Source of the DNA: an uncultured virus (IMG/VR IMGVR_UViG_2778261562_000001) | Taxonomy: Duplodnaviria; Heunggongvirae; Uroviricota; Caudoviricetes | Virus record (IMG/VR): IMGVR_UViG_2778261562_000001 | Direction: 5' to 3' (one strand) | Length of the DNA: 64,000 bases | Notes under the pieces: model-generated | Told to the model about the DNA's origin: nothing | Seen by the model: only the letters and a program-made list of their open reading frames with translations | Database searches by the model: none | Position numbers and translations under genes: made by a program | In this document: in pieces, positions 1 through 64,000 of the stretch | Layout of the letters: every line of letters starts with the position of its first letter | Position numbering within the stretch: the stretch's first letter is position 1

Positions 1-75
1 TATCAAAACAAGGGGGGGGGCAAATAGTAAAGGAACTATAGGTGGGGGTTGTACAGACGTTATTGATAAAAATAA

Positions 76-107
76 TTTGTATGGTATGGATAAACGTAGT
101 ATGTTTG
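76..107 (+). promoter_or_regulatory. Bacteroidota-type housekeeping promoter (-33 TTTG / -7 TAnnTTTG)
   Basis: TTTG at 76-79 and TATGTTTG at 100-107, 20-nt spacer, matching the Bacteroidota consensus. Confidence 0.6.
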
Positions 108-144
108 CTATGTCTTTAATTTGCACTTTTACCTATTTGCCTGT

Positions 145-183
145 AAAGGCCCTTAATTTGATCGTTGAGGGCCTTTTTCTTTT
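145..183 (+). terminator. Rho-independent terminator
   Basis: Stem AAAGGCCCTTAA / TTGAGGGCCTTT followed by a T-rich run. Confidence 0.7.
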
Positions 184-212
184 GGATATGTTTAAAAGTA
201 GTAGTACATTTA
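181..212 (+). promoter_or_regulatory. Second Bacteroidota-like promoter upstream of the virion operon
   Basis: TTTG at 181-184 and TACATTTA at 205-212 (one mismatch), 20-nt spacer; shares GTAGTA context with the first promoter. Confidence 0.45.
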
Positions 213-241
213 CCTTATATAATCTTAAAACATAGATAATT

Positions 242-736
242 ATGGTAAAAGAAGCTATTAAAGGACTTAAAGAAGTCCGTGTAATGTCAGATGCTATTAT
301 GCATCAAATTAAAGAAGAGTTTCCTGCTGCTGGTGAAGGAAATTATATTAGAGAAGTATCTCTTGCTTATACTGCTCTACAAAAAGGTAGAATGTACCTT
401 GGAGAATGTCAACATGACTTAGGTGCTGAATATCCTTATAAGAAGACTGCGGAAGCTACTAAACCCAGTGAAATAGAAATGGGTGCCGACTTGTGTGAGG
501 GTTATAACTCTCTTGAAGGTAATAATATTGAAAACCTTATTAAACTTAGAGGTTATATTGATAAAGTTACCGCAATGGCTCTAGACTCTTATTCTAAAGG
601 GAGAAATAACTACGATGTTGAAAGTAAGTTTATTGCTGATTGTCATCTTAGTGAAGCTTATCGTTCTCTTAAAGAAGCTAGAATGTGGCTTGGATGTGCT
701 CTAGGTATTATTAGAGACTCTGAAACTAGTAACTAA
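242..736 (+). CDS. Internally duplicated helical-hairpin protein, Acb2/Tad1-like candidate
   Basis: Two similar segments, REVSLAYTALQKGRMYLG and CHLSEAYRSLKEARMWLG, resembling the RExxxAxTxLxEAxMW hairpin motif. Confidence 0.5.
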   Translation: MVKEAIKGLKEVRVMSDAIMHQIKEEFPAAGEGNYIREVSLAYTALQKGRMYLGECQHDLGAEYPYKKTAEATKPSEIEMGADLCEGYNSLEGNNIENLIKLRGYIDKVTAMALDSYSKGRNNYDVESKFIADCHLSEAYRSLKEARMWLGCALGIIRDSETSN

Positions 737-743
737 TCATCTT

Positions 744-802
744 TCCCTACTCCTTATATAAGTACTAACCGGAAGAAGGTCTTATAGCTCTAGGAGTAGG
801 GA
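744..802 (+). other. Long bulged intergenic stem-loop
   Basis: TCCCTACTCCT (744-754) pairs with AGGAGTAGGGA (792-802); inner TATAAG/CTTATA and ACC/GGT pairs; no clear U-tract. Confidence 0.55.
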
Positions 803-819
803 TTCTTAATTTAAATAAC

Positions 820-1191
820 ATGGCAAATAAAGTATATAATTCTGAGATTATGTTCAATGAACTTATGACTAATCTCAATAATGAATTGGAAGCTGGAGCT
901 AAACGTAAAAATATACCAGTACCTTATAAATTTAGATATGAGTTTGGTAAGTTTCATAAGGAACTTCATCTTGATGAAGGTGGTACTACTAAAAACTTTA
1001 GAACTCTTAGGATTTATAAAGATGTACTAACAACTAATGAAAGAGTGTTAGTTACTGAACAGCATTATATATCTAATAACCCTAGTGTGTTTCTTAAAAA
1101 TACTTGGAAAGATAGNCTTTGCAAGGATTTTCTTAAAGGAGCATTTAATCTTAGGATAGTTTCTCTAACAAAAGAACANGATGAAGGTTGA
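820..1191 (+). CDS. Hypothetical protein
   Basis: 123-aa ORF with genome-typical codon usage in a tightly packed operon. Confidence 0.7.
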   Translation: MANKVYNSEIMFNELMTNLNNELEAGAKRKNIPVPYKFRYEFGKFHKELHLDEGGTTKNFRTLRIYKDVLTTNERVLVTEQHYISNNPSVFLKNTWKDXLCKDFLKGAFNLRIVSLTKEXDEG

Positions 1192-1594
1192 TGATNNAGT
1201 ANTAAANATATTGAAAGAGGTAAAAGCAGAGTTANATGCNGAAAAAGGNGTAGAACTTAGCATACCTGANATTGGAAANATAGCTAANAGTCAANTNGAA
1301 GCTGCTATCTTTGGTATGAANAAAGGNATGGATGTNCAATTACCTAGAATATGTAAGTTTCNNNGGATTTATAAGAAAGACCTTTATACTTCTAAAGCTG
1401 AATTTAATAAACTTAGTAAAGAACTAGGTGATGAAGAGAAGAAAGCTTTGGAAACACGTATGAAAATGGAGAGGATTGATAGAATGAAGAAGAAACGTAA
1501 GGCTAAATCTGTTAAAGATATTAAAAACATTATTAATAAAGATAGTTATGGTAAAACTCCTACTATCTTTGATAAATTAGAAGGTAATGTTTGA
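1181..1594 (+). CDS. Basic hypothetical protein, possibly HU/IHF-like DNA-binding
   Basis: 137 aa, helix-helix-strand pattern and Lys/Arg-rich C-terminus; many ambiguous bases. Confidence 0.4.
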   Translation: MKVDDXVXXILKEVKAELXXEKXVELSIPXIGXIAXSQXEAAIFGMXKXMDXQLPRICKFXXIYKKDLYTSKAEFNKLSKELGDEEKKALETRMKMERIDRMKKKRKAKSVKDIKNIINKDSYGKTPTIFDKLEGNV

Positions 1595-2255
1595 GTTATT
1601 TGANGTAAANGATGGAATGCTTGTTCTTAANAANGANGTTGTAAGAGGTATTAGACCTTTTAAGACTTTACTTGAAAAGGATAGAGGTGGTAAGATAGAT
1701 GGTGACCATGATGGTAGAAAGAAGTTCTATGCTCATGCTCAATTTATGTATATGTACCTTGCTAATCATCCTAATAGTATATTAGCTGATGCTCCTATTG
1801 ATCAATTGCATGATTTAGCTGTTGAAAAGAGTGGATTACCTGAAGGTTGGAAGAAAGGTAAACTATATAAGGAGGTAGAGGAAGCTTATGTTGAAGGACT
1901 TGAACTTACTTCTACTTATAAAGCTTATATCGAAGCTAAACGTACTCTTTATTCTATAGGGGATGATATGGTTCTATTTTCTAAACAAAGAGATAGNATT
2001 AAAAAGAGTTTAGAATCTGTTAATACTCAATTAGAGAATACTGATATGGATTCTCCTGATTATAAGGAGATAATAGCNAGAGAGGAAATGTTAACTCAAA
2101 GGTTAATGAANGTTACTGCTGAAATACAAGGTATTACTGATAGACTTCCTAATAATTATAATACTATTAATGAATTAAAGAAGATTATAGTTAAAGAGAA
2201 TGAACAGAAAGCTGGTATTAGAGGTGGAGGAAAATTAGGCAATAGAGAACAATAA
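1587..2255 (+). CDS. crAss-like helical protein upstream of the terminase (possible small terminase subunit)
   Basis: 222 aa with C-terminal coiled coil ending IRGGG; position upstream of TerL; function is inference. Confidence 0.4.
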   Translation: MFELFXVXDGMLVLXXXVVRGIRPFKTLLEKDRGGKIDGDHDGRKKFYAHAQFMYMYLANHPNSILADAPIDQLHDLAVEKSGLPEGWKKGKLYKEVEEAYVEGLELTSTYKAYIEAKRTLYSIGDDMVLFSKQRDXIKKSLESVNTQLENTDMDSPDYKEIIXREEMLTQRLMXVTAEIQGITDRLPNNYNTINELKKIIVKENEQKAGIRGGGKLGNREQ

Positions 2256-2265
2256 AAGACAAAAG

Positions 2266-2616
2266 ATGCAATTATTGATGTTAGTAAATATACTACTACC
2301 TGTAGACTTAGCTGAAGATGATTTCAGAGAAGATATTGTTAGTGCGGTAGTAGATTTTGATTATAGAAGAATGCTTCAAGTATTAAGGACTGTGGATGGT
2401 TTTAGTTACATTACATTTAGTGACGGAAGACCTAACATGAAAGTTATGATTAGTTTTGAAGATATGATTGGCATTATCGAAAGTCAAGAAAAAGGTAATG
2501 TTATTGACGATACGTACAAAGAAGAAGTACGTAGTTATGCTAAAGATAATTATAAGCATACATGGCAGATTAAAAAGAACGATAGAAGAGGTGGCGATGA
2601 AGGTGTCTATTCCTAA
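2266..2616 (+). CDS. Hypothetical protein
   Basis: 116-aa ORF filling the gap between neighbours. Confidence 0.65.
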   Translation: MQLLMLVNILLPVDLAEDDFREDIVSAVVDFDYRRMLQVLRTVDGFSYITFSDGRPNMKVMISFEDMIGIIESQEKGNVIDDTYKEEVRSYAKDNYKHTWQIKKNDRRGGDEGVYS

Positions 2617-3628
2617 TGAACGGCAAACTAAGATAAGTTTTGACCCAGTTCCGCATAAGTATTATGATGATGGCGGAATTGAATATACCTCTGTTACTAC
2701 TCTTATCGGGAAATACGCTCCCAAGTTTAATAAGAGGTATTGGAGTATGTACACTGCTCTTCGTGATGCCGGTTATAAAGTTAGAGGTGATAATAAACAA
2801 TATAAAGTTATATATGTAGATGGTATTCCTAGAAGCTTAGATTCTTTATATAAGATTACGGCTGCTGCGAATGCTGTTAAAGATGTTACTAATGAATGGA
2901 CTAGATTAACTAATGTTGCATGTAATAGAGGTAACCTTATTCATGATGGTCTTGAAACTGATATTAATGCTAGTAAAGGCGACTTAAAAGGTGAAAGTAA
3001 TAGTATCATCCAACCTCATCAAAGTCTTGAAGGTGTTCTACTAAAAATCAATACTGTTGAACAGTTAGATGATACGGGACTACAGTTTAGATACCCTGAG
3101 ATTTATAAGAGGTTGGTTTGGTATATTAGTCAAGATTGTATTATATATGCTGAAAAACGTATTTACAGTACTGCTTATCAAATAGCAGGAATGATTGACG
3201 TTCTTATAGTAAAGAGAGGTACTAATAAGTTTGCTATCCTTGATTGGAAAACTAACAAGGATAAGATGCATTTTGAAAGTGGCTATTATAAGAAGGTTAA
3301 GATAGGTGGTAAATGGGTTAAGAGTGATAATTTTATTCAAACTTTTGATGATAAGCTTCATAGTCCTATTGAGCATTTGGATAATTGTAAAGGAGTTAAG
3401 TATAGTTTACAGTTAAGCTTATATGCGTATGTAATGGAGTTATGGGGATATGAACTTGTTGGTAATGGTTTAACTATTTGTCATATTAGACCTGATATGA
3501 AACCTATCTTTATCAATTGTCATTACTATAAGAATGAGATTGCTAGTCTTCTTTTAGACCATTATGTTAAAAATGTTATTAAGTTAGAACCTGAAAAACC
3601 CAAAGTAACATTTGGAATATCCGCATGA
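2597..3628 (+). CDS. PD-(D/E)xK nuclease (phage exonuclease-like)
   Basis: Motifs SVTT, RGNLIH, AEKRIY..IAGMIDVL..ILDWKT, YSLQLSLYAY; likely start is ATG 2597 (MKVSIP) rather than 2468. Confidence 0.85.
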   Translation: MKVSIPNERQTKISFDPVPHKYYDDGGIEYTSVTTLIGKYAPKFNKRYWSMYTALRDAGYKVRGDNKQYKVIYVDGIPRSLDSLYKITAAANAVKDVTNEWTRLTNVACNRGNLIHDGLETDINASKGDLKGESNSIIQPHQSLEGVLLKINTVEQLDDTGLQFRYPEIYKRLVWYISQDCIIYAEKRIYSTAYQIAGMIDVLIVKRGTNKFAILDWKTNKDKMHFESGYYKKVKIGGKWVKSDNFIQTFDDKLHSPIEHLDNCKGVKYSLQLSLYAYVMELWGYELVGNGLTICHIRPDMKPIFINCHYYKNEIASLLLDHYVKNVIKLEPEKPKVTFGISA

Positions 3629-4083
3629 TAAATAAAGCCGTTTTTATAGATGTTGATGGTACTTTAGTTCATACGAGAAGTGGAAGAGCTTATCCTGTGG
3701 CTAGTACTGATTGGAAAGTTCGTGAAGGACTTATTAAACCATTAAAGCAATATCATAAAGACGGCTTTAAAATTATCCTTATAGCTGATAAAGCGGAAAT
3801 AGAAACTGGACTTATTACTGAACGTGAAGTTATTAGAAGGCTTGACGATATATGTGATAGAATTGTACAGTTATGTAGGTTAACTACTATGGATTTAGGG
3901 TTTATATATTCTACTAAAGAAGGATTTAATAAACGTCCTAATCCCGGTATGGCTTATGAGCTATGCCAAGAATATGAATTAGATTTAGGAGAATGTATTA
4001 TGATAGGTAAGAGTGATATGGATGTGGAGTTTTATAAACGTGCAGGTATTGGTACTTATATATCTTTTGAAAACTTATTGTAA
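3625..4083 (+). CDS. HAD-superfamily phosphatase (class IIIA; GmhB / polynucleotide 3-prime phosphatase-like)
   Basis: FIDVDGTLV motif I, KRPNPGM, MIGKSDMD..AGI. Confidence 0.8.
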   Translation: MINKAVFIDVDGTLVHTRSGRAYPVASTDWKVREGLIKPLKQYHKDGFKIILIADKAEIETGLITEREVIRRLDDICDRIVQLCRLTTMDLGFIYSTKEGFNKRPNPGMAYELCQEYELDLGECIMIGKSDMDVEFYKRAGIGTYISFENLL

Positions 4084-6369
4084 ATGTATAAGGAGTATAA
4101 AAGTTACGATATAGTAAACTCACTATCGCAGCAGGTGCTGGATAACTTAGAGTTAGATTCTACTTTGGAGACTTTTAAGACTCCTTTTTTTGTGGAAAAA
4201 AATGAACTAGAAGAAGAACTAGTTAATTTTATAGACGTTGCCTTCATTAATACTAAAGCTTTTAGTGAAACAGGAGCTTACTATCAAAAACATGGTAAAT
4301 ATACTAAGTTACATAGTGTATTTAATAAGAAAGAGTATGATGAGTTCTGGGATGAGGAAGAAAGAAGACGTAAGGAAGGTATTAGTAGACCTTGTAGGTT
4401 AGTTAAAAAAGATGATGGTACTTATGTACTACAGAATTTACATATTACTGGTGAGCATTATGGTTATTTGAATTATGCTCCTATTATGCGTATTACCGAC
4501 GAAGCTTTAAATGCTGTTGGTGAATTACTTAAAAGCGGTGTTGACCCTAAAGACGAAAGAGTACAAGCTATCGTCGATAAGAAAGAAGAGGGTTTTCCCG
4601 CTTTTTTAGATTCTGATTATTACTACTTTAAAGCTGTTGAATTAGCTAGACGTAGAGGTGAACATTTAGTTGTAGCTAAAGCTCGTCGTAAAGGTTATAG
4701 TTATAAGAATGGTTGGTTAGCTGCTAACTTAGCTGACTTGAATAGAAATATAGGTGTAGGTCTTGCTGCATTCCATGCTGATAGTTTATATCCTGAAGGT
4801 ACTATGAGTATGTCGGATAACTACTTACAGCATATTGCTAAAACTACTGACTGGGCTAAGCGTAGGTCTATTGATAAAAAAGACCATATTAAGTTTGGTT
4901 ACTTCTTAAATGATGGTCTAGGTATTGAGTATGGATTTAAAAGTAGTATTGTTGCGAAGAGTTTTGCTCCTAATAACGCAGGTGCTATTCGTGGTAAGGA
5001 TAGGTTATTTATCATGTTAGAAGAAAGTGGTAAGAACCCAATCTTAGCACAGGTATTAACTGCGACACTTCCTTCTTTAAAGGCAGGAATCTTTACCACA
5101 GGACTTATGATTGTATTTGGTACTGGTGGTGGTGAAAATAAACAATGGGAGGATTTTGAAGATTTATTTTATGCTCCTAGTGTTCAAGGCTTCATGAGTT
5201 TTAATAACATTTGGGATGAAGATGGTATTGATACTGAAGCAGGTTTCTTTGTACCTAGCTTTATGGGTAAAGAAGGNTTCTTTGATGTTCATGGTAATAG
5301 TGATGTTANAGGAGCTGTTCAATTTGAAGACCGTGAAAGAGCTAAGCGTAAGAAGTCTAGNGTAGCTACTACTCTTAGTGACTATATGATGGAAGANCCA
5401 TATTGTCCTAAAGAAGCGTTTAGTAGAAGTAATAATAATATATTCCCTAGTGTTGAATTAGAACAACAATTAAGAAGAGTTTTAAGAGACCCTGAGATTG
5501 CTGCTTTAACTAGACATGGTAACTTAGTTACTAATGATAAAGGTAAGATTATATTTAAGGATACTATCTTTATGGATGAAGAAGAGCTTAAACACTTCCA
5601 TCCACCTGTATTGAATTTCCCTTTAAAGAAAGGAGATGACCCTCATGGTTGTGTTACTATTTATAAACATCCTCATAGAGATAAGAATAATAATATTCCT
5701 GATAATCTTTATAGAATTAGACATGACCCTTATGCATTGCCTAAGAATGAAGAGGATATTACGGGTAGAGATTCGTTAGGGGTTACACACGTTTATGAGG
5801 TTACTAATAATTTTACCCCCGGATTTGGAGATAGGATAGTCGCAGAGTTTGTTGGTAGGCCAGAGACTACTGATGAGTATAATGATATTATGTTCAAANT
5901 AGCTATGTACTATAATGCTGTTATACAATTTGAAAATGATAGGGGNGATGTTTTNAATTATGCTAAGAGACATAAACTTCTTCACATGCTTGCTGATGAG
6001 CCTGAAAGTTTAGCTAAGAAAGAGCATGTTAATAATAAATCGGCTAGGAAAAAAGGTATATCTATTCAAGGTGCTAGAAAAGAATCGGGGGTTATATATA
6101 GTAAGGACTGGTTATTAGTTAAGCGTGGTACGCAAAATAGTGATGAACAAATAGCAACAAAAGAGAATCAATCCCTAAATTTACATTATATTTATAGCCA
6201 AAGGCTATTGAGGGAGTTGCTCAAATTCAATATGAAGGGTAACTTCGATAGCGTTTCTACCTTAATAGTAGGAATGTTCGACGATAGAGAAATGCTGTTC
6301 CAAGAGATCGTGCCACAGCAATCAAAGCCAATGACACCTAACAACGTTTTTAATAGACCTCTATTTTAA
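4084..6369 (+). CDS. terL: Terminase large subunit
   Basis: Walker A-like KARRKGYSY, Walker B FIMLEESG, FGTGG, C-terminal nuclease motifs HDPY and GNFDSVS; directly upstream of portal. Confidence 0.92.
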   Translation: MYKEYKSYDIVNSLSQQVLDNLELDSTLETFKTPFFVEKNELEEELVNFIDVAFINTKAFSETGAYYQKHGKYTKLHSVFNKKEYDEFWDEEERRRKEGISRPCRLVKKDDGTYVLQNLHITGEHYGYLNYAPIMRITDEALNAVGELLKSGVDPKDERVQAIVDKKEEGFPAFLDSDYYYFKAVELARRRGEHLVVAKARRKGYSYKNGWLAANLADLNRNIGVGLAAFHADSLYPEGTMSMSDNYLQHIAKTTDWAKRRSIDKKDHIKFGYFLNDGLGIEYGFKSSIVAKSFAPNNAGAIRGKDRLFIMLEESGKNPILAQVLTATLPSLKAGIFTTGLMIVFGTGGGENKQWEDFEDLFYAPSVQGFMSFNNIWDEDGIDTEAGFFVPSFMGKEXFFDVHGNSDVXGAVQFEDRERAKRKKSXVATTLSDYMMEXPYCPKEAFSRSNNNIFPSVELEQQLRRVLRDPEIAALTRHGNLVTNDKGKIIFKDTIFMDEEELKHFHPPVLNFPLKKGDDPHGCVTIYKHPHRDKNNNIPDNLYRIRHDPYALPKNEEDITGRDSLGVTHVYEVTNNFTPGFGDRIVAEFVGRPETTDEYNDIMFKXAMYYNAVIQFENDRXDVXNYAKRHKLLHMLADEPESLAKKEHVNNKSARKKGISIQGARKESGVIYSKDWLLVKRGTQNSDEQIATKENQSLNLHYIYSQRLLRELLKFNMKGNFDSVSTLIVGMFDDREMLFQEIVPQQSKPMTPNNVFNRPLF

Positions 6370-8705
6370 TGTACAACTTTCCAATTCAAAAACTTTCATT
6401 AGCAGAAAAGCTAAAGAGGAATCCCGATACTGATAGTACTTGGGGAGAGGATTGTGTTGAGTATCTTATACAAGGTGCTGGCTTTAATAATTATAGTTCT
6501 GAAATAGACCAGATTGACAGATATGTTGATGGGGATATTAATGATAATGATTATAATCATATTCTTAACCCTCTTAATACTGAAATTGAACAGTATAAAC
6601 GTTTTGGTGCTAAACTTAGAAATTTAAATATTTTATCTCCTGTTAGAGATTTATATTTAGGAGAGTTTGGTAAACGTTATAAAAATGTTCAGGTTATAGA
6701 TAGTAATCCTATTGAAGAGAATCTTTATAAAGAAGGTTTAAATAGGGTTATTGAAAACTACTACGTACAAGAGACCATTAATGAGCTTAATGCTTTAGGT
6801 GTTCCTACAGGTCAGGAATCTGTAGAACAAGGTAGTCGAGAAGAAGTTGAATCTACTTACAAACGCAACTTCGATGAAAATAGAGTTATTACAGGTCAAG
6901 AGACTTTAGACTTTATTAATTACGAAAAAGATTTAGACGATAAGTATCAGGATATTTATGAAGACTATATTAAATATGGTCGTGCTGTTACTTATAAAGG
7001 TATATTCCATAATGACATAGAGTTCGATCATGTTCCTGCTAGGGAATTTGTTTGTGCTAGAGGTTCTAGTAACTTCATTGAAGATAGAGGTTGGGCAGTC
7101 CGTAGAAGGGTTCTCCAACCTTTTCAGATTCTAGACCAATATAGAAAGAAGCTTCCTAAAGAAGCTATTGATTGGTTATCAGGTGAAGATGCTAAGGATA
7201 ATGCTAGAGGTGAACAAGGTTATATTATTCTACCTTCTCAACATATCAGTAGTGATATGGATTATCGTAGGTATAGTCTTTTAGACGATGCTGATGGTAT
7301 TGTATTGTATCACGTTGTATGGAGAAGTTGGAGAAAAGTAGGTATTCTTACTTATAGAGACTTAGGTGGGCAAATTCAAACTAGAGAAGTAGATGAGACT
7401 TATAAACTTAATGAAGAGTTTGGAGATGTATCTATTGAATGGGAATGGCAAAGTCAAGTATGGGAAGGGTATGATTTAGGAGGTAAGTTTAAATTTGGAA
7501 TTGAACCTCTTGAATATAATAGAATGGACTTAAATAATAGTTCTAAACAAAAACTACCTTATAATGGTAGAATTGAAGAAGGACATAATGGGTCTATTAA
7601 AAGTATTATGAAAGCTGGTATTCCTTATCAAGTTCTTTATAATGTTGTTTCTTATCAAAGAGAAAAAACTATTAATAAGAATAAAGATAAAATTCTTGTT
7701 ATGCCTGAAGGTCTTATACCTAAAGGTAAAAGAGGTTGGGATGAAGAAAAATTCTTATACTTTAGTGATGCTCAAGGTCTAGCTGTTGTTGATGAATCTG
7801 CGTCAGGTGCTAGTTTCAGTATGCAAGCTATTAAAGTATTGGATATGGGTCTTAGTAGTTATATTAATGACTTATCTAATATTGCTGATAGTATTAAATA
7901 CAATTGGTGGGAAGCTATTGGTATGAATAGACAGCGTTACGGTGATACTCAAGCTAGTGATGGTAAGGGTGTTACTGAACAAGCTATATTCAGAAGTGCC
8001 ATTATTAGTGAGGAACTTAATCGTAGGTTTGAAAAATTTCAAGAAAAAGATTATGAAGGTCTTTTGGATTTATCTAAATTAGCCTATATTAATGGTAAGA
8101 AAGGTAAATACATTAATAGTCAACAAAGACAGGCGTTCTTACAAATCAATCCTGATGATGCTCTTTATAGGTTAGAGACTTCATACGGTGTATTCTGCAA
8201 AAACAGTTCAGGAGAAGGGGAGAAAATGAGCGCATTACAGGAGTATGCCTTTTCATTGGCTCAAAATGGCGGTATGACAGGGTTGTTAATGGAGATTCTC
8301 GATACTAGAAACTTTACTAAAGGTAAAGAGGTTATAATGCAGATGGAAGAACTAGCTAAACAAAGAGAAGAAGCTCTTGCTAGAGAAACTAATGAAAACA
8401 ATGCTGCTATAGAGCAAGCTAAACGAGAAAGTGAACAAGCTGATAGAGATGTTAAAATCTATGAAGCTGATAGAAAATATGATACTGCTATTGATTCTAA
8501 ACTAATTGGTGAAGGTGGAAGAGATAACGGTAGAGAAGACACTAATGATAATGGTAAAGACGACTATGAAGATAGACGTATGAATGACCATAAGATTAGA
8601 GTTGATAATGCGAATTTAAATTTAAGCCAAAGAGATCAAGCTCGTAAAGAGAAAGAAACCTCTGCAAAGATTAAACAAATGAATAAACCCGTAAAACAAT
8701 CATAA
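6369..8705 (+). CDS. Portal protein
   Basis: 778 aa after TerL, crAss-type motifs (KLPYNGR, IGMNRQRYG), coiled-coil C-terminus. Confidence 0.85.
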   Translation: MYNFPIQKLSLAEKLKRNPDTDSTWGEDCVEYLIQGAGFNNYSSEIDQIDRYVDGDINDNDYNHILNPLNTEIEQYKRFGAKLRNLNILSPVRDLYLGEFGKRYKNVQVIDSNPIEENLYKEGLNRVIENYYVQETINELNALGVPTGQESVEQGSREEVESTYKRNFDENRVITGQETLDFINYEKDLDDKYQDIYEDYIKYGRAVTYKGIFHNDIEFDHVPAREFVCARGSSNFIEDRGWAVRRRVLQPFQILDQYRKKLPKEAIDWLSGEDAKDNARGEQGYIILPSQHISSDMDYRRYSLLDDADGIVLYHVVWRSWRKVGILTYRDLGGQIQTREVDETYKLNEEFGDVSIEWEWQSQVWEGYDLGGKFKFGIEPLEYNRMDLNNSSKQKLPYNGRIEEGHNGSIKSIMKAGIPYQVLYNVVSYQREKTINKNKDKILVMPEGLIPKGKRGWDEEKFLYFSDAQGLAVVDESASGASFSMQAIKVLDMGLSSYINDLSNIADSIKYNWWEAIGMNRQRYGDTQASDGKGVTEQAIFRSAIISEELNRRFEKFQEKDYEGLLDLSKLAYINGKKGKYINSQQRQAFLQINPDDALYRLETSYGVFCKNSSGEGEKMSALQEYAFSLAQNGGMTGLLMEILDTRNFTKGKEVIMQMEELAKQREEALARETNENNAAIEQAKRESEQADRDVKIYEADRKYDTAIDSKLIGEGGRDNGREDTNDNGKDDYEDRRMNDHKIRVDNANLNLSQRDQARKEKETSAKIKQMNKPVKQS

Positions 8706-8708
8706 GTT

Positions 8709-10070
8709 ATGGAAGAAGAATTTGTACCGTCAATAGACGATGTATTAGGAACAGGCGTTGGTTCAGACCATGAAGATTATTCTAGTCAGAATAATAAGCC
8801 TGATGCTGATAAGAACAAAGATGGTGAAGGTGGGAAGCCTAAACCAGATACACCTAAACCTACTCCTAAGCCTAATGAAGGCGGAGATAACAACAACAGT
8901 GGTGAAGAAGAGGAAGATGATTCTAATTTATCTAGTGAAGATAAAATTGTAAATCTTCTTAAATCTTATAACAATGTTGATGGTTTAAATGACGCTCAAA
9001 AAGGTGTACGTCAAAGACTCCTTAACTCTTATAAAGGGGAAAGCTTTGACGAAAGTGGTAATATTATAGATGCAGATGGTCAAGTTATTAAGACTGCTGC
9101 TGAGATTTATGAAAAGCTACAAGCTCCTGAAGAAGCTCCTACAGTAGATGCCAATGGTAATCAGATTGATGAAGAAGGTAATATCATTAAAACTCGTCTT
9201 GAGTTAGCTGCTGATAAATCAGTAGTTAATAAAATGCATTTAAATTCAGAATATGAATTTGTAGATGATAAAGGCGCTGTTAAGATTTACGAAGATTCTG
9301 ATGAAGGAGTTAATGAATTTGCTAATGATATAGCTAANATTAGATTACAAGAGTTTAAAGANACTTTNTTTGGACAACACCCTGTGNTAAGAGAAGTGTC
9401 TAANCATCTTCTTACAGGTGGTACTTTAGAAAACTTTGGTAATCTAGTAGATTATTCTAANATTAAAACTGAAGANTTATCTAAAGAAGATAAGCTTAGT
9501 TATATNAGAGAGTCTTTTGAAAAAAGAGGACTTAGTAAAGAGAGGGTTGCTGATAACCTTCAACGTATTAAAGATGGTAATGCTGTTGATAAAGAATTTG
9601 ATTATGCTCTTGAAGATTTAAAAGCTATTCAGAAAACTGAACAAGAAGCACGAGATGCTAAGGTTAAACAAATGACTGAGCAAAGAGCTAGAGATAATGA
9701 AGAGCAATGGCGCAAAATANAAGACACTATTAAGAAAGGTAAAATTAATCAAGTTAGTATTGATGCTAAAGACCAAGAAGGTTTTCTTGATTATATTTCT
9801 AAACCTATTAATAGTAAAGGACAGTCACAAGCTGACCTTGATAGAGGTAAAGAAGATTTAGAAGCTAAACTTCTGTTTGACTTTTTTAGATATAAAGGCT
9901 ACGACTTTGAGACCTTTATTAATAATAGAGTTGGGTCGAAAAGAGTGGAAAGTCTTCGAGAGCAATTACTTAGAAGTGCAAAGATCAAAGAAGAAGATTT
10001 CAAACAAACTAATGTAAGTAAAGGTAATAGTGAACCTAGTGCAGTTAGTATTGAGGAAATGTTAGGTTAA
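8709..10070 (+). CDS. Acidic scaffold-like capsid assembly protein
   Basis: Disordered acidic/Pro-rich N-terminus, helical remainder, located between portal and MCP as in Crassvirales. Confidence 0.6.
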   Translation: MEEEFVPSIDDVLGTGVGSDHEDYSSQNNKPDADKNKDGEGGKPKPDTPKPTPKPNEGGDNNNSGEEEEDDSNLSSEDKIVNLLKSYNNVDGLNDAQKGVRQRLLNSYKGESFDESGNIIDADGQVIKTAAEIYEKLQAPEEAPTVDANGNQIDEEGNIIKTRLELAADKSVVNKMHLNSEYEFVDDKGAVKIYEDSDEGVNEFANDIAXIRLQEFKXTXFGQHPVXREVSXHLLTGGTLENFGNLVDYSXIKTEXLSKEDKLSYXRESFEKRGLSKERVADNLQRIKDGNAVDKEFDYALEDLKAIQKTEQEARDAKVKQMTEQRARDNEEQWRKIXDTIKKGKINQVSIDAKDQEGFLDYISKPINSKGQSQADLDRGKEDLEAKLLFDFFRYKGYDFETFINNRVGSKRVESLREQLLRSAKIKEEDFKQTNVSKGNSEPSAVSIEEMLG

Positions 10071-10094
10071 TTATTAATTATTAAATTTTTCAAA

Positions 10095-11600
10095 ATGAGT
10101 ACATTGATTAATCAAAGAGAATCAAGGGTATTATTTCACGAGAAGTTTGATGGTAATGGGTTCACTAATAATGAGTCTTTAGCTAAGATGCGTCTTACTA
10201 AAGCTGATACTCTTAACCCTACCATTACTCACCTTATGGGTCGTGAGAGTGATAAGTATCCTATGACTTTCTTAACGGAAGGACAAAAAGGTGGTTTCCG
10301 TAGAATCGATATTGAGAATATCGAGTATGATTGGCCCGCTATGGGTAAACTTAAAAAATCCGATGCTGTTGTATCGCATGAATATGCTGATACTGATAAT
10401 ATCGGTAGAGCTGGTGCTCCTGTGTATGTTGTTTTCAAAAGTAATTGGTTGAAGCAACAACACATGATTATGTCACCTAGTGGTACTATTGCGCGTTTAG
10501 CTTCAGGTAAACCACAAAAAGTATCTAATGGTTATCGTTATACCTTACAGTTGGTATATAGAGATGCTGATGATACTATTCCTTTTGAAGATTTGGCTAC
10601 CAATACTCGTTGGACTATGACAGGTGGTGCTCCTGTTAGTGAATCTTACTCTAGTGGTAACGAAAGTAACAAACAAGCTCCCGGTAAACTTAAAGGTCAA
10701 ATCTCTATTCTTCGTAAGAGTTACGAATTTGGAGGTAATATCTCTAATCGTACTGTTGAGTTTCAATTCAACATCAAAGGTAATAAGACCCGTTACTGGA
10801 TGCCTTGGGAAGAGTATCAGCATGAACAAGAGTTTAAAGAAGCTTGTGAAGAGCATATTTGGTGGGCTACTTATAACCGAGATAAATTCGGTAATATTAC
10901 CACTATAGATGAAGAAACAGGTTTTCCTATTCCTATTGGTGCCGGTATTGCTGACCAAATCCCTAACATAGATAGTTATGGTTTCCTTACTACTCGTAAG
11001 TTGACTAATACTATTGGTGACCTTCTTTACGGTGCTACTGATACCGAAAAAATGGACGTTGTTCTATTTACTGGTAAAGGTGGTATGAGAGAATTTAGCG
11101 AAGCTCTTATGAGAGACGCTAATGGTAATGGTAGTGGATGGGTACTTCAAGGTGCTGCTGCTGATAAGTTTGTTACAGGTGCTGCCGGTAGTAATAAACT
11201 ATCTTATGGTGCATACTTTAATCAGTTTAAACACATTGATGGTCATACTATTACTGTTAAGCACCTTCCTCTATTAGATAATGGTTCAAGAGCAGAGAAC
11301 TCTCCACCTCACCCTGTTACAGGATGGCCATTATGTTCTTATGAGATGTATTTTATCGATATGAGTTCTTACGATGGTATTCGTAACGTACAAATGATTT
11401 CTCAAAAAGGACGTTCTCTTGTTAGAGGTATCGAACAAGGTATGACCCTTATTAAAGGTAGTAGCTATGGAGATTACAATGGTAATGCTCTTCAATTAGC
11501 TACTGACCAAGATAAGACCGCAGTTCACTTCTTAAAGACTTTGGGTATTAATATTCGTAGAAATACTCACTGTTTAAAAATGTTCTGTGATTTAAGTTAA
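10095..11600 (+). CDS. Major capsid protein
   Basis: 501 aa, crAss MCP-like motifs (YPMTFLTEG, IPIGAGIADQI, LFTGKGGMREF, HIDGHTITV), biased codon usage, followed by a terminator. Confidence 0.9.
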   Translation: MSTLINQRESRVLFHEKFDGNGFTNNESLAKMRLTKADTLNPTITHLMGRESDKYPMTFLTEGQKGGFRRIDIENIEYDWPAMGKLKKSDAVVSHEYADTDNIGRAGAPVYVVFKSNWLKQQHMIMSPSGTIARLASGKPQKVSNGYRYTLQLVYRDADDTIPFEDLATNTRWTMTGGAPVSESYSSGNESNKQAPGKLKGQISILRKSYEFGGNISNRTVEFQFNIKGNKTRYWMPWEEYQHEQEFKEACEEHIWWATYNRDKFGNITTIDEETGFPIPIGAGIADQIPNIDSYGFLTTRKLTNTIGDLLYGATDTEKMDVVLFTGKGGMREFSEALMRDANGNGSGWVLQGAAADKFVTGAAGSNKLSYGAYFNQFKHIDGHTITVKHLPLLDNGSRAENSPPHPVTGWPLCSYEMYFIDMSSYDGIRNVQMISQKGRSLVRGIEQGMTLIKGSSYGDYNGNALQLATDQDKTAVHFLKTLGINIRRNTHCLKMFCDLS

Positions 11601-11625
11601 GTTAGTTTAGTTAAATTAGTAATGT

Positions 11626-11664
11626 AAAAAAGGGTAGGGATAATGTATTACCTACCCTTTTTTT
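11626..11664 (+). terminator. Rho-independent terminator after MCP
   Basis: AAAAAAGGGTAGG / CCTACCCTTTTTTT inverted repeat. Confidence 0.8.
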
Positions 11665-11680
11665 AAACAATAATAATGTT

Positions 11681-12628
11681 ATGAGTGATTTAGTATCTAA
11701 AGTTAAGCTTTCAGTTAGAAGAAAACCTATTAGTACAGGGGTTGTTGGTGATGACCCTACAGAGTACAAATTTGTTATAGGTTCTAGTTTAACCTCTACA
11801 GGAGTTATTAATTCTGGGTTAAATAGAGAAGAGTCTGTAAGATACCTTCCTGAAATTATAGGTATCAGTGCTGATTCTAATGATTGGAATTTAAGAGTAA
11901 AAGAATATTGGAGCAACATCAATGAAAAAGTACCTGCTGATGGTACTACCGCAGATGAGTTCCAAGGTAAAGTTTTAGAATTTACTGTTCAATTTGAAAA
12001 TGAACAAGATTATAAAGCTTTTGAAAATGCAGGTACTTTTGAAGAAAAAGGATTACTTGCAGAAAAAGGAAGAGTTATAGAAGGAGTACCTAGTTATGTA
12101 TTATTTAAATACTGTTTAAAGTACTCAAGAGTAGCTAATATTCCTGCTGATATGAATAAGAGTAAAAAGATTTTCTTTTACTTATATAGTAAGAAAGCTG
12201 AAAGTCTTGCTAAGCATAAAACCCTTAAAAGTCGTCTTGCTGCTGCAAACATTCTTGCTCAAAACCTTACTAAAGAGCCTGTTCTTGATGGTATTATTAG
12301 ATTGTTTGGAGACTTTCCTGAAGACTTCGATTCTATTGAAGCTAAACATATCTATTTACATGACAAGACAAATACAGCTCCTGATAAGTTTGTTATGTTT
12401 GCTCAAGACCCGAGTATTGTTATTAAAGAAGCCTTACTTAACGCTGTTAGAAAAGGTATTATTAAACAACCTCAATCTACTACTCTAATGTACTTTGGAG
12501 AAAACAATGAGGTGTTAGTTGGTAAAACTCTTGAAGATGGTGTTCTTTGGTGGAAAAATGCAAGTAACGACCCTAAAGTAGAAAATTACAAAGAGATTAT
12601 TAAATCTCGATTGAAAAACGATAACTAA
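11681..12628 (+). CDS. Conserved crAss-like protein downstream of MCP
   Basis: 315 aa, syntenic position, motif YLPEIIGIS...W..RVKEYW. Confidence 0.6.
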   Translation: MSDLVSKVKLSVRRKPISTGVVGDDPTEYKFVIGSSLTSTGVINSGLNREESVRYLPEIIGISADSNDWNLRVKEYWSNINEKVPADGTTADEFQGKVLEFTVQFENEQDYKAFENAGTFEEKGLLAEKGRVIEGVPSYVLFKYCLKYSRVANIPADMNKSKKIFFYLYSKKAESLAKHKTLKSRLAAANILAQNLTKEPVLDGIIRLFGDFPEDFDSIEAKHIYLHDKTNTAPDKFVMFAQDPSIVIKEALLNAVRKGIIKQPQSTTLMYFGENNEVLVGKTLEDGVLWWKNASNDPKVENYKEIIKSRLKNDN

Positions 12629-12630
12629 AT

Positions 12631-13695
12631 ATGAATGTCCAAGAGTTACATATAGGTCTTGATTTAGAGTTACAGGAAATCAATAGTGCTAGTACTAAAA
12701 ACATACTACCACAAGAGAAAGATTGGTTTCTGAATAAAGAGGTTATTAAATACCTTAATAGTAAAGTAAGTCCTAAGAACCGTAACAACTTGGGCTTTCA
12801 AGATAACTCATCTAACATTGATGTTACCGATTCTCTAGTTAATTATTCTGATTTTAAACCAATAGAAAAAGAAGGTAGGACTGTAATGGTTCTACCTTCT
12901 AACTATTTCAAGTATATCCGTTCTGAAGTTAGTGTTTCTAAAAGTTGTAATGATGATAACTTACAGAGAAAAAATGAAATTACTTATAGAGTTGATGTTC
13001 CTATTGAATTAGAATTAGACGTATTAACTAATTTTAGAATAGTAATCACTACTCCTAGTAATACTAGTATAACTTTATTTGATTTTTCCAAATTACCTTC
13101 AGGTTATATGACTAATCTTAATACTAAAAAGCAAGAATTTATGCTTATTAAAGCTATTAAGATTTTAGTTAATAGAGAACTTACTAGGCTCTTCGACACT
13201 AATTTCAACCTTTATTGGGAGAATATTGGTACTGAATATAATAGAAGAACTCTTATTATTACAAGTACTAGTCCTATCTCTAATGTTCAATTGTTCAACA
13301 ACTCTAAAAGCAAGGTCTATACTGCTATTCAAACTTCTAATTTCTACCCTGTATCAGCTAATCCTAGCTTGTTGGCAGACCTTAGAATAATAGATGATGA
13401 ATACTATACCGATACCTTAAAATCGTCGTTATCCGCACCTAAATCGGATTCTTTGACAGGCCGTAGGGAAAAAGGTCTAATAGTGTTAAATTATCCCAAG
13501 AGTGTTATAGTGAATAATGTAAGAATGTTCTACATTAGGAAACCACAACAGGTTGATTTACTTTTGAATAACGACCTTGATTTAGATCAGGAAAGTGTTG
13601 ATGAAATTCTTGAAAATACCGTTAGACATATTAAAGCTATTCTTAATAATGGTGATTATGAAAGGTATGCAAGAGAAACAATATTAGTAGAATAA
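12631..13695 (+). CDS. Putative head-tail ring/adaptor protein
   Basis: N-terminal MNVQELHIGLDLELQEI..ILPQEKDWFLN and C-terminal YIRKP, typical of crAss ring proteins. Confidence 0.6.
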   Translation: MNVQELHIGLDLELQEINSASTKNILPQEKDWFLNKEVIKYLNSKVSPKNRNNLGFQDNSSNIDVTDSLVNYSDFKPIEKEGRTVMVLPSNYFKYIRSEVSVSKSCNDDNLQRKNEITYRVDVPIELELDVLTNFRIVITTPSNTSITLFDFSKLPSGYMTNLNTKKQEFMLIKAIKILVNRELTRLFDTNFNLYWENIGTEYNRRTLIITSTSPISNVQLFNNSKSKVYTAIQTSNFYPVSANPSLLADLRIIDDEYYTDTLKSSLSAPKSDSLTGRREKGLIVLNYPKSVIVNNVRMFYIRKPQQVDLLLNNDLDLDQESVDEILENTVRHIKAILNNGDYERYARETILVE

Positions 13696-13710
13696 TTAAA
13701 TTTTAAACAA

Positions 13711-14697
13711 ATGAATAGAGTTGGTGTTTTAAAAGATGTTGCTTATGGTCTAAAAGCAGGTGGCGGTACAGTAGCATCTATCAATGAAGCTGCTGATTTA
13801 GCAGCAGGTGCAATGGCAGTCTTCGGTGAAAACGGAGTATTGCTTGCTGCTGATGGTTCTAATGCTGCGGCAGCTATGGGTGATTCTAAGGAAGTTATTA
13901 TAGCTTTCGGTAGAACTAATACTCCATTACTTGTTAACGTACCACGTAATGTGAAGTATGTTAATCTTATGAACTATCGTGCTGCTGTCAAGCCTACGAT
14001 TGTTATAGGTGGACAAACTGCTGATACTGGTCTTCCTTTTGATAACGAAGGTGAAGCAAGTATTAAAGTAGTTGATAATACGCATACTAGTCGTTACGGT
14101 CTTCCCGCTATTAAAGCTAGTGTTTACAAGACTCCTTCAATGACTATTGGTCAATTGATTACTAAACTTGTAAATAAATTGAATGCTGATACTACTCTAG
14201 GTGGTGTTACTGCTGTAGCTGCAAATACCGGTGATTATTACCAAATTTCTATTACTCCTAAAGAAAATATTGCAATCAATGTCGCTTTGAGTGGTATGTT
14301 TATGAGTGGTAAAATCGAACAAACTGTAGATGCTGTTTATCCTATGGGTACAGGTTCTCAAATCAAAGAACTTGAATTTGAAGCTTCTGTAGAAATGGGT
14401 AACCAAGCTTATACAGAACATACTACCGATTGGTATAAAGATGTGTTAGAAACTAACACCGCTGCCAATTATGATGTTATTACTATTGGTTATGATGCAT
14501 GGCATCAAGGGCCAACTACTAAACGTCATGTAATGGCTAAAGCTTTACAAATTGCTGCTGTAAATGGAGCTACTGTAGATGCTGATGCTATCATGGCTAT
14601 TCTAGCAAATGTTTTCCCTAACTATGCTAGTGAAACTGAAGGTCAAGAAATCGTTGCTGACGATGGTACTGAACTTGATGGTGTAGCCGGAAATTAA
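13711..14697 (+). CDS. Putative auxiliary capsid (decoration) protein
   Basis: 328 aa, Ala/Gly/Thr-rich, MCP-like codon bias, followed by a terminator. Confidence 0.55.
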   Translation: MNRVGVLKDVAYGLKAGGGTVASINEAADLAAGAMAVFGENGVLLAADGSNAAAAMGDSKEVIIAFGRTNTPLLVNVPRNVKYVNLMNYRAAVKPTIVIGGQTADTGLPFDNEGEASIKVVDNTHTSRYGLPAIKASVYKTPSMTIGQLITKLVNKLNADTTLGGVTAVAANTGDYYQISITPKENIAINVALSGMFMSGKIEQTVDAVYPMGTGSQIKELEFEASVEMGNQAYTEHTTDWYKDVLETNTAANYDVITIGYDAWHQGPTTKRHVMAKALQIAAVNGATVDADAIMAILANVFPNYASETEGQEIVADDGTELDGVAGN

Positions 14698-14736
14698 TTT
14701 GAGTGATTAAGGGTTAGAGATTAATAAATAATGTAG

Positions 14737-14768
14737 AAATGCCCTTAACGTTGTGTTAAGGGCATTTT
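14737..14768 (+). terminator. Rho-independent terminator
   Basis: AAATGCCCTTAAC / GTTAAGGGCATTT perfect 13-bp stem. Confidence 0.8.
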
Positions 14769-14779
14769 AGTAATAGGAT

Positions 14780-16198
14780 ATGGCAATACAAAGAGTTTTT
14801 ACGGAATCTAAAGATGTTTATACTTTAAAGGTATTACAAGATACCCAAGTAAAACTAGAGTATGTTAGTGATTTAACTACTATTGTACTAGATAAAATGG
14901 TATATAGTGGTAACACTATTACTTTACCTACATCTAAAGATGGGTTCTACAAAATAACATTATCTGCTCCTAATAATACAGATGTTATTATAGATTTTGA
15001 AGTTGTTAATAATTTACAATTATCTGTTATTTCAGATATTTGTTCTATTCTTGTTAATACTAAATACACTTCAAAAGCTTGTAGCGTAGAATCTAAAACA
15101 GGTATAGATTTGATGAACTTCAAAAACATCATGTCTAAATTACTTGTATTGGAAACATTATGGTTTCCGAAGATTGGGGAGAACCTTACAATCTTTTTTA
15201 ATCAGTACTTAGTTAAACTTGTAGAAAAAGATAAGTTTAGATTTTATACTNATATTACTACTATTCTTAATGAAGAGTGTTCTTATGGAGATAGTAAATT
15301 AAATTCTCAATTGTTTAAAACATTCCTTATCTACTATTATATAGGTATGTATAATATAGATAAGAATATAGCAGGTAGTAATGTAGATGAGCTTGCTTAT
15401 GTAGAGGATAAATATTCTTTAAAGAAAATTGTTCCTATACTAAATGATTATTGTATTACTCTTACAGAAGCTAATACAGTATTTTCTCAAATTACTTCTG
15501 CTAATACTCCACCTACAGTTGATGATTATGAAATTGTTATTCCTGACTTTTTGCCAGGTAATCAATTTGAATACGATTTTACTGGTGATGAGTTTACTGA
15601 AAACTTTACTGATATTCAAGGTAATCTTCCTTTGAATATTAGATTTTTTGCTTTACCTGTTAGAGGTGATATAACTTTTAAAGGAAACCCTGTAACTAAA
15701 GGAACTCCTTATCCTTTTGAAGAAGTTACTGAATTTCATTATTCAGGGGTAATTGAAGTTAATGAAGATATATTTGATTTAATCATATTTCAAATTAGTG
15801 ATGATAACGTTAATGAAACTTATAGTGATATGGCAACTGTAACAATGAACAGTGGAGAGTATGTTAATAAACCTATCTCTCAATTAGGTAACCTTACTGT
15901 TACTAAGGATAATAGAACATCTACTGTGTACACTATTAACCACTTTACTACTCAACTTAACCCACCTTATGAAGACCCTGAAGGAGATTCTTTGGATGCT
16001 ATTAGAATTGATAGTTTACCAACTCAAGGTGGTACTTTAACATTGAATGGTACTGCTGTAACTATAGGACAAATTATAAGTGCTGCTGATATTAATGCTG
16101 GATTACTAGTATTTAATCCACCTAATCAGAATGCTGCTGCTAGTAGTGTATTCAGTTTCTCTGCTAGAGATACAGGTTCACTAACATTCGTAAGCTAA
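14780..16198 (+). CDS. Virion fibre-anchoring protein with two C-terminal cadherin/Ig-like domains
   Basis: Repeats NTPPTV..FTDIQG..LP.RG..FQISD and NKP..YEDPEGD..LPTQGG..FSARD. Confidence 0.65.
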   Translation: MAIQRVFTESKDVYTLKVLQDTQVKLEYVSDLTTIVLDKMVYSGNTITLPTSKDGFYKITLSAPNNTDVIIDFEVVNNLQLSVISDICSILVNTKYTSKACSVESKTGIDLMNFKNIMSKLLVLETLWFPKIGENLTIFFNQYLVKLVEKDKFRFYTXITTILNEECSYGDSKLNSQLFKTFLIYYYIGMYNIDKNIAGSNVDELAYVEDKYSLKKIVPILNDYCITLTEANTVFSQITSANTPPTVDDYEIVIPDFLPGNQFEYDFTGDEFTENFTDIQGNLPLNIRFFALPVRGDITFKGNPVTKGTPYPFEEVTEFHYSGVIEVNEDIFDLIIFQISDDNVNETYSDMATVTMNSGEYVNKPISQLGNLTVTKDNRTSTVYTINHFTTQLNPPYEDPEGDSLDAIRIDSLPTQGGTLTLNGTAVTIGQIISAADINAGLLVFNPPNQNAAASSVFSFSARDTGSLTFVS

Positions 16199-16830
16199 TG
16201 GCTACAGTAACAATGATAAACAATAGAGCTGCTATACCTCCTGTAGCAGTTCTTCGTTTTGAAGATGGTACTAAAGGAGATAAGACAATTACGGCTGCTA
16301 GCTATACTGTCTTATTAGATGGTAGTGCTAGTTACGATGTTGATGGTCCTATTTTATCTTATCAATGGGAGGAACAAATTAATTCGGGTGCATGGAATAT
16401 ATTTAATTCTAGTACTGAAAACAAAGCTTTTAGAATTATAAGAAATGAAGCATCCTATAAATACAGAGTCAGAGTTCGTGATAACTCTAATTTGTCTGCT
16501 GTATCTAATATACTTACAGTTAATTTAAATCATCCTGTTACAAATACTATTATAGCTAGAATTAATAATGATTCAAATAACGCTGTAGTAAACTCTAATG
16601 GATTTGCTTTTGAATTAGATGGAACAGGAAGTACAACTAGTAATACTAATATTGTCACTTATCAATGGACAGTAATAAGTGCTACTACTAATAATTACAA
16701 AATTCAAAACGCATCAGGTAGTGTCTCCAATCTTCTTTTTACAGGGGAATGTACTATAGATGTTAGACTTAAAGTTATTGATAATTTAGGCTATAGTGAT
16801 ACTGTAGATGTTCAAGTTATAAATTCGTAA
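16198..16830 (+). CDS. Tandem PKD/Ig-like domain protein
   Basis: LDGSASYDVDGPILSYQW and LDGTGS...IVTYQW motifs; starts MATVTMINN. Confidence 0.75.
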   Translation: MATVTMINNRAAIPPVAVLRFEDGTKGDKTITAASYTVLLDGSASYDVDGPILSYQWEEQINSGAWNIFNSSTENKAFRIIRNEASYKYRVRVRDNSNLSAVSNILTVNLNHPVTNTIIARINNDSNNAVVNSNGFAFELDGTGSTTSNTNIVTYQWTVISATTNNYKIQNASGSVSNLLFTGECTIDVRLKVIDNLGYSDTVDVQVINS

Positions 16831-16831
16831 T

Positions 16832-18106
16832 ATGGCAACGGTTACAATGATAAATAATGCTAATACTGATGGTTGGATTAATCTAACTACTTTTAGCAAT
16901 AATAGTAATTTTAAAGAAGGAGTAGCTCATTCTTTACGTCTAAAAACTATTGAAGGAGAAATTACTGTAGATTGGGGTGATGGATTTGTAGGTACTTATG
17001 CATCTAGTGATAATCTTATTACTCATACAATGCTTCAAGAATCGGAATTGATTAGATTTAAATCTAGTCATGGTTTACCTGACTTTACTCATGTAGAAAT
17101 ACGTTATTTTGCTTTTTCTTATGAAGTATTACCTTGTACTACTTTTTCACCTTTAGTCAATCTTGAGGTTTTAATTATAAACTCTTTTAAATTAGAAGGA
17201 GATGCAAACGATTTACCATCTACTTTAAAAGATTTATATGGAAGTGTAGCTTTAAAAGGGGATTTATTTAATGATTTGCCTAATCTTGAAAGAGTAGGTT
17301 TAAGAGGGTATGATACAGGTTTAACTGTTGACTTAAATAACTGTCCTAATAATCTTATAGAACTATTTGTTAACGATAATTGTTTTATTACTGGTCAACT
17401 TATAAATCTTCCTACTACTGTAATAGGATTACAACTTTCTACTACTGATGCCAGTTCTGATGTAATAGGGAGTTTATCTACTTTACATGAAGGGTTATTA
17501 TTAGCTTTATTTTTAGATAATGTAGGTATATCAGGAGATATTAACGATATTCCTGATAGTCTTGTATTAATTGCTAGTGGAATATCCACTATTTATGGTG
17601 ATGTAGGAACTATTACATCTACTGAACTTAAATCGATTCAAACTTCAGATAGTGGGTCTTTTTTAGAAGGGGATTTAAATACTCTTCCTGTTAATGTAAA
17701 TATCATATTTCTTAATGCAAGTAGTTCAGATATAACAGGAAACGTTACTACGATGTTAAACAGAATTGTTCCTAGTGAAATTAATTTATCTGAAATAAAA
17801 AGTAGTTATACTGTTACTCCACCTATTGTACAATTATATATTAAAGGTGATGCTGTTATGAGTATATCTTCAGGATTATCTATAAATCAACCTACTGCTA
17901 AATATAATGTACATTTAGAAGGAGGAAATTCAACTATTACAGCAGGTCAACTAGACCAATTCTTAATAGATTTGGATAATAGTAACTTTATTAAACAAGG
18001 TTCAGTTTTTACTCTTAAAGGAAATATACCACCAAGAACTGCTACATCCGATGCTGCTTATGCTAGTTTAATTGCAGATGGTGTACTAATTTATTTAAAT
18101 ACTTAA
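16832..18106 (+). CDS. Beta-solenoid/LRR-like putative receptor-binding protein
   Basis: VDWGDG PKD-like motif, then about 22-aa repeats of G(D/N)LxxLPxxL type; starts MATVTMINN. Confidence 0.65.
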   Translation: MATVTMINNANTDGWINLTTFSNNSNFKEGVAHSLRLKTIEGEITVDWGDGFVGTYASSDNLITHTMLQESELIRFKSSHGLPDFTHVEIRYFAFSYEVLPCTTFSPLVNLEVLIINSFKLEGDANDLPSTLKDLYGSVALKGDLFNDLPNLERVGLRGYDTGLTVDLNNCPNNLIELFVNDNCFITGQLINLPTTVIGLQLSTTDASSDVIGSLSTLHEGLLLALFLDNVGISGDINDIPDSLVLIASGISTIYGDVGTITSTELKSIQTSDSGSFLEGDLNTLPVNVNIIFLNASSSDITGNVTTMLNRIVPSEINLSEIKSSYTVTPPIVQLYIKGDAVMSISSGLSINQPTAKYNVHLEGGNSTITAGQLDQFLIDLDNSNFIKQGSVFTLKGNIPPRTATSDAAYASLIADGVLIYLNT

Positions 18107-18109
18107 AAA

Positions 18110-20632
18110 ATGGTCAAAAAACTAGATAACGGTGATTATTCAGGATTGTCTTCAGATGTTAAACCTAAAGATGCTGCTTTTGGTGCTGAGTTTTTTGAAT
18201 TTGATACTAATAAAACTTTTATTAAAAAACCCAGTGGTTGGCAAGAAGGTGATGGTGGAGCGGGTACTCCCGGTGCAAAGGGAGATGACGGTGATTCAGC
18301 TTATGAAGTAGCTGTTAGTGAAGGTTTTGTTGGAGACGAAAGCGCATGGCTCCTTTCTTTAAAGGGAGAAAAAGGTGACAAAGGCGATAAAGGTGATACA
18401 GGAGATGTCGGTCCTCAAGGTACTCAAGGTGAAACTGGAGAACAAGGTCCTCAAGGGCCTGCTGGTACTAATGGTTTAGGTTGGACAGGTGGTAGTTATG
18501 ATGAAGAAACAGGAGCTATTACTTTTGCATCTAATCAAGGTTTAGGATTTGTTACAGGAGATTTAAGACCTGAAATTACTCCTAAAGCTCCTACTAATGG
18601 TATAGTAAATAATACTGATAATACTTTTTCTTTTACTCCTAATCCAGATTATGCTTTATCTGAACATGAATATAGAGTAAATGAAGGTACATGGAATACT
18701 GTTGAAAGTACTGTAATATCTGTTGGAGCAGTTACTGTTCCTATTGGAGGTATAGAAGTTAGAGTTAAAAGTGGTGCTAACAATAGAAATGCTTCTCCTA
18801 TTTTATCTAATTCAAAAGCAATTGATTGGTATAATACTAATGCATCTTTTGTAGCTGATTTTGATAATGATAGATATATTTTAAATGGAGTAGAAGGAGA
18901 TAAAGCTACTTTAGTAGACCCTTATAGAATAGATCCTCAAGGAGCTACAGGTTCTCCTAAAGATAATGCTTTAAAATTTCCTGCTGCTGCAATTGGTTGG
19001 ACAGGTAGTGAAGTTAGTTATATACTAGACTTTACTATACCTGCTAATGCTGATTTAGCTGGAAATGATTGGGTAGCGGAATCAGGAAATCTTACTAGAA
19101 ACCATCGTATAAGCTCTATTATTACTGGTACATCTGTATTAAGTAATCAGGTTTATGTAGGTGGAGATGCTGGGTTTCAAGATGGTTCTACAAATAACGC
19201 AGCTGTAGCTATAAATGATACTTTAAGAGTTATCATAGCTGTAGATGCTAATGGGGTTGTATCTAAGTCTAATAATGAAATGGTTGATATTTTAGATGGA
19301 CTTGTTCCAACTGATTTTACCCATTTAGCAGTAGGTATGACTATGACAGAATTTCAACAAATACCTGATTTAGTCATAAACAAAATACAAGTATTTAATT
19401 ATAAAATAGAAGTTGAAGGATTGTCAGGGGATGATTTATTTGATACTTCTATTTATACTGAAGTAGATTTTGAAGATACTTTTGAAGAATTAAGTATAAG
19501 AACTAATGGACCTAGTGGATATGCTACTGGTGTAGGTACTTGGACTCCTAGACCTTCTTATACCGATAATGAAACTGAACCTAAAGGTTATGCAGGTGGA
19601 AGTTTATTTATAGTAGACCCTACTTATGATTGGGGTAATGGGTATGAAGTAATGGCAAGTGATGGAGATATTCTTTCTATGAAAACAGAGAGAGTTTCTT
19701 CAGCAGGAATTGGAGGTCAATTAGATAATAATCCTAATACTTCTCAACCTTATGATTGGGTTGGAGGTTATTTAAGTACTAAACATTCTTATACTTTTAA
19801 ATCTCCTTGTTATGTAGAAGCTAGAGTTAAAGTACCTGATGGTAAAGGTATGTGGTCTAGTTTTTGGGCATACAATAATTATGATGGTCATAGAGAGATT
19901 GATATTATTGAGCAATGGACTAATAACATGGAAGTTTATGGTGTTGCTCAACATTATTGGGATGGTACTGAAATAGTGCATGAACAAAAAATGGTTTTAG
20001 CAGATTTAGATTTATCTGCTGATTATCATAATTATGGTTTAGTATGGGCTGATGGAAAAATGACTTTTCTACTTGATGGTAAAGTAGTAGGTATTATTTA
20101 TGAAACAGAAGATATGGCTAATAGAAGCTTATATCTTATTTTAAGTACTAATATTGGTGGAAATGCCGGAGCACCAGACGGTACTACTCCTGATATAAAT
20201 GAAATGCTTGTTGATTGGGTAAGAGTTAAAACTGTTGATACTAGTTCTAATCCTAAAACTCCTGCAAGTAAAGTTGTTTATAATAACTCTATTTCCAATG
20301 CCAATACTGAAAATGTGCAAGGGGCTTTGGACATATTGTTCAATTATTCTCCTAAGGAAGGAACAGGAGCTATTATAGATTTAAGTAATTTTAGAGGATA
20401 TTATATGAATATGACTTCTGCTAATTCTTCTGAAAGTTATGATACTGTGAATGAGGTATTAGGAGGATGGGCCAAAATACTTATAAATGCTGCAAATGAA
20501 CCTTCTGTTACTGATTCTACAGATACAGCAGCTACTAAAATTAAAGGTGCAGACTTTATTGCTGATACTGATATGTATATGGTAGTAGAATATAATGGTG
20601 TAAGAGTAGAATACTTTTTCTTAGAAATATGA
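18110..20632 (+). CDS. Collagen-containing tail fibre with a GH16 glycoside hydrolase domain
   Basis: Gly-X-Y repeats, SAYEVAV..GF.G...WL.SLKG motif, GH16 motifs YVEARVK, GMWSSFW, EIDIIE (19895-19912), YHNYGLVW, VDWVRV. Confidence 0.8.
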   Translation: MVKKLDNGDYSGLSSDVKPKDAAFGAEFFEFDTNKTFIKKPSGWQEGDGGAGTPGAKGDDGDSAYEVAVSEGFVGDESAWLLSLKGEKGDKGDKGDTGDVGPQGTQGETGEQGPQGPAGTNGLGWTGGSYDEETGAITFASNQGLGFVTGDLRPEITPKAPTNGIVNNTDNTFSFTPNPDYALSEHEYRVNEGTWNTVESTVISVGAVTVPIGGIEVRVKSGANNRNASPILSNSKAIDWYNTNASFVADFDNDRYILNGVEGDKATLVDPYRIDPQGATGSPKDNALKFPAAAIGWTGSEVSYILDFTIPANADLAGNDWVAESGNLTRNHRISSIITGTSVLSNQVYVGGDAGFQDGSTNNAAVAINDTLRVIIAVDANGVVSKSNNEMVDILDGLVPTDFTHLAVGMTMTEFQQIPDLVINKIQVFNYKIEVEGLSGDDLFDTSIYTEVDFEDTFEELSIRTNGPSGYATGVGTWTPRPSYTDNETEPKGYAGGSLFIVDPTYDWGNGYEVMASDGDILSMKTERVSSAGIGGQLDNNPNTSQPYDWVGGYLSTKHSYTFKSPCYVEARVKVPDGKGMWSSFWAYNNYDGHREIDIIEQWTNNMEVYGVAQHYWDGTEIVHEQKMVLADLDLSADYHNYGLVWADGKMTFLLDGKVVGIIYETEDMANRSLYLILSTNIGGNAGAPDGTTPDINEMLVDWVRVKTVDTSSNPKTPASKVVYNNSISNANTENVQGALDILFNYSPKEGTGAIIDLSNFRGYYMNMTSANSSESYDTVNEVLGGWAKILINAANEPSVTDSTDTAATKIKGADFIADTDMYMVVEYNGVRVEYFFLEI

Positions 20633-21636
20633 TAAAGAATTTACAAAGACTTAGAAAAGCTCAATTAATTGTATTAACTTATCCTAATCAATTAAATGTA
20701 AATCCTGAATTAATAGCTACAGGAGCAGTCAGTTTTACTGATGATTCTACTACTATTATAGCAGCACATAGTCCGGTAGGCGCAACAAACGCTTTAGGAG
20801 ATGCTAGTAGTTCAGGATTAGCTATTAATTGTATTAGAACTACTTCCGATGATGGTGCTGTAGGAAGTAATAACAGAGATAGACTTACTATAAATAATTT
20901 ATTATTTGTAGGTGCCACATACCATGTGGACGTCTTACATAGACATAGTGATGCTTTAGGTAGTTCAAGAAGTAAAGTAGCAATAGGTGCTGTAGATAGT
21001 GATGAAGTATTGGAAGATGCTAGTCCTTCTTGGTTTATTACTTCTTTTGATTTTACAGCAAACAGTACTACTCTAAGATTTGAAGAGCATGTTAGACAAG
21101 TTATTGAAGCTAATATGCAATGGGTAGATTATAAAGTAAGTNTAAAGATGTTAGGTATTTTTAACCATTTTGAAGACAATGCTGCAAAAGCTGGAAGTTC
21201 TTCTACTTCAACAGGAACTTGGACTAATACTACCAATACAACAATAGCTTTAGAATCAACAAGTACAACTGATGGAGCTAACGCTATTTCTTTTACAAAT
21301 GTTGGTGGAGGAGGTTTTTCTAATAGATTTACTGTAGGCGGATTTAAAATAGGAGATACTTTTAATGTATATTTTGATGTTAAAGCTAATACTAATGAAG
21401 GAGCTTATGCAGGAAATTTTGAAGTTACTGTAAGAAACCCATCTACAGCTGCTAAATTAGCTACTACAGGTGTTTTCAGTAGTAGTACTTATGGAGCTGC
21501 ATTTCAATCTTTTCATTTAACAGGAACATTGGAAACTACAGAATTAGGTCTTTGGGTAAGTATGACTTCATCAGGAGATATAGGAGATAGTTGTGTTTTA
21601 GATAATGTGAGAATTTATATAAATCAATCAGAATAA
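20629..21636 (+). CDS. Two-domain beta-sandwich (carbohydrate-binding-like) protein, putative fibre tip
   Basis: Ser/Thr-rich beta protein ending LDNVRIY; overlaps the fibre stop (ATGA). Confidence 0.5.
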   Translation: MIKNLQRLRKAQLIVLTYPNQLNVNPELIATGAVSFTDDSTTIIAAHSPVGATNALGDASSSGLAINCIRTTSDDGAVGSNNRDRLTINNLLFVGATYHVDVLHRHSDALGSSRSKVAIGAVDSDEVLEDASPSWFITSFDFTANSTTLRFEEHVRQVIEANMQWVDYKVSXKMLGIFNHFEDNAAKAGSSSTSTGTWTNTTNTTIALESTSTTDGANAISFTNVGGGGFSNRFTVGGFKIGDTFNVYFDVKANTNEGAYAGNFEVTVRNPSTAAKLATTGVFSSSTYGAAFQSFHLTGTLETTELGLWVSMTSSGDIGDSCVLDNVRIYINQSE

Positions 21637-22049
21637 TGGCTATAATTAAATTAACCGATAGTAGATATACAGGATTATCTCGTGATATTAAACCTAGAGA
21701 AGCTAAGCTAGGTGCAAGTTTTTACGAATATGATACTGAACTTATCTATGATAAAACTCTTAACATTAACTCTAATAATGGTTGGAAGTTAAGAAGTAAT
21801 CAAGGTGGTGGAAATGGAGGAGATTCTGATACTTCTAAAAGTCTTAAAGGTAAAATTACATCTAAAAATAAGAATGGAGTAGATTATCTTGTTATAATGG
21901 CAGGTGAAGATGATGTTAATTTTCAAGAAGGAGATGTTGTTATAGCTGAAGTTGAAAATGGTAGAACTATTGTAGCTAAAGTTGGCCCTGTATTTAATAC
22001 TATTGCCGATTTAAAAGTTATGATTGATGGAAGAATCTTTATCCCTTAA
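21636..22049 (+). CDS. Short fibre/adaptor protein sharing its N-terminal module with 18110..20632
   Basis: YTGLSRDIKP..AKLGASFYEYDT vs YSGLSSDVKP..AAFGAEFFEFDT. Confidence 0.6.
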   Translation: MAIIKLTDSRYTGLSRDIKPREAKLGASFYEYDTELIYDKTLNINSNNGWKLRSNQGGGNGGDSDTSKSLKGKITSKNKNGVDYLVIMAGEDDVNFQEGDVVIAEVENGRTIVAKVGPVFNTIADLKVMIDGRIFIP

Positions 22050-22059
22050 TTTATAAATT

Positions 22060-22275
22060 ATGATTGTGTATGTATGGTTGACACTGTTATCCCTTATTAT
22101 AGGGGGAGTGTTATTTTTAGTTTTAAGAAAAAGTAGAATTACATTAAATGGTGGTGTTCTCAATAAAAAGCAAGAAGGTGCTATAATTATTGAAAAAGAA
22201 GGTAACCGTTTAGTTATCTACGAAATTAGTAATGGTAAAAAATCTTATTATCTTAATAATGGAAAGATTCAATAA
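22060..22275 (+). CDS. Small single-pass membrane protein
   Basis: Hydrophobic first 22 aa followed by RKSR. Confidence 0.55.
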   Translation: MIVYVWLTLLSLIIGGVLFLVLRKSRITLNGGVLNKKQEGAIIIEKEGNRLVIYEISNGKKSYYLNNGKIQ

Positions 22276-24262
22276 AAAACTCGTATTATTATATGTAGTG
22301 TTTTTCTTTATGATGTGGTTCACAAGAGCACAGGAAACGACTACACAACGATTAGTGTTCAAAACTCTACCTTCATTGTCAGCTTCATCAGCAGACGATT
22401 TTTTGGTAGTCGATGAAAACAACGGTCGTACAAAAAGAATTGATTTGGCAGGACTTGTGAGCCGTGTCGAAGCGATTTCACCTATTTTAAGTGCGGAAGA
22501 AATACAGGATATGTTAGCACCAGTTTTTACTAATGGTAATAATACCGGTTTAACAGTTACTTATAATGATGCTGCTAATGTATTTAATTTTACAGCTACA
22601 GCTAATGATGGTTCTGAAACTAAGATTACTGCTGGAGATAATATTATTATAACAGGTAGTGGTACAATAGCTTCTCCCTATGTAATACAGAGTACCGGTG
22701 GTAGTGGTTCAGGCGTCACTCAAAGTGAGGTTGAATCTATTATAGGTAGTAGAGTAGTTGCAGGTACAGGAATTAGTACTGTATTTAATTCAGGTACTAG
22801 AGAAACTACTATATCTATATCAGGTGAAGAATTTACTTCTGCTGAAAAGTCTAAATTATCAGGCATATCTAGTGGAGCTACTGTTGGAGCTAATTGGCAA
22901 AGCAATCTTACCAATATACCTGCTGATATTGCAGATGGTGATGATGTTTTAAGTAGTGGAGATGTAATAGCTATTGTAGACGGAGATGGTTTTATTAAAA
23001 GTGGTGATGAAACTGACCCTGTATTTACTGCTGCTGATTTTAATATATTACATAAAACAGGTAATGAATCTTTTGGAGGCACTAAAGAAGCTTTAAGTTC
23101 TTTTTTAGTAAACGGCAGTTTATTTTTAAATAATGATGGAGATACTTCAGGTGGAGCAATTTATATGAATGATGATAATACTAGTTTTGGTGTATCTGCT
23201 ACAGCTGGTAATAGAATCTTCTTTAACGATGGTAATCTATCTTGGATGAATAAAAATCAAACCACTACTCCTGCTCAAGGAGCTAGATTTATTCAAAATA
23301 ATACAGGTATTAGAGATTATACTTTCAGAGATAGGCCAGGGGTAGTTGCTTTTACAGATGAGCTAGGAGGATTTAGAACTGCTACTCAATCTGAATTTAA
23401 TGCTATGACAAATGCAGAAAAAGAAGGATGGATATTTATCGAAGAAAGTGGGCCTGTAGATGAAATAGATTTATCTTCTATACGTAAATGGAATTATAAA
23501 GATATTACAGGAGATATATATACTCCTACAGCATCTACTACTGATAGTATTGTTCGTATTAATCATACGTCTGAAACTATAATAGATATTCCTAATCCCC
23601 CATTTCCTAATGGCTATGCTCAAACATTTAGACAAGATTCTATAAATCCTCTTAAATTTGCTGTAAGAGATTATAGAAAAGATGTTTATTGGCAAACTAC
23701 AGGTGAAGGAGCTTTAATTACTATGATTAAAGAAGCAGGTGGATATACTTTTGAATGTGGTATGTGTGAAACTTATGAATATATGCAGGATTTATTTAAT
23801 TCAAATAATTCTCCAATAAGTGCGAAACAAGAAGGAACTGATTTAACTATTTTTGATGATGCTAATTTTAGTTTTGTTATTAAAAATTCAGGAGATACTC
23901 CTGCTCCTTTTGGAGGTACTTATGGTGTAGAATATACTGTTATAGACGCTAGTAGTGGATACGTATCTGATTTAATACCTGTAGGATTTACTTTTCAACA
24001 AAATACGGAATACACTATTGTTGTAAAAGCTAGAGCTATAAGTGGAAGTGAATGGGGAGTACAAATGCACTCTAATAATTGGAGTGTTACTGATGTTGAA
24101 TCTTTTGTATCAGGACAAGATGATACAATAGTATTACATGGAACTACTAGAAGTGATGCTACATTTGATACTCTTAGACTTTATGCAGATAATATTGTCA
24201 ATGGGTCTAAATTATTATTAGGAGAAGTTCAAATATATTTAGGAAATGTTACGATTAATTAA
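22259..24262 (+). CDS. Tail-fibre-like protein with a predicted Sec signal peptide
   Basis: MERFNKKLVLLYVVFFFMMWFTRA|QET; fibre motifs AGDNIIITGSGT, FTSAEKSKLSGI, ETDPVF, LHKTGNESFGGTK; C-terminal CBM-like domain; start 22259 preferred to 22232. Confidence 0.65.
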   Translation: MERFNKKLVLLYVVFFFMMWFTRAQETTTQRLVFKTLPSLSASSADDFLVVDENNGRTKRIDLAGLVSRVEAISPILSAEEIQDMLAPVFTNGNNTGLTVTYNDAANVFNFTATANDGSETKITAGDNIIITGSGTIASPYVIQSTGGSGSGVTQSEVESIIGSRVVAGTGISTVFNSGTRETTISISGEEFTSAEKSKLSGISSGATVGANWQSNLTNIPADIADGDDVLSSGDVIAIVDGDGFIKSGDETDPVFTAADFNILHKTGNESFGGTKEALSSFLVNGSLFLNNDGDTSGGAIYMNDDNTSFGVSATAGNRIFFNDGNLSWMNKNQTTTPAQGARFIQNNTGIRDYTFRDRPGVVAFTDELGGFRTATQSEFNAMTNAEKEGWIFIEESGPVDEIDLSSIRKWNYKDITGDIYTPTASTTDSIVRINHTSETIIDIPNPPFPNGYAQTFRQDSINPLKFAVRDYRKDVYWQTTGEGALITMIKEAGGYTFECGMCETYEYMQDLFNSNNSPISAKQEGTDLTIFDDANFSFVIKNSGDTPAPFGGTYGVEYTVIDASSGYVSDLIPVGFTFQQNTEYTIVVKARAISGSEWGVQMHSNNWSVTDVESFVSGQDDTIVLHGTTRSDATFDTLRLYADNIVNGSKLLLGEVQIYLGNVTIN

Positions 24263-25934
24263 ATTATTTATAATATTAATAAGTATAACAGGATTTTGTC
24301 AAGAACAGAATCCTGTTCTTAGAGGTATTATAGTTCAACAAAAGGATAACGTAAATGTTAATCCTGATTTATATTACACACATCCTGTAAAAGCCTTTCC
24401 AACTGCTCAAGGCGGAGGTTCTGAAGCTACAGGTGGAAGAGGATTAACTCTTGGAAGAGTTACTTCTACTTCTACAGGAGTTACAGGTTCTTTTAATGCT
24501 GTTAGAGCTTGTTATGAAGGAAGCCTTAGATATTTATTAGAAGAAGCTAATGTTGGACCTATCATTTTTGCTGTATCAGGTAAATGGAACGTTTCAGAGT
24601 TTACTTTTTATTATGATAATAATGATAATATTCGTAATAAATTTATAGTAGGTTCTACTGCTCCTAGACCGGGTGTTATTATTTATGGTGGTAGATGGAG
24701 ATTTGTTGAAAATTCAGCAGGTAATTTTATAATGAGAGGTATTACTCATTTATATGGTACTACTGCTGTATTTAGAACTCATTCAGGTATAGGTTTTTCT
24801 GAAGCTATTGATGGGCCTGTAATTTACTCTGACTGTACTACTGGATGGGCTTGGGATCAAGCTGCTGACATATCAGGTAAAAAAGTAACTAAACAAAGAG
24901 TTCTTCATATTGAATGTGGTGACGGACATAATACTGGCGGTATTATTGGAGAAAATACTTCAACAGTTAATCGTGATGCAGATAGTAGAGGTAGACTAGT
25001 ATCCAGTCATCATAACCTTTATAGTTTAATAAGTCATAGATTTGATAATGCTGCTGGAGAAGATGAAGGACGAGTTGATATAATTAATAATGTAGCTTAT
25101 AATTATCAATCTAGAATGGTTAGAATTAACTGTGACCCTAATTTAAATCATATCAATAATATGTATATGAGAGGCCCTAATAGTCCTAGTAGTTTAGGTA
25201 ATAATATTAATAAATGGAGCCCTTATAAAGACGGTAATTGTAGTAATTGTAGTGACCCTTCTTGTGATGGTGTAAATAGATGGTGTACTAATGAATTTTG
25301 TGATTTAGACCCTAAAATCTATACAGCAGGNAATATAGTATCAGGNTTNTTTACTAATNCTTTNGCTAGTAATAAACCNCTTTGGCAAGTNTATCTTTCA
25401 GCTAACGGATTTGTACAATATGACCCATTACCTGATTCTATGTTTGCTACTACAATGCATGATTTAGGATATAATCCTATAACTATTGATACAGCAAATG
25501 AAGCTAAAATAGATTTAGTTGATAATGAAAATGTAGGAGCTAGATATTATGCTTCTTCTACAGGTGAACCTATTAAATATTTTCCTGATTTTATTCATGG
25601 ATATATTGAAGATGCTCAAAATGGAACTACTTTAGCTCGTAGAAGTGCTCCCGGAAGTGATGATATTTCTGGTTATGTAGTGCCTACTTTAGATTCTGCT
25701 ACATCAGCTTATACTGATAGTGATTTTGATGGTATGCCTGATGCTTGGGAAACTACTCATGGATTAAATCCTAATGATAGAACAGATGCGTTAATAACTA
25801 CTAGTAAAGTTTTTAATTTTGGAACTTTGGATAAACCTTATTTAAAGCCTGAAGGTATGGAGAATAGAGAAGTTTATTTTGCTTATATTCATGGAGACTA
25901 CAATCAAAACATGACTAAATATTATAATCAATGA
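24246..25934 (+). CDS. Pectate-lyase-like (PL1-type, Bacteroidota) beta-helix protein with signal peptide
   Basis: KAFPTAQGGG..ATGGRG, GSLRY, IIFAVSG, STAP.PG, HHNL, NNVAYNY, C-terminal DSDFDGMPDAWETTHGLNPND. Confidence 0.8.
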   Translation: MLRLIKLFIILISITGFCQEQNPVLRGIIVQQKDNVNVNPDLYYTHPVKAFPTAQGGGSEATGGRGLTLGRVTSTSTGVTGSFNAVRACYEGSLRYLLEEANVGPIIFAVSGKWNVSEFTFYYDNNDNIRNKFIVGSTAPRPGVIIYGGRWRFVENSAGNFIMRGITHLYGTTAVFRTHSGIGFSEAIDGPVIYSDCTTGWAWDQAADISGKKVTKQRVLHIECGDGHNTGGIIGENTSTVNRDADSRGRLVSSHHNLYSLISHRFDNAAGEDEGRVDIINNVAYNYQSRMVRINCDPNLNHINNMYMRGPNSPSSLGNNINKWSPYKDGNCSNCSDPSCDGVNRWCTNEFCDLDPKIYTAXNIVSXXFTNXXASNKXLWQXYLSANGFVQYDPLPDSMFATTMHDLGYNPITIDTANEAKIDLVDNENVGARYYASSTGEPIKYFPDFIHGYIEDAQNGTTLARRSAPGSDDISGYVVPTLDSATSAYTDSDFDGMPDAWETTHGLNPNDRTDALITTSKVFNFGTLDKPYLKPEGMENREVYFAYIHGDYNQNMTKYYNQ

Positions 25935-26878
25935 AAAAGTTATTTACATTAGTATTAATATTGTTAACTACAATAATTAGTGCTCAGAAATTTGGAAAAA
26001 TTTGTTATACCGATGAAAACGGTGTAACAACTTGTTACGGATTAGGTGGAAATATTTATATAGGTGACGGCACTCCTTTTACAGATGATTTTTTAGATGG
26101 TGGTATTCTAACAGATGGTCAAACTATGACAGCTAATGATTTTGAATCAAGTAGAAAGTTATTTTATATTGTAGGAGATACTGTAGAAGTTACTTTACCT
26201 GATTTAGATGTAGCTAATAAAAAGATACATTTTTGGGCATTTAATGGTAGAATAAATGTAAAAGTAGCTGACGGTGTAGCAGGTATAAGTGGTTCTAGTA
26301 AAAATAATAATAGTCCTTTTACATTTATGCAATCTGTTGTAGACAGTATAGGTTATAGGTCAATAAATACTAATCCTTACCAATCTTATCTACCTCATCC
26401 AAATGCTGCTAATCCTAATCCTGAATTAATTACAGGAGATGCAATAGCTTTTATTAATGAAACCGGTAGTATAAATGAAGCTACTTTACATAATCCTGTA
26501 AATGCTACTATAGAATTGGATGATAGTGGAAACCCTTGGGGTCAATATTCTGCAAGAATTATAGCTACTAATACTACTTTTGGTAGAGATAGAGTAGATA
26601 AAAGTGGTTTAATAGATGGAGAGATTTATGAAGTAGTATTTGCAGTTAAACACGATAATAATACAGGTACAGCTAGATATAGAGTTACTATCGGTTCTAA
26701 TCCAGATTTAACTGTGGACAGGTCACCTAGTACTACTTGGACTGTTGTTCCTAAATTTGAATTTACATATACTTCTGCTGAAGATACTTATGCTAGAATT
26801 GAGAATTATATTAAAACTAGTACAACTGTAGGAGAAGGTATGAATTACAAAATGAGTTTAAAACTTAAAAACGATTAA
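25931..26878 (+). CDS. Secreted-type protein with a C-terminal CBM-like domain
   Basis: MKKLFTLVLILLTTIISA|QKF; C-terminal half resembles the N-terminal domain of 20629..21636. Confidence 0.6.
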   Translation: MKKLFTLVLILLTTIISAQKFGKICYTDENGVTTCYGLGGNIYIGDGTPFTDDFLDGGILTDGQTMTANDFESSRKLFYIVGDTVEVTLPDLDVANKKIHFWAFNGRINVKVADGVAGISGSSKNNNSPFTFMQSVVDSIGYRSINTNPYQSYLPHPNAANPNPELITGDAIAFINETGSINEATLHNPVNATIELDDSGNPWGQYSARIIATNTTFGRDRVDKSGLIDGEIYEVVFAVKHDNNTGTARYRVTIGSNPDLTVDRSPSTTWTVVPKFEFTYTSAEDTYARIENYIKTSTTVGEGMNYKMSLKLKND

Positions 26879-26879
26879 G

Positions 26880-28127
26880 ATGAAAAGGCTATTAACTCTA
26901 TTACTCTGTTTATCTTTTTTACAGGGGAACTCGCAAGGTAAAACTCCTGAAGAAATGATTAATTTAGGAGAGAGTTACTTTTTGAGTACAGTAGACGTTT
27001 ATAATGAGTCTTATGATAATACTAGTACTAGTAATCAACCTGTTTATTATAGGGCTTATAAATTACTAGGTTTATTATCTGCTTTTCAAGTTACTTCTGA
27101 TTTTAAATATCTTGAAAGAATTATTAATTACTGTTATCAAGATATTCAAAACTCTGTCAATACTGGTCATTATGAAGGTACAACCTTTTATAATGGAGAT
27201 GGTTTTTATGATTATTTAAACACAGAAGACCAAGCTATGCCTTTATGGGATAGTCATGGTATGTGGCCAGTCTTTACTACTTTAGTAATGATGAAAAACA
27301 ATCCTTGGATATTAGTAGAAAATGTACCTACTAATAACTATGGAAGAAGTGGTACTTATCAAGATGATTTAGACTATTTAACTGAATGGTATCATACTAA
27401 CATTTGGGTTAAATGGCGTACTAGAAAAGGGCCTACTAGTATGTATGCTAGAAGTCAAACTCATATTAACAGTCATTGGGTTAGAATAGTTGAAGATTTA
27501 AAGATACTTAAACCTAATTACACTTATGATGATGTAACTAGGTTTTATTTGTATGATATGAATGAGTTAAGAGAGTCTTATAGTGCAGGTATGTTAACAG
27601 GTATGATTAAAGATAATCCTCTTAATGCTAACGCTCTTACTTATGATAGACATATGGATGACCCTGATGGAGATAGAAATCCTTCAAGTAGTGGTACTGA
27701 AGATGTAAATCATGGTAATGCTGATGTTTCTACTTTTGTTAAATTAGAAGAAATGGGTATTCTTACTTATGAAGAAGCTTTAATTGATAAATGGGTTAAT
27801 ACTATTTATGTATTCTATCCTAATTTCGGTAGAGACTTAACTTATGAATTATTAGATGGTAGTGGTTCAAATTCTGATTTAAAAGTAGATTTAACTAATG
27901 GATGGTTAATGTTAGGAAGATATAATTTAGCTCTTCAAATAGACCTAGAAAACTCAGATACTTATGGTTCAGGTATTTGGGGTTCAGGTGGTAGAACCGA
28001 TGCCCATTGGTGGGTATTAGCTTTAAATAAAGCTATGCTTAATGGTGATGATATTATAGAATTATATGCCACCTCTACTAAACCTATTAGTACAAGTGGA
28101 GAAGAAGCTTTAATAGGTGTATTTTAA
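26880..28127 (+). CDS. Secreted-type helical (possible alpha/alpha barrel) carbohydrate-active-like protein
   Basis: MKRLLTLLLCLSFLQGNS|QGK; aromatic-rich helices, AFQVTSDFKYLERI, HINSHW and EDVNHGN polar clusters; family uncertain. Confidence 0.45.
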   Translation: MKRLLTLLLCLSFLQGNSQGKTPEEMINLGESYFLSTVDVYNESYDNTSTSNQPVYYRAYKLLGLLSAFQVTSDFKYLERIINYCYQDIQNSVNTGHYEGTTFYNGDGFYDYLNTEDQAMPLWDSHGMWPVFTTLVMMKNNPWILVENVPTNNYGRSGTYQDDLDYLTEWYHTNIWVKWRTRKGPTSMYARSQTHINSHWVRIVEDLKILKPNYTYDDVTRFYLYDMNELRESYSAGMLTGMIKDNPLNANALTYDRHMDDPDGDRNPSSSGTEDVNHGNADVSTFVKLEEMGILTYEEALIDKWVNTIYVFYPNFGRDLTYELLDGSGSNSDLKVDLTNGWLMLGRYNLALQIDLENSDTYGSGIWGSGGRTDAHWWVLALNKAMLNGDDIIELYATSTKPISTSGEEALIGVF

Positions 28128-28138
28128 TTTTAATAATC

Positions 28139-28423
28139 ATGGAAAAACTAACTGTGAAGACTGAAACGAACGACAAAACAAACGAACAAGAAACTAGTCT
28201 TAAATGGTGGAAAGCTAAAACTAGTAATATTATAGCTATTATAGGTGTAACCGGAGCTATAGTATTTCTTATTGCTCTACTGTTTATAGAAGTACCATCA
28301 GCTAATAAAGATATTATCAATTTTCTTAGTGGTTCATTTTTTGCTACTATACTAGGTGGAATTGTACATTATCTTTTTGGATATGGTAAAAACAACCAAT
28401 CAGACGTCGAGAAGAAAGTTTAA
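28139..28423 (+). CDS. Holin-like two-TM protein
   Basis: Two hydrophobic segments, VPSANKDII linker and YLFG end, in lysis region. Confidence 0.6.
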   Translation: MEKLTVKTETNDKTNEQETSLKWWKAKTSNIIAIIGVTGAIVFLIALLFIEVPSANKDIINFLSGSFFATILGGIVHYLFGYGKNNQSDVEKKV

Positions 28424-28439
28424 TTAAAAACTTAAAAAG

Positions 28440-28568
28440 ATGTCGCCATTAATGTGGATTTGTTTAATTATAGTTATATTCGATGTATTAACCAATAAAC
28501 CAAATGATAAGGTAGTAAAGAGAGACAAAAATGCCCCCGAAAATACCGAGATACATAAGGATAATTAA
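28440..28568 (+). CDS. Possible 42-aa membrane peptide (not in ORF track)
   Basis: ATG after an A-rich leader, MSPLMWICLIIVIFDVL..., TAA at 28566-28568, overlapping the next gene. Confidence 0.35.
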   Translation: MSPLMWICLIIVIFDVLTNKPNDKVVKRDKNAPENTEIHKDN

Positions 28569-29313
28569 GTATCAAATAAAGCGTACTTTAGTAAGATGGA
28601 GACAAAATTCTAAATACATTTTTTCAAAAGCATGGCTTAGAATTATTAATTCTAATTTTGTAAAGATTTGTAAAAAGTATGGACTGTTTTCACTTATACC
28701 TATCATTATTATTAGTGTTGACAATCGAATAGGGATAATTAAAAAAGAAAGAGCTATAGAAATTGGTAATGCTTATAAAGATTCTTTAAGTAAAGAACGT
28801 GCCAAAGTAGCTTTTTTATCTGAGAGATTAAGTAGTGAATATCGTTCTACTGATGATATTGATGTACCATATTGGGAAAAATGGTTATCAGGTGGAAGGT
28901 TCCTAATGGTCGATATTAACGACCCTTATGAACTTATGTTTAAAATTAAAGAAAGAGATTATCTAGGTCGTACTGACTTTGATATATACCCTATAGATAT
29001 TGCTACATTTTATCATAATATAGATAGTGTAGTTGTAGCAGAATGGAAAACTGTTAGAACTATTGAACCTTTCAGAAAATCCGATTCTACTGATGTACTT
29101 CTTTATGTAAAGAAATGGCCTAGACTTATAAGAGGTGATACTTTAGTTAGAGGATTTGCTATTCCTTTAGATACATTGGTTAGAATTATTAATCAAAAGA
29201 AATTAAGTATCGAAATAGTAGAAGATACTATTTATAACTCTTTACATACTATGAAAGGTCTTAAAGAAGAGACTTTTGATATTGAGAAAGAAAGAGAAAA
29301 ACTTGAAAATTAA
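28531..29313 (+). CDS. Membrane-anchored PAS-domain protein
   Basis: Basic N-terminus, one hydrophobic segment, short coiled coil, then GRFLMVDINDPYE..DYLGRTDFDIYP..A..Y...D..V..E..VKKWP..VRG (PAS_4-like). Confidence 0.7.
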   Translation: MPPKIPRYIRIIKYQIKRTLVRWRQNSKYIFSKAWLRIINSNFVKICKKYGLFSLIPIIIISVDNRIGIIKKERAIEIGNAYKDSLSKERAKVAFLSERLSSEYRSTDDIDVPYWEKWLSGGRFLMVDINDPYELMFKIKERDYLGRTDFDIYPIDIATFYHNIDSVVVAEWKTVRTIEPFRKSDSTDVLLYVKKWPRLIRGDTLVRGFAIPLDTLVRIINQKKLSIEIVEDTIYNSLHTMKGLKEETFDIEKEREKLEN

Positions 29314-29340
29314 ATTTTTTATTAATTAAATCCTTAGCTT

Positions 29341-29598
29341 ATGAAACTAAAAGCTATTTTGGCAAACTGGAAAACCACTTTGCTAGGAGTACTGCCAGCG
29401 ATTCTTGCAGTACTAATTGCCTTTGGCATTATTGATTTGGAGCAGCAAACTGCTATTGTAGATGGTACTGAAGTTGTATTTGATACAGTGGATTCCATTC
29501 TTAATGAAGTTATTGCTGCTATTGCTTCTATTGGAGCAGTAATTGGTTTATTCAGTAGAGATGCTGATAAGACTAGTGAAACTTCAGGAGCTAAATAG
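29341..29598 (+). CDS. Holin-like two-TM protein
   Basis: NWKTTLLG start, two hydrophobic segments, charged tail, adjacent to the endolysin. Confidence 0.65.
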   Translation: MKLKAILANWKTTLLGVLPAILAVLIAFGIIDLEQQTAIVDGTEVVFDTVDSILNEVIAAIASIGAVIGLFSRDADKTSETSGAK

Positions 29599-29609
29599 AT
29601 TATTAATAC

Positions 29610-29648
29610 ACCTCTTCTCTATTTTATAGGGAAGAGGTTAATCTTTTT
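29610..29648 (+). terminator. Stem-loop / possible leaky terminator between holin and endolysin
   Basis: ACCTCTTCTCTAT / ATAGGGAAGAGGT stem followed by TAATCTTTTT. Confidence 0.5.
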
Positions 29649-29651
29649 ATT

Positions 29652-30113
29652 ATGCCGTTAATTTATTTTACAGATATAGATAAGTATTGTATAGGAGTTG
29701 CAGATGTTCCTCAAAAGATACTTAATAAATTAGTAGAACATCATCTTAATCCTATGGATGNTGTTAGAAGCGCTCTTGGTATAGCTATTTGGGCTAGTGA
29801 AGAAAGCGGGTTTAGACCTTATAATTGGGAAATAGCTAAAGGTAGAAGTGGTACTAGTCAACATACTTTTGGACAAAAGAAAAGTGGTCTTATTTATGAT
29901 AAGGAATTAGGTGCTATTGATTGGACTTGTAGTAACTTTGCCGACAATAAAGAGAGATTTTTACAGGCCATAATCGACCATACCAAATACACAAGAATGG
30001 CGGTTTACAACAGCTTCATACATTGTGATTACAAGGCCACAGACAACGGAAAACGAACCGTTTATGATAGTACCCCGAACAGCATTTGGACACAACGTTG
30101 TTATGTAGATTAG
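29652..30113 (+). CDS. Endolysin, peptidase M15 family
   Basis: SGFR, SQH, GAIDW, FIHCD zinc-binding motifs. Confidence 0.85.
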   Translation: MPLIYFTDIDKYCIGVADVPQKILNKLVEHHLNPMDXVRSALGIAIWASEESGFRPYNWEIAKGRSGTSQHTFGQKKSGLIYDKELGAIDWTCSNFADNKERFLQAIIDHTKYTRMAVYNSFIHCDYKATDNGKRTVYDSTPNSIWTQRCYVD

Positions 30114-30148
30114 CTTTATTTCGTATCTTTATACAAACATTACTAATT

Positions 30149-30787
30149 ATGAAAAATTTAAANACTATAGGGATCATTGCCGGTACGGTTATACTCCTTT
30201 TATTATTCGTTACTCAATGTAAATCTACTATTATCACTTCTCTTGGTGGTTACGTTGAAAAAGAACAAACTGTTCAAGTAGATACAGTTTATGGTACTCC
30301 TAATATTGATACTCTATCAGTTTTTAATCATTATGTAGAAACTAGAGGTATTATTCTTAATCCTGAACCTATTATTAAATATGTTGCAGTTAAAGAAGAT
30401 AAAACTCAAAAAACTGACAGTACAAAATTATTTAATGTAGCTATTAAAGATTCTCTTATAGATGGTACTTTATCTATAGAAAACTATTTTAATGGAAATG
30501 TTAAAAATGCAGATTTTAGATATAAGCCTTTATTTCCTAAGTATATTACTAAGGAAGTTCCTGTTTATATTACTAAAACTGTAACTGAAACATTAAGTTC
30601 TCCCGATAGAACAAGAATTGGTGTAGGTCTAGGTATTAATAGTGAAGTTGCTCCTTCTGCTAATATTAATATACTTACTAAGAAATATTGGGATTTTGAG
30701 GTTAATTATACTAAACCTGACTTGATTGATTCTAATACTCTTTTACCAAACGATATTGTAGGCATTAAAATAACTAAATACTTCTAA
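30149..30787 (+). CDS. Spanin-like membrane/lipoprotein
   Basis: N-terminal hydrophobic segment ending VTQC, amphipathic C-terminal beta strands ending in Phe; follows the endolysin; start 30149 preferred to 30086. Confidence 0.5.
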   Translation: MKNLXTIGIIAGTVILLLLFVTQCKSTIITSLGGYVEKEQTVQVDTVYGTPNIDTLSVFNHYVETRGIILNPEPIIKYVAVKEDKTQKTDSTKLFNVAIKDSLIDGTLSIENYFNGNVKNADFRYKPLFPKYITKEVPVYITKTVTETLSSPDRTRIGVGLGINSEVAPSANINILTKKYWDFEVNYTKPDLIDSNTLLPNDIVGIKITKYF

Positions 30788-31440
30788 TGAATACTCTTAA
30801 TAAAATAGCTGAAAACATTGCTTTTGCTTTTGGTGAACAATATAATTATACTTTAAAAGAAAGTATTAAAAATCATGTTGTTGATTATAGAGCTTTATTG
30901 CTTAGACAGGATTTAGAAAATAACTTCTTATCTACTACTCATTTACTTGAGTCTTTTTGTGTTCAAATGGAAGTTGTAGATAGTTCTGAATGTAAAGAAA
31001 TTACTTCTAATAAATATGTACTTAGAAGTGTACAACCTATACCTAGAACAATTCGTCTTAAAAATCAAGGTAATTTAGGTTTTACTTTTGTAGGAAGTCC
31101 TGATAGGTATATTAGNTATGATTATGCTAANAAAGANACTTTAAANTGGAGACATGCTTTACCNTTTCAATNACCTACTAAAAAGTATTATGANATNATT
31201 AATGACCATCTATTTATTTTAAACTCTATTAAACCTTGTAAAGTTCTTTTAGAAGGCCCAATAGAAGACCCTAGAGATATAGATGATTGTAATTATCCTG
31301 ACAGATTTAAGGATGATATTCCTTTTAATTGTCCTGCCGATATTGTAGCTAAAATAACCGATATTGTTAAAAGAAACTACGTACCTCAACTTCTAAAAGA
31401 TGATGCAGAAGTTAAAATAGAAGCAGATGATAGACCTTAA
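30787..31440 (+). CDS. Putative tail ring protein
   Basis: MNTLNKIA start, EGPIEDP..FNCP motif, synteny with crAss tail genes. Confidence 0.55.
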   Translation: MNTLNKIAENIAFAFGEQYNYTLKESIKNHVVDYRALLLRQDLENNFLSTTHLLESFCVQMEVVDSSECKEITSNKYVLRSVQPIPRTIRLKNQGNLGFTFVGSPDRYIXYDYAXKXTLXWRHALXFQXPTKKYYXXINDHLFILNSIKPCKVLLEGPIEDPRDIDDCNYPDRFKDDIPFNCPADIVAKITDIVKRNYVPQLLKDDAEVKIEADDRP

Positions 31441-32212
31441 ACTTTTATACCAATTATACATTCAAGAAGCTACTGTTAGAATTAATGCTTTATCTGATAA
31501 AGTTTTAGATTTAGAAAATTCAAGAGTAAAGATTATTGAGTTTATAAATAAGAAAGAATTATACTTTAGACAAAATTATCCTATTGCATTAAGTGAAGTT
31601 CTTGAATATATTGAAGTAGATAAGTTTGAGCCTAATAAAGAGTTTGACCCAATGTTAGCTATCTATGTTAAAAAAGTTATAGATATTAATGCTCAAATTC
31701 TAAATACTAAACCTCTTATTGATGAGGTTAAGAAAAGTATAATTCCATTAGATGTATTTACTTTTGTTATTTATAGGTTTAATGAAAAGCTTATAAATAA
31801 AGTAGTAGATACTAATTACATTATAGATTTTGGAAGATTAGGACGTTTAATGGTTGTTAAAGTAGAAACTGATAGACGTAGAGTTAATTGGGGTCAAAGT
31901 AATAAAAATAAAGCTGCTATTATTAAGAACGGTAAAACTCCTTATTATAAGAAAGATGCTGAAGCAGCTGAGAAAGCAGGTATAGAATATGATGGTGTAG
32001 AATGGTTAGTTTTAATGCCTAGTTTAGATTTTATTTTTTATTGGGCTGTTCCTAAGTCNTCTAAAAAGTATATACCTATTATTACTGATTACACCTTTAA
32101 ACCTTTAATGGGAAAAACTTCTCCCGTAGCTAAACTTGCTAAAGTTAAGAAAAATTTAGATGAAGCTAATCTTAGATATACAATATCTTCTAATTCATTG
32201 ATGAGAGTATGA
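31427..32212 (+). CDS. crAss-type IHF-like protein
   Basis: IDFGRLGRLMVVK..RVNWGQS..YW..YTFKP pattern, located before the tail tube gene. Confidence 0.5.
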   Translation: MIDLKLLYQLYIQEATVRINALSDKVLDLENSRVKIIEFINKKELYFRQNYPIALSEVLEYIEVDKFEPNKEFDPMLAIYVKKVIDINAQILNTKPLIDEVKKSIIPLDVFTFVIYRFNEKLINKVVDTNYIIDFGRLGRLMVVKVETDRRRVNWGQSNKNKAAIIKNGKTPYYKKDAEAAEKAGIEYDGVEWLVLMPSLDFIFYWAVPKXSKKYIPIITDYTFKPLMGKTSPVAKLAKVKKNLDEANLRYTISSNSLMRV

Positions 32213-32916
32213 ACCATTATAATTTTACACCTATAGACGAAATTCTAGCTGAACTTAATGTTGATTTTAATATTAATGATGCTGGTTTATTATCTCAAGT
32301 TCCTAGGCATGCAGCTAGAGCTATGCATCTTATGGAACTTGATGGTTATTTTCAACTTACGTTTTGTAAAAAGACTACTTATGAAGGTAGAGTTGAATTA
32401 CCTTGTACTAATAAGTATTTAGTACAAATTTTTAAACATGATGGAGATAATGTGTATAAGATAAACTTTGATAAAGGTTTAACTAGTCATAATACTTATT
32501 TAAGTATTCCTCATGCTCCTGACAAAGTTCGTCTTGATAAAAATTTTGTTATTACCGAAGATACTATTCCTACTACTTTTGGATTTGTTTATTACAGTAT
32601 GCCTTTAGATGATAACGGTATGCCTTTAATTCTTGATAATGAATTTGTAAAAGAAGCTTTACCTTATTTTATTATCTATAAATTAAGTTTAGGTGGATAT
32701 AAGCATCCTGTTATAGATTTAGAAACTGCTAATAATTTATGGGAAACTAAATCTCATAGAGCTAGAAATAATGTAAATTATCCTTCTATTGAAGATGCTA
32801 TTAAAATGACCCAAATGATGACTAATCCTTACTATGATAGGATTCTTAGTTATCTTCATCAAGGTGGTAATGATGGTGTTCCTTCTATGTTATCTAAAAC
32901 TCTATTAAACGTATGA
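32209..32916 (+). CDS. Tail tubular/ring protein
   Basis: GRVELPC, YYSMPLDDNGMPLILD motifs; directly precedes the muzzle gene. Confidence 0.7.
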   Translation: MNHYNFTPIDEILAELNVDFNINDAGLLSQVPRHAARAMHLMELDGYFQLTFCKKTTYEGRVELPCTNKYLVQIFKHDGDNVYKINFDKGLTSHNTYLSIPHAPDKVRLDKNFVITEDTIPTTFGFVYYSMPLDDNGMPLILDNEFVKEALPYFIIYKLSLGGYKHPVIDLETANNLWETKSHRARNNVNYPSIEDAIKMTQMMTNPYYDRILSYLHQGGNDGVPSMLSKTLLNV

Positions 32917-35900
32917 AAGACTTCGGTGAATTAGTAACTGATACTGCCTTAATAGATACTCCTAATGGTAGTTGGCCTTTTGCTCGTAATATACTTAAAT
33001 CTAAAAAGATTAAAAGTATTAGTAATGAGCATGGTTTTAAATTTAGGCATTTAGTACCGGGAAATGTTATAGGTCAAATAGAGACAAATGTTTCTGTTGT
33101 ATTCTTTAGTGTTACTTCTGATGGCTTTTCTGAAATAGGAAGAGTTAATGTTGATAATGCTGCACCTCAATACGTTAGAGAAATTAAGACTAAACTTTTT
33201 AATTTTAGTATTCATAACCCTATTGAAGGTATTTATATTTATAACTATAAAGGAGAGTTAACTATTGCTTTTTGTGATGGTGTTAATAGTACTTCTAATA
33301 GTCCTAAAGTTGTAAATCTTGATAATCCTAGTGTACAATTAAATGCTGCTAAAGATTTAATTAATCCCGAAGAATTTGATAAACTTAATTGGTTTCCTAA
33401 AGTAAAGGAAGCTAAAATAGATTTAACCTACTTAGAAGCTGGAAACATTGAAGGGTTTGCAGCTTTTGCTACTTATTGTTATGTCTATGATGATAATAGT
33501 ACTACTGCTTATTTTTCACCTACCACTTTAGCTTATCTAGGCTCTAGTGTAGACCCTGTAGATAAGAAAGGTATGAGATTAAAATTTACTAATCTTGATA
33601 CTAATTTTAAAGCTATTAAAGTTGCTTTAATTGTTAAAGATGAGGGTAATTTAGTAGGTTATGAAAGTTATGAGATTAACTATAGTGGAAGTACTTTAAC
33701 TTTTGATATTACTAGTTTAAGTAACTATTTAGATATATCTGTAGAAAATATCATATTATCTAAAATGATATTCGATAAGTTAGAATCTATTACTAAAGCT
33801 AATAATCAAGTTGTAGTTGGCAATTATACTGTACCTTCTAAACTTGATATTCAAAAGTATGTAAATAGACTTAGTATTAAACCTTATAAATATCTTGGAG
33901 AACAATCTCAAGACCCTAGTTTAATGCCTGGGGAAGTATATGCTCTTTATTTAGAAGTTCAACACCTTGACGGTACTTGGTCTNATGCTCATCATATTCC
34001 TAATAGAGAAGCTGAGAGTGGAGAAAGGGATTTAGTAGATACCNCATTTAATAATAAATATGGTACTAGTTGGGCTAGTGGTTATCGTAAATTTCATATA
34101 GAAAATAGAGGTGAAGTTTCTGCTAATGGACAGATAGCTAAAATGGGGTATTGGGAAAATGAAGAAACATATCCTAATATTAATGATTTTGATAGTAGAA
34201 CGGATTATAATGGTAGTTTCTTAGGTGGTAAAGATTTACGTAATAAACCTATTAGATACCATAGAATGCCTTCTATGAGAAATATGGCATCTATAGATTC
34301 TAATGTTTATACTGCTGATAGTAACAATTTAGATAACGAAAGATTCTATAAATTAGGTATTAAGGTTGAAAATTTTAATACTGCTTTTCCTATTTGGATA
34401 AGAAATAAAATTCAAGCTTATAGAATATCTTTTGTAAAACGTAGCTTTGGTAATAGTTATGTTGTAGGTAATTGGATAACTACTAGAAGAGGTTCACAAA
34501 ATTGGACACAAGCAGGTGTACCTCTTACTTATGAATACCATGATTTTAATCTAAACCCTAAAAGTGATGAACGACACTACGGTGCTTTAGATATTGATTT
34601 TTCTAAGATGAGAGTATTAAGTAATGAGCTATATAAGTTTAAACCTTCTGTAGATTTAACTTATTTAGAGACCAATTACTTATTTAACGTTAAAGAGACT
34701 AATGAAAGATTATATCCTTCTGATGCTGCTAGATTTGGAGAAATAAAACAAAATCTTAAATATAGAGCTGGAAACAATATTGCAGATAATACTCAATATT
34801 TAGAAGAAGGTATTAATCTTGATATGGAGAAATCACAGTATTTAAGTTTAAGTGGTAATGATGATTTTAGATTTTATGTTGGTAATGTTACTGTATTTAG
34901 TCATAAGACAAATTTGTATTCGGGTTTTAAAAGTAATGACTTAGTAGTTTTAGGTCGTAGTACTTCTATTAGTAAAAGTTTCACCCCTGTTAACACTGTT
35001 GACTTCTTTAAAGGGGGAGATGTTTTTGTATCTAATGAATTTGATATTAGAGTTCATACTGCTAAATTACATGAATATTCTAGTAGAGACGCTTTATGGA
35101 GATATGCTACTGATATTAAAATTAAAGGTGTATTTGGTGCTGTAAATAGTTCTAGATTATTTAATGATAAAAGTGCTGATTCTGACCCTAAAACTATTGG
35201 AGATAAAGATGAACCAGATAGAATAGACCCTGTATTTTTAAATTCTTTAGATTATACTTTTGAAGTTAAACATGAAGAAGATTTAAGTACTATTAATGAT
35301 ATTAATACTATTCTTACTGCTAATCTATTATCTGATACATTTATAACAGAATTTCCCTATAGAATACATAGAGGTGTTAAGATCCCTAAAGAATCGATTA
35401 GTTCGTATGCTTTAAGAACTTTTTTAACTGAAGATTATTATGAATGTGCAAATGATAAAGGAGAGCTTATAGCTGTTAGAGGTAGTGATAGAGCTATTTA
35501 TATTCAATATAGATTTGCTTTATTTGCTAGTGTTATTAAAGATAAACTTAAAACAGATGGTGCTGATACTTATTTAGGTACTCCTAATCTTTTTGATAGA
35601 GACCCTGAAGAAATTGAACCTGATGAAAAAGGTCATATTGGTAGTATATCTAAAATTTCTTGTAAAATTATAAGAGGTAACTATATTACTATTAATGCTG
35701 CTGTAGGTCAAATATTTATAGTAACAGGTCTTAAAGCTAATTTAATATCTGCTAATAAAAATAGAAACTGGTTCTATGAAAATTGGGATATTGGTTTAGA
35801 CTTTTATAAAATAGATGAACGTACAGGAGAAAAAAGAAGATTAGATAATCCTTACATTAGTATAGGTTATTGTATTGGGTACGATGAGAAGTACAATAGG

Positions 35901-36668
35901 CTTTTATTTACTAAAAAGTCTTATAAGTTTATTAGACAAGATTTAGAAGGCCCTGCTTTAAATTTTGATGGAGAGTTTTATTATCTTAATGGTAAACGTT
36001 TAGATTTTGATTCTGCTTATTTTGAAAACACTAGTGTAACTTTAAGTTATAGTTTAGATGATAATGCTTGGATATGTCAACATGATTATTTTCCTAGATT
36101 TTATTTCTATACTAATAGTAAGTTATATGCTGCTAATGGCGGTACACTTACTAATGACCCTAATAGTAATGTAGTTACTAATGTTTTTGAGACTAATGAT
36201 TTAGATACTGTTGGTAAGTATTTTGGTAAACGTTTTGAAAGTTATGTTGATATAGTTTTTAATAATGATACATCTATTACTAAAAACTTGCTTGCTTTAT
36301 CTTTTATTACTAGTTGTGGTACTAAGAATGCTTATTTGCAGCATAAACCTATATCCAAGGTTTTAATATATAGTGATACTCAATGCTCCGACATCATAGA
36401 GGTTGATTCTGACAACGTTTTTAGAACGATCAAAGGGGAGTATAGGTTAAACGATTTTAGAGACACCGTAATCAATCCTGATGCCGTTATTATCGACGAA
36501 AAGGGTAGGTTAAATACGTCGAACATCGATTCAAATAAATTGTGGTTTGAACGTAAAAATTTTAGTGGAAAATTCATTGTAGTTAGGCTAATTATGGATA
36601 ATTTAGATGATAATTCTTTCCACATACATGAAGTAAATACAATAAGTTCAATTAGTAATAGAAAGTGA
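32913..36668 (+). CDS. Tail stabilisation / muzzle protein
   Basis: 1251 aa, beta-rich, FARNI..ISNEHG start, GYDEKYNRLLFTK, TLSYS...WICQHDYFP; crAss synteny. Confidence 0.75.
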   Translation: MKDFGELVTDTALIDTPNGSWPFARNILKSKKIKSISNEHGFKFRHLVPGNVIGQIETNVSVVFFSVTSDGFSEIGRVNVDNAAPQYVREIKTKLFNFSIHNPIEGIYIYNYKGELTIAFCDGVNSTSNSPKVVNLDNPSVQLNAAKDLINPEEFDKLNWFPKVKEAKIDLTYLEAGNIEGFAAFATYCYVYDDNSTTAYFSPTTLAYLGSSVDPVDKKGMRLKFTNLDTNFKAIKVALIVKDEGNLVGYESYEINYSGSTLTFDITSLSNYLDISVENIILSKMIFDKLESITKANNQVVVGNYTVPSKLDIQKYVNRLSIKPYKYLGEQSQDPSLMPGEVYALYLEVQHLDGTWSXAHHIPNREAESGERDLVDTXFNNKYGTSWASGYRKFHIENRGEVSANGQIAKMGYWENEETYPNINDFDSRTDYNGSFLGGKDLRNKPIRYHRMPSMRNMASIDSNVYTADSNNLDNERFYKLGIKVENFNTAFPIWIRNKIQAYRISFVKRSFGNSYVVGNWITTRRGSQNWTQAGVPLTYEYHDFNLNPKSDERHYGALDIDFSKMRVLSNELYKFKPSVDLTYLETNYLFNVKETNERLYPSDAARFGEIKQNLKYRAGNNIADNTQYLEEGINLDMEKSQYLSLSGNDDFRFYVGNVTVFSHKTNLYSGFKSNDLVVLGRSTSISKSFTPVNTVDFFKGGDVFVSNEFDIRVHTAKLHEYSSRDALWRYATDIKIKGVFGAVNSSRLFNDKSADSDPKTIGDKDEPDRIDPVFLNSLDYTFEVKHEEDLSTINDINTILTANLLSDTFITEFPYRIHRGVKIPKESISSYALRTFLTEDYYECANDKGELIAVRGSDRAIYIQYRFALFASVIKDKLKTDGADTYLGTPNLFDRDPEEIEPDEKGHIGSISKISCKIIRGNYITINAAVGQIFIVTGLKANLISANKNRNWFYENWDIGLDFYKIDERTGEKRRLDNPYISIGYCIGYDEKYNRLLFTKKSYKFIRQDLEGPALNFDGEFYYLNGKRLDFDSAYFENTSVTLSYSLDDNAWICQHDYFPRFYFYTNSKLYAANGGTLTNDPNSNVVTNVFETNDLDTVGKYFGKRFESYVDIVFNNDTSITKNLLALSFITSCGTKNAYLQHKPISKVLIYSDTQCSDIIEVDSDNVFRTIKGEYRLNDFRDTVINPDAVIIDEKGRLNTSNIDSNKLWFERKNFSGKFIVVRLIMDNLDDNSFHIHEVNTISSISNRK

Positions 36669-36669
36669 T

Positions 36670-37956
36670 ATGAGAACTAAAAAACGTGTTAGAAGATATT
36701 TTGATGGTGGTAGTTTTGGTAATGACCTTCAAACTCTTACCAATACTGTTAATCAATCTTTAATTAGTTATGCTGCTCAACAAGATGCTAAAAAGCTTGC
36801 TGAAAGACAAAGATTGGAACAGGAAAGAGATATGCTAAATTCTACTAAGAGAAATGATACTGCTCTACTTAAAGATTATGAAACTGATGGTAGACTAGGT
36901 GCAGAATATTATATGGCCAATGGCGGAAAATTATCTACTCCTTCTTATTATTCTACTGGGGGAAAGCTTACTAGACTTTCCTCTGATACTGAACTAGTAG
37001 AAGGCAACACTCATGCAGAAGGGGGTGTTAAATTAAAGAAAGGAGGTGGAACAGCCCCCTTCGCAGAGGTTGAAGATGAAGAAGTTATTAAAGACGGTAA
37101 AAGAGTTTATAGCGATAGACTTAGAAGTTCTAACGGTAAAACTTTTGCTGAAAATGTAGAAGCACTTTCTACTGAAAAAGGAAAATTAGAAAAATTATCT
37201 ACTAAAGGAGATGCTATTTCCAGAGGTACTAATAAAAGACGTATAGAAATACTAGATGCTAAAGAAGATGCTTTTTATCAAGAGCAAGAGTCTTTAAAAA
37301 GTTCAGAGCCGACTATGGGTTATTACGATCTTGGTGGTGTACTCGATTCTGTATCTCCTTATGTAGATAATATTGCTAATGCTGTTCTTACATTAACTAC
37401 TCCTAAGTTAAGAAAACCTGTCACTATGAGACATAGTGAACTTAACACTAAGGTTAATGTAACTGACCAGCTTAACGATATTAATAAAGCTGTAGATAGT
37501 TCTGCTGACTTTATTATGAAGAATACTTCAAATAGTGCTAGTGCAAGAAATGCTATTGCTAAAACAAGACTTCAAGGTGCTGCTCAAAAAGCTAAAGTAA
37601 GAGCTTATAAAGAAAATGCAGAAACTCAACTTGAGAATGCTAATATCCGTAATAAGCAATTTGTAGATGCTAGAAATTCTGCTATATTGAATAGATTTAA
37701 TGACCAACAAACTGCTAGACAAGGTGCTATTCAAAGTAGAATATCTCAAAACTTCTCTAATTTAGCAGGTGATTATGTTGATAGAAGAAATTCTGAAAAC
37801 ATAAGAGATTATAACAATAAAAAACTTGCCATTGTTAAAAGTATGTATAAGAATGGTAGTGGAGTTGTTCAACGTGCTGACGATAATATCTTAAAAGAAC
37901 TTCTTAATATTACAGGTCAAAATAGTTACGCTTACGGTGGTGATTTGGGAAAGTAA
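36670..37956 (+). CDS. Virion cargo/ejection protein
   Basis: GNTHAEGGV, EVEDEEVI, YSDRL motifs and repeated aromatic-x-x-GG motifs; first gene after the muzzle. Confidence 0.65.
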   Translation: MRTKKRVRRYFDGGSFGNDLQTLTNTVNQSLISYAAQQDAKKLAERQRLEQERDMLNSTKRNDTALLKDYETDGRLGAEYYMANGGKLSTPSYYSTGGKLTRLSSDTELVEGNTHAEGGVKLKKGGGTAPFAEVEDEEVIKDGKRVYSDRLRSSNGKTFAENVEALSTEKGKLEKLSTKGDAISRGTNKRRIEILDAKEDAFYQEQESLKSSEPTMGYYDLGGVLDSVSPYVDNIANAVLTLTTPKLRKPVTMRHSELNTKVNVTDQLNDINKAVDSSADFIMKNTSNSASARNAIAKTRLQGAAQKAKVRAYKENAETQLENANIRNKQFVDARNSAILNRFNDQQTARQGAIQSRISQNFSNLAGDYVDRRNSENIRDYNNKKLAIVKSMYKNGSGVVQRADDNILKELLNITGQNSYAYGGDLGK

Positions 37957-37977
37957 GTGGAGGTAAAGGGGAACCTC
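37947..37977 (+). promoter_or_regulatory. Predicted programmed -1 ribosomal frameshift site
   Basis: In-frame G GGA AAG directly before TAA; the -1 frame is open into ORF 38031; GAGGT/ACCTC stem 6 nt downstream. Confidence 0.75.
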
Positions 37978-38030
37978 AAGAAACACCTAAACGTAAAGAA
38001 CCTGATGCAGAATTTATTACTGAAGATAGA

Positions 38031-38675
38031 ATGTTAGAAGGTATTGATAGAGTTTCTAAGTATTTAAATTCAGAAGGCTATTTAAAGCTATTAAAAAAGA
38101 ATTATTCAAATCCTAATAAAGTACAAAAAACTAGATTAAGAAATATAGAAAGAGTTCCTATTTATGATTCAGATGATATAAATGGAGGAGCTTATTATTC
38201 AAAACAACATCCTGACAATCCTGAAAATAGAATAGAACTTCCTAAGTATGGAAATAAGGATATTGTTGAACACGAATTTTTACATGCTGCTACAGATGGT
38301 CAATATGGTATGAGTAGTTTAGAAAGAGAAAGGATTTCTAAAAGACTTAAACCTGATTCAAATAGGTCTCATTATATAGAAGCAGGTTTAACTCCTTATT
38401 ACGAAAGACCTGAAGAGTTTCAAGCTAGATTAGGTGTTACTAGAATGTTATTACAAGAAAATGGTCTTTATGATTTTAATAAAGAAGAATTTACTAAAGA
38501 ACATTTAGATAAATTAAAATCTAGTATGAAAAATAATCCTGATAGATGGAATATTCAAGGATTATATGATGTATTAGATATGTCAAAGAGTGATGAAGAT
38601 TTAATTTGGTTAATGAATAATATTGCAGCTAATACCAAATCTAATAAAGCTAAAACAAGAACTTATTTAACTTAA
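38031..38675 (+). CDS. Zincin-like metalloprotease domain (probably expressed as a frameshift extension)
   Basis: HEFLH at 38271-38285 and downstream EEFQARL third-ligand motif. Confidence 0.7.
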   Translation: MLEGIDRVSKYLNSEGYLKLLKKNYSNPNKVQKTRLRNIERVPIYDSDDINGGAYYSKQHPDNPENRIELPKYGNKDIVEHEFLHAATDGQYGMSSLERERISKRLKPDSNRSHYIEAGLTPYYERPEEFQARLGVTRMLLQENGLYDFNKEEFTKEHLDKLKSSMKNNPDRWNIQGLYDVLDMSKSDEDLIWLMNNIAANTKSNKAKTRTYLT

Positions 38676-38679
38676 TACT

Positions 38680-41265
38680 ATGTTTGGTGATTTAACATAC
38701 AATAATAAAGTAATAGCTCCTATTGGTGACCCTACCGAGGAGCTTGCTGCTTTATATAAGAAAAAAGACGAAGATTATAATTATGTAGTAGATACTACAA
38801 ATGCATTGGAAAATGCTTTAGCTAATTTCAAAAGTAGAGATATTGACAGACCTATAGTTGAACAAGCTAAAGATAAACTTCGTCAAACAGTTAAAGGTTT
38901 TACTGAACAAGGTGATTTAGAAAACAGAATTTTAGATACTAAACGTCTTGCTCAAGATATTACTAATAACTACGGTTTAAATGCTGTTAAAGAATCTTAT
39001 GAAAAACAGCAACAGTATGTTAATGAACTTAAAGAACGTGTAGGTAAAGATGCCAAAGATGGTGGTATATCTATGAAAGATTACAATCGTGCTTTACAGG
39101 ATATGATGATGAATCAAAAAGCTGTTAGTAAAGACGAGTTTGGTTCTTATATGCCTGAGAGTTACGGTAGAAGAGTTCTTAACAATTATAACTTCTCTGA
39201 TAGAATAGCTGAACGTTTAAAAGGATTTAAAGCTAATGAAACTCCTTTATATAAGAACGGTCAACTTATTGTTAGAGACCCTGGTGGTAGTGGTTATATG
39301 GTTAGTGGTACTCAAGAATCTGTTAGTGAAGAAGAACTTATTCATTATGCTAGTGCATCATTAATGAATGACCCTGATTTTATTGATAGAATTGATGAAG
39401 AACTCTATTATGAAACTAGAGACAAATTACGTTCTCCCGATGGAGAGAATAGGGAGTTAGATATAAATGACGTTACTAGAAGATTCAATCCTACTACTGT
39501 TAGTAGGTTTGTAAAAGAGAAGTACAATGAAGAAGATTTACAAAGTCTTGTAGACCAATATGGTGAAGGTGCTGTAAGTAATCGTTTATACCGTGATTTA
39601 CTTACTTACGAAATGACCAATAAAGCTATTGAATTTGGTGTAGGTAAAGAATCTTACGTTAAGTATAAAAATCAGTATCATAAAGATTGGAAGCTTCAAG
39701 ATGCTATGAAACAAGCTAGAGAAAAGACTGACGCTTTCAATAGTGGTCTTACTATGACTTATTATACTAAAGATAATTTGTCTACAGATGATATTACTAA
39801 AAGTGCTAAGGTCTTTTCAGATGCTAAGAAACGTGTAGAAACTCTTAAAGCTGAACAGAATAAAGTACGTGCTAATGGTGATATACAATCTGTTAAAAAT
39901 ATTCAAAATGAAATTGATAAAGCTACTAGAGAGATTAATATCTTACAATCTAAGAGTAAGTCTAAAATCTTCAATCAAGACGAAATTAGGAATCAAATTT
40001 CTAGTACTGTTAAAAACCTTAATAATGTTATTAGTCATGTTAGTGCCGGAAATCAAGCTCCTAAAATACAAGGTTTAGATATTAACGAAGGTGTATTAGA
40101 AGATTTAGTTATGGCTAGTTATGCAGGTGAAATAACTAATGAGGACACTTCTAAATATGTTAATATTGATAGAGATAAATTTATGTTAGAAATGGCTGCT
40201 GCTAGAATTAACCATCCTGGTGGTTATGATATTAGAGGACAGCAATTAGGTACATTTGGTGTAGCTGATAAAGCTGCTGCTATGAAAGCTATTCAAGAAC
40301 AAGATAGTGACGCTCTTTACAATAGTTTAACTCCTGAAGCTCAAAGAGAGCTTAATCAAAGGTATGATGTTCAAGTTAATCGTAGTGCTGGAGATTTAAG
40401 AAGAGCAGCTCAAACTATTGCTGCTAATATTAAAGACAAAGCAGAAAAAGGTGAATACACCTATAATTCTAATTACAGGGGATATATTGCTCCCGACATG
40501 AGTGCCGAAGAAAGACGTAATCATCCTATGGCTCAATTAGAGCATTTAACATCTTCTTGGATTGATAAAAATAAGAGTTACTATGATATGCTTTATAATC
40601 CATCTAATAAATTAGATGTTAAGACTATGATAGAAGAAGAGCATGGTGTTAGTGATGAAGATGGTGAAATCTTATGGGGAGAAGCTACTTTACAGCCATT
40701 AATTGATAGGATTCCTGATGAAAATGGAAACTATCATAATTCTATGATGTTACAAGTAGATATTAAAACAGGTGATAAAACTACTAAGAGTATAAGTGTT
40801 CCTGTTACTACAGAAGAACCTACTTATAATGCTAAAGCTAATGAAGCTTTATTTGTATTCCGTAATAATCTTGCAGCTAAAGGTGATAAGATTACTTATA
40901 ACGAACAACTCCAATTATCAGATGCAAATATGAATCTATTTAATATGACCGAAGAAGGTCGTATGATAGATTTAATGAATTTAAATGATATGGAAAATGG
41001 AGAAGTTAAAAGAATAGATTTACCTAATGGGAATAGCGGTCTTATAAAAGCATTTGATAAATCTTCACCTACAGGTATGACATTTTATTTAATGCATGAT
41101 AATGGTAATTATTGGGCTGAAGATTCTCAAGGTAACAAAGTTGCTGTTACTGAAGAAGAATTAGCTAGTAGAGAATATACTGCTTTAGGAGCAAATAATC
41201 TTCACGATTTAAAAATGAAGATAGCTAATATAGGTTATAATTCAGGAGCATTTACTAATAACTAA
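38680..41265 (+). CDS. Large helical virion cargo protein
   Basis: 861 aa, coiled-coil rich, between the first cargo gene and the RNAP gene. Confidence 0.6.
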   Translation: MFGDLTYNNKVIAPIGDPTEELAALYKKKDEDYNYVVDTTNALENALANFKSRDIDRPIVEQAKDKLRQTVKGFTEQGDLENRILDTKRLAQDITNNYGLNAVKESYEKQQQYVNELKERVGKDAKDGGISMKDYNRALQDMMMNQKAVSKDEFGSYMPESYGRRVLNNYNFSDRIAERLKGFKANETPLYKNGQLIVRDPGGSGYMVSGTQESVSEEELIHYASASLMNDPDFIDRIDEELYYETRDKLRSPDGENRELDINDVTRRFNPTTVSRFVKEKYNEEDLQSLVDQYGEGAVSNRLYRDLLTYEMTNKAIEFGVGKESYVKYKNQYHKDWKLQDAMKQAREKTDAFNSGLTMTYYTKDNLSTDDITKSAKVFSDAKKRVETLKAEQNKVRANGDIQSVKNIQNEIDKATREINILQSKSKSKIFNQDEIRNQISSTVKNLNNVISHVSAGNQAPKIQGLDINEGVLEDLVMASYAGEITNEDTSKYVNIDRDKFMLEMAAARINHPGGYDIRGQQLGTFGVADKAAAMKAIQEQDSDALYNSLTPEAQRELNQRYDVQVNRSAGDLRRAAQTIAANIKDKAEKGEYTYNSNYRGYIAPDMSAEERRNHPMAQLEHLTSSWIDKNKSYYDMLYNPSNKLDVKTMIEEEHGVSDEDGEILWGEATLQPLIDRIPDENGNYHNSMMLQVDIKTGDKTTKSISVPVTTEEPTYNAKANEALFVFRNNLAAKGDKITYNEQLQLSDANMNLFNMTEEGRMIDLMNLNDMENGEVKRIDLPNGNSGLIKAFDKSSPTGMTFYLMHDNGNYWAEDSQGNKVAVTEEELASREYTALGANNLHDLKMKIANIGYNSGAFTNN

Positions 41266-41269
41266 TATA

Positions 41270-44200
41270 ATGAGGAACTTAGACATTAACAAACAAGCAG
41301 CACCTGATGGTAATATCTTTAAGAAAAAAGGTACTAACATTGGTGGGATTGTAAATCCTATTAAGGAAGATGCGTTTCTTGATACAGGAGAAACTAAATA
41401 TGTAAACACTCAAGAGTATAAAGATTATACTCAAACAAGTGGAAGAGGTGAAACTGCTTTTCCTTTTCAATCTGACTACAATCGTTCTAGGGCTTTAAAT
41501 CAATCTAATTGGGAACAATTTGGACATGCTACAGGTAGATTATTACCTAATACTGTTTTAGAAATTGTTAACCAAACTGCTAGTATATTAGATGTTGAAG
41601 ATTATTTTAATGCTGATAATGAAGTTGGTAACTGGTTAAGTACATGGGCCACTGAAGCTAAAGCTGCTGTAGATGAATCTATGCCTATTTATCAAGAAAA
41701 TCCGGGAGAAGCTTTACAAGTTGGAGATTTTGCTTGGTGGATGGAGAATGGTACTAATTTAGTACAAAGTGCATCTGCTTTTGCTGCTTTAGGTTATGCT
41801 ACAGGTGGTGCTAGTTTAGCAGGATTAACTAAAGGTGCTAAAGCTTTAAAATGGTTACAAACTTTAGGTAAAAGCTCTGCTATAGGTAATAAAGGTAAAC
41901 AAGCTGTTCAAGGTCTTAGTGCTTTATCTAATGCTGCTTTATTAAATCATGCTGAAGGTTATGGTATAGGTGTTCAAGTATTTAACGAAACTTATAATAA
42001 ATCTTTAGAACGTCTAGCTCAAGAAGGTGGATTAAGTCCTGAAGAAATGGATACTAAAGCTAGAGAAGAAGCTGCTGCTCGTGCTGAAAGTGCTATGAAT
42101 TTTAATAAGGTAAATATCTTATTAAACTTATCTAGTGCATCTTTATTTTTAAAAGCTCCTAAGCTTACTAGACAATCTTTAACTGCTCCTGCTTTAAGTA
42201 AAAGTTTTAAAAGAGCGGGTATTGAAGGTCTTCAAGAGTCTGCGGAAGAGTCTATTAACATGATTGCTGAAAATCAAGCAATGGATGATGAATATGACTT
42301 TAATACTGCTCTTAATGATGTATTTTCTAAGGAAGGTGCCGAAGCTGCTCTTCTTGGTTTTATCGGGGGTGCTGGACAGACTGGTTTAACATTGTCAGGT
42401 AGAGCATTACCTATATATAGGGATGCTAATGGTAATCGAGTATCTCAAAATGACCAATTGAGAATGCAAGTGGTTGACCAAGAGAAGGCTTTGCAGGATT
42501 GGGATGCAATGAGTAAGGCCGACAAATTTACGTCAGTCACAGACGCTTATTTGAACGCTGAACAGCATGCTAAAAAAATGCAAGAGTTTAGAGAAGCAGA
42601 AGCAAATAATGATACAGCTAAGATGGATAGTATTAAAAAAGATATGCTATTTAATCAAGCTTATAATGCTTTTAATACCGGTACTACTGAACAACTTTTA
42701 GAGGTGTTTCAAGGTATTAGTAAATTAACTCCTGAAGAAGCTGAAGCTAAAGGTTTAGACCCTAAGACTTATAAAAATCAAAGTTCTGATGCTATTAATC
42801 AGATAGAAACTTTAGAAGGTTTTTACAATGAAGCTTCTGCTTATAGAAATAGAGAAGAAGTCTTCTTTACTAAATCTCAATTAGAAAGTGTTAGAGAAAG
42901 AGCTGAGGACTTAAATAGGTTTAAACAAGACTTAGTTCGTATTCAAGAAAAAGAGTTTAATGATTTAGGATTAGACAGGTCTATTAGTTTCTTAGATAAA
43001 GATGGTAATATTGTAGAAAATGCTCAAGAAGATTCTAAAGGTAATATTAGAGGATTAAATGAGGTTAATTCTACTAGAGTAAAATCTTTACCTTCTTATA
43101 AAGCTTTACAATCTATTAATAATGCTATTGAAAATAACTCTGAAAGTAGAGGACAATTAGTTTCAAAGTTATCTCATATTACTTCTTCTGAATATCAAAA
43201 TCAACTTAGGGAAAATAGTAAAAGACGAAAAGTTAGAACTAAAGTAGAATCTAACGAAAATAAGTCTAAAGCTAAAAAAGCTGAAGAAAAAGCAGCTTCT
43301 AAAGCTAAAAAAGCTAACATGAAAAAAGAAGTAGCTCAAACTAAAGCTACTGAAAAAGTTAACACTCCTGAGAAACGTTTTGAAAAATTTGTTGAAGAAC
43401 AACAAAATAAACCTACTCCTAAAGAAACTCCTGTAGCTTCTACAACTAAAGCTGAAGCACCTTTGACTGTATCATTCAGTCCTAATAGAGGTGAAGCCAA
43501 TTCAGAAGGAGCTATTAATGGTATTTTTGAAAAGAGTATTAATGATATTCTTAAATCTAAAGCAAGTAACAGAGAGAAAGCTTCTCAATTAGAGAAAGCT
43601 TTTACTGGTTTTAAAGATAAAATAAATACAGGTATAACTTTTCCTGAAAGTACTGTAAATCAAATGAATTTACAGTTACCTAATATTATTACATCTTTGA
43701 AAGCTAGAGCAGATGAAGATGAAAGAGCTCAAGGTGCTGTAAATGCTGCTAAAGATAAGCTTAAAGAAAAGATAGGTGAATTAAGTGTAGAGTTACTTTC
43801 AGAAGAGCCTGTGTATTCAGATGATGCTGCTCCTTTAAATACTAATAAGGATAAGCAATTAAGGCAAACTGAAATGATGATTGACTTAATTGAAGCTGCT
43901 GATGCTGCTGGTATTGATACAGGTAATTTTAAAGAATTAGCTACTTATGTTAAAGAGATTTTAGGAGAATCTGATTTTTCTAGGATATATCCTAAATTTA
44001 AAGGTTTGTATATTCTAGCATCAGGTAAAGATGTAAATGAGAGTTATGAGACGTTATTTTTAAATCAAGATGAGAAAGCTGAAATATTAGTAGATGATGA
44101 AAAAATCGCTAATTCTGCTTTACCTATTGAGGTTTATAATATATTTGAAGGGGAAATACTAAAAGAATTAGAAGAACAACATAAGAAGTTTATTGCTAGT

Positions 44201-47200
44201 CAAGGTTATTCCTTCTATAAAAATGATTCGTTAGATTTAAGAGGTACTACATGGGAAGAAGGTCATAACCTTATTGCTCATTTAGATATGAAATATAGAA
44301 GGGCCGTTGATGTAGCTACTACAGATAAATTTAATGTTCTTAATTTTAACTTATCTAAACAAGATTTAGATAATAAGTTAAATGAGAACTATGATTCTGC
44401 TATGCTTGATTATAATGAAATTAATGAAGGTAGTGAAGTAACTTTTATTCCATTAGACCAAGTTGTTTATGAAGATGGAAGTATAGCTAGAGCAGATGGT
44501 AGTATAGAGCGTAATGGTGAGGTTACTAAAGGTTCTCCTTTATACAATGCTCCTATTGGTATGATGTATCAAGGTAGAATTGTTAGTGGAGCATTTTTAC
44601 ATTTACCTGACTGGATTAATGCTGATAACCTTAGAGGTGAAAATCTTGCAGAACAGAAACAAGCTCTTATTAAGTATAGACAAAAAATATTAAACTCTCC
44701 TGAAGGTGTTACTACTAGAATTTCTAGAAGAACAGATGGTATTCCTTTAGTAGATAAAGACGGTATTAAGAATAAGACTTCTGAAACAATGGCAGAGGCT
44801 AATATCGCTATTGGTAGAGATAAACAATTCTATACTGATAGTGAGAGTACCGTAGATATAAAGAATTACGAAGCTTATGATGGTAGGGTTTATGCTACTT
44901 TCCCTGTAAATAAAGGGGTGGAGTTCGCAACACCTTTGCAAATGCAGCCATTATCTGAAAATCAAGAGATAGTTGACACTATTAAAAATGCTGTTGAGTT
45001 ATATCTAAATAACAACGCTAATGATTCTAAAGTTAATAGAATTAGAAGTGAAATGGGATTAGATATTACTACTCTTGATGGTCTTAAAAGTTTCTTATCT
45101 AAATTTATCTATGTTGACGGTAGAAGACTTAATAAAGCTACTTTTGAAGATTATGTAAATTCTCTTGAAGATGATAAGCCTATCATTCAGATTACTGACT
45201 ACACCATTAACTTCGGTATCGGGGGAAACTGGGGTAACACTATTACTGTTCTTGATAGGAATAGAATCAATAATACTAATGTTGGTAGGGATGAACGTTC
45301 TTTTATGGTTAAAGACGTTTTAACTAAACTTGAAAAAACTTTAAAAAGAAACATGACGCTTAATGCTGATATGGCTTCTTTAAATGAAAGTTTTAAACTT
45401 CCTACTATTGGTGAACAAGTTACCTTTAAATCTTATAACAATTATAATGATTTTGTTAAAGAACATAGTTATACTTCTAATTATAGTGTAACATTGGATA
45501 ATGGTACTGTTATTTATACAGTACAGCCTAGTTTGTTCTTTGAAATGAATACTATACCTAATATCAAAACTACTGAAGCACCTTCAGAAACTTACGATAA
45601 TTTAGATGAAGAAGATGATTTAGGTATAGAGGAAGATTTGTTAGGAGATTTTGCTCCTAGAGTTCTTACAGAAGGTCAAGAAGAAGCTTTCAATCTTACT
45701 GCTCCTGATAATCTTATTATAGAAGGTGTACCTATCGGTTTACAAGAGGTTATTGCACAGCATGTAAGTAGCATGATTGTTGATAAATATTTAAAAGGAG
45801 ATAAGAATGCTTTTAAATATCTTTACGATTTTAAAGATAGGTTAAGTAAAGATGGTTATGAAAAGAATCCTAATGGTACTGATAAACTGTCTTATTTAAC
45901 TAAAGCTAAACTTCAATTTGAAAAGACTGGTGATAAGAAATATCGTAAGAATATTGAAATTACTCAAGCTGTTATCGATAATTATCCTATACTAGCTCAA
46001 AGAGCAATTGAGAAGTTACAGACTTTAAATAATCTTAAATTTGAAGGTAACGTACTTCAAGTTATTTATGATGAAATTGAAGAAGGTATTGAAACTTTTC
46101 AAGAAGAAGATACTCAAGTAGAGATTTTTGGTAATACTATTGAGTTAGAAGAAGAGGTTATTAATAGAGAGACTTGGAGTTCTGATGCTGTATTTGCTGA
46201 AGACCCTAGAAGTAAGATTAGTATTAAAGTTAAAAATTTACTATCTACTATTAGAGATGTTAATCCTGACACTATTGAAAATACTACACAGGTTTATGGT
46301 ATGGAGAAAATCCTTCCTTTAGATACTGTAGTTAATGATGTTACTTCTGTTTTAGCTTATAACAACTTCACATCTGAAAAAGTATCTGAACCTTCTTTAG
46401 ATGTTATGCTGCAACTTTTAGAGGACGAGAGCATTAGAAAACCTTATTTCAAGAATGTAATCGAGACTTTGAAAAACGCTGATAAACAAGCTCAAAATCA
46501 ATTTGTGAGAGTGATGAGTAAACACTACACCCATCATAAATACGGTTTTAAAATGGGTAATAAAATTGTTTTCAGAAATAGTGATACTAATGGTGTTAAT
46601 AATGTTATTCAAAATAAATGGTTATCTGGTTTATATGCTTCTGATTTAGTAGTTGTAAAAGATAATATAGCTACTATAGATGCCGATGCTTTAGCTAAAG
46701 CAAATGAAATTCGTAATACTATAGTAGAAGAATTAGAAGGAACTTCTCCTGATTATAATAAAGTATCTAAGTTTTTTAATAGTCTAGGTTTAGATATTGA
46801 TTCTAAATTAGCAAAAACTATTAATACTGATGGAGTTATTATTAATAAAAGACGTCAAGTACTTACCAATGTTTTAGATGATAGTGATGGATTTTTAAAT
46901 GTTTATTTAAAGAACTTAAAAGGTTTAGTAGGTAAAGATTTAGAAGAAAATCACCCATTTGAAGATGTAGGAGTTGTAAATGAATTTGCTAGAGGTATAG
47001 CTAGATTGTCTCCTAATTATTATATTAATTCATTTAAAGATGTTAGAGGTAGAACTTATTATGGTTATTCTAATAATAAATTCTTAGTTGATAGATTTAA
47101 GGAATTAAAAACTGATTCTGTTCTTTTAGATGAATTAAGTAAACAACCATTTTCTAAAAACTCATTATTATTAGAACGTCTTAAAAATCCTAATAACCAT

Positions 47201-50200
47201 AAGTATTTTAACTATTATACTATTGATGGTTATAGTTCTATAGGTAGAAAAGGTAGAAAATTTGAAAATCTATCTCCTGCTGAACAAGAAGAATTTAAGA
47301 TTAGTTTATTTTTATCACAGAGTAAATACTCTACTAATAAAAGGTATATAGTTAATACTTTATATCCTACTACTTCAGATAAATCTGTTATGTATGGTTA
47401 TAGTAGTCTAGGTATTGATTTTACAAATGGAGTTGTTAAAGGTCAATTAACTAGACCTTATCTTAAAGCTTTATTTGAAAGAACTGTACAATCTGAAGTA
47501 GATAGAATTTTAGCTTATCAACTTAATCCTGATAAGTATAACTATGCAGGTACTAATATAGGTGCAGGAATGTTTATTTTATTTCCTGAATTAAATACTA
47601 TTAATGAGCTTTGGCATATTGAAAACGGTCAAAGACAGTTAAAAGATTTAAATACTGACATTAGACTTAAAAATTTAGCTATTGATAAATTTGGAGAATT
47701 TGTTAAGACTTTAACTGATGATAAGATTCAAGCATGGAAAAACTTTGGATTTACTGAAGTAGTTCAAGATTTTGGATGGGATGAGACTAGAGGTAATTAT
47801 GTTATTAATAGAACTATTCTTAAATATGCTAGAAAAAATAAGGTAGAAGATACTAAACCTTTAAGTGCTGAAGCTTATAACTATGTAGCTAACTATCTTA
47901 TGGCTAATATGAATATGTATCAACTATTCATAACTGACCCTGCTCATTATTTTAAATCTAAACAGTTTAAAGAGGTTTTAAATAAACTTGAAAAAAGTAA
48001 TCCTGAAGCTTTTGAAGATATTAGTACTATTGAAGATAGTAAACTTCAGAGACAAGCTTTATTAGAGTATTATACAGAGTCAGATTTTATTCAAGAACAT
48101 AACGATACTTTTGATAATATTGGTAAACGTTTAGCTGCTGATGTTGCTCCCGGTACTGATATTCCAGAAGGTCATAAAAGTTATTTTAATATTTATCATG
48201 CTAGTGATATAATTGAATCTTCTGATTTTTATAAAGAGTATGAAAAGATTCTTAAAGATAAAGCTAAAGATTATCAAAGAATCAATGTAGCTGATGCTCA
48301 GGAATATACTACTTTAGAAGAACATCTCAATATTATGGAGATGAATGGTGATATATCTGCTAATGATAAAAGTAGATTATTAAGAGCTGAAGAACTTGAT
48401 AAATTATCTGAAGACGATTTACAATTAGTACTACAACCTATGAAACCACGTTATGTTTATAACAAGTGGAAAAACGGTGTTGAGCGTAGGATTTATATTA
48501 AATCTTCTAGTTTTCCTTTAATTAAACAATTAACTAAAGGACTAAGAATAGACGATTTAAGAAAAGACATGATAGATAAATCTATTGATAGAATTGTCTT
48601 TGATAGTGCTTTAAAAGTAGGTGGACTTGAATCTCCTGCTCCTTTATTTCTTGAAGGTAATTTTGTAGGATTACAAGAATCTGCTATGATGAAAGGTCTT
48701 AGTAGAACAGGTATGAAAATACAGCAGGAAATTCCTACTAAAGATAAATCTACTATTACTAACCCTACACAGTTAGTTGCTCTTATTACTTCTCAAGTAC
48801 GTAATGAGGATGGATTTGAATACTCTGGTCGTTCTTATAAAGGGGAAGCCATAAGTGATATGATTAACGATTATTACTTAGACCTTTACAAAAGAAAATA
48901 TACAGACCTATTAAAAGAATTGGATTTCAATCCTATTGATAGTACTATTAAAATTGATAAAATACAACGTATTTTAAAAGATGAAGGAGTAGCAAGAGGA
49001 TGGTCTTTATATGACCTTAAAGCTCTTGATATAAATGAAAATGATTTTACTGTACCTCTGTGGCAAACAGGTGTTAGTAGTAAAATCGAAAGTATGCTTA
49101 ACTCTATTGTAGATAATAGAATTAGGAAACATAAACCTAGAGGACAATCTTATGTATTAGGTTCTGAAGCTGGTATGGAAATTAAAGAACAAACTAGTGA
49201 AGATTCTGTTACTAAATTAGGTGTTGTTTATGATAATGACTGGTTGAAGAATAGCGGAGGTAAGTTACGTCCTATGCGTGTTACTGATGGTGTAGTTCAA
49301 CCTGCTGAAGTTTTTGCTCCTTTTAAATTCTTTGATAATGCAGGTAATAAGCTTAAATTAAAAGAGTTTACTGCTCCTGACGGAACTATAGATATTTCCA
49401 AGCTTCCTGACGAACTTTTGACCTCTCTAGGATTTCGTATTCCAACCCAAGGGTTAAAGTCGATGGCGTATATCAAAATTGTGGGGTTTTTGCCCGAAGC
49501 ATCCGGCGACCTTTTGATTGCTCCTAAAGAATTTATTGTTCAAATGGGTAGTGATTTCGATATTGATAAGCTTTATGCACTTACTTACAATAGTTCTTAT
49601 GTAGATGGTAAACTTTCTAAATATATTAAAAGCCCTAAAGAAGATGGAGATAGTATTAAAGAAATTGATAATGAATTGTTAGATTTATATCTAAGTGTTC
49701 TTAAAAACCCATCTAGTAAAGTTCAAAAAAGAATTTTAACTCCTTTAGAGTTTGGTAGATTACCTGAATTGGGTAATGAAATTTACGACCAAGTTAAGAA
49801 AGCTAATAAAGGTATTGGTTTAAGTGAAGAGTATCAATTATATAAGTATAACAATGCAAGAGCTGGTAAAGCAGGTATTGGTGTATTTAGTAATGATATG
49901 AGACTTATGGCTACTCTTGTAGGTAGTGGTGTAGAAATGGTTACTAGTAAAGGTAATCAATTTAAATTTAAAATTGGAGATAATTCATCTGTACCTTTAC
50001 ATCAGGATACTACTAATACTGGAAAGTTACTTAAAACAGAGGTTATAGAGTATTTCCAATCGTTAAGTGTTGATAACGAAAATGAGCAAGGTTTACATAA
50101 ACTTAATATTAATAATCATACTTTTGATGCTATTAGAGCTTTAGCTCTTAATGGTTTTGAAGAAGATGTTATTAGTTATGTTATTAACCAACCTATTATT

Positions 50201-53200
50201 AGAGAGTATGTAAGACTTAAAAAACTTGCAGAAGATTCTCTTACTGATTTTAATATTTATCAAATAAACGAAACTTTAATAAGTCAATTTCCTGTAGAGG
50301 GTGAAGTTGATACTGATTTGTATTTGGAAATTAGTACAGAAGAATTAAGAAATAATATTTCTGAACCTAATAATGAAGTACAACAGCAAGTATTAAACTT
50401 GTTTCAATTTTTGACTGGTAAAGGTAAAGAGTTACAACAGATTCAATCTAGTTTAAATACCTTTAATGCAGGTATAGGTAAAAACTTGTTTTATTCTTTA
50501 GCTAAAGAAAAGCAATTTAGAGAGATAAGTTATCTTAATGGTTATACTAATTTAGAGAAGCTTATAGGTAACTTTATTGAACTAAATTTAGCTAGTACAG
50601 AATCTAGTCCATTTAGAGAACAATGGGAGCAAGCTGTGACCGATGGTACGCAAAAAGCGTTCTTATCCGAATTAATTGAAGGTGGTTATGTTCTTTTAGA
50701 AAGTCCTATCAACATGGTTGATGGTAAGCCTAAATATAAGAACAATATCAAGCTTATAGAGCCTACTACCATTATTGGAGCATCTACTGCTTATGCTACT
50801 ATATTTAACAATATTCTATGGAAAGATTTTTTCCCCTATAGAAATGCTAAAGTGTTACATGCAGTCGATAGTTTGAAAGCCATTTATGGAATCAAAGGTA
50901 CAGGTGTAGCAGAAGAAGCTGAACTTACTCAAAGTACTTTTAGATATTTAAAGAGTTTTATTAGTTCAGGTAGTGCAGAAGTTATTACTGATGGTAGTAT
51001 TGAAGAGGAAAGAGCACGTTTATTTATAGATACTGAAGATAATCAATCTTTAGCAACTATAGTAAAAGACGTTATGGAAAAAGGTCTAATTAACAATATA
51101 TTTATGGATAGATTGGAATTAGATATTAGGAAAGAAGTATTACCTAGTACTATTAAGTTTAGAGCAAATGTAGCTGAAAATATAGATGAAAAAGCTTTAT
51201 ATACTGCTTTTTATTCTATGTTTACTAATGATAGAGGGTTAGGTAAATATAACGGTATAGATTATACTGTTAAAAGTTTAGCTCAAGATTTAGTAACAGC
51301 ACAGTTGTTAGCAGGTGGTATTCAAGGTGCTAATCAATTTATTAAGTATATTCCTATAAACTATTTAAATGCTTTAGGTTTCTATAATGAAAACAATAAA
51401 CGTATTAAGGATTTCCAAGTCAACCAATTGATTGAACAAAGTTTCCAACATAATCCTAATTTAGTTTATAGTAGACTAGTAGAAAGGGATATAAAAGATG
51501 GAGAAGCAACACTTAATGGTAATATTATTAAATATATAAATGATTCTGATGAAGATATTAGAAGCAGTTATATAAGTTTACCTGATAATAATAAAATCAA
51601 AAGATTTAGATTATTTAAGTATAATTTTGATTCTAAAGAATATTATGAAATTAGTACTTTAGGAAACAAAGATTTCTTAGAATATTCTTATGATACAGAA
51701 AACGCTACATCTATTATTCCTGATAATAATCCTAATATTCAATATGTTTTACCTAGTGTAGAAGATTTGAATTTAGATAAAGGTGAAGATACTTCTAGTG
51801 AAGTGATTGCTCCTAAAGAAACTTCTATATTTAAAAAGTATGATGTTAAGCAAGGAGATGTTAAGTCTATATCTAATGTTTTAGAAATTATTGCTGAGAC
51901 TAGTAGAACACCTGCTAATAAAGTATTAGCACAAACTCTATTAGAGCATAGCAATAAGATAGCTGATTACAGTTTAGTAATTGCTCCGTTCTCTCCTTTT
52001 AAAGGGAATCATAGTTACAATGATAAAGCTATCTATTTAAATCCTAATGAACTTGAAACTGAAAAAGAGTTTGAAGAGATTTACTTAGAAGAAGTTATTC
52101 ATGCTTATACTAAAAAAGCTATTGTAGAGAATAAGAATGGTGAGATTAACCGTCTTAAAGGTTTTAGAAGTAAAGCTAAAGAAGCTGTTATTGCTTATTT
52201 GAAGAAAGAGAATCCTGATATGTCAGATTTTGAGATTGAAGGTAAATTCGTTGTTCTTGATAGTAAAATTAAAAATGGCAGACCTTTAACTTCAGAAGAA
52301 GCTAATATCTTATATCCTTTATATAATGATGAGGAATTTGTAGGTAGATTATTTAAGTCTAAAAAATTACAGGAAATTTTAAATGATGTAGAAGTAGAGG
52401 ATAAAAGTCTATGGGATAGTATTAAAGATTTTATTAAAGATATTCTTAATTCATTAGGTATGAATATTAAGAAAGGCTCTTTATTAGAGTATTCTATGTT
52501 AGAATCTATTAGTTTAATAAAATCTGAACCATCTGATGCAGTTAAGCAAGAGTTGAAAGATGTTAACCCTAAGATACGTACTCTTGAATGGGTTAAACAA
52601 ACTTATAACATTGAAAATGCTTCTGAAGAAGACTTACCTAATATAGTTAAAAGTATTAATGAAAACATTAGTAATGTTGAAGCTACTTTAACTAAAGAAG
52701 GATTAAGTCTTAAATTCAGAAAAGATTTTGCACCTACGGTAGAAAGAGCAGGTAAGAGAGGTTCTTATAAAGAGCATATTGATAGAAGGATGAAAGACCT
52801 TAATTCTACTATTAATAAATTAGAAGCACAAAATAAATATGATGAAGCTACTAAATATAAAATAGAATTATATGACCTCGAAACTAGGTTTCCTGCTATT
52901 CTATCTTCTAATACTCTTACAGCCCTTCTTGCACAAGGCTTACAAGACTTACAGAGGATTGAAGAAATTTTTGAAAGGAATGTAACTGTTACTGATGCTG
53001 TTCTTATTAAGGAGATTACAGATTATTGGAGTAACTTAGATACTTTGTTATTTGAAGAAGATGATTTATCTAGTTCTGTAATACCTGAATTTAGACAATT
53101 AGAAAACAGAGCTAAAAGACTTGCTAAACAACTTCATAGATATGAAGAAAAGCATGCTGAAGATTTGATGAAAAAGTATGGTGACTTTACTACTGTAAAG

Positions 53201-56125
53201 GATATATTTGATTATTATCAAGATATTAATAAAGCTCAAAGTTTAACTCTTGATATTAGTAGGTATGATAACCCTTTACTAAGTTCTATGCTGATTAATC
53301 TTAAAGATGCTAACAATCAAGCTATAGACGAAAGTAAAGCTATGCTTAAAGATTTGGAAGAGCAAGAAAAAGCTGTTAGAAGTACTCTTAAAAATCTAGG
53401 ATTTAATGATAAGAACTTATTTGATATTTATCGTCAAAAAGATGATAAAGGTAGATTTACTGGTCATATCATTAAACGATACAGTATTAAATACCTTAAA
53501 GATAGAGGTAAGTATTGGAGATTTTTAAATGCTAATAATAATGCTTCTAGTTACGTAGGTTATTTAGCTTGGGCCCAAAAAGACTCTAAGGATATAGATT
53601 TAAATCGATTGTTCCCTGTAAATGGAAAGACAGAGGACACAGATAATTACATCGCTGAACTTAAAGCTGAAATGGGTGAGAATCATTTTAAGGAATATTA
53701 TAAAGCTCAAAGTAAACAAATAGAGCGTTATAATAACGAACGTCAAAGTTATGTTCAAAATCTTTTAAATCTTAACAATGTTAAACATATTAAAGATTTA
53801 GAAAGTCCTAGTGCTATTTATGCTTTAAATAAATGGATTGCCACACATTCTCCTTATAAGTTCTTACAACAGAAGAAGAACGGTTTAAATGAATCTGAAG
53901 GCAGTTATCCTAACTTTAATAACCATAAATATGTTACTTTAGTTCCTAAGAATGATGAAGGATATGATAGTGATTTTGGTACTATTGAAAACAATGATAC
54001 TCTTTATAAGTTTTATAACTATTATCAAAATATTGATAAACAACTTCAAAATTTATTACCTGAGAAGGAAAGAGTTAATTTAGCTTATAACGGTATTCCT
54101 TATCTTTCTAATTTAGCTATGAATGCTTATAGAGAGAAAGGTATGAAAGCTGGATTAAATCCTATTAGAGATGCTATTACTAAATCAATACGTATTTCTA
54201 ATCTAGGTAAACAAGATGTTAATCCTGTTAATGATAGAGTTTATCGTGATGTAGATGTTAATCTTACTAGAGACAATTCTGAAGAGATTAGAAGACATAT
54301 TACTTTAAATACCATTCAATATCAAGAAGATAACAATGGTAAAAATCCTAGTGAAGATATTGTTAGTGAATGGATAGCTGAAAAGAGACACGAGTTATCT
54401 CAAAAGCAGTCTTATGATTTACCTGCTGTACTTAGAATGTATTCTATGAGTACATTACTATATACACATAAAGCACGTATTGAAGATAATGTTAAGTTAA
54501 TTCAGAACATTATGGAAAGACAATCTGAAGTACGTAGAGACGCTAGTGGAGAAGTTGTAACTAGAGACGATGGATATGCTGATATTAGAGAACCTTCTAA
54601 TAGTTTCAAAAACACTAAAAATGCTTTAGATTATACTGTTAAAAATTTCTATGGTATTACTAAAGAAAATGAAGGTGTTAGAAAGAAAAAAGCATATACT
54701 ACTGAAGAGAAGAAAACTCTTAAAGAAATAGAGGATAAGCGTTTAGCTTTAGATACTATGCTACAATCTGGTGCTATTACTCAAGAAGATTATGATACTA
54801 AATCTAATCGTCTTGATGCTTTAGAGAAGAAGATTGGTGGAGTTCAAGTTTGGAGTAGATATGGTGATTCTTTACTAAAATATGTTCAATTGAAAGGTAT
54901 GGGGTGGAACTTTATGAGTTCTATTGCTAACATTGGATTTGGACTTATTAGTAACTATGTAGAAGCTGCTGGAGGTTTACTTTATAGTAGAAAAAGTCTT
55001 AATAAAGGTTATGCTATGGTAAGACATAGTATTAAGAAGAGTGCTTCTTTTAACACTTTAAAAGATGATACTGGTATGAAGATTAGTAATCTTATGGATA
55101 AATGGGATGTACTTAAAGATGCTAGTACTGAACTTTATGATAATCCATTAGATATTAAACTTAGTAGAAAACACTCTTGGTTAGAGCCTTACAATCTTAC
55201 TAAGCGTAGTGAGTTCTTAAACCAAGCTCCTTTAATGGTTGCTTTGATGCTTGATAAAACTGTTGATGTTAACGGTAAAGCTGTTAGTATTTGGGATGGT
55301 TTTGATACTGAAGGTAATTGGAATACTAAAGAGTTTGGGCCTGAACCTAAAGCTGTTCTAAACAAACTTAGATTAAAGCTTGACCAAGTTATTAAACAAA
55401 ATCATGGTAACTATGACCCTGTTTCATCTTTATCTATTAAAGATAAGTTTTTAGGTAGAGCAGTTAGTCAGTTTAGAACTTGGATGTTTGAAGGTGTTGC
55501 TAATAGATTTGAAGGTAAGAAATATGATGCTCTATTAGAAGAATACCGTAAAGGTAGGTATAGGACACTTATGGAATATGCAGGTGAAAATGGCCTAGCG
55601 ACACTCCTTCCTGTTTTAAAGGGAATAGTAAGAAGTATGACTTTTGGTAAAGTATTTAAGGATGCTAACTTTAATGAAATTATCGGTAAAGGTGAGTTCA
55701 GTGAAGTAGATGCTGCAAACCTTAGAAAACTTATGTCTGAAGTAGTTATGTATATATCTATTTATAGTTCTTATCTACTTCTTAAAACTGTTGCAGGTGA
55801 ACTTGATGATGAAGATGATATGAGTAAGTATGTTATTAATAACCTTATTAATCAAAGTTTAAGGCTTAAAACAGATATTATTTTCTATCTTAATCCTAAT
55901 GAGTTCCAAAATCTTATTAGGGATTTGATACCGATTATGTCAATAATAAGCGATACTGGCGAGTGGCTAGGTGCGGTTTCTAAAGCTGTACAGGGCGAAG
56001 ATACTTTAGGTACAGGGGTTTATGCCGGAAAGAGTAGATTGATGCGTGAGAGTGCTCAAATGCTGCCATTTGGCTCCCAAGGTTATAAGGTATTTAATTA
56101 CTCGATTCAGACTTTTGACCGTTAA
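41270..56125 (+). CDS. Giant virion-packaged RNA polymerase polyprotein
   Basis: GFRIPTQG and GSDFDIDKL (DxDxD at 49553-49567), ADAQEY; N-terminal Gly/Ala hydrophobic region; zincin-like EEVIH; C-terminal QFRTW LPD-like region. Confidence 0.9.
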   Translation: MRNLDINKQAAPDGNIFKKKGTNIGGIVNPIKEDAFLDTGETKYVNTQEYKDYTQTSGRGETAFPFQSDYNRSRALNQSNWEQFGHATGRLLPNTVLEIVNQTASILDVEDYFNADNEVGNWLSTWATEAKAAVDESMPIYQENPGEALQVGDFAWWMENGTNLVQSASAFAALGYATGGASLAGLTKGAKALKWLQTLGKSSAIGNKGKQAVQGLSALSNAALLNHAEGYGIGVQVFNETYNKSLERLAQEGGLSPEEMDTKAREEAAARAESAMNFNKVNILLNLSSASLFLKAPKLTRQSLTAPALSKSFKRAGIEGLQESAEESINMIAENQAMDDEYDFNTALNDVFSKEGAEAALLGFIGGAGQTGLTLSGRALPIYRDANGNRVSQNDQLRMQVVDQEKALQDWDAMSKADKFTSVTDAYLNAEQHAKKMQEFREAEANNDTAKMDSIKKDMLFNQAYNAFNTGTTEQLLEVFQGISKLTPEEAEAKGLDPKTYKNQSSDAINQIETLEGFYNEASAYRNREEVFFTKSQLESVRERAEDLNRFKQDLVRIQEKEFNDLGLDRSISFLDKDGNIVENAQEDSKGNIRGLNEVNSTRVKSLPSYKALQSINNAIENNSESRGQLVSKLSHITSSEYQNQLRENSKRRKVRTKVESNENKSKAKKAEEKAASKAKKANMKKEVAQTKATEKVNTPEKRFEKFVEEQQNKPTPKETPVASTTKAEAPLTVSFSPNRGEANSEGAINGIFEKSINDILKSKASNREKASQLEKAFTGFKDKINTGITFPESTVNQMNLQLPNIITSLKARADEDERAQGAVNAAKDKLKEKIGELSVELLSEEPVYSDDAAPLNTNKDKQLRQTEMMIDLIEAADAAGIDTGNFKELATYVKEILGESDFSRIYPKFKGLYILASGKDVNESYETLFLNQDEKAEILVDDEKIANSALPIEVYNIFEGEILKELEEQHKKFIASQGYSFYKNDSLDLRGTTWEEGHNLIAHLDMKYRRAVDVATTDKFNVLNFNLSKQDLDNKLNENYDSAMLDYNEINEGSEVTFIPLDQVVYEDGSIARADGSIERNGEVTKGSPLYNAPIGMMYQGRIVSGAFLHLPDWINADNLRGENLAEQKQALIKYRQKILNSPEGVTTRISRRTDGIPLVDKDGIKNKTSETMAEANIAIGRDKQFYTDSESTVDIKNYEAYDGRVYATFPVNKGVEFATPLQMQPLSENQEIVDTIKNAVELYLNNNANDSKVNRIRSEMGLDITTLDGLKSFLSKFIYVDGRRLNKATFEDYVNSLEDDKPIIQITDYTINFGIGGNWGNTITVLDRNRINNTNVGRDERSFMVKDVLTKLEKTLKRNMTLNADMASLNESFKLPTIGEQVTFKSYNNYNDFVKEHSYTSNYSVTLDNGTVIYTVQPSLFFEMNTIPNIKTTEAPSETYDNLDEEDDLGIEEDLLGDFAPRVLTEGQEEAFNLTAPDNLIIEGVPIGLQEVIAQHVSSMIVDKYLKGDKNAFKYLYDFKDRLSKDGYEKNPNGTDKLSYLTKAKLQFEKTGDKKYRKNIEITQAVIDNYPILAQRAIEKLQTLNNLKFEGNVLQVIYDEIEEGIETFQEEDTQVEIFGNTIELEEEVINRETWSSDAVFAEDPRSKISIKVKNLLSTIRDVNPDTIENTTQVYGMEKILPLDTVVNDVTSVLAYNNFTSEKVSEPSLDVMLQLLEDESIRKPYFKNVIETLKNADKQAQNQFVRVMSKHYTHHKYGFKMGNKIVFRNSDTNGVNNVIQNKWLSGLYASDLVVVKDNIATIDADALAKANEIRNTIVEELEGTSPDYNKVSKFFNSLGLDIDSKLAKTINTDGVIINKRRQVLTNVLDDSDGFLNVYLKNLKGLVGKDLEENHPFEDVGVVNEFARGIARLSPNYYINSFKDVRGRTYYGYSNNKFLVDRFKELKTDSVLLDELSKQPFSKNSLLLERLKNPNNHKYFNYYTIDGYSSIGRKGRKFENLSPAEQEEFKISLFLSQSKYSTNKRYIVNTLYPTTSDKSVMYGYSSLGIDFTNGVVKGQLTRPYLKALFERTVQSEVDRILAYQLNPDKYNYAGTNIGAGMFILFPELNTINELWHIENGQRQLKDLNTDIRLKNLAIDKFGEFVKTLTDDKIQAWKNFGFTEVVQDFGWDETRGNYVINRTILKYARKNKVEDTKPLSAEAYNYVANYLMANMNMYQLFITDPAHYFKSKQFKEVLNKLEKSNPEAFEDISTIEDSKLQRQALLEYYTESDFIQEHNDTFDNIGKRLAADVAPGTDIPEGHKSYFNIYHASDIIESSDFYKEYEKILKDKAKDYQRINVADAQEYTTLEEHLNIMEMNGDISANDKSRLLRAEELDKLSEDDLQLVLQPMKPRYVYNKWKNGVERRIYIKSSSFPLIKQLTKGLRIDDLRKDMIDKSIDRIVFDSALKVGGLESPAPLFLEGNFVGLQESAMMKGLSRTGMKIQQEIPTKDKSTITNPTQLVALITSQVRNEDGFEYSGRSYKGEAISDMINDYYLDLYKRKYTDLLKELDFNPIDSTIKIDKIQRILKDEGVARGWSLYDLKALDINENDFTVPLWQTGVSSKIESMLNSIVDNRIRKHKPRGQSYVLGSEAGMEIKEQTSEDSVTKLGVVYDNDWLKNSGGKLRPMRVTDGVVQPAEVFAPFKFFDNAGNKLKLKEFTAPDGTIDISKLPDELLTSLGFRIPTQGLKSMAYIKIVGFLPEASGDLLIAPKEFIVQMGSDFDIDKLYALTYNSSYVDGKLSKYIKSPKEDGDSIKEIDNELLDLYLSVLKNPSSKVQKRILTPLEFGRLPELGNEIYDQVKKANKGIGLSEEYQLYKYNNARAGKAGIGVFSNDMRLMATLVGSGVEMVTSKGNQFKFKIGDNSSVPLHQDTTNTGKLLKTEVIEYFQSLSVDNENEQGLHKLNINNHTFDAIRALALNGFEEDVISYVINQPIIREYVRLKKLAEDSLTDFNIYQINETLISQFPVEGEVDTDLYLEISTEELRNNISEPNNEVQQQVLNLFQFLTGKGKELQQIQSSLNTFNAGIGKNLFYSLAKEKQFREISYLNGYTNLEKLIGNFIELNLASTESSPFREQWEQAVTDGTQKAFLSELIEGGYVLLESPINMVDGKPKYKNNIKLIEPTTIIGASTAYATIFNNILWKDFFPYRNAKVLHAVDSLKAIYGIKGTGVAEEAELTQSTFRYLKSFISSGSAEVITDGSIEEERARLFIDTEDNQSLATIVKDVMEKGLINNIFMDRLELDIRKEVLPSTIKFRANVAENIDEKALYTAFYSMFTNDRGLGKYNGIDYTVKSLAQDLVTAQLLAGGIQGANQFIKYIPINYLNALGFYNENNKRIKDFQVNQLIEQSFQHNPNLVYSRLVERDIKDGEATLNGNIIKYINDSDEDIRSSYISLPDNNKIKRFRLFKYNFDSKEYYEISTLGNKDFLEYSYDTENATSIIPDNNPNIQYVLPSVEDLNLDKGEDTSSEVIAPKETSIFKKYDVKQGDVKSISNVLEIIAETSRTPANKVLAQTLLEHSNKIADYSLVIAPFSPFKGNHSYNDKAIYLNPNELETEKEFEEIYLEEVIHAYTKKAIVENKNGEINRLKGFRSKAKEAVIAYLKKENPDMSDFEIEGKFVVLDSKIKNGRPLTSEEANILYPLYNDEEFVGRLFKSKKLQEILNDVEVEDKSLWDSIKDFIKDILNSLGMNIKKGSLLEYSMLESISLIKSEPSDAVKQELKDVNPKIRTLEWVKQTYNIENASEEDLPNIVKSINENISNVEATLTKEGLSLKFRKDFAPTVERAGKRGSYKEHIDRRMKDLNSTINKLEAQNKYDEATKYKIELYDLETRFPAILSSNTLTALLAQGLQDLQRIEEIFERNVTVTDAVLIKEITDYWSNLDTLLFEEDDLSSSVIPEFRQLENRAKRLAKQLHRYEEKHAEDLMKKYGDFTTVKDIFDYYQDINKAQSLTLDISRYDNPLLSSMLINLKDANNQAIDESKAMLKDLEEQEKAVRSTLKNLGFNDKNLFDIYRQKDDKGRFTGHIIKRYSIKYLKDRGKYWRFLNANNNASSYVGYLAWAQKDSKDIDLNRLFPVNGKTEDTDNYIAELKAEMGENHFKEYYKAQSKQIERYNNERQSYVQNLLNLNNVKHIKDLESPSAIYALNKWIATHSPYKFLQQKKNGLNESEGSYPNFNNHKYVTLVPKNDEGYDSDFGTIENNDTLYKFYNYYQNIDKQLQNLLPEKERVNLAYNGIPYLSNLAMNAYREKGMKAGLNPIRDAITKSIRISNLGKQDVNPVNDRVYRDVDVNLTRDNSEEIRRHITLNTIQYQEDNNGKNPSEDIVSEWIAEKRHELSQKQSYDLPAVLRMYSMSTLLYTHKARIEDNVKLIQNIMERQSEVRRDASGEVVTRDDGYADIREPSNSFKNTKNALDYTVKNFYGITKENEGVRKKKAYTTEEKKTLKEIEDKRLALDTMLQSGAITQEDYDTKSNRLDALEKKIGGVQVWSRYGDSLLKYVQLKGMGWNFMSSIANIGFGLISNYVEAAGGLLYSRKSLNKGYAMVRHSIKKSASFNTLKDDTGMKISNLMDKWDVLKDASTELYDNPLDIKLSRKHSWLEPYNLTKRSEFLNQAPLMVALMLDKTVDVNGKAVSIWDGFDTEGNWNTKEFGPEPKAVLNKLRLKLDQVIKQNHGNYDPVSSLSIKDKFLGRAVSQFRTWMFEGVANRFEGKKYDALLEEYRKGRYRTLMEYAGENGLATLLPVLKGIVRSMTFGKVFKDANFNEIIGKGEFSEVDAANLRKLMSEVVMYISIYSSYLLLKTVAGELDDEDDMSKYVINNLINQSLRLKTDIIFYLNPNEFQNLIRDLIPIMSIISDTGEWLGAVSKAVQGEDTLGTGVYAGKSRLMRESAQMLPFGSQGYKVFNYSIQTFDR

Positions 56126-56162
56126 TCTATTCTATATTCGATAAAGATTTGTATCTTTATAT

Positions 56163-56200
56163 AAAATTTAGAGATATGGAAAATTTAGAGATATGGAAAA
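56163..56200 (+). repeat. 17-bp tandem duplication at the HNH gene start
   Basis: AAAATTTAGAGATATGG twice (56163-56179, 56180-56196) plus AAAA. Confidence 0.85.
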
Positions 56201-56718
56201 GTGTTAAAAATTATGAAACTTTATATGAAGTCAGTAATTTAGGTAGAGTTAGAAGTTTAGACAGAACTATAATTCGTAAAGATGGTATTAAAAGTAAAAG
56301 TTATGGTAAACTTCTTAAACCAGGTTTAAGTAGTAATGGTTATTTAACAGTTAATTTATCTTTAAATGGTAAGGTTAAAAATAGAACAATACATACTTTA
56401 GTAGGAGAAGCTTTTTTAAATTATATTAAAAAAGGATATACACAAGTTATAGATCATAAAGATAATAACAAATTAAATAATAGATTAGATAATTTAAAAA
56501 TCTTATCTAATCGAGAAAATACTTCAAAAGAAATAGCTAGAGGAGAATCTCAATATGTAGGAGTACATAAGCTTAAAAGTACAAGTAAAGGTATTAGAAA
56601 AGTTAAGCCTATAAACAAACCTTGGGTAGCTAGTATTTATAAAAACAAAAAGAAAAAAGTTATAGGAAGATTTGAAACAGAATATGAAGCTCATTTAGCT
56701 TATCAAGCTTGTTTATAA
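56176..56718 (+). CDS. Free-standing NUMOD4-HNH-AP2 homing endonuclease
   Basis: EIWKSVKNYE.LYEVSNLGRVRS (NUMOD4), IDHKDNNKLNNRLDNL (HNH), YVGV..WVASI..GRFETEYEAHLAY (AP2-like). Confidence 0.9.
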   Translation: MENLEIWKSVKNYETLYEVSNLGRVRSLDRTIIRKDGIKSKSYGKLLKPGLSSNGYLTVNLSLNGKVKNRTIHTLVGEAFLNYIKKGYTQVIDHKDNNKLNNRLDNLKILSNRENTSKEIARGESQYVGVHKLKSTSKGIRKVKPINKPWVASIYKNKKKKVIGRFETEYEAHLAYQACL

Positions 56719-56780
56719 GGATTAATTTTGTATCTTAGCGGTATCTTCTATGGATTCTGTAATGTGTATTTAAGTAAAGT

Positions 56781-56810
56781 AAAAGCCTTTGAGTAATCAA
56801 AGGCTTTTTT
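56781..56810. terminator. Bidirectional terminator at the convergence of the two genome arms
   Basis: AAAAGCCTTTGA-GTAA-TCAAAGGCTTTT with A/T runs on both sides. Confidence 0.85.
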
Positions 56811-56822
56811 CATTTTCAATAC

Positions 56823-57251
56823 TTACTTAATTCTAGGAAGAATATAAGGTCTAACAGGCACTTTTTTATACCCTTTTTTATTCTTAGAAGTAGGTCTAAG
56901 AACTCTGGAAGTAAATTCATTACCTATAGTAACTTTATTTTTCCTAACAGGTTTAATAGTAACAACAGTATTAACAATCTCATTAGTATCGGAAAATTTA
57001 AACCTTAAATTATCAAAATTAACATAAGGATTTCCATGACGTAACTCTTTTTCTAATTTTTGCACAGTATTAAGCAAATCACTTCTTTCCTCTTCCATTG
57101 ATTGTAATCTCATAGAAAGTTTACGAATTTCAAGACCTCTAACAACATAAGAGTTTTTATAATTGGATTTACAATCCCATAAATAGATACATAAAGCTAT
57201 TAATATACCGCATACTATTATTAAAATTGTTAAAAGAAGTTCTTCATTCAT
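56823..57251 (-). CDS. Hypothetical membrane-anchored coiled-coil protein
   Basis: N-terminal TM segment, coiled coil, basic tail. Confidence 0.65.
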   Translation of the reverse strand: MNEELLLTILIIVCGILIALCIYLWDCKSNYKNSYVVRGLEIRKLSMRLQSMEEERSDLLNTVQKLEKELRHGNPYVNFDNLRFKFSDTNEIVNTVVTIKPVRKNKVTIGNEFTSRVLRPTSKNKKGYKKVPVRPYILPRIK

Positions 57252-57951
57252 GGTTTAGTTCTTTAATTAATAAATCAGTTAAATCTACAGGTCTATAAAC
57301 AGAAGGTTTAAGAATTTTACCTGTAGATTTATTCTTAAACACCAATTTCTTCCCTACTACTTGAGTAATAACTCCTTCAGGATTACTTTCTTTTAGTTCA
57401 TCTACTAATTCTTTAATACGTTCTAAATTAGTAGTAGAATTAATTGCTTTACTCATATTAGAATCATGAACAAGATGTGTAGATTCTTCAAATACACTTT
57501 CTAAGTTAAAAGCAATAACTGCTCCATTGTTAACATAATCAATATCAACAAGAGCATCAAGTACAGATTTAATTCCTACAGGAATATTACTCTCATATAC
57601 TTTTTCTTGTAACTCGATATAAAGAGAATATATTTCCCCTTTAGAAATACCAAGTGCAGCAGCTAATTCAATCACTTCTTCAAGAAGTAATCTAACTCTA
57701 AGCATACTTTGGGTAAAAGTGGAAACATCATAACTAGACTCTTTAGGAACATCAAAAGTATCTGCAAACTCCTTAACATTCTCAAGAGAAGTATTAGGAA
57801 GATTATGGATAATTTGGTCTACTAATTGAGCCTTTTCACTAACAGTTAAATAACTGCTAAGTTCTTTACTAGTACCGGCAGTGGTTTCTAGTATCATATT
57901 ATCGGTTAATTCCAATAAATGTGTTGCTAGTTTTTCTTTGTCGAAATACAT
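57244..57951 (-). CDS. MazG-like NTP pyrophosphohydrolase (PRA-PH-like family)
   Basis: LLLEEVIEL, LDALVDIDYV, VHDSNMSK, GKILKP motifs. Confidence 0.85.
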   Translation of the reverse strand: MYFDKEKLATHLLELTDNMILETTAGTSKELSSYLTVSEKAQLVDQIIHNLPNTSLENVKEFADTFDVPKESSYDVSTFTQSMLRVRLLLEEVIELAAALGISKGEIYSLYIELQEKVYESNIPVGIKSVLDALVDIDYVNNGAVIAFNLESVFEESTHLVHDSNMSKAINSTTNLERIKELVDELKESNPEGVITQVVGKKLVFKNKSTGKILKPSVYRPVDLTDLLIKELNHE

Positions 57952-57952
57952 A

Positions 57953-58426
57953 TTAAAATTTAAGATTAAAAGTTATAGATTCTAAATACTCTAAAGCTTC
58001 TTCTCTAGTTTTTAGAGTCTCTAGTTTATCTAAAATAGTATTTAGATATTGGTCTGTACATATAAGACTTTCACTAATATCTACATGATGATGTAATTGC
58101 AACATATAGTTATTATTACTACTAAAAGAGTTTAAATGGCTATAAGTATTAATAGATTTATTTCTATTCCACATAGCATTTATAACTTTAACTTTATCTA
58201 CATCTTTATCCATAATAGTACCAATGATATAAATAAGTTGTCCTAACTCTTCAACTAACATCTTTCTATTAGTAGGTTTAACGTCTTCAGTATTAGTAGG
58301 GTCTACACTACTAAAACCGTGTCTTAAAATTTTACTAATAATCTTTTGAACTTCTGAACACTCTTCATTAAGTATGATAAGTCTTTCGAGTTCATCATTA
58401 GTTACAGGATATAAATCTTGATTCAT
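57953..58426 (-). CDS. MazG-like nucleotide pyrophosphohydrolase domain protein
   Basis: LNEECSEVQKIISKILRHG and LVEELGQL; start may be 58426 or 58444. Confidence 0.65.
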   Translation of the reverse strand: MNQDLYPVTNDELERLIILNEECSEVQKIISKILRHGFSSVDPTNTEDVKPTNRKMLVEELGQLIYIIGTIMDKDVDKVKVINAMWNRNKSINTYSHLNSFSSNNNYMLQLHHHVDISESLICTDQYLNTILDKLETLKTREEALEYLESITFNLKF

Positions 58427-58444
58427 AATAAATGTTTTAAACAT

Positions 58445-58469
58445 AAAAAAAGAGGGTATAAACCCTCTT
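58445..58469 (-). terminator. Rho-independent terminator (minus strand)
   Basis: Minus strand reads AAGAGGGT-TTAT-ACCCTCTT followed by a T run. Confidence 0.7.
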
Positions 58470-58489
58470 AATTTATATTAAATTAATAG

Positions 58490-58957
58490 TTACATAATAA
58501 GATTACTACCATTTGAAAGGTCATGATTCTTTTTAGTAGTGATTTCTTTCTCTAAATCATATTTAGGAGTATCAACAAAACTAAAAATACAAGTAAAGTG
58601 AAGAACACAAGTTAAAAATTTGTTACCTTCTTCGTCTTTTACTAATTTAACATCAGTATTTTGAGAAGGCCCAACTTTAACGAACATACCTGGCTTAATA
58701 CCTTGTACTTGAATGTTCTTTTCTAAAGAAGGACAAACATCTACAACAAGCATACCCTCTTCATTAATAACTTTCTGTACTTCTTTATGTACAGATTCCG
58801 ATACAGTAATACCGTTAGGAGTAACAGAAGGAACTACAGGAACAAGAACTAAAATATTACCCATTCTAACACCTTTATTAAAAGATGTAAGTTCTTTAGC
58901 CTTTTCAAGAGACGGCATCTCTATATTGATGTCATACTCAACATTGTTAATTTTCAT
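58490..58957 (-). CDS. GroES/Cpn10-like co-chaperonin
   Basis: NILV..TPNGITV (mobile-loop-like)..VVDV..GIKPGMFVKV pattern. Confidence 0.55.
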   Translation of the reverse strand: MKINNVEYDINIEMPSLEKAKELTSFNKGVRMGNILVLVPVVPSVTPNGITVSESVHKEVQKVINEEGMLVVDVCPSLEKNIQVQGIKPGMFVKVGPSQNTDVKLVKDEEGNKFLTCVLHFTCIFSFVDTPKYDLEKEITTKKNHDLSNGSNLIM

Positions 58958-58997
58958 GTGTTAATTTTTAAAGATTAATAGTCTGTAAATGTACGAA

Positions 58998-59582
58998 TTA
59001 AACCGTAAAACGCAAAGTCTCCTTTCCTCTTTCTACAGGGGGATTCGTATAAATAACTTCAATTCCTTCATCCCACTCTAATCGAGGTAATCGTTCATAA
59101 GTTACTTCAAAAGCTGATAAACCATGCTCCATAACGTGTCTAGGGTCTTTATTAAGAGCTTGCCAAGTTTTAAATTTAGCTTTAAGCTCATCTTTTCTAG
59201 CAGAGATAAGTTCTTTAACTTCAGCTTCAATAGCTTCAAGACCTTTTAAATAAGGGTCGTCTACTTCACTATAATCCATGTAAGTACCACCTGCTACAGT
59301 AATCTTGGCACCATATAATTCAGCAGTCTTTTTATTTTTTTCAAAATACTTGCTAACTTCTGCAACCATTAAATCTTTAACATCATCATCTTTAAATACA
59401 GTTTCTTGTATTTTAGCAAACTTTTTAAGAATAGTACCTACATAAGCAGGATTAGCATTTCCTTCTTTAAGTTCTTTAATGATTTGTTTAGCAGTTACAC
59501 CTGATTTATTAGAAAGAACAGCTCTAAATACTGCAATTCCTTGGTCTCTTACATTTTCTTGACTATTGTTTTCTTGACTCAT
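58998..59582 (-). CDS. Hypothetical protein
   Basis: 194-aa helical ORF with typical codon usage. Confidence 0.7.
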   Translation of the reverse strand: MSQENNSQENVRDQGIAVFRAVLSNKSGVTAKQIIKELKEGNANPAYVGTILKKFAKIQETVFKDDDVKDLMVAEVSKYFEKNKKTAELYGAKITVAGGTYMDYSEVDDPYLKGLEAIEAEVKELISARKDELKAKFKTWQALNKDPRHVMEHGLSAFEVTYERLPRLEWDEGIEVIYTNPPVERGKETLRFTV

Positions 59583-59760
59583 AATTACGATAATTTACGG
59601 TTTCTATAACCCCACATTTAGGACACTCAACTTCCTGTATATTAAACATAGTGGTTCTAGGTGTAAAATAATGACCGCACTTACAAGTAAACTTCCAAAC
59701 ATTAGTCCTTAAATCCCTAGAATTTCCACCATGTCTAATAGTAAAATATGTAGTTTTCAT
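59563..59760 (-). CDS. Small zinc-ribbon protein
   Basis: CKCGH and CPKCG motifs. Confidence 0.65.
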   Translation of the reverse strand: MKTTYFTIRHGGNSRDLRTNVWKFTCKCGHYFTPRTTMFNIQEVECPKCGVIETVNYRNYESRKQ

Positions 59761-60746
59761 TACTTTTTAATTAAACGACTATCTTTTTTATTTTCTCCAA
59801 TAAACATTTTACGATACTGTGTAAATCCTCTAAAGTTACCTGACCAACCATCTAAACTTTCTATACGGTCAGCAGCATAACTACAGTTATTTAAATCTTC
59901 TTCATCAAGGATATAATATTCTTCACTATCCATAGCTCTAGCACAGTGTTCAAAAGGAGACCAATGACCCATAGAAGCTAATCTATCATGAAGTTTTATA
60001 TCTGCTTCAAAATCATTAGTACCATCAAAATTCATGTAAGATACTCTAGCACATCTAGCAGTAGCTACTTTAATTAAAGAATCTTCTACTGCTGCTTTAA
60101 CTGCTATTTCATTATATCTATCAGGATTTCCATTACTATCATCATAATAAAGAGATAAAGCTTCTTCTAAATCATCGCCAAATGGTATATGCCATTCCCC
60201 CTGTGATAAAGAAACTGGTGTAGATGCGTTAGCTGCATCTAACATACATTCAGCAAGTTTAGCTATATGTATTTCAGCTTGAGGATGATGCCTTAAAGCA
60301 TAAAAGTTTTCCCATTCAGTAGCAGTAGTAATAGCAGTATGCCAACCCCAAGGTTCTAATAATCTATTACAGATTTGTTTAGTAACCTTATTATTACGGT
60401 TAAGCATAATAGCTTCTTCTAGTACAGATGTTCTAGCTCTTAACCAACTACTAACAGCTAAATCATGGTTTCTACCTTCTAAATACTTAGTACCCTGCAT
60501 ACCTTTATGGTCTTCTTGAAACCTTATAGGGACAAAAGGGTCATTTTGCACTTTTTCAAACATCTTTTTAAAAGGTATAGCTCTACTACTAGCACTATTC
60601 TTACTAAGCATTCTATGAGTATTAAACTCAGCAAGAACTATTCTAGGAAACGTAATTACAAAAGTAGTTATACGATTACCTCTAACATCTTTAGAATCTG
60701 CTATAATAGTAGCATTAATCTCATTGTACTTGTGGTTTTCTAACAT
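59760..60746 (-). CDS. thyX: FAD-dependent thymidylate synthase (phage-type ThyX)
   Basis: EFNTHRMLSKNSASSRAIP, KQICNRLLEP, LRHHPQA, ARCARVSY, HWSPFEH. Confidence 0.85.
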   Translation of the reverse strand: MLENHKYNEINATIIADSKDVRGNRITTFVITFPRIVLAEFNTHRMLSKNSASSRAIPFKKMFEKVQNDPFVPIRFQEDHKGMQGTKYLEGRNHDLAVSSWLRARTSVLEEAIMLNRNNKVTKQICNRLLEPWGWHTAITTATEWENFYALRHHPQAEIHIAKLAECMLDAANASTPVSLSQGEWHIPFGDDLEEALSLYYDDSNGNPDRYNEIAVKAAVEDSLIKVATARCARVSYMNFDGTNDFEADIKLHDRLASMGHWSPFEHCARAMDSEEYYILDEEDLNNCSYAADRIESLDGWSGNFRGFTQYRKMFIGENKKDSRLIKK

Positions 60747-61657
60747 TTAATTAATTTTAAATCGATTAGTATTTCTTTTACTTTTTCAATAAGTTCTTCC
60801 ATAGAACCATCATTATCTATTACATAATCAAAAGTATGATTATCCAATTCTGTTTCAGAGATATGAGTAAGCTTTTGAAAAGTCTTTATATCATAACTCT
60901 CTAACCATTTAAGAAATTTAAAAGGTTTGTACATTGCCGAAGCTTCTGCAATTTTCCAAAGATTAGGAAAACGAAGGAAAATAGGTCTGTTAATTCTAAT
61001 AGTAACACCTTCTCTAACTCTAACAGAAGCATCTTCATTAAAAAATCTTAAATCAGTAATAATCCAATTAGAAAATCTTACTTCATAATTAACAGAAAGC
61101 ATACCGTCATTGACAATAATATTAGAATCTCCTAAATATCTATCTTCTTTATAATTATTAAAAGTGGTATTAATCCAAATATTAGGGTGAATAATATTAC
61201 GACCACAATCTGTACCAATTAAAGTGGTAAGTTTCCTAGGAGTGAGTTTAACTAAAGTACATTTAATATCCTCATTATCTTCAAACTCTTTTGGATTATA
61301 CTCATTATAAGGTACTCTTTTAACAATTTCAGTATAAGAATGTACTTGCCAATATTCATAATACCACCACTCTTTTCCAAGTTCTTTGTTTTTAAAGTCT
61401 TCATCTTCTAATTGTTCTCTAGTACAACCTATAAGAATACATACAATATTTTTTACACCATCAGCAAATTTTTTAATTTCAAATACTTGCTCTCTTTTAG
61501 GTACACCTATTCTTTGCCAATCTAAATATTCCTGATACAAAGTTTGTTCAGTAGTATAACCATTTCTAACAATATCATTGTAAGAAAATAAGAAATTTAT
61601 AATTTTACCAACTTCATCTTTACCAGTATTAATTTTACCACTTATTGCTATTAGCAT
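60740..61657 (-). CDS. Deoxynucleoside monophosphate kinase
   Basis: ISGKINTGKD P-loop, FAD..K, TPRKL..IGTDCGR, ITDLRF.NE, HISETELD. Confidence 0.88.
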   Translation of the reverse strand: MLIAISGKINTGKDEVGKIINFLFSYNDIVRNGYTTEQTLYQEYLDWQRIGVPKREQVFEIKKFADGVKNIVCILIGCTREQLEDEDFKNKELGKEWWYYEYWQVHSYTEIVKRVPYNEYNPKEFEDNEDIKCTLVKLTPRKLTTLIGTDCGRNIIHPNIWINTTFNNYKEDRYLGDSNIIVNDGMLSVNYEVRFSNWIITDLRFFNEDASVRVREGVTIRINRPIFLRFPNLWKIAEASAMYKPFKFLKWLESYDIKTFQKLTHISETELDNHTFDYVIDNDGSMEELIEKVKEILIDLKLIKC

Positions 61658-62427
61658 TATATTTTGTTTAAACGGTTATTAGTAATTTTACGAACTGATT
61701 CGTCATTTTTAGCATATCTTAGAATAGTAGGTAAATCTATTTCAATAGTTTCAGTAATTTTAACTCTAAACAATTCAGTAATCTTACAAGCATGAGCAAT
61801 TCTTTTGAATAATAAATGATAATCAAAAGTCATTTCTCCTATACGATACTCCATTGTTTGAAAACCTGCTTGAAATCTAACCCAATTATGTCCTATACCT
61901 ATTCTTTTGGTGTTATAAGTACCTTCATAACCCCACTGTTCTAATTCTTTTATAATCCAATCCTCATTTCTTTTTCTATGGCTAGAAGTAAAATGTTTAT
62001 AAACACCTGTACAATCAACATGATAATGAATACCACTTTCATTATTAAGTTCACAATACTTCTTTAATAGAAGACTGACTTGATATAAACATTGTAAACC
62101 ATTAATACCTGAAGGTATTCTAATACGTTGTTCATCATTTGTGTTTATATCTACATCTATAATATGAGGTATAGCTAAAAACTCTTGTTTAATTTGAAAA
62201 GCTTCTTTATAAGTTCTTTCTCTTTCTAAACCTGTTTCAGAGTCTATAACATAGGCCAACCTTGATTCCCATTCAATACCAATGCTATAAGGCAGAAGAT
62301 AATCTCCTGCCTCTATAACATCTTTATCAGTTGCATCTAAAGCAATAGGTATAGTGGAACAATAATGATTAATGCTCCCCTCTATACCTACGTGTTGGAG
62401 GAGCTTGTTTAGTAACTGTGTATCCAT
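61657..62427 (-). CDS. Amidoligase-like (COOH-NH2 ligase) protein
   Basis: IGIEWE, SGIHYHVD, TMEYR motifs. Confidence 0.6.
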   Translation of the reverse strand: MDTQLLNKLLQHVGIEGSINHYCSTIPIALDATDKDVIEAGDYLLPYSIGIEWESRLAYVIDSETGLERERTYKEAFQIKQEFLAIPHIIDVDINTNDEQRIRIPSGINGLQCLYQVSLLLKKYCELNNESGIHYHVDCTGVYKHFTSSHRKRNEDWIIKELEQWGYEGTYNTKRIGIGHNWVRFQAGFQTMEYRIGEMTFDYHLLFKRIAHACKITELFRVKITETIEIDLPTILRYAKNDESVRKITNNRLNKI

Positions 62428-62797
62428 CTTTAATTAAAAGTTCTTTAGCTTTAGCTAATTCTTCTTCCTTAGTAAGTTTTTTAGTCTTAGGAGCTTTTTT
62501 AGCTTTTTCTTTAACTTTTTCTACAGTAGCTTCAGCTGCTTGTTTTCTACTAGTTTCAGTAGTTTTATTAGCCTGAATTTGCTCAATAATCTCTTTCTCT
62601 TTTTTAACAGAGTTACGAGTATTGTAAGCTTTAACTAAATCTTTTAAAGCTTCTCTTTCATTCTTGTCTGGAAACCTTTTACTATAAGATTCCCCATCAA
62701 TAACTAAGATAAGGTTTTGGCCATACTGTTTTAGACCGATTTCTTTCTTAGCGGATTTAGAAGTACTTTTAGTACCTTTTTTAGACTTTGTTGCCAT
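62369..62797 (-). CDS. Lys-rich hypothetical protein
   Basis: 142 aa, very basic termini. Confidence 0.65.
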   Translation of the reverse strand: MATKSKKGTKSTSKSAKKEIGLKQYGQNLILVIDGESYSKRFPDKNEREALKDLVKAYNTRNSVKKEKEIIEQIQANKTTETSRKQAAEATVEKVKEKAKKAPKTKKLTKEEELAKAKELLIKDGYTVTKQAPPTRRYRGEH

Positions 62798-62829
62798 AAT
62801 TAAATGTTTAAATTAAATTAAAAAAATGA

Positions 62830-63999
62830 TTAAAAATACCAAAGGTCATTATCAGAATCTTCATCTTCAGACTCTTCAAAATCTACCTCTTCAATACTGT
62901 CTTCGATAACTTCTTCTTTAACAACTGGCATAAGAGTATTTTTACCAGTATTATAATGAATAGCGTCTAAACCTCTAATTTGAAGTTTTTTAAGTAGAAA
63001 TGCCAAATACTCTTTAGGCATAGAATTAGTAGTAATGTAGTCAAATATTTTATAAACATCTACTACACTTACAAGCTCTTTAAGCTCTCTTTCATATAAA
63101 AACTCTTTACGATTTTTAGTAATTTTCAAACCATTTATATGGTCTTTAAAATAAGTTACTAAATCTACAGAATAATTGAGTTTTTCACCCCCTTTTTCTT
63201 TAATGTTAATATACCTACTTTTATAGTCATTTTTATTATAAAGTTTAGCAACTTTATTAAAAGTATCTCTATAATACGAACTAAGTTTAAAACGTTCGTA
63301 ATTTCCATAAAGGTTTTCATTGTATAACTTATAAAGCCTAAGTCTTAGAAAATGATTATTTAGACTTTTAGCTTTAATCATATTTTCACAATGAATAACA
63401 TTATTATTTCTAGCTAATTGATTAATGTTACTTTTACTAACAATAAGAAAAGTAGATTTTCTATTGAAAAGAGGGTTAATCTTACGATATGTATTATAAA
63501 GATGATAATAATGAAGTATATCAACATTGTCTTCATCTCTACAAATATAAAAAATAAAACGATACGTATCAATAAGATTAGCAAGATTAGAAACTTCTCT
63601 TTTACCTTCAATAGTATAATGAGTAATTTCTCCTTTAACCTTCTCTTTTTTACTAGCTAACTCTTCTTTTTTCTGTTTTATCCAATGATCAGGAGCAACT
63701 CCATTATAACTTTGAATTTTAGAATCAAGGTATTTAACCATGTATCTATAAGTTTCAAGAACTTTCTTAGCAGTACCGGGAGCATAGATTCTATGAGTTT
63801 TATTAGACTTATAATCACTAGAATCTATAAGCTTTAAAGCATGAGCATATCTATTATAAATAGACCTGTTAAATTCTCTAAACTTAAAAACATATCCATT
63901 GTTAATATACAAAGTGTCAAAATAATTTAACTTACCATGATTAATATAACAAAGATGTTGATTATTATAAAGATAATGATTAAAACCAGATTCTGTACC
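62830..63999 (-). CDS. C-terminal part of a larger hypothetical protein (5-prime end outside the window)
   Basis: The frame stays open from the TTG at 63912 to the window edge; acidic C-terminal tail. Confidence 0.65.
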   Translation of the reverse strand, partial: GTESGFNHYLYNNQHLCYINHGKLNYFDTLYINNGYVFKFREFNRSIYNRYAHALKLIDSSDYKSNKTHRIYAPGTAKKVLETYRYMVKYLDSKIQSYNGVAPDHWIKQKKEELASKKEKVKGEITHYTIEGKREVSNLANLIDTYRFIFYICRDEDNVDILHYYHLYNTYRKINPLFNRKSTFLIVSKSNINQLARNNNVIHCENMIKAKSLNNHFLRLRLYKLYNENLYGNYERFKLSSYYRDTFNKVAKLYNKNDYKSRYINIKEKGGEKLNYSVDLVTYFKDHINGLKITKNRKEFLYERELKELVSVVDVYKIFDYITTNSMPKEYLAFLLKKLQIRGLDAIHYNTGKNTLMPVVKEEVIEDSIEEVDFEESEDEDSDNDLWYF

Positions 64000-64000
64000 T

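Follow-up and report, generated by a model that had tools for sequence, protein, structure and literature searches.

In chaperone-usher pili (Fim, Pap, Caf1, Csu), the N-terminal extension of the next subunit completes an Ig-type subunit that lacks its last strand. The type V pili of Bacteroidota use a C-terminal donor, which acts after proteolytic removal of an N-terminal strand, and the TasA fibres of Bacillus reportedly form by strand exchange with the neighbour's incomplete sandwich. Among phages, the available text on Tuc2009 describes a BppU hairpin that completes the sheet of the Ig-like (titin-like) domain of BppA, in a joint that attaches an accessory carbohydrate-binding module (PMC4742702). 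The principle of strand complementation is already known from the pili and from this BppU-BppA joint; a literature search, with subscription-only papers outside its scope, found no paper describing a strand-complementation joint in phage fibres. In the crAss-like phage PhicrAss001, short N-terminal segments of the fibre proteins gp22, gp21 and gp29 mediate attachment, and the available text of its structural atlas describes the fibre assemblies beyond the hub as too flexible for modelling, with the distal fibre-to-fibre joints not resolved (PMC10172136).

The locus described here lies in a 64-kb window, which is the whole stretch of DNA that was analysed (64,000 nucleotides). Its source is a marine crAss-like phage with a Bacteroidota-type host. 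The Crassvirales hallmarks are present as PHROG matches to terminase (E 5e-110), portal (2e-97) and major head protein (1e-80), and the Pfam scan of the window proteins returned CrAss_Ring_2 at 61.2 bits and CrAss_Ring_1 at 43.8 bits, with a cut-off of 27 for both. Three neighbouring genes on the plus strand are of interest. The first, gp14780 (14780..16198; 472 aa, with residue 158 read as X from an N at 15251), has an N-terminal domain followed by two cadherin-like repeats and is the proposed anchor and strand acceptor; its nearest named relative comes from Cellulophaga phage phi14:2, also a member of Crassvirales. The second, gp16198 (16198..16830; 210 aa), is made of a putative donor strand, a linker and two PKD domains, and the third, gp16832 (16832..18106; 424 aa), of a putative donor strand, a small beta domain and an LRR-like solenoid; they are the candidate tips 1 and 2. 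By direct reading of the sequence, the stop of gp14780 and the start of gp16198 overlap in TAATG (16196..16200), and gp16198 and gp16832 are separated by a 1-nt gap.

From comparison of the sequences, it is probable that the gene borders here lie one strand out of register, that the proteins are joined in trans by strand complementation, and that gp16198 and gp16832 are alternative tips on gp14780. The terminal repeat of gp14780 would be an Ig-type domain with strands A to F present and the final strand G absent, and both gp16198 and gp16832 would begin with the missing strand, MATVTMINN, and continue into the linker normally found between repeats. A tip would insert this N-terminal strand beside strand F of the open repeat and complete the sandwich in trans, so that the joined polypeptides act as one continuous bead chain. 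With a single socket open to either of two plugs, or of three in a close relative, the tip carried would vary from one copy of the anchor to the next. An initial annotation of this DNA had proposed the core of the idea, namely an Ig domain missing its last strand, N-terminal donors and interchangeable tips, and it now has strong comparative support at the sequence level from the truncation, the donors and the fused forms described below. We infer the physical insertion, the competition between tips and a virion-attached role of gp14780. The phi14:2 homologues g083 and g080 are virion proteins by MS/MS annotation, and it is the annotation of g083, and this only, that suggests gp14780 may be a virion anchor.

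Such a joint would resemble chaperone-usher pili in its Ig-type acceptor without a last strand, in its short N-terminal donor with alternating hydrophobic residues, and in a subunit order set by which protein plugs into which. It would differ in its setting, as the phage fibre would be assembled in the cytoplasm of the infected cell, and Pfam found no PapD-like chaperone or usher in 37 window proteins (the 31 ORFs of at least 150 aa, plus 6). The domain differs from pilins as well, being a bacterial cadherin-like repeat, and the chains would be heteromeric and carry unrelated tips, with polymerisation putative. The lending of a strand to a neighbour's incomplete sandwich would be shared with type V pili, which occur in the host phylum, and with TasA; unlike in type V pili, the donor here is N-terminal and there is no hint of proteolysis. 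By its description, the Tuc2009 BppU-BppA joint is likewise part of a phage adhesion device and likewise completes an Ig-like sheet between proteins, but its donor is a C-terminal hairpin of 25 residues described in one phage, whereas here it would be a single N-terminal strand; the family-wide conserved cut, the one socket for several tips and the multi-tier chains set the present case apart from Tuc2009 as far as the available text goes (PMC4742702). The PhicrAss001 fibres belong to the same viral order and, as described, also have N-terminal attachment segments, but these bind pockets of the hub and capsid, unlike the fibre-to-fibre joint proposed here (PMC10172136).

The N-terminal region of gp14780 (14780..15481, about 234 aa, with approximate borders) could be given no family or fold: the Pfam scan was without a match, and an Atlas search with the N-terminal 240 residues returned nothing usable by features and only TM <= 0.42 by structure. 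Homologous regions are present in the relatives P0101 and L007 (3269-4705). Repeat 1 (15503..15829) carries strands A to F and is complete in cis. Its AF2 strands are at model residues 16-20, 28-32, 50-57, 62-66, 76-78, 85-90 and 98-107, and a further strand at 118-124 (ATVTMNS) closes the repeat; this last strand, the internal MATVTMN (15830..15850), corresponds to strand G and has no counterpart in repeat 2. The two ends can be compared directly: repeat 1 ends in ...FQISDDNVNETYSD and continues into MATVTMN, while gp14780 itself ends in ...FSARDTGSLTFVS and then a stop. Repeat 2 (15851..16195), the proposed acceptor socket, is terminal and one strand short by both HMM and AF2. It covers positions 3-114 of the 114 in the family HMM and ends on the last residue of gp14780, and residues 335-472 of the protein match positions 120-256 of 256 in phrog_22884, a 'virion structural protein' profile, at E 4.6e-31. 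Among the ORFs of the window, gp14780 alone carries the family domain. The initial annotation had called the two repeats similar, which is borne out by their fold and pattern and not by their sequence: BLASTP between them detected no similarity, and repeat 1 matches the family HMM only weakly (residues 272-343, i-E 0.015).

The fold appears to be of cadherin type. The best Foldseek matches of the gp14780 model are cadherin EC arrays (E 1.7e-4, probability 0.99, low TM), and in VIA model residues ~5-127, G strand included, align to single cadherin EC repeats with an rmsd of 3.3-3.7 over ~99 residues and Z 6.2-7.0; no match reached Z >= 8, and below that value the tool warns that a match may reflect just a common arrangement of elements. 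Weak Foldseek and VIA matches include FimH/FimG, Caf1, CfaE/B and self-complemented CsuA/B. In Pfam, gp14780 had no family at E <= 0.1; tested alone, repeat 2 scored 15.3 bits with Cadherin_4, under the cut-off of 25.1, and repeat 1 had no match. The family profile had no match among PDB sequences at E <= 1. The strand between the repeats was assigned to the preceding repeat from the AF2 model, the VIA alignments and the Pfam profile.

The same family profile retrieves 4619 proteins at E <= 1e-3, the best of which are 1-7.5 kaa long with up to 41 repeats. The A2 profile matches giants (E down to 0) that carry the bacterial cadherin-like families Cadherin_3 (PF16184), Cadherin_4 (PF17803), Cadherin_5 (PF17892) and Big_9 (PF17963). 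The phage repeats share with these giant adhesins the pattern of F strand, loop, G strand and N-x-P linker; the window's own repeats fall below the Pfam cut-offs. The two groups differ in packaging: the adhesins hold complete repeats in one polypeptide, whereas the phage chains stop before their terminal repeat has reached its last strand.

This cut is found throughout the family. In 82 loci there are 79 distinct complete ORFs with the domain, and 77 of these end no more than one residue from the end of the family HMM; the seven aligned homologues (7/7) all terminate in one alignment column. Among small phage-type proteins 23 of 24 end at the HMM end; of 129 large bacterial-type proteins that share the repeat, by contrast, 124 run on for at least 12 residues. 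The coincidence of protein end and HMM end is partly circular, because the HMM was built from proteins that end there. Two comparisons answer this circularity, though only indirectly. At internal repeat junctions (29 distinct), 7-11 extra residues, most often 9, follow the truncation point; and the Cadherin_3 profile of 106 positions, whose cut-off of 25.5 bits is passed by the phage-type relatives P0113 (41.5), P0111 (37.5) and P0130 (28.0), is matched only to position 93 in the terminal repeats of relatives, with 6-7 residues left. The initial annotation had placed the end of the second repeat just before the strand, which agrees with the truncation at the equivalent point in 77 of the 79, and it had allowed that homologues might simply be fused and the stop here an error. 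The cut is a family trait and not an error; judged by sequence, an ending before the last strand is kept in dozens of related phages, and because it is kept in so many relatives, the proteins are most likely joined by plugging, in the manner of pilus subunits.

Fused forms do exist. In fused three-repeat proteins the equivalent junction reads ...FT[S/A/L]-GG[I/V][M/I]T[I/M]..., with a homologous strand, and the same array is found in both fused and split versions. This, together with the giant bacterial proteins that hold up to 41 such repeats in a single chain, would fit a history of gene fission, in which stops cut long arrays, the leftover strand and the short domain are tolerated, and the proteins are now independent. 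Yet a neutral remnant should decay, and proteins only ~30% identical still have the cut point and the strand pattern in common. Both also persist ahead of folds unrelated to each other (PKD, LRR-like, 46-aa mini-proteins), the donor copies in the window differ only synonymously, and the cuts never fall after the strand, at the true domain border. A fission fossil is therefore, in our judgement, quite improbable next to a joint between the proteins.

MATVTM is encoded three times in the window, at 15830, 16198 and 16832. A six-frame scan with M[AG]T[VIF][TS][MIVL] matches these positions only, and the DNA pattern ATGGCNACNGTNACNATG has 3 matches in the window against a mean of 0.00 in 100 shuffles. 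The two gene-start copies, MATVTMINN at 16198..16224 in gp16198 (outside its PKD match) and at 16832..16858 in gp16832 (a pattern match), differ in 4 of 27 nt, and all four changes are synonymous, as had been claimed of the MATVTM copies; in a simulation, four random changes were all synonymous with P = 0.00086. The internal copy at 15830 has two synonymous changes relative to either gene-start copy within the first 18 nt. Over the 40 nt upstream, the copies show no relation to one another.

It could be argued that this DNA is a recombination joint for the swapping of tip cassettes, with the peptide arising as a by-product. The tip genes do form a mosaic, in that relatives differ in the number and kind of tips behind the same start peptide. 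But the three copies share only 18 bases, with four degenerate positions between; such a short interrupted match with synonymous differences makes a poor substrate for homologous exchange and is the signature of selection on the peptide, and the upstream sequences are unrelated. A recombination joint as the whole explanation is thus very unlikely. The recombination and plug readings are compatible, as sharing a plug would in itself allow cassettes to be swapped viably.

Evidence on the donor side of the proposed joint comes from the genes that follow open repeats in relatives. The motif ^M[AG].[FVILMYT].[FVILM] fits 51 of 68 distinct N-termini after an open repeat and 29 of 297 after other ORFs, an enrichment of ~8-fold (Fisher p 6e-27; this overstates the significance, as dereplication of the loci removed exactly identical peptides only, and the sequences, many from close relatives, are not independent). 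The search of related phages that the initial annotation had suggested recovered the pairing of truncated Ig domain and N-terminal strand. Seventeen of the 68 N-termini fail the motif, and about six of these are not strand-like (e.g. MVSCIIKH, MNKTIEWL, MKKQFIGI, MSSNISKI); at least 2 of the 29 fitting controls resemble membrane segments. Among 69 distinct donors, a hydrophobic residue occupies position 4 in 80%, position 6 in 83% and position 8 in 59%, compared with 26% at position 5, 13% at position 7 and 12% at position 9; the donor proteins are 46 to 1327 aa long. In the relative L007 (57% identical), one acceptor is followed by three donors, MATVTINTG, MALVTINNT and MALVTINNY, which track that genome's own internal strand, MAQVTIN. 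At three-tier loci such as L039 and L044, the chain order is mirrored by the gene order.

An N-terminal peptide of this kind might also be a docking tag for some other virion socket, such as the tail hub or baseplate, with the terminal repeat of gp14780 stable by itself or binding something else. There is precedent in the available text on PhicrAss001, where the tail hub holds residues 1-26 of gp22 and hexon pockets hold the N-termini of the head fibres (PMC10172136). The 29 control genes show that donor-type N-termini also occur on genes not directly after an acceptor, and AF2 is fairly confident of repeat 2 without the strand: the monomer model folds its C-terminal half at pLDDT 78-93, and for this reason gives no sign of instability. 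However, a strand homologous to the peptide follows every internal repeat, and the peptide leads into the same N-x-P-P-type linker; it is enriched directly after open repeats, where 22 of 68 junctions have a 1-nt overlap; and a tag leaves the acceptor's constant cut before its last strand unexplained. We regard the docking tag as unlikely.

The 1-nt stop/start overlap is the commonest spacing among the distinct junctions of relatives and is also found at phi14:2 g083/g082. At the first junction of this locus, the TAATG overlap could suggest that a frameshift or readthrough joins the genes in translation, giving one polypeptide and no inter-chain joint. In the frame of gp16198, however, a stop lies 11 codons ahead of the ATG, and no slippery run is seen there; spacings in relatives vary from -16 to +85 nt and cover all frames; and the gene before gp16832 encodes a protein whose C-terminal PKD domain is complete. 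Translational fusion was rejected on the upstream stop, the missing slippery run and the variable spacings, and is extremely improbable. To our knowledge, Shine-Dalgarno signals are not expected in hosts of this type.

Behind their shared start the two tips are unrelated, as had been claimed: the common part found by BLASTP is just the 9 N-terminal residues. The earlier description of a PKD pair in gp16198 holds, with two stretches of PF22352 (62.9 bits against a cut-off of 27, E 2.9e-17) and a match to PF18911 (PKD; 32.9 bits against 27, E 7e-8); the PKD match begins at residue 27-28 and leaves the donor strand outside. The description of gp16832 as LRR-like is less secure and comes from a low-confidence model. 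No Pfam family matched, and the AF2 model has a mean pLDDT of 63, with strand/short-helix units repeating at 113-250. Foldseek gave 0 matches at E <= 0.001; nearly all matches listed are LRR proteins, the best at E 1.4e-3, with TM 0.29-0.38. The monomer model gives residues 1-12 no secondary structure and a pLDDT below 50, and M1, A2, V4, T5 and N8 are invariant across 4 aligned homologues. Searches for relatives of gp16198 and gp16832 found only proteins 98-99% identical, so that N-termini can be compared just with L007, which encodes a homologue of gp16198 (4705-5379) starting MATVTINTG and two paralogues of gp16832.

If true, a conserved strand-level joint would account for how separate fibre genes form one appendage. 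One anchor could present alternative receptor-binding tips, so that host recognition would be mixed within a single burst, and tip genes could be exchanged between phages with attachment preserved. For annotation, a repeat cut before its last strand and followed by M-A-x-F-x-I-x-I would predict fibre binding partners. The joint may also be a small natural connector for putting foreign binding domains onto phage particles, for laboratory host-range studies.

A wider reading, doubtful when its parts are taken jointly, is that marine crAss-like phages have a general plug-and-socket system of split cadherin-like repeats. Fibres of programmable length with mixed tips would be assembled, following gene order, from anchors, from adaptors of one or two repeats bearing a plug as well as a socket, and from tips, whatever their fold. 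Donor-only mini-proteins of 44-55 aa, such as phi14:2 g082, might act transiently, as caps or strand chaperones, until strand exchange replaces them with the real tips. Plug-plus-socket subunits of 122-125 aa might polymerise head to tail, in pilin-like fashion and with neither chaperone nor usher. Relatives do encode stand-alone donor-plus-acceptor genes of 122-125 aa. At this locus the candidate subunit would be the product of a purely hypothetical internal start at ATG 15830, and the ORF from there to the gp14780 stop is 122 aa, the length given in the initial annotation; the Met at the equivalent position is retained in some relatives only, with Leu or another residue elsewhere.

The gp14780 cluster is best explained by a joint in which gene borders would cut a cadherin-like repeat between strands F and G, the last strand of the repeat. 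The open terminal repeat of the proposed anchor protein, gp14780 (ORF 14780-16198, 472 aa), would receive its missing strand in trans from the N-terminus of gp16198 (ORF 16198-16830, 210 aa) or gp16832 (ORF 16832-18106, 424 aa), after which would come the usual N-x-P-type linker and then the tip's own domains. This donor-strand reading is a prediction, and one which we hold to be probably correct. In tandem arrays of the Ig type, the strand just before strand A cannot reach the G position of its own domain, so complementation would have to be between chains. Because the window has one acceptor (gp14780) and two donors, and gp16198 is closed at its C-terminus by a complete PKD domain, gp16198 and gp16832 would be alternative tips for the same gp14780 socket. 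The three ORFs are as described in the initial annotation, whose sequence observation was confirmed; the cut repeat and the donor N-termini extend to the whole family, a finding of good interest for phage structural biology.

The peptide MATVTM occurs internally at 15830 and at the gene starts at 16198 and 16832, and nowhere else in the six frames of the window, where the degenerate DNA pattern for the peptide has 3 matches against 0.00 expected. Comparison of the copies at the two gene starts shows 4 mismatches in 27 bases, each of them synonymous (24 bases hold about 5.3 synonymous sites; P ~0.0009 for all-synonymous differences, by simulation), and the internal copy has two synonymous changes relative to each of them. 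Since the copies differ at synonymous positions, it is the peptide which has been kept and not the DNA, as had been suspected at the outset. The two downstream proteins are otherwise unrelated, again as first described, with nothing in common beyond nine N-terminal residues: gp16198 is a PKD pair (Pfam), and in the model of gp16832 a small beta domain leads into a solenoid, for which the Foldseek matches listed were almost all LRR proteins, with weak scores. The monomer model of gp16832 shows no structure in residues 1-12, and in gp16198 the donor segment lies ahead of the PKD match; both fit a segment whose folding requires its partner.

A profile of six family members matched 4619 proteins among 1.84 billion representatives. 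The best matches were 1,000 to 7,500 residues long and carried the repeat in as many as 41 copies, and Pfam Cadherin_4, Big_9, Cadherin_5 and Cadherin_3 were present in those large proteins that were tested. In the Pfam scan gp14780's own sequence fell below the cut-offs and close family members were above them; its N-terminal region had no match by Pfam or Atlas search. AF2 predicts the last 238 residues as two beta-sandwich units (pLDDT 72), and cadherin EC arrays were the top Foldseek matches of the model. Model residues ~5-127 align with single EC repeats at Z 6.2-7.0 (VIA), which is modest and in a range that may reflect mere common arrangement. The likeness first reported between the two repeats of gp14780 holds for their predicted strand order and motif, but their sequences are hardly similar.

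In the AF2 model, the final strand of repeat 1 lies at 118-124 (ATVTMNS), and repeat 2 stops after the equivalent of strand 98-107 plus a short loop. Even without the missing strand, AF2 gives a confident fold for the C-terminal half of the open repeat. The same alignment column is the end of 7 of 7 homologues. A terminal-repeat HMM was scanned over 82 loci (phi14:2 and 81 IMG/VR stretches, some overlapping or near-identical), and 77 of the 79 distinct complete repeat-bearing ORFs ended within one residue of the end of the HMM, which was itself built from proteins ending at the cut point and therefore called for outside references: internal junctions, Pfam Cadherin_3 and bacterial proteins. 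The 29 distinct internal junctions have 7-11 residues (mostly 9) between the cut point and the next repeat. In the relatives' terminal repeats the match to Cadherin_3, an independent Pfam model, breaks off at model position 93 (of 106) and leaves 6-7 residues over. Large bacterial-type proteins have at least 12 residues beyond the last repeat (124 of 129), and small phage-type proteins end at -1 to 0 relative to the repeat end (23 of 24). Judged by these sequence comparisons, the cut one strand short is a rule of the family. The only two repeat-bearing ORFs that depart from the cut point, L073 3971-6117 and L022 3629-4971, resemble arrays broken mid-repeat, with the next ORF carrying the array on (MAYILKQSDFVTETTPIY.., MNNLIKPGDYITFTKDIF..); the interruptions may be frameshifts or assembly errors.

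The N-termini directly after open repeats fit M-[A/G]-x-[hydrophobic or T]-x-[hydrophobic] in 51 of 68 distinct cases, and those behind other ORFs in these loci in 29 of 297, a comparison whose p-values overstate independence, the loci being phylogenetically related and dereplicated by exact peptide identity alone. Many of the 29 motif-fitting "controls" are evidently further donors, such as two-repeat adaptors and additional tips. Among the 17 misses, several are still strand-like (MLYTITN, MAGTITIKV, MSKYTINIT) and about six are not. The hydrophobic share in donors is 80, 83 and 59% at positions 4, 6 and 8 and 26, 13 and 12% at positions 5, 7 and 9, an alternation expected of a strand with one face buried. 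The most frequent junction spacing is a 1-nt stop/start overlap (22 of 68), seen also in the window, and TAATG likewise joins phi14:2 g083/g082. Residue 2 of donors is small (A, G or S) in 57 of 69; a small residue at this position permits removal of the initiator Met, which donors would thus be able to lose. Fused three-repeat proteins carry GG-[I/V]-[M/I]-T-[I/M] exactly where other genomes have a stop plus M-A-T-..., and internal junctions have L-[S/A]-T-G-I-I-T-M. Because fused and internal junctions carry this matching strand, the donor peptide is homologous to the strand that ends internal repeats. Unrelated folds are found among the donor proteins, whose lengths span 46 to 1327 aa.

In the relative L007 (57% identical), three donors come after a single anchor: one is a PKD pair and the other two are LRR-like proteins. 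Their starts MATVTIN and MALVTIN track the internal strand of L007, MAQVTIN, as MATVTMI tracks MATVTMN in the window. Directly upstream of the anchor gene, a 328-aa protein is conserved (window 13711-14697, L007 2211-3173; common start MNR[V/I]GVLKDVAYGLKAGGG), and the window copy had no Pfam or PHROG match. Some loci have three tiers in gene order: in L039, a 335-aa anchor ending ...SMIWVS, a 246-aa two-repeat protein that starts MLYTLTN and is again open at its end, and a 128-aa protein starting MGVMTLF. L044 follows the same plan with a 122-aa one-repeat protein as the middle piece. Stand-alone one-repeat genes of 122-125 aa with both plug and socket occur in L032/L037, L044/L047 and L057, and are the type of subunit which the initial annotation imagined from an internal start at ATG 15830; in the window's own phage, that internal-start polymer is unsupported. 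Directly after some open-ended anchors are donor-only mini-ORFs of 44-55 aa (phi14:2 g082, L001 4014-4148; L016, L030, L034, L046), in which a donor-type start (MAIFNII.., MAILNIT.., MALFNIT.., MGLLTIQ..) is the sole recognisable feature; their products are possible caps for the open repeat. In phi14:2, the ATG overlapping the g083 stop (TAATG) would yield a 44-aa product, and the annotated g082 is 4 residues longer.

The phage joint resembles chaperone-usher pili in the logic of donor-strand complementation. It differs in that its domain is not a pilin and no chaperone or usher was found among the window proteins scanned with Pfam, so it would work like that system and not be a member of the class. 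The closest phage precedent found is in Tuc2009, where the Ig-like domain of BppA has a sheet completed by a hairpin from the C-terminus of BppU (PMC4742702). In the work on PhicrAss001, fibre N-termini are docked in hub and capsid pockets, with distal fibres not modelled (PMC10172136). Full-text searches found no paper describing phage fibres with a conserved joint split at the level of a strand.

The window (31% G+C, 66 scattered N) encodes a large terminase, portal and major head protein (PHROG matches with E between 5e-110 and 1e-80), and Pfam matches above cut-off add crassvirus tail ring proteins 1 and 2. Among named phages, a relative of ORF 14780 is present only in Cellulophaga phage phi14:2, which belongs to Crassvirales and was isolated from seawater. 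By these hallmark genes and this only named relative, the gp14780 cluster is placed in a block of virion genes, and the phage, which is uncultured, among the marine crAss-like phages. The link of gp14780 to the virion comes from phi14:2, in which MS/MS annotation lists g083 and g080 as structural proteins; they adjoin a "tail protein" and a pectate lyase. The N characters cluster at 1116-1364, 9338-9506, 25331-25391, 31116-31197 and elsewhere, which suggests that an assembled population is polymorphic at these sites or that they were masked; the N at 15251 gives X at residue 158 of gp14780, where the database protein P0050 has N, and two more residues differ. A single ORF of 4951 aa (41270-56125) had no Pfam family at E <= 0.001. 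A homing-endonuclease-type gene (NUMOD4 plus HNH_3, 56149-56718) stands at the end of the long run of forward genes, immediately ahead of the strand switch. Nucleotide metabolism genes lie on either side of the virion block: a PNK3P/HAD-type phosphatase (3625-4083), a ThyX-type thymidylate synthase (Thy1, 59760-60746) and a deoxynucleotide monophosphate kinase-like protein (60740-61657), all by Pfam.

The gp14780 cluster lies 3' of the head genes and adjoins an 840-aa fibre protein (18110-20632) that combines a stretch of collagen-like triple helix with a GH16 glycoside hydrolase domain (Pfam, 62 bits) and matches many PHROG tail-fibre families. Its N-terminus (..SSDVKPKDAAFGAEFFEFDT..) resembles those of L007 ORFs 8033 and 8341 (..SSD[V/I]KP..AP.....F.E.DT..), which suggests that this fibre cluster holds another conserved N-terminal attachment module, different from the first.

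Follow-up and report, generated by a model that had tools for sequence, protein, structure and literature searches.

The window analysed here is the whole stretch of 64,000 nucleotides (64 kb), which derives from an uncultured marine crAss-like phage. The genes of interest run in the order 32913..36668 (muzzle-like), 36670..37956, 38031..38675, 38680..41265 and 41270..56125. The muzzle-like tail gene (32913..36668, +) encodes 1251 residues that match PHROG 15100 (virion structural protein; E = 7e-16), and its Pfam match to crAss_MUZ_C (E = 0.0046) is below the cut-off. The ORF at 36670..37956 (+) is read in the zero frame to a TAA stop and encodes a putative virion cargo (ejection) protein of 428 residues. 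It is followed by the ORF 38031..38675 (+), which from its first ATG encodes 214 residues comprising an HExxH zincin-like domain (PHROG 24249; E = 7.5e-32). Gene callers report two unrelated genes here, separated by 74 nt, and this intergenic 'spacer' contains no ATG, GTG or TTG.

The 428-residue gene was placed at the cargo-1 position because the muzzle-like gene 32913..36668 precedes it; it lies directly 3′ of that gene and 5′ of the giant virion proteins. Alignment of the protein with the crAss_CARG1 region of phi14:2 g070 using hhalign gave a weak motif match (E = 0.071, probability 0.8). No match was found in Pfam for the 428-residue protein, and none to PF25725 (crAss_CARG1) at E ≤ 1 for this protein and 11 relatives. 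The term 'cargo protein' used in the sequence-only reading is based on gene position and the weak motif match. The AF2 model of the protein combines a small β-domain (residues 94–147) with very long helices, and its tail (residues 415–428) is disordered; a fold search with this model returned coiled-coil or BAR-like noise only (best E = 0.23). The predicted disorder of the last 14 residues is as expected of a linker and was counted in favour of frameshifting.

Probable slip site, reading frames and junction sequence

The cargo gene ends with the codons GAT TTG GGA AAG TAA, in which the slippery heptamer G GGA AAG occupies 37947..37953 (+). The heptamer is in X XXY YYZ phase with ORF 36670..37956, (37947 − 36670) mod 3 being 2, and is directly abutted by the TAA stop at 37954–37956. 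The closest 5′ stop in the −1 frame is TGA at 37941–37943, after which the frame stays open (37944 to 38675); from 37953 it reads VSGGKGEPQETPKRKEPDAEFITEDR, then enters ATG 38031 and terminates at 38673–38675. The −1 extension of 240 codons (37953 to 38672) includes the conserved domain, and the predicted fusion has 428 + 240 = 668 residues. The sequence-only reading had proposed a heptamer at this position and in this phase, with an adjacent stop, an open −1 frame and a predicted product of about 668 residues, all of which were confirmed on the sequence. The anatomy, frame arithmetic and product size of the fusion stand, and slipping itself is what we infer from them as the best-supported reading. 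Some ribosomes probably slip back by one base here, since the cargo gene ends on a slippery sequence and the first part of the domain has no start codon. On a slight balance of probability, a −1 ribosomal frameshift at GGGAAAG is the best explanation of the cargo/domain layout.

Two features of the site were weighed in favour of frameshifting. The two frames overlap by 13 nt only and the heptamer is inside this overlap; and the Leu-Gly-Lys preceding the stop is written in three minority codons, TTG, GGA and AAG accounting for 7.7%, 27% and 24% of Leu, Gly and Lys usage, respectively, with an expected joint use of approximately 0.5%. The heptamer by itself is no more than chance would give, GGGAAAG being seen five times in the 64 kb window against 5.3 expected. 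GGGAAAG recurs in phase at codon 97 of the 428-residue gene, where the −1 frame dead-ends after two codons; this was counted against frameshifting.

The main alternative is that the locus holds two separate genes, with the domain made only from ATG 38031 (214 residues), the start-less stretch a remnant of some longer protein that donated the module, and the heptamer coincidental. This we regard as unlikely. It draws on the abundance of in-phase XXXYYYZ sites (128 in the 20,549 codons of the 47 ORFs of the window) and on another gene pair, 61657..62427 / 60740..61657 on the minus strand, in which a heptamer lies four codons before the stop and the −1 frame enters the next gene, so that the layout is mimicked by chance. 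Gaps of 80–107 nt are also present elsewhere in the window. Further evidence on this alternative comes from the linker and from relatives of the domain, and is given below.

Other routes from the cargo gene into the domain were tried and rejected. In the case of TAA readthrough, the zero frame is open for 26 codons and ends at TAG 38032–38034, outside the frame of the domain. A GTG directly after the stop, considered for re-initiation, is likewise in the zero frame and not that of the domain. Transcriptional slippage was rejected as the runs are just three bases long.

A 5 bp hairpin (GAGGT, 8 nt loop, ACCTC) is located at 37960..37977 (+), with stem arms at 37960–37964 and 37973–37977, and begins 6 nt past the heptamer. 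Its calculated energy is −6.4 kcal/mol, and 70 of 200 shuffled sequences fold equally well; folding of the 87 nt region gave z = +0.64. The stem pointed out in the sequence-only reading is therefore correctly positioned, but its stability is not significant, and the hairpin is probably not a specific frameshift stimulator. Strong RNA structure is not known to be required in the lambda G/GT frameshift. A search of Rfam found no frameshift element, the sole row being a chance snoRNA match (E = 0.07); this and the unremarkable stability of the hairpin were counted against frameshifting.

The junction sequence was compared with independently obtained data. The separately deposited contig L006 is identical over 4607/4607 bases. 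Contigs from runs X8 and X6 span the junction without an indel, the sole difference being G37970A, a change in the hairpin loop that is synonymous when read in the −1 frame. The junction-spanning Logan contigs come from runs of two studies in different years (samples from 2014–2016). P0002, from another contig, terminates at the identical stop. From the RNA run X10 a single contig of 189 nt was obtained, at 37272–37460 within the 428-residue gene. An assembly or sequencing artefact at the homopolymer run might be suspected as the window holds 66 N and is in this respect a consensus of imperfect data; the region 36670–38675, however, is free of N. Sequencing error at the junction was dismissed on account of the L006 identity, the X8 and X6 contigs without an indel and the P0002 stop. 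The artefact reading is largely refuted, and we consider it highly improbable.

It is also conceivable, and in our judgement improbable, that the junction records a fixed mutation: a one-frame ancestor would have been split by base loss in the G/A runs, the domain would be silent or rescued from ATG 38031, and the long form would no longer be produced in useful amounts. Homopolymer runs such as TTTGGGAAAG are prone to indels, and one added A would give a continuous frame whose product is exactly that of the −1 slip. The intact allele, however, is in no contig of four runs or in L006 (contigs hide rare variants), and the 243 downstream codons are intact with the catalytic residues all kept. A deletion would leave unexplained both the canonical in-phase XXX before the A run and the rare TTG. 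The site is moreover described in PMC9965538 as inherently shifty in other systems, so that the long form would not be lost altogether.

The linker and the HExxH domain

The linker comprises 26 codons of the −1 frame (37953..38030, +) and is devoid of ATG, GTG and TTG. Altogether 29 start-less open codons lie 5′ of ATG 38031, the joint highest number among the 47 ORFs. The GC content of the spacer (39%) is the top value of 16 gaps in the window. By codon position in the −1 frame, G or C occurs at 17/26, 12/26 and 1/26 linker codons, with corresponding fractions of 0.45, 0.35 and 0.15 in genes; the probability of at most one G or C in 26 third positions is 5.7e-5 at the linker's own GC content. 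Such three-base periodicity was absent from the eight true spacers examined. In composition the linker resembles protein-coding sequence read in the −1 frame, and this signature extends across its whole length to the slip site. An untranslated remnant would lose this signature over time, which argues against two separate genes; a recent mutation would be equally compatible with it.

Conservation of the linker is also seen at the protein level. When the window was left out of the family profile, the alignment still began at residue 18 of the −1 ORF, 12 residues before Met30, and the linker segment PDAEFI corresponds to PDQEFI of P0015. The D-x-E-F motif is common to the window, P0015 and P0017. 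In the AF2 model of the −1 ORF (pLDDT 83) there is a strand at residues 22–24, and a helix begins at residue 27; the pLDDT in this part is 93. The last 9–12 codons of the linker are predicted from the profile and this model to form part of the folded domain.

The start at ATG 38031 was examined in the same terms. Shine–Dalgarno sites are not used by this phage, as judged from the 47 starts of the window, and ATG 38031 is preceded by AT-rich sequence without such a site, as are the other 46 starts. This was counted against frameshifting and favours two genes. Met30, however, shows no conservation across the aligned family, and initiation there would drop the confidently predicted strand, the first helical turn and the D-x-E-F motif of the nearest relatives. 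It would also yield a product with no cargo-1 domain and without the basic-GG leader that stand-alone homologues have. The GGAGGT in the linker was rejected as a ribosome-binding site, as no start codon lies downstream and the phage is without such sites. No tRNA genes were found within the window. With neither Shine–Dalgarno use by the phage nor a tRNA gene in the window, the GGAGG is accounted for as Gly-Gly codons, with no other explanation.

The HEFLH motif is encoded at 38271–38285 (residues 110–114 of the −1 ORF), and an invariant Glu is encoded at 38415–38417. Among 15 sequences Glu111, His114 and Glu158 are invariant and His110 is nearly so. Residues 71–206 match positions 617–735 of the 739 positions of PHROG 24249 ('tail protein'), that is, the C-terminal end of the profile. 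The AF2 model has helices at 107–116 and 156–172, the first carrying the HExxH motif and the second the later Glu. A wide fold search gave 11 chains at Z ≥ 5, with a top value of 7.1 and none at Z ≥ 8; all 11 are metallopeptidases or metal hydrolases (PepO, Zmp1, neprilysin, PPEP-2, ECE-1 and others), and they include M13, M34, M1 and M4 peptidases (Z from 7.1 to 5). Foldseek returned nothing at E ≤ 0.001, the best match being the zinc peptidase 4l7a (E = 0.085). No match of the domain in the window was obtained in Pfam at E ≤ 5, nor any curated peptidase family, and a PDB profile search with the domain gave IrrE only (E = 0.35). The earlier designation 'zincin' is supported by the conserved HExxH with its invariant Glu and by the fold matches. 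Its further designation as a maturation protease found no specific support. Relatives carry the domain fused to tail lysozymes, and these fusions point instead to a putative enzyme that would be ejected and act on the envelope.

Relatives of the cargo protein and of the domain

Homologues of the 428-residue protein number 15 and span 419–1238 residues. All end near the same point and none (0/15) carries the HExxH domain, which was counted against frameshifting and speaks for two genes; the lack of any fused cargo relative also speaks against a split one-frame ancestor. The nearest syntenic relative, L005, has the identical gene order with the HExxH domain absent, which was likewise set against frameshifting.

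The domain is a shuffled module found in many virion proteins. Its identity to the domain that ends phi14:2 g070 is 44%, and in this protein and in the metagenomic phages L019 and L028 the HExxH domain is carried in one frame on a cargo-1-type protein. These fusions were taken to favour frameshifting, and they are also what a fixed mutation of a one-frame ancestor would predict. Stand-alone members are known too: the ORF is shorter than 500 residues at 12 of 52 loci of the domain family. The closest homologue of the domain, P0015 (48–50% identical), stands alone with the N-terminus MGWMDKYQNGG, which was set against frameshifting; in L024 and L037 this N-terminus is a genuine start. Across the wider family, the residues that precede the invariant Tyr vary. 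Full-length members have three (P0101) to 13 (P0049) residues before this Tyr, and a Met30 start here would leave ten; on these sequences, a start at ATG 38031 falls inside the range of the family, as the two-gene explanation would have it.

Nucleotide-level relatives were sought in several collections. IMG/VR gave two loci only for the domain (28–29% identity), a single locus (L005) for the cargo alignment and no loci for P0015 or P0003. P0003 is a cargo protein with 56% identity, encoded on a 4.7 kb contig, and P0015 is encoded on one of 34 kb. Species genomes searched with the cargo alignment and with the domain alignment gave no loci. A metagenome scan gave 48 loci, one of them identical and the others at most 35% identical except for short local segments, and a search of 5.8 billion proteins with the domain returned P0014 and P0015 only. 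No DNA relatives at 50–99% identity were found across the IMG/VR, species-genome and metagenome searches; the DNA loci found are either identical or near-identical copies or are at most 50% identical and without this junction. The suggestion that the slot behind the frameshift holds a swappable payload is indirectly supported by L005, which is without the domain, and by the shuffled nature of the module, but the same slot with another payload was not seen.

Proposed mechanism and known systems

According to the frameshift reading, a minority of ribosomes decoding G GGA AAG would slip back by one base. In the P site tRNA-Gly would exchange GGA for GGG, and in the A site tRNA-Lys would exchange AAG for AAA. 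Slipped ribosomes would miss the TAA, pass the flexible linker of 26 codons and enter the zincin-like domain. The products would be a major protein of 428 residues and, at a presumably low slip rate, a minor protein of 668 residues with a C-terminal enzyme. As the cargo part would supply targeting to the particle, packaging and ejection would include a small number of copies with the enzyme attached, and both proteins would be expected in the virion.

The device itself is already known (lambda G/GT, T7 10A/10B and the kuravirus capsid GGGAAAG), and the setting is new. The −1 frameshift of the lambda G/GT tail-assembly chaperones uses GGGAAAG (Xu, Hendrix and Duda, 2004, cited in PMC9965538). 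In both cases GGGAAAG is close to the 3′ end of the first gene, and the minor long form, predicted in the present case, contains the whole short form at its N-terminus. The lambda forms are long-tail assembly chaperones outside the virion, whereas here a putative ejected cargo of a podovirus-like crAss phage of the tail-less type is concerned; the extension in the window is a zincin-like enzyme domain, and conservation of the heptamer across relatives is established for lambda only.

The capsid gene of the kuraviruses (phiEco32-like podoviruses) has GGGAAAG near its natural stop, with an extension from 353 to 892 residues in YF01, and a related example is T7/T3 gene 10A/10B (both from PMC9965538). 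The sequence-only reading had associated GGGAAAG with the chaperones of long-tailed phages, which is correct and incomplete, as the heptamer is also reported in a podovirus capsid gene (PMC9965538). The kuravirus gene and the present locus share a podovirus structural gene, the same heptamer by the stop, the −1 frame and a large minority C-terminal extension, which for the present locus is predicted. They differ in that the kuravirus carrier is the major capsid protein with a capsid-displayed extension, whereas here it is an internal cargo protein with a putative metallopeptidase.

For the cargo position, the reference is the crAss001 cargo protein C1 (gp45), whose gene directly follows the muzzle gene (main text of PMC10172136). 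The 428-residue gene shares this placement; the search with PF25725 gave no match that would establish sequence homology of its product to gp45. In that main text 'frameshift' and 'protease' occur 0 times, and it mentions no enzyme domain for gp45. The Cellulophaga phage phi14:2 (Crassvirales, Steigviridae) protein g070, a 'tail protein' of 593 residues, ends in the same HExxH domain (42–44% identity to that of the window, E = 2e-53), and the alignment extends into the linker of the window. Its gene also follows a muzzle-like gene, it has a Pfam crAss_CARG1 domain and its record is annotated from virion MS/MS. Unlike the locus in the window, g070 is encoded in a single continuous frame and has two HExxH domains, and its N-terminal part is similar at the motif level only.

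If the slip is real, the ejected protein set includes a hidden enzyme-bearing isoform, the copy number of which per particle is set by recoding. The layout would bear on how crAss-type phages, with no long tail and a large ejected cargo, breach the envelope or disarm the host, and frameshift-made long forms would then occur in internal cargo as well as in capsid and chaperone genes. More tentatively, and with considerable doubt, a slippery site ending the cargo gene might serve marine crAss-like phages as a dosing device, by which few copies bear an enzyme and an exchangeable slot lies behind. A similar hidden frameshift behind the giant gene was considered and rejected, as the ORF in that place starts from an ATG of its own and encodes an HNH homing endonuclease. 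The basic-GG boundary motifs that flank modules possibly mark cut sites used after packaging or ejection.

Junction of the 428-aa gene and the HExxH reading frame

The 428-aa ORF (36670..37956, plus strand), the putative cargo gene, ends GAT TTG GGA AAG TAA, and all details of its junction with the following ORF described in the sequence-only reading are present in the sequence. The heptamer G GGA AAG lies at 37947-37953 in X XXY YYZ phase. The last upstream stop of the -1 frame is at 37941-37943; from 37953 this frame reads VSGGKGEPQETPKRKEPDAEFITEDR and is continuous with the ATG at 38031 and with the HEFLH ORF, closed at 38675. The predicted slip product has 428 + 240 = 668 aa. The proposed hairpin is located where it had been placed, with a 5-bp stem beginning 6 nt 3' of the heptamer, but its strength (-6.4 kcal/mol) does not exceed that of shuffled sequence (it is matched by 70 of 200 shuffles), and the folding of the 87-nt region against background (z = +0.64) gave no stabilising structure. 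There is no convincing candidate for an RNA stimulator at the junction, a point against frameshifting. The zero frame beyond the TAA is also open for 26 codons (37957-38034, closed by TAG at 38032-38034), probably as a by-product of the codon composition of the -1 frame.

The observation holds, and the layout is a genuine feature of the DNA. A separately deposited contig of 4607 nt is equal to the window at 4607/4607 bases. Among four sequencing runs compared, contigs from X8 (37506-38085) and X6 (37945-38109) run across the site or the linker without an indel, although contigs hide rare alleles. Both carry a single change, G37970A, at a third codon position (Gly, -1 frame) within the hairpin loop. 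The runs containing the stretch are dated 2014-2016 and belong to two studies; five of the eight strong runs may be source samples. P0002, which is encoded on another contig and differs from the 428-aa protein by a single residue, has the same stop. We regard an artefact as extremely improbable.

The heptamer GGGAAAG occurs five times in the window (5.3 expected, no enrichment), and 128 in-phase XXXYYYZ sites are found among 20,549 codons in 47 ORFs. The minus-strand pair 61657..62427 / 60740..61657 shows how a similar layout can arise by chance: T TTA AAC stands four codons ahead of the upstream gene's stop, and the -1 frame enters the following gene, which overlaps by one base and begins with an ATG of its own. 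The heptamer and frame match alone are therefore weak evidence. TTG accounts for 7.7% of Leu codons, GGA for 27% of Gly and AAG for 24% of Lys; of the 90 Gly-Lys dipeptides that the 47 ORFs encode, only three are spelled G GGA AAR, two of them in the cargo gene. This gene contains a second in-phase GGGAAAG (36960-36966, codon 97), where the -1 frame closes after two codons and a slip would yield a truncated product of ~100 aa.

Coding signature of the linker and the domain boundary

The spacer reads as coding DNA, on evidence that does not depend on the way the finding was selected. The 29 open codons 5' of ATG 38031 that lack ATG, GTG or TTG are the joint highest number among 47 ORFs, shared with one ORF at the window edge and followed by 22 and 17. 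The GC content of the 74-nt gap is 39%, the top of 16 gaps (range 4-35%), a set that includes 2617-3624, which is not a true spacer. Read in the -1 frame, the linker (37953..38030, 26 codons) has G or C at 17, 12 and 1 of 26 first, second and third positions, respectively; the corresponding fractions in the window's genes are 0.45, 0.35 and 0.15, and real spacers (n = 8) show no periodicity. At the linker's own GC, the probability of at most 1 of 26 at the third position is 5.7e-5. Loss of one base from the A run of a once continuous gene, now a fixed mutation with no useful long form, would give the same picture, linker coding signature included, but leaves the in-phase GGG with a rare TTG unexplained; we consider it clearly unlikely.

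A family profile built with the window left out matches the -1 ORF from residue 18, 12 residues ahead of Met30 (the first ATG, at 38031). The AF2 model of this ORF (15 sequences, pLDDT 83, pTM 0.81) has a strand at residues 22-24 and helix 1 beginning at residue 27, with a pLDDT of 93 for residues 21-30 and low confidence for residues 1-20. A motif is kept in the nearest homologues (PDAEFI in the window, PDQEFI in P0015 and GDSEFV in P0017), and the BLAST alignment to g070 of Cellulophaga phage phi14:2, which carries the same domain, reaches the linker (GEPQETPKRK versus GGPVDPPSKKR). Between 1 and 76 residues (median 28, lowest values including fragments) precede the invariant Tyr in the 52 domain copies located at most 80 residues from the N-terminus, a subset of 189 instances drawn from up to 150 listed homologues. 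Met30 would leave ten residues before this Tyr, against three (P0101) and 13 (P0049) in full-length cases, in keeping with a separate gene initiating at ATG 38031; we judge such a gene rather unlikely, if less so than the deletion.

That a -1 frameshift joins the cargo protein and the HExxH domain is slightly favoured as the most likely reading, although unproven. A real frameshift would account for the start-less coding linker, the domain boundary and the rare codons, for the intact catalytic residues and stable junction, and for the position of the domain, which elsewhere rides on cargo proteins, directly behind one. Two comparisons speak against it: L005, which is the closest relative by synteny (muzzle, cargo, 934 aa, giant), is without the domain, and the closest homologue of the domain is encoded by a stand-alone gene that has a leader of its own.

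The mechanism would be of the lambda G/GT type. Slippage at GGGAAAG close to the natural stop gives kuravirus-like podoviruses a longer isoform of the capsid protein (353 to 892 aa in YF01), and slip rates of ~3.5% for lambda and ~10% for T3/T7 gene 10 are given in the same source (PMC9965538); GGGAAAG in a podovirus structural gene is therefore already published. A literature search, mostly by title and abstract, found no report of frameshifting in crassvirus cargo genes, and the word 'frameshift' does not occur in the main text of the crAss001 atlas (PMC10172136). If true, frameshifting here would be a known mechanism in a new setting, a crassvirus cargo gene.

HExxH domain and putative cargo protein

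The HExxH domain is widespread (223 cluster representatives, E <= 0.001), with H110 nearly invariant and E111, H114 and E158 invariant. A wide fold search returned 11 chains with Z >= 5 (top 7.1, none >= 8), all metallopeptidases or metal hydrolases. Foldseek gave no match at E <= 0.001, and Pfam and PDB sequence searches gave no family for the domain. It was found in 52 of 53 loci examined, the exception being L005; ORFs of at least 500 aa carry it in 40 of the 52, often in several copies. Among 30 such ORFs scanned, five also contain a phage tail lysozyme domain, and two (in L019 and L028) have crAss_CARG1 just before the HExxH domain, as does phi14:2 g070. A C-terminal HExxH domain on virion proteins of the cargo-1 type is thus an arrangement that recurs in a single frame.

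In the marine contig L019 (1768-5072), a 534-aa ORF combines a transglycosylase-like N-terminus (by eye, no Pfam match), crAss_CARG1 and HExxH. The 572-aa ORF that comes after it, with a 13-nt overlap, is weakly similar (E 2e-9) to the 428-aa family, so that the order of the two parts is reversed relative to the window. Recurring motifs mark module boundaries in multi-domain HExxH proteins: GGWLDKYQNGG is internal in P0017, with a C-terminal form ...GGWLDKYN in P0017 and P0048, and MGWL(D/E)KYQDGG is the true N-terminus in L024 (2506-2560) and L037 (2035-2090). A second motif, GG(K/R)ILRSKVKKMQPGG, is repeated in P0026 and P0029. Such motifs, and the two ends of the 428-aa protein given below, may act as signals for packaging or cleavage. 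The 142-aa protein P0014, encoded on a contig of 1394 nt, shares 99% identity with the last 132 residues of the domain but has an unrelated 10-residue N-terminus in place of the HExxH region; a chimeric contig or a recombinant variant may account for it.

The 428-aa protein begins MRTKKRVRRYFDGG (36670-36730) and ends YAYGGDLGK. Its 15 relatives (419-1238 aa) all end near the same point, and none of the 15 matches the domain profile. No Pfam match was found, and a fold search with its model (pLDDT 66; a small beta domain, helices of up to ~105 residues and a disordered tail at 415-428) gave no informative match. Residues 108-151 weakly match the crAss_CARG1 region of phi14:2 g070 (hhalign E 0.071). 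In the crAss001 model, the gene after the muzzle encodes C1, a cargo protein stored in both the tail and the capsid (PMC10172136, main text). Assignment as a putative cargo rests on gene position, this weak motif and the crAss001 model.

Genomic setting

The window (31% GC) has densely packed genes on one strand. The muzzle-like gene (32913..36668) matches PHROG 15100 (E 7e-16) and, below cut-off, Pfam crAss_MUZ_C (E 0.0046). Downstream lies a 4951-aa ORF (41270..56125), a single ORF at the place of several RNA-polymerase-associated cargo genes in crAss001. The best named relative of the HExxH domain is from phi14:2 (Crassvirales, Steigviridae), and the runs containing the stretch are marine metagenomes. 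Regions upstream of gene starts are AT-rich and without Shine-Dalgarno sites, as expected for a Bacteroidota phage, and we infer a host from the Bacteroidota. TAA is the stop of 36 of 47 ORFs and no tRNA genes were found in the window; there is thus no hint of an altered genetic code.

The window contains 66 scattered N, clustered (e.g. 1116-1364, 5277-5955 and 9338-9720) and with none within 36670-38675, which may be polymorphic or low-quality consensus positions. Directly 3' of the 4951-aa gene is an HNH homing endonuclease (56149-56718; NUMOD4 E 1e-16, HNH_3 E 5e-9, AP2 weak), for which a tandem duplication of ~16 nt around 56164-56195 creates two candidate ATG starts.
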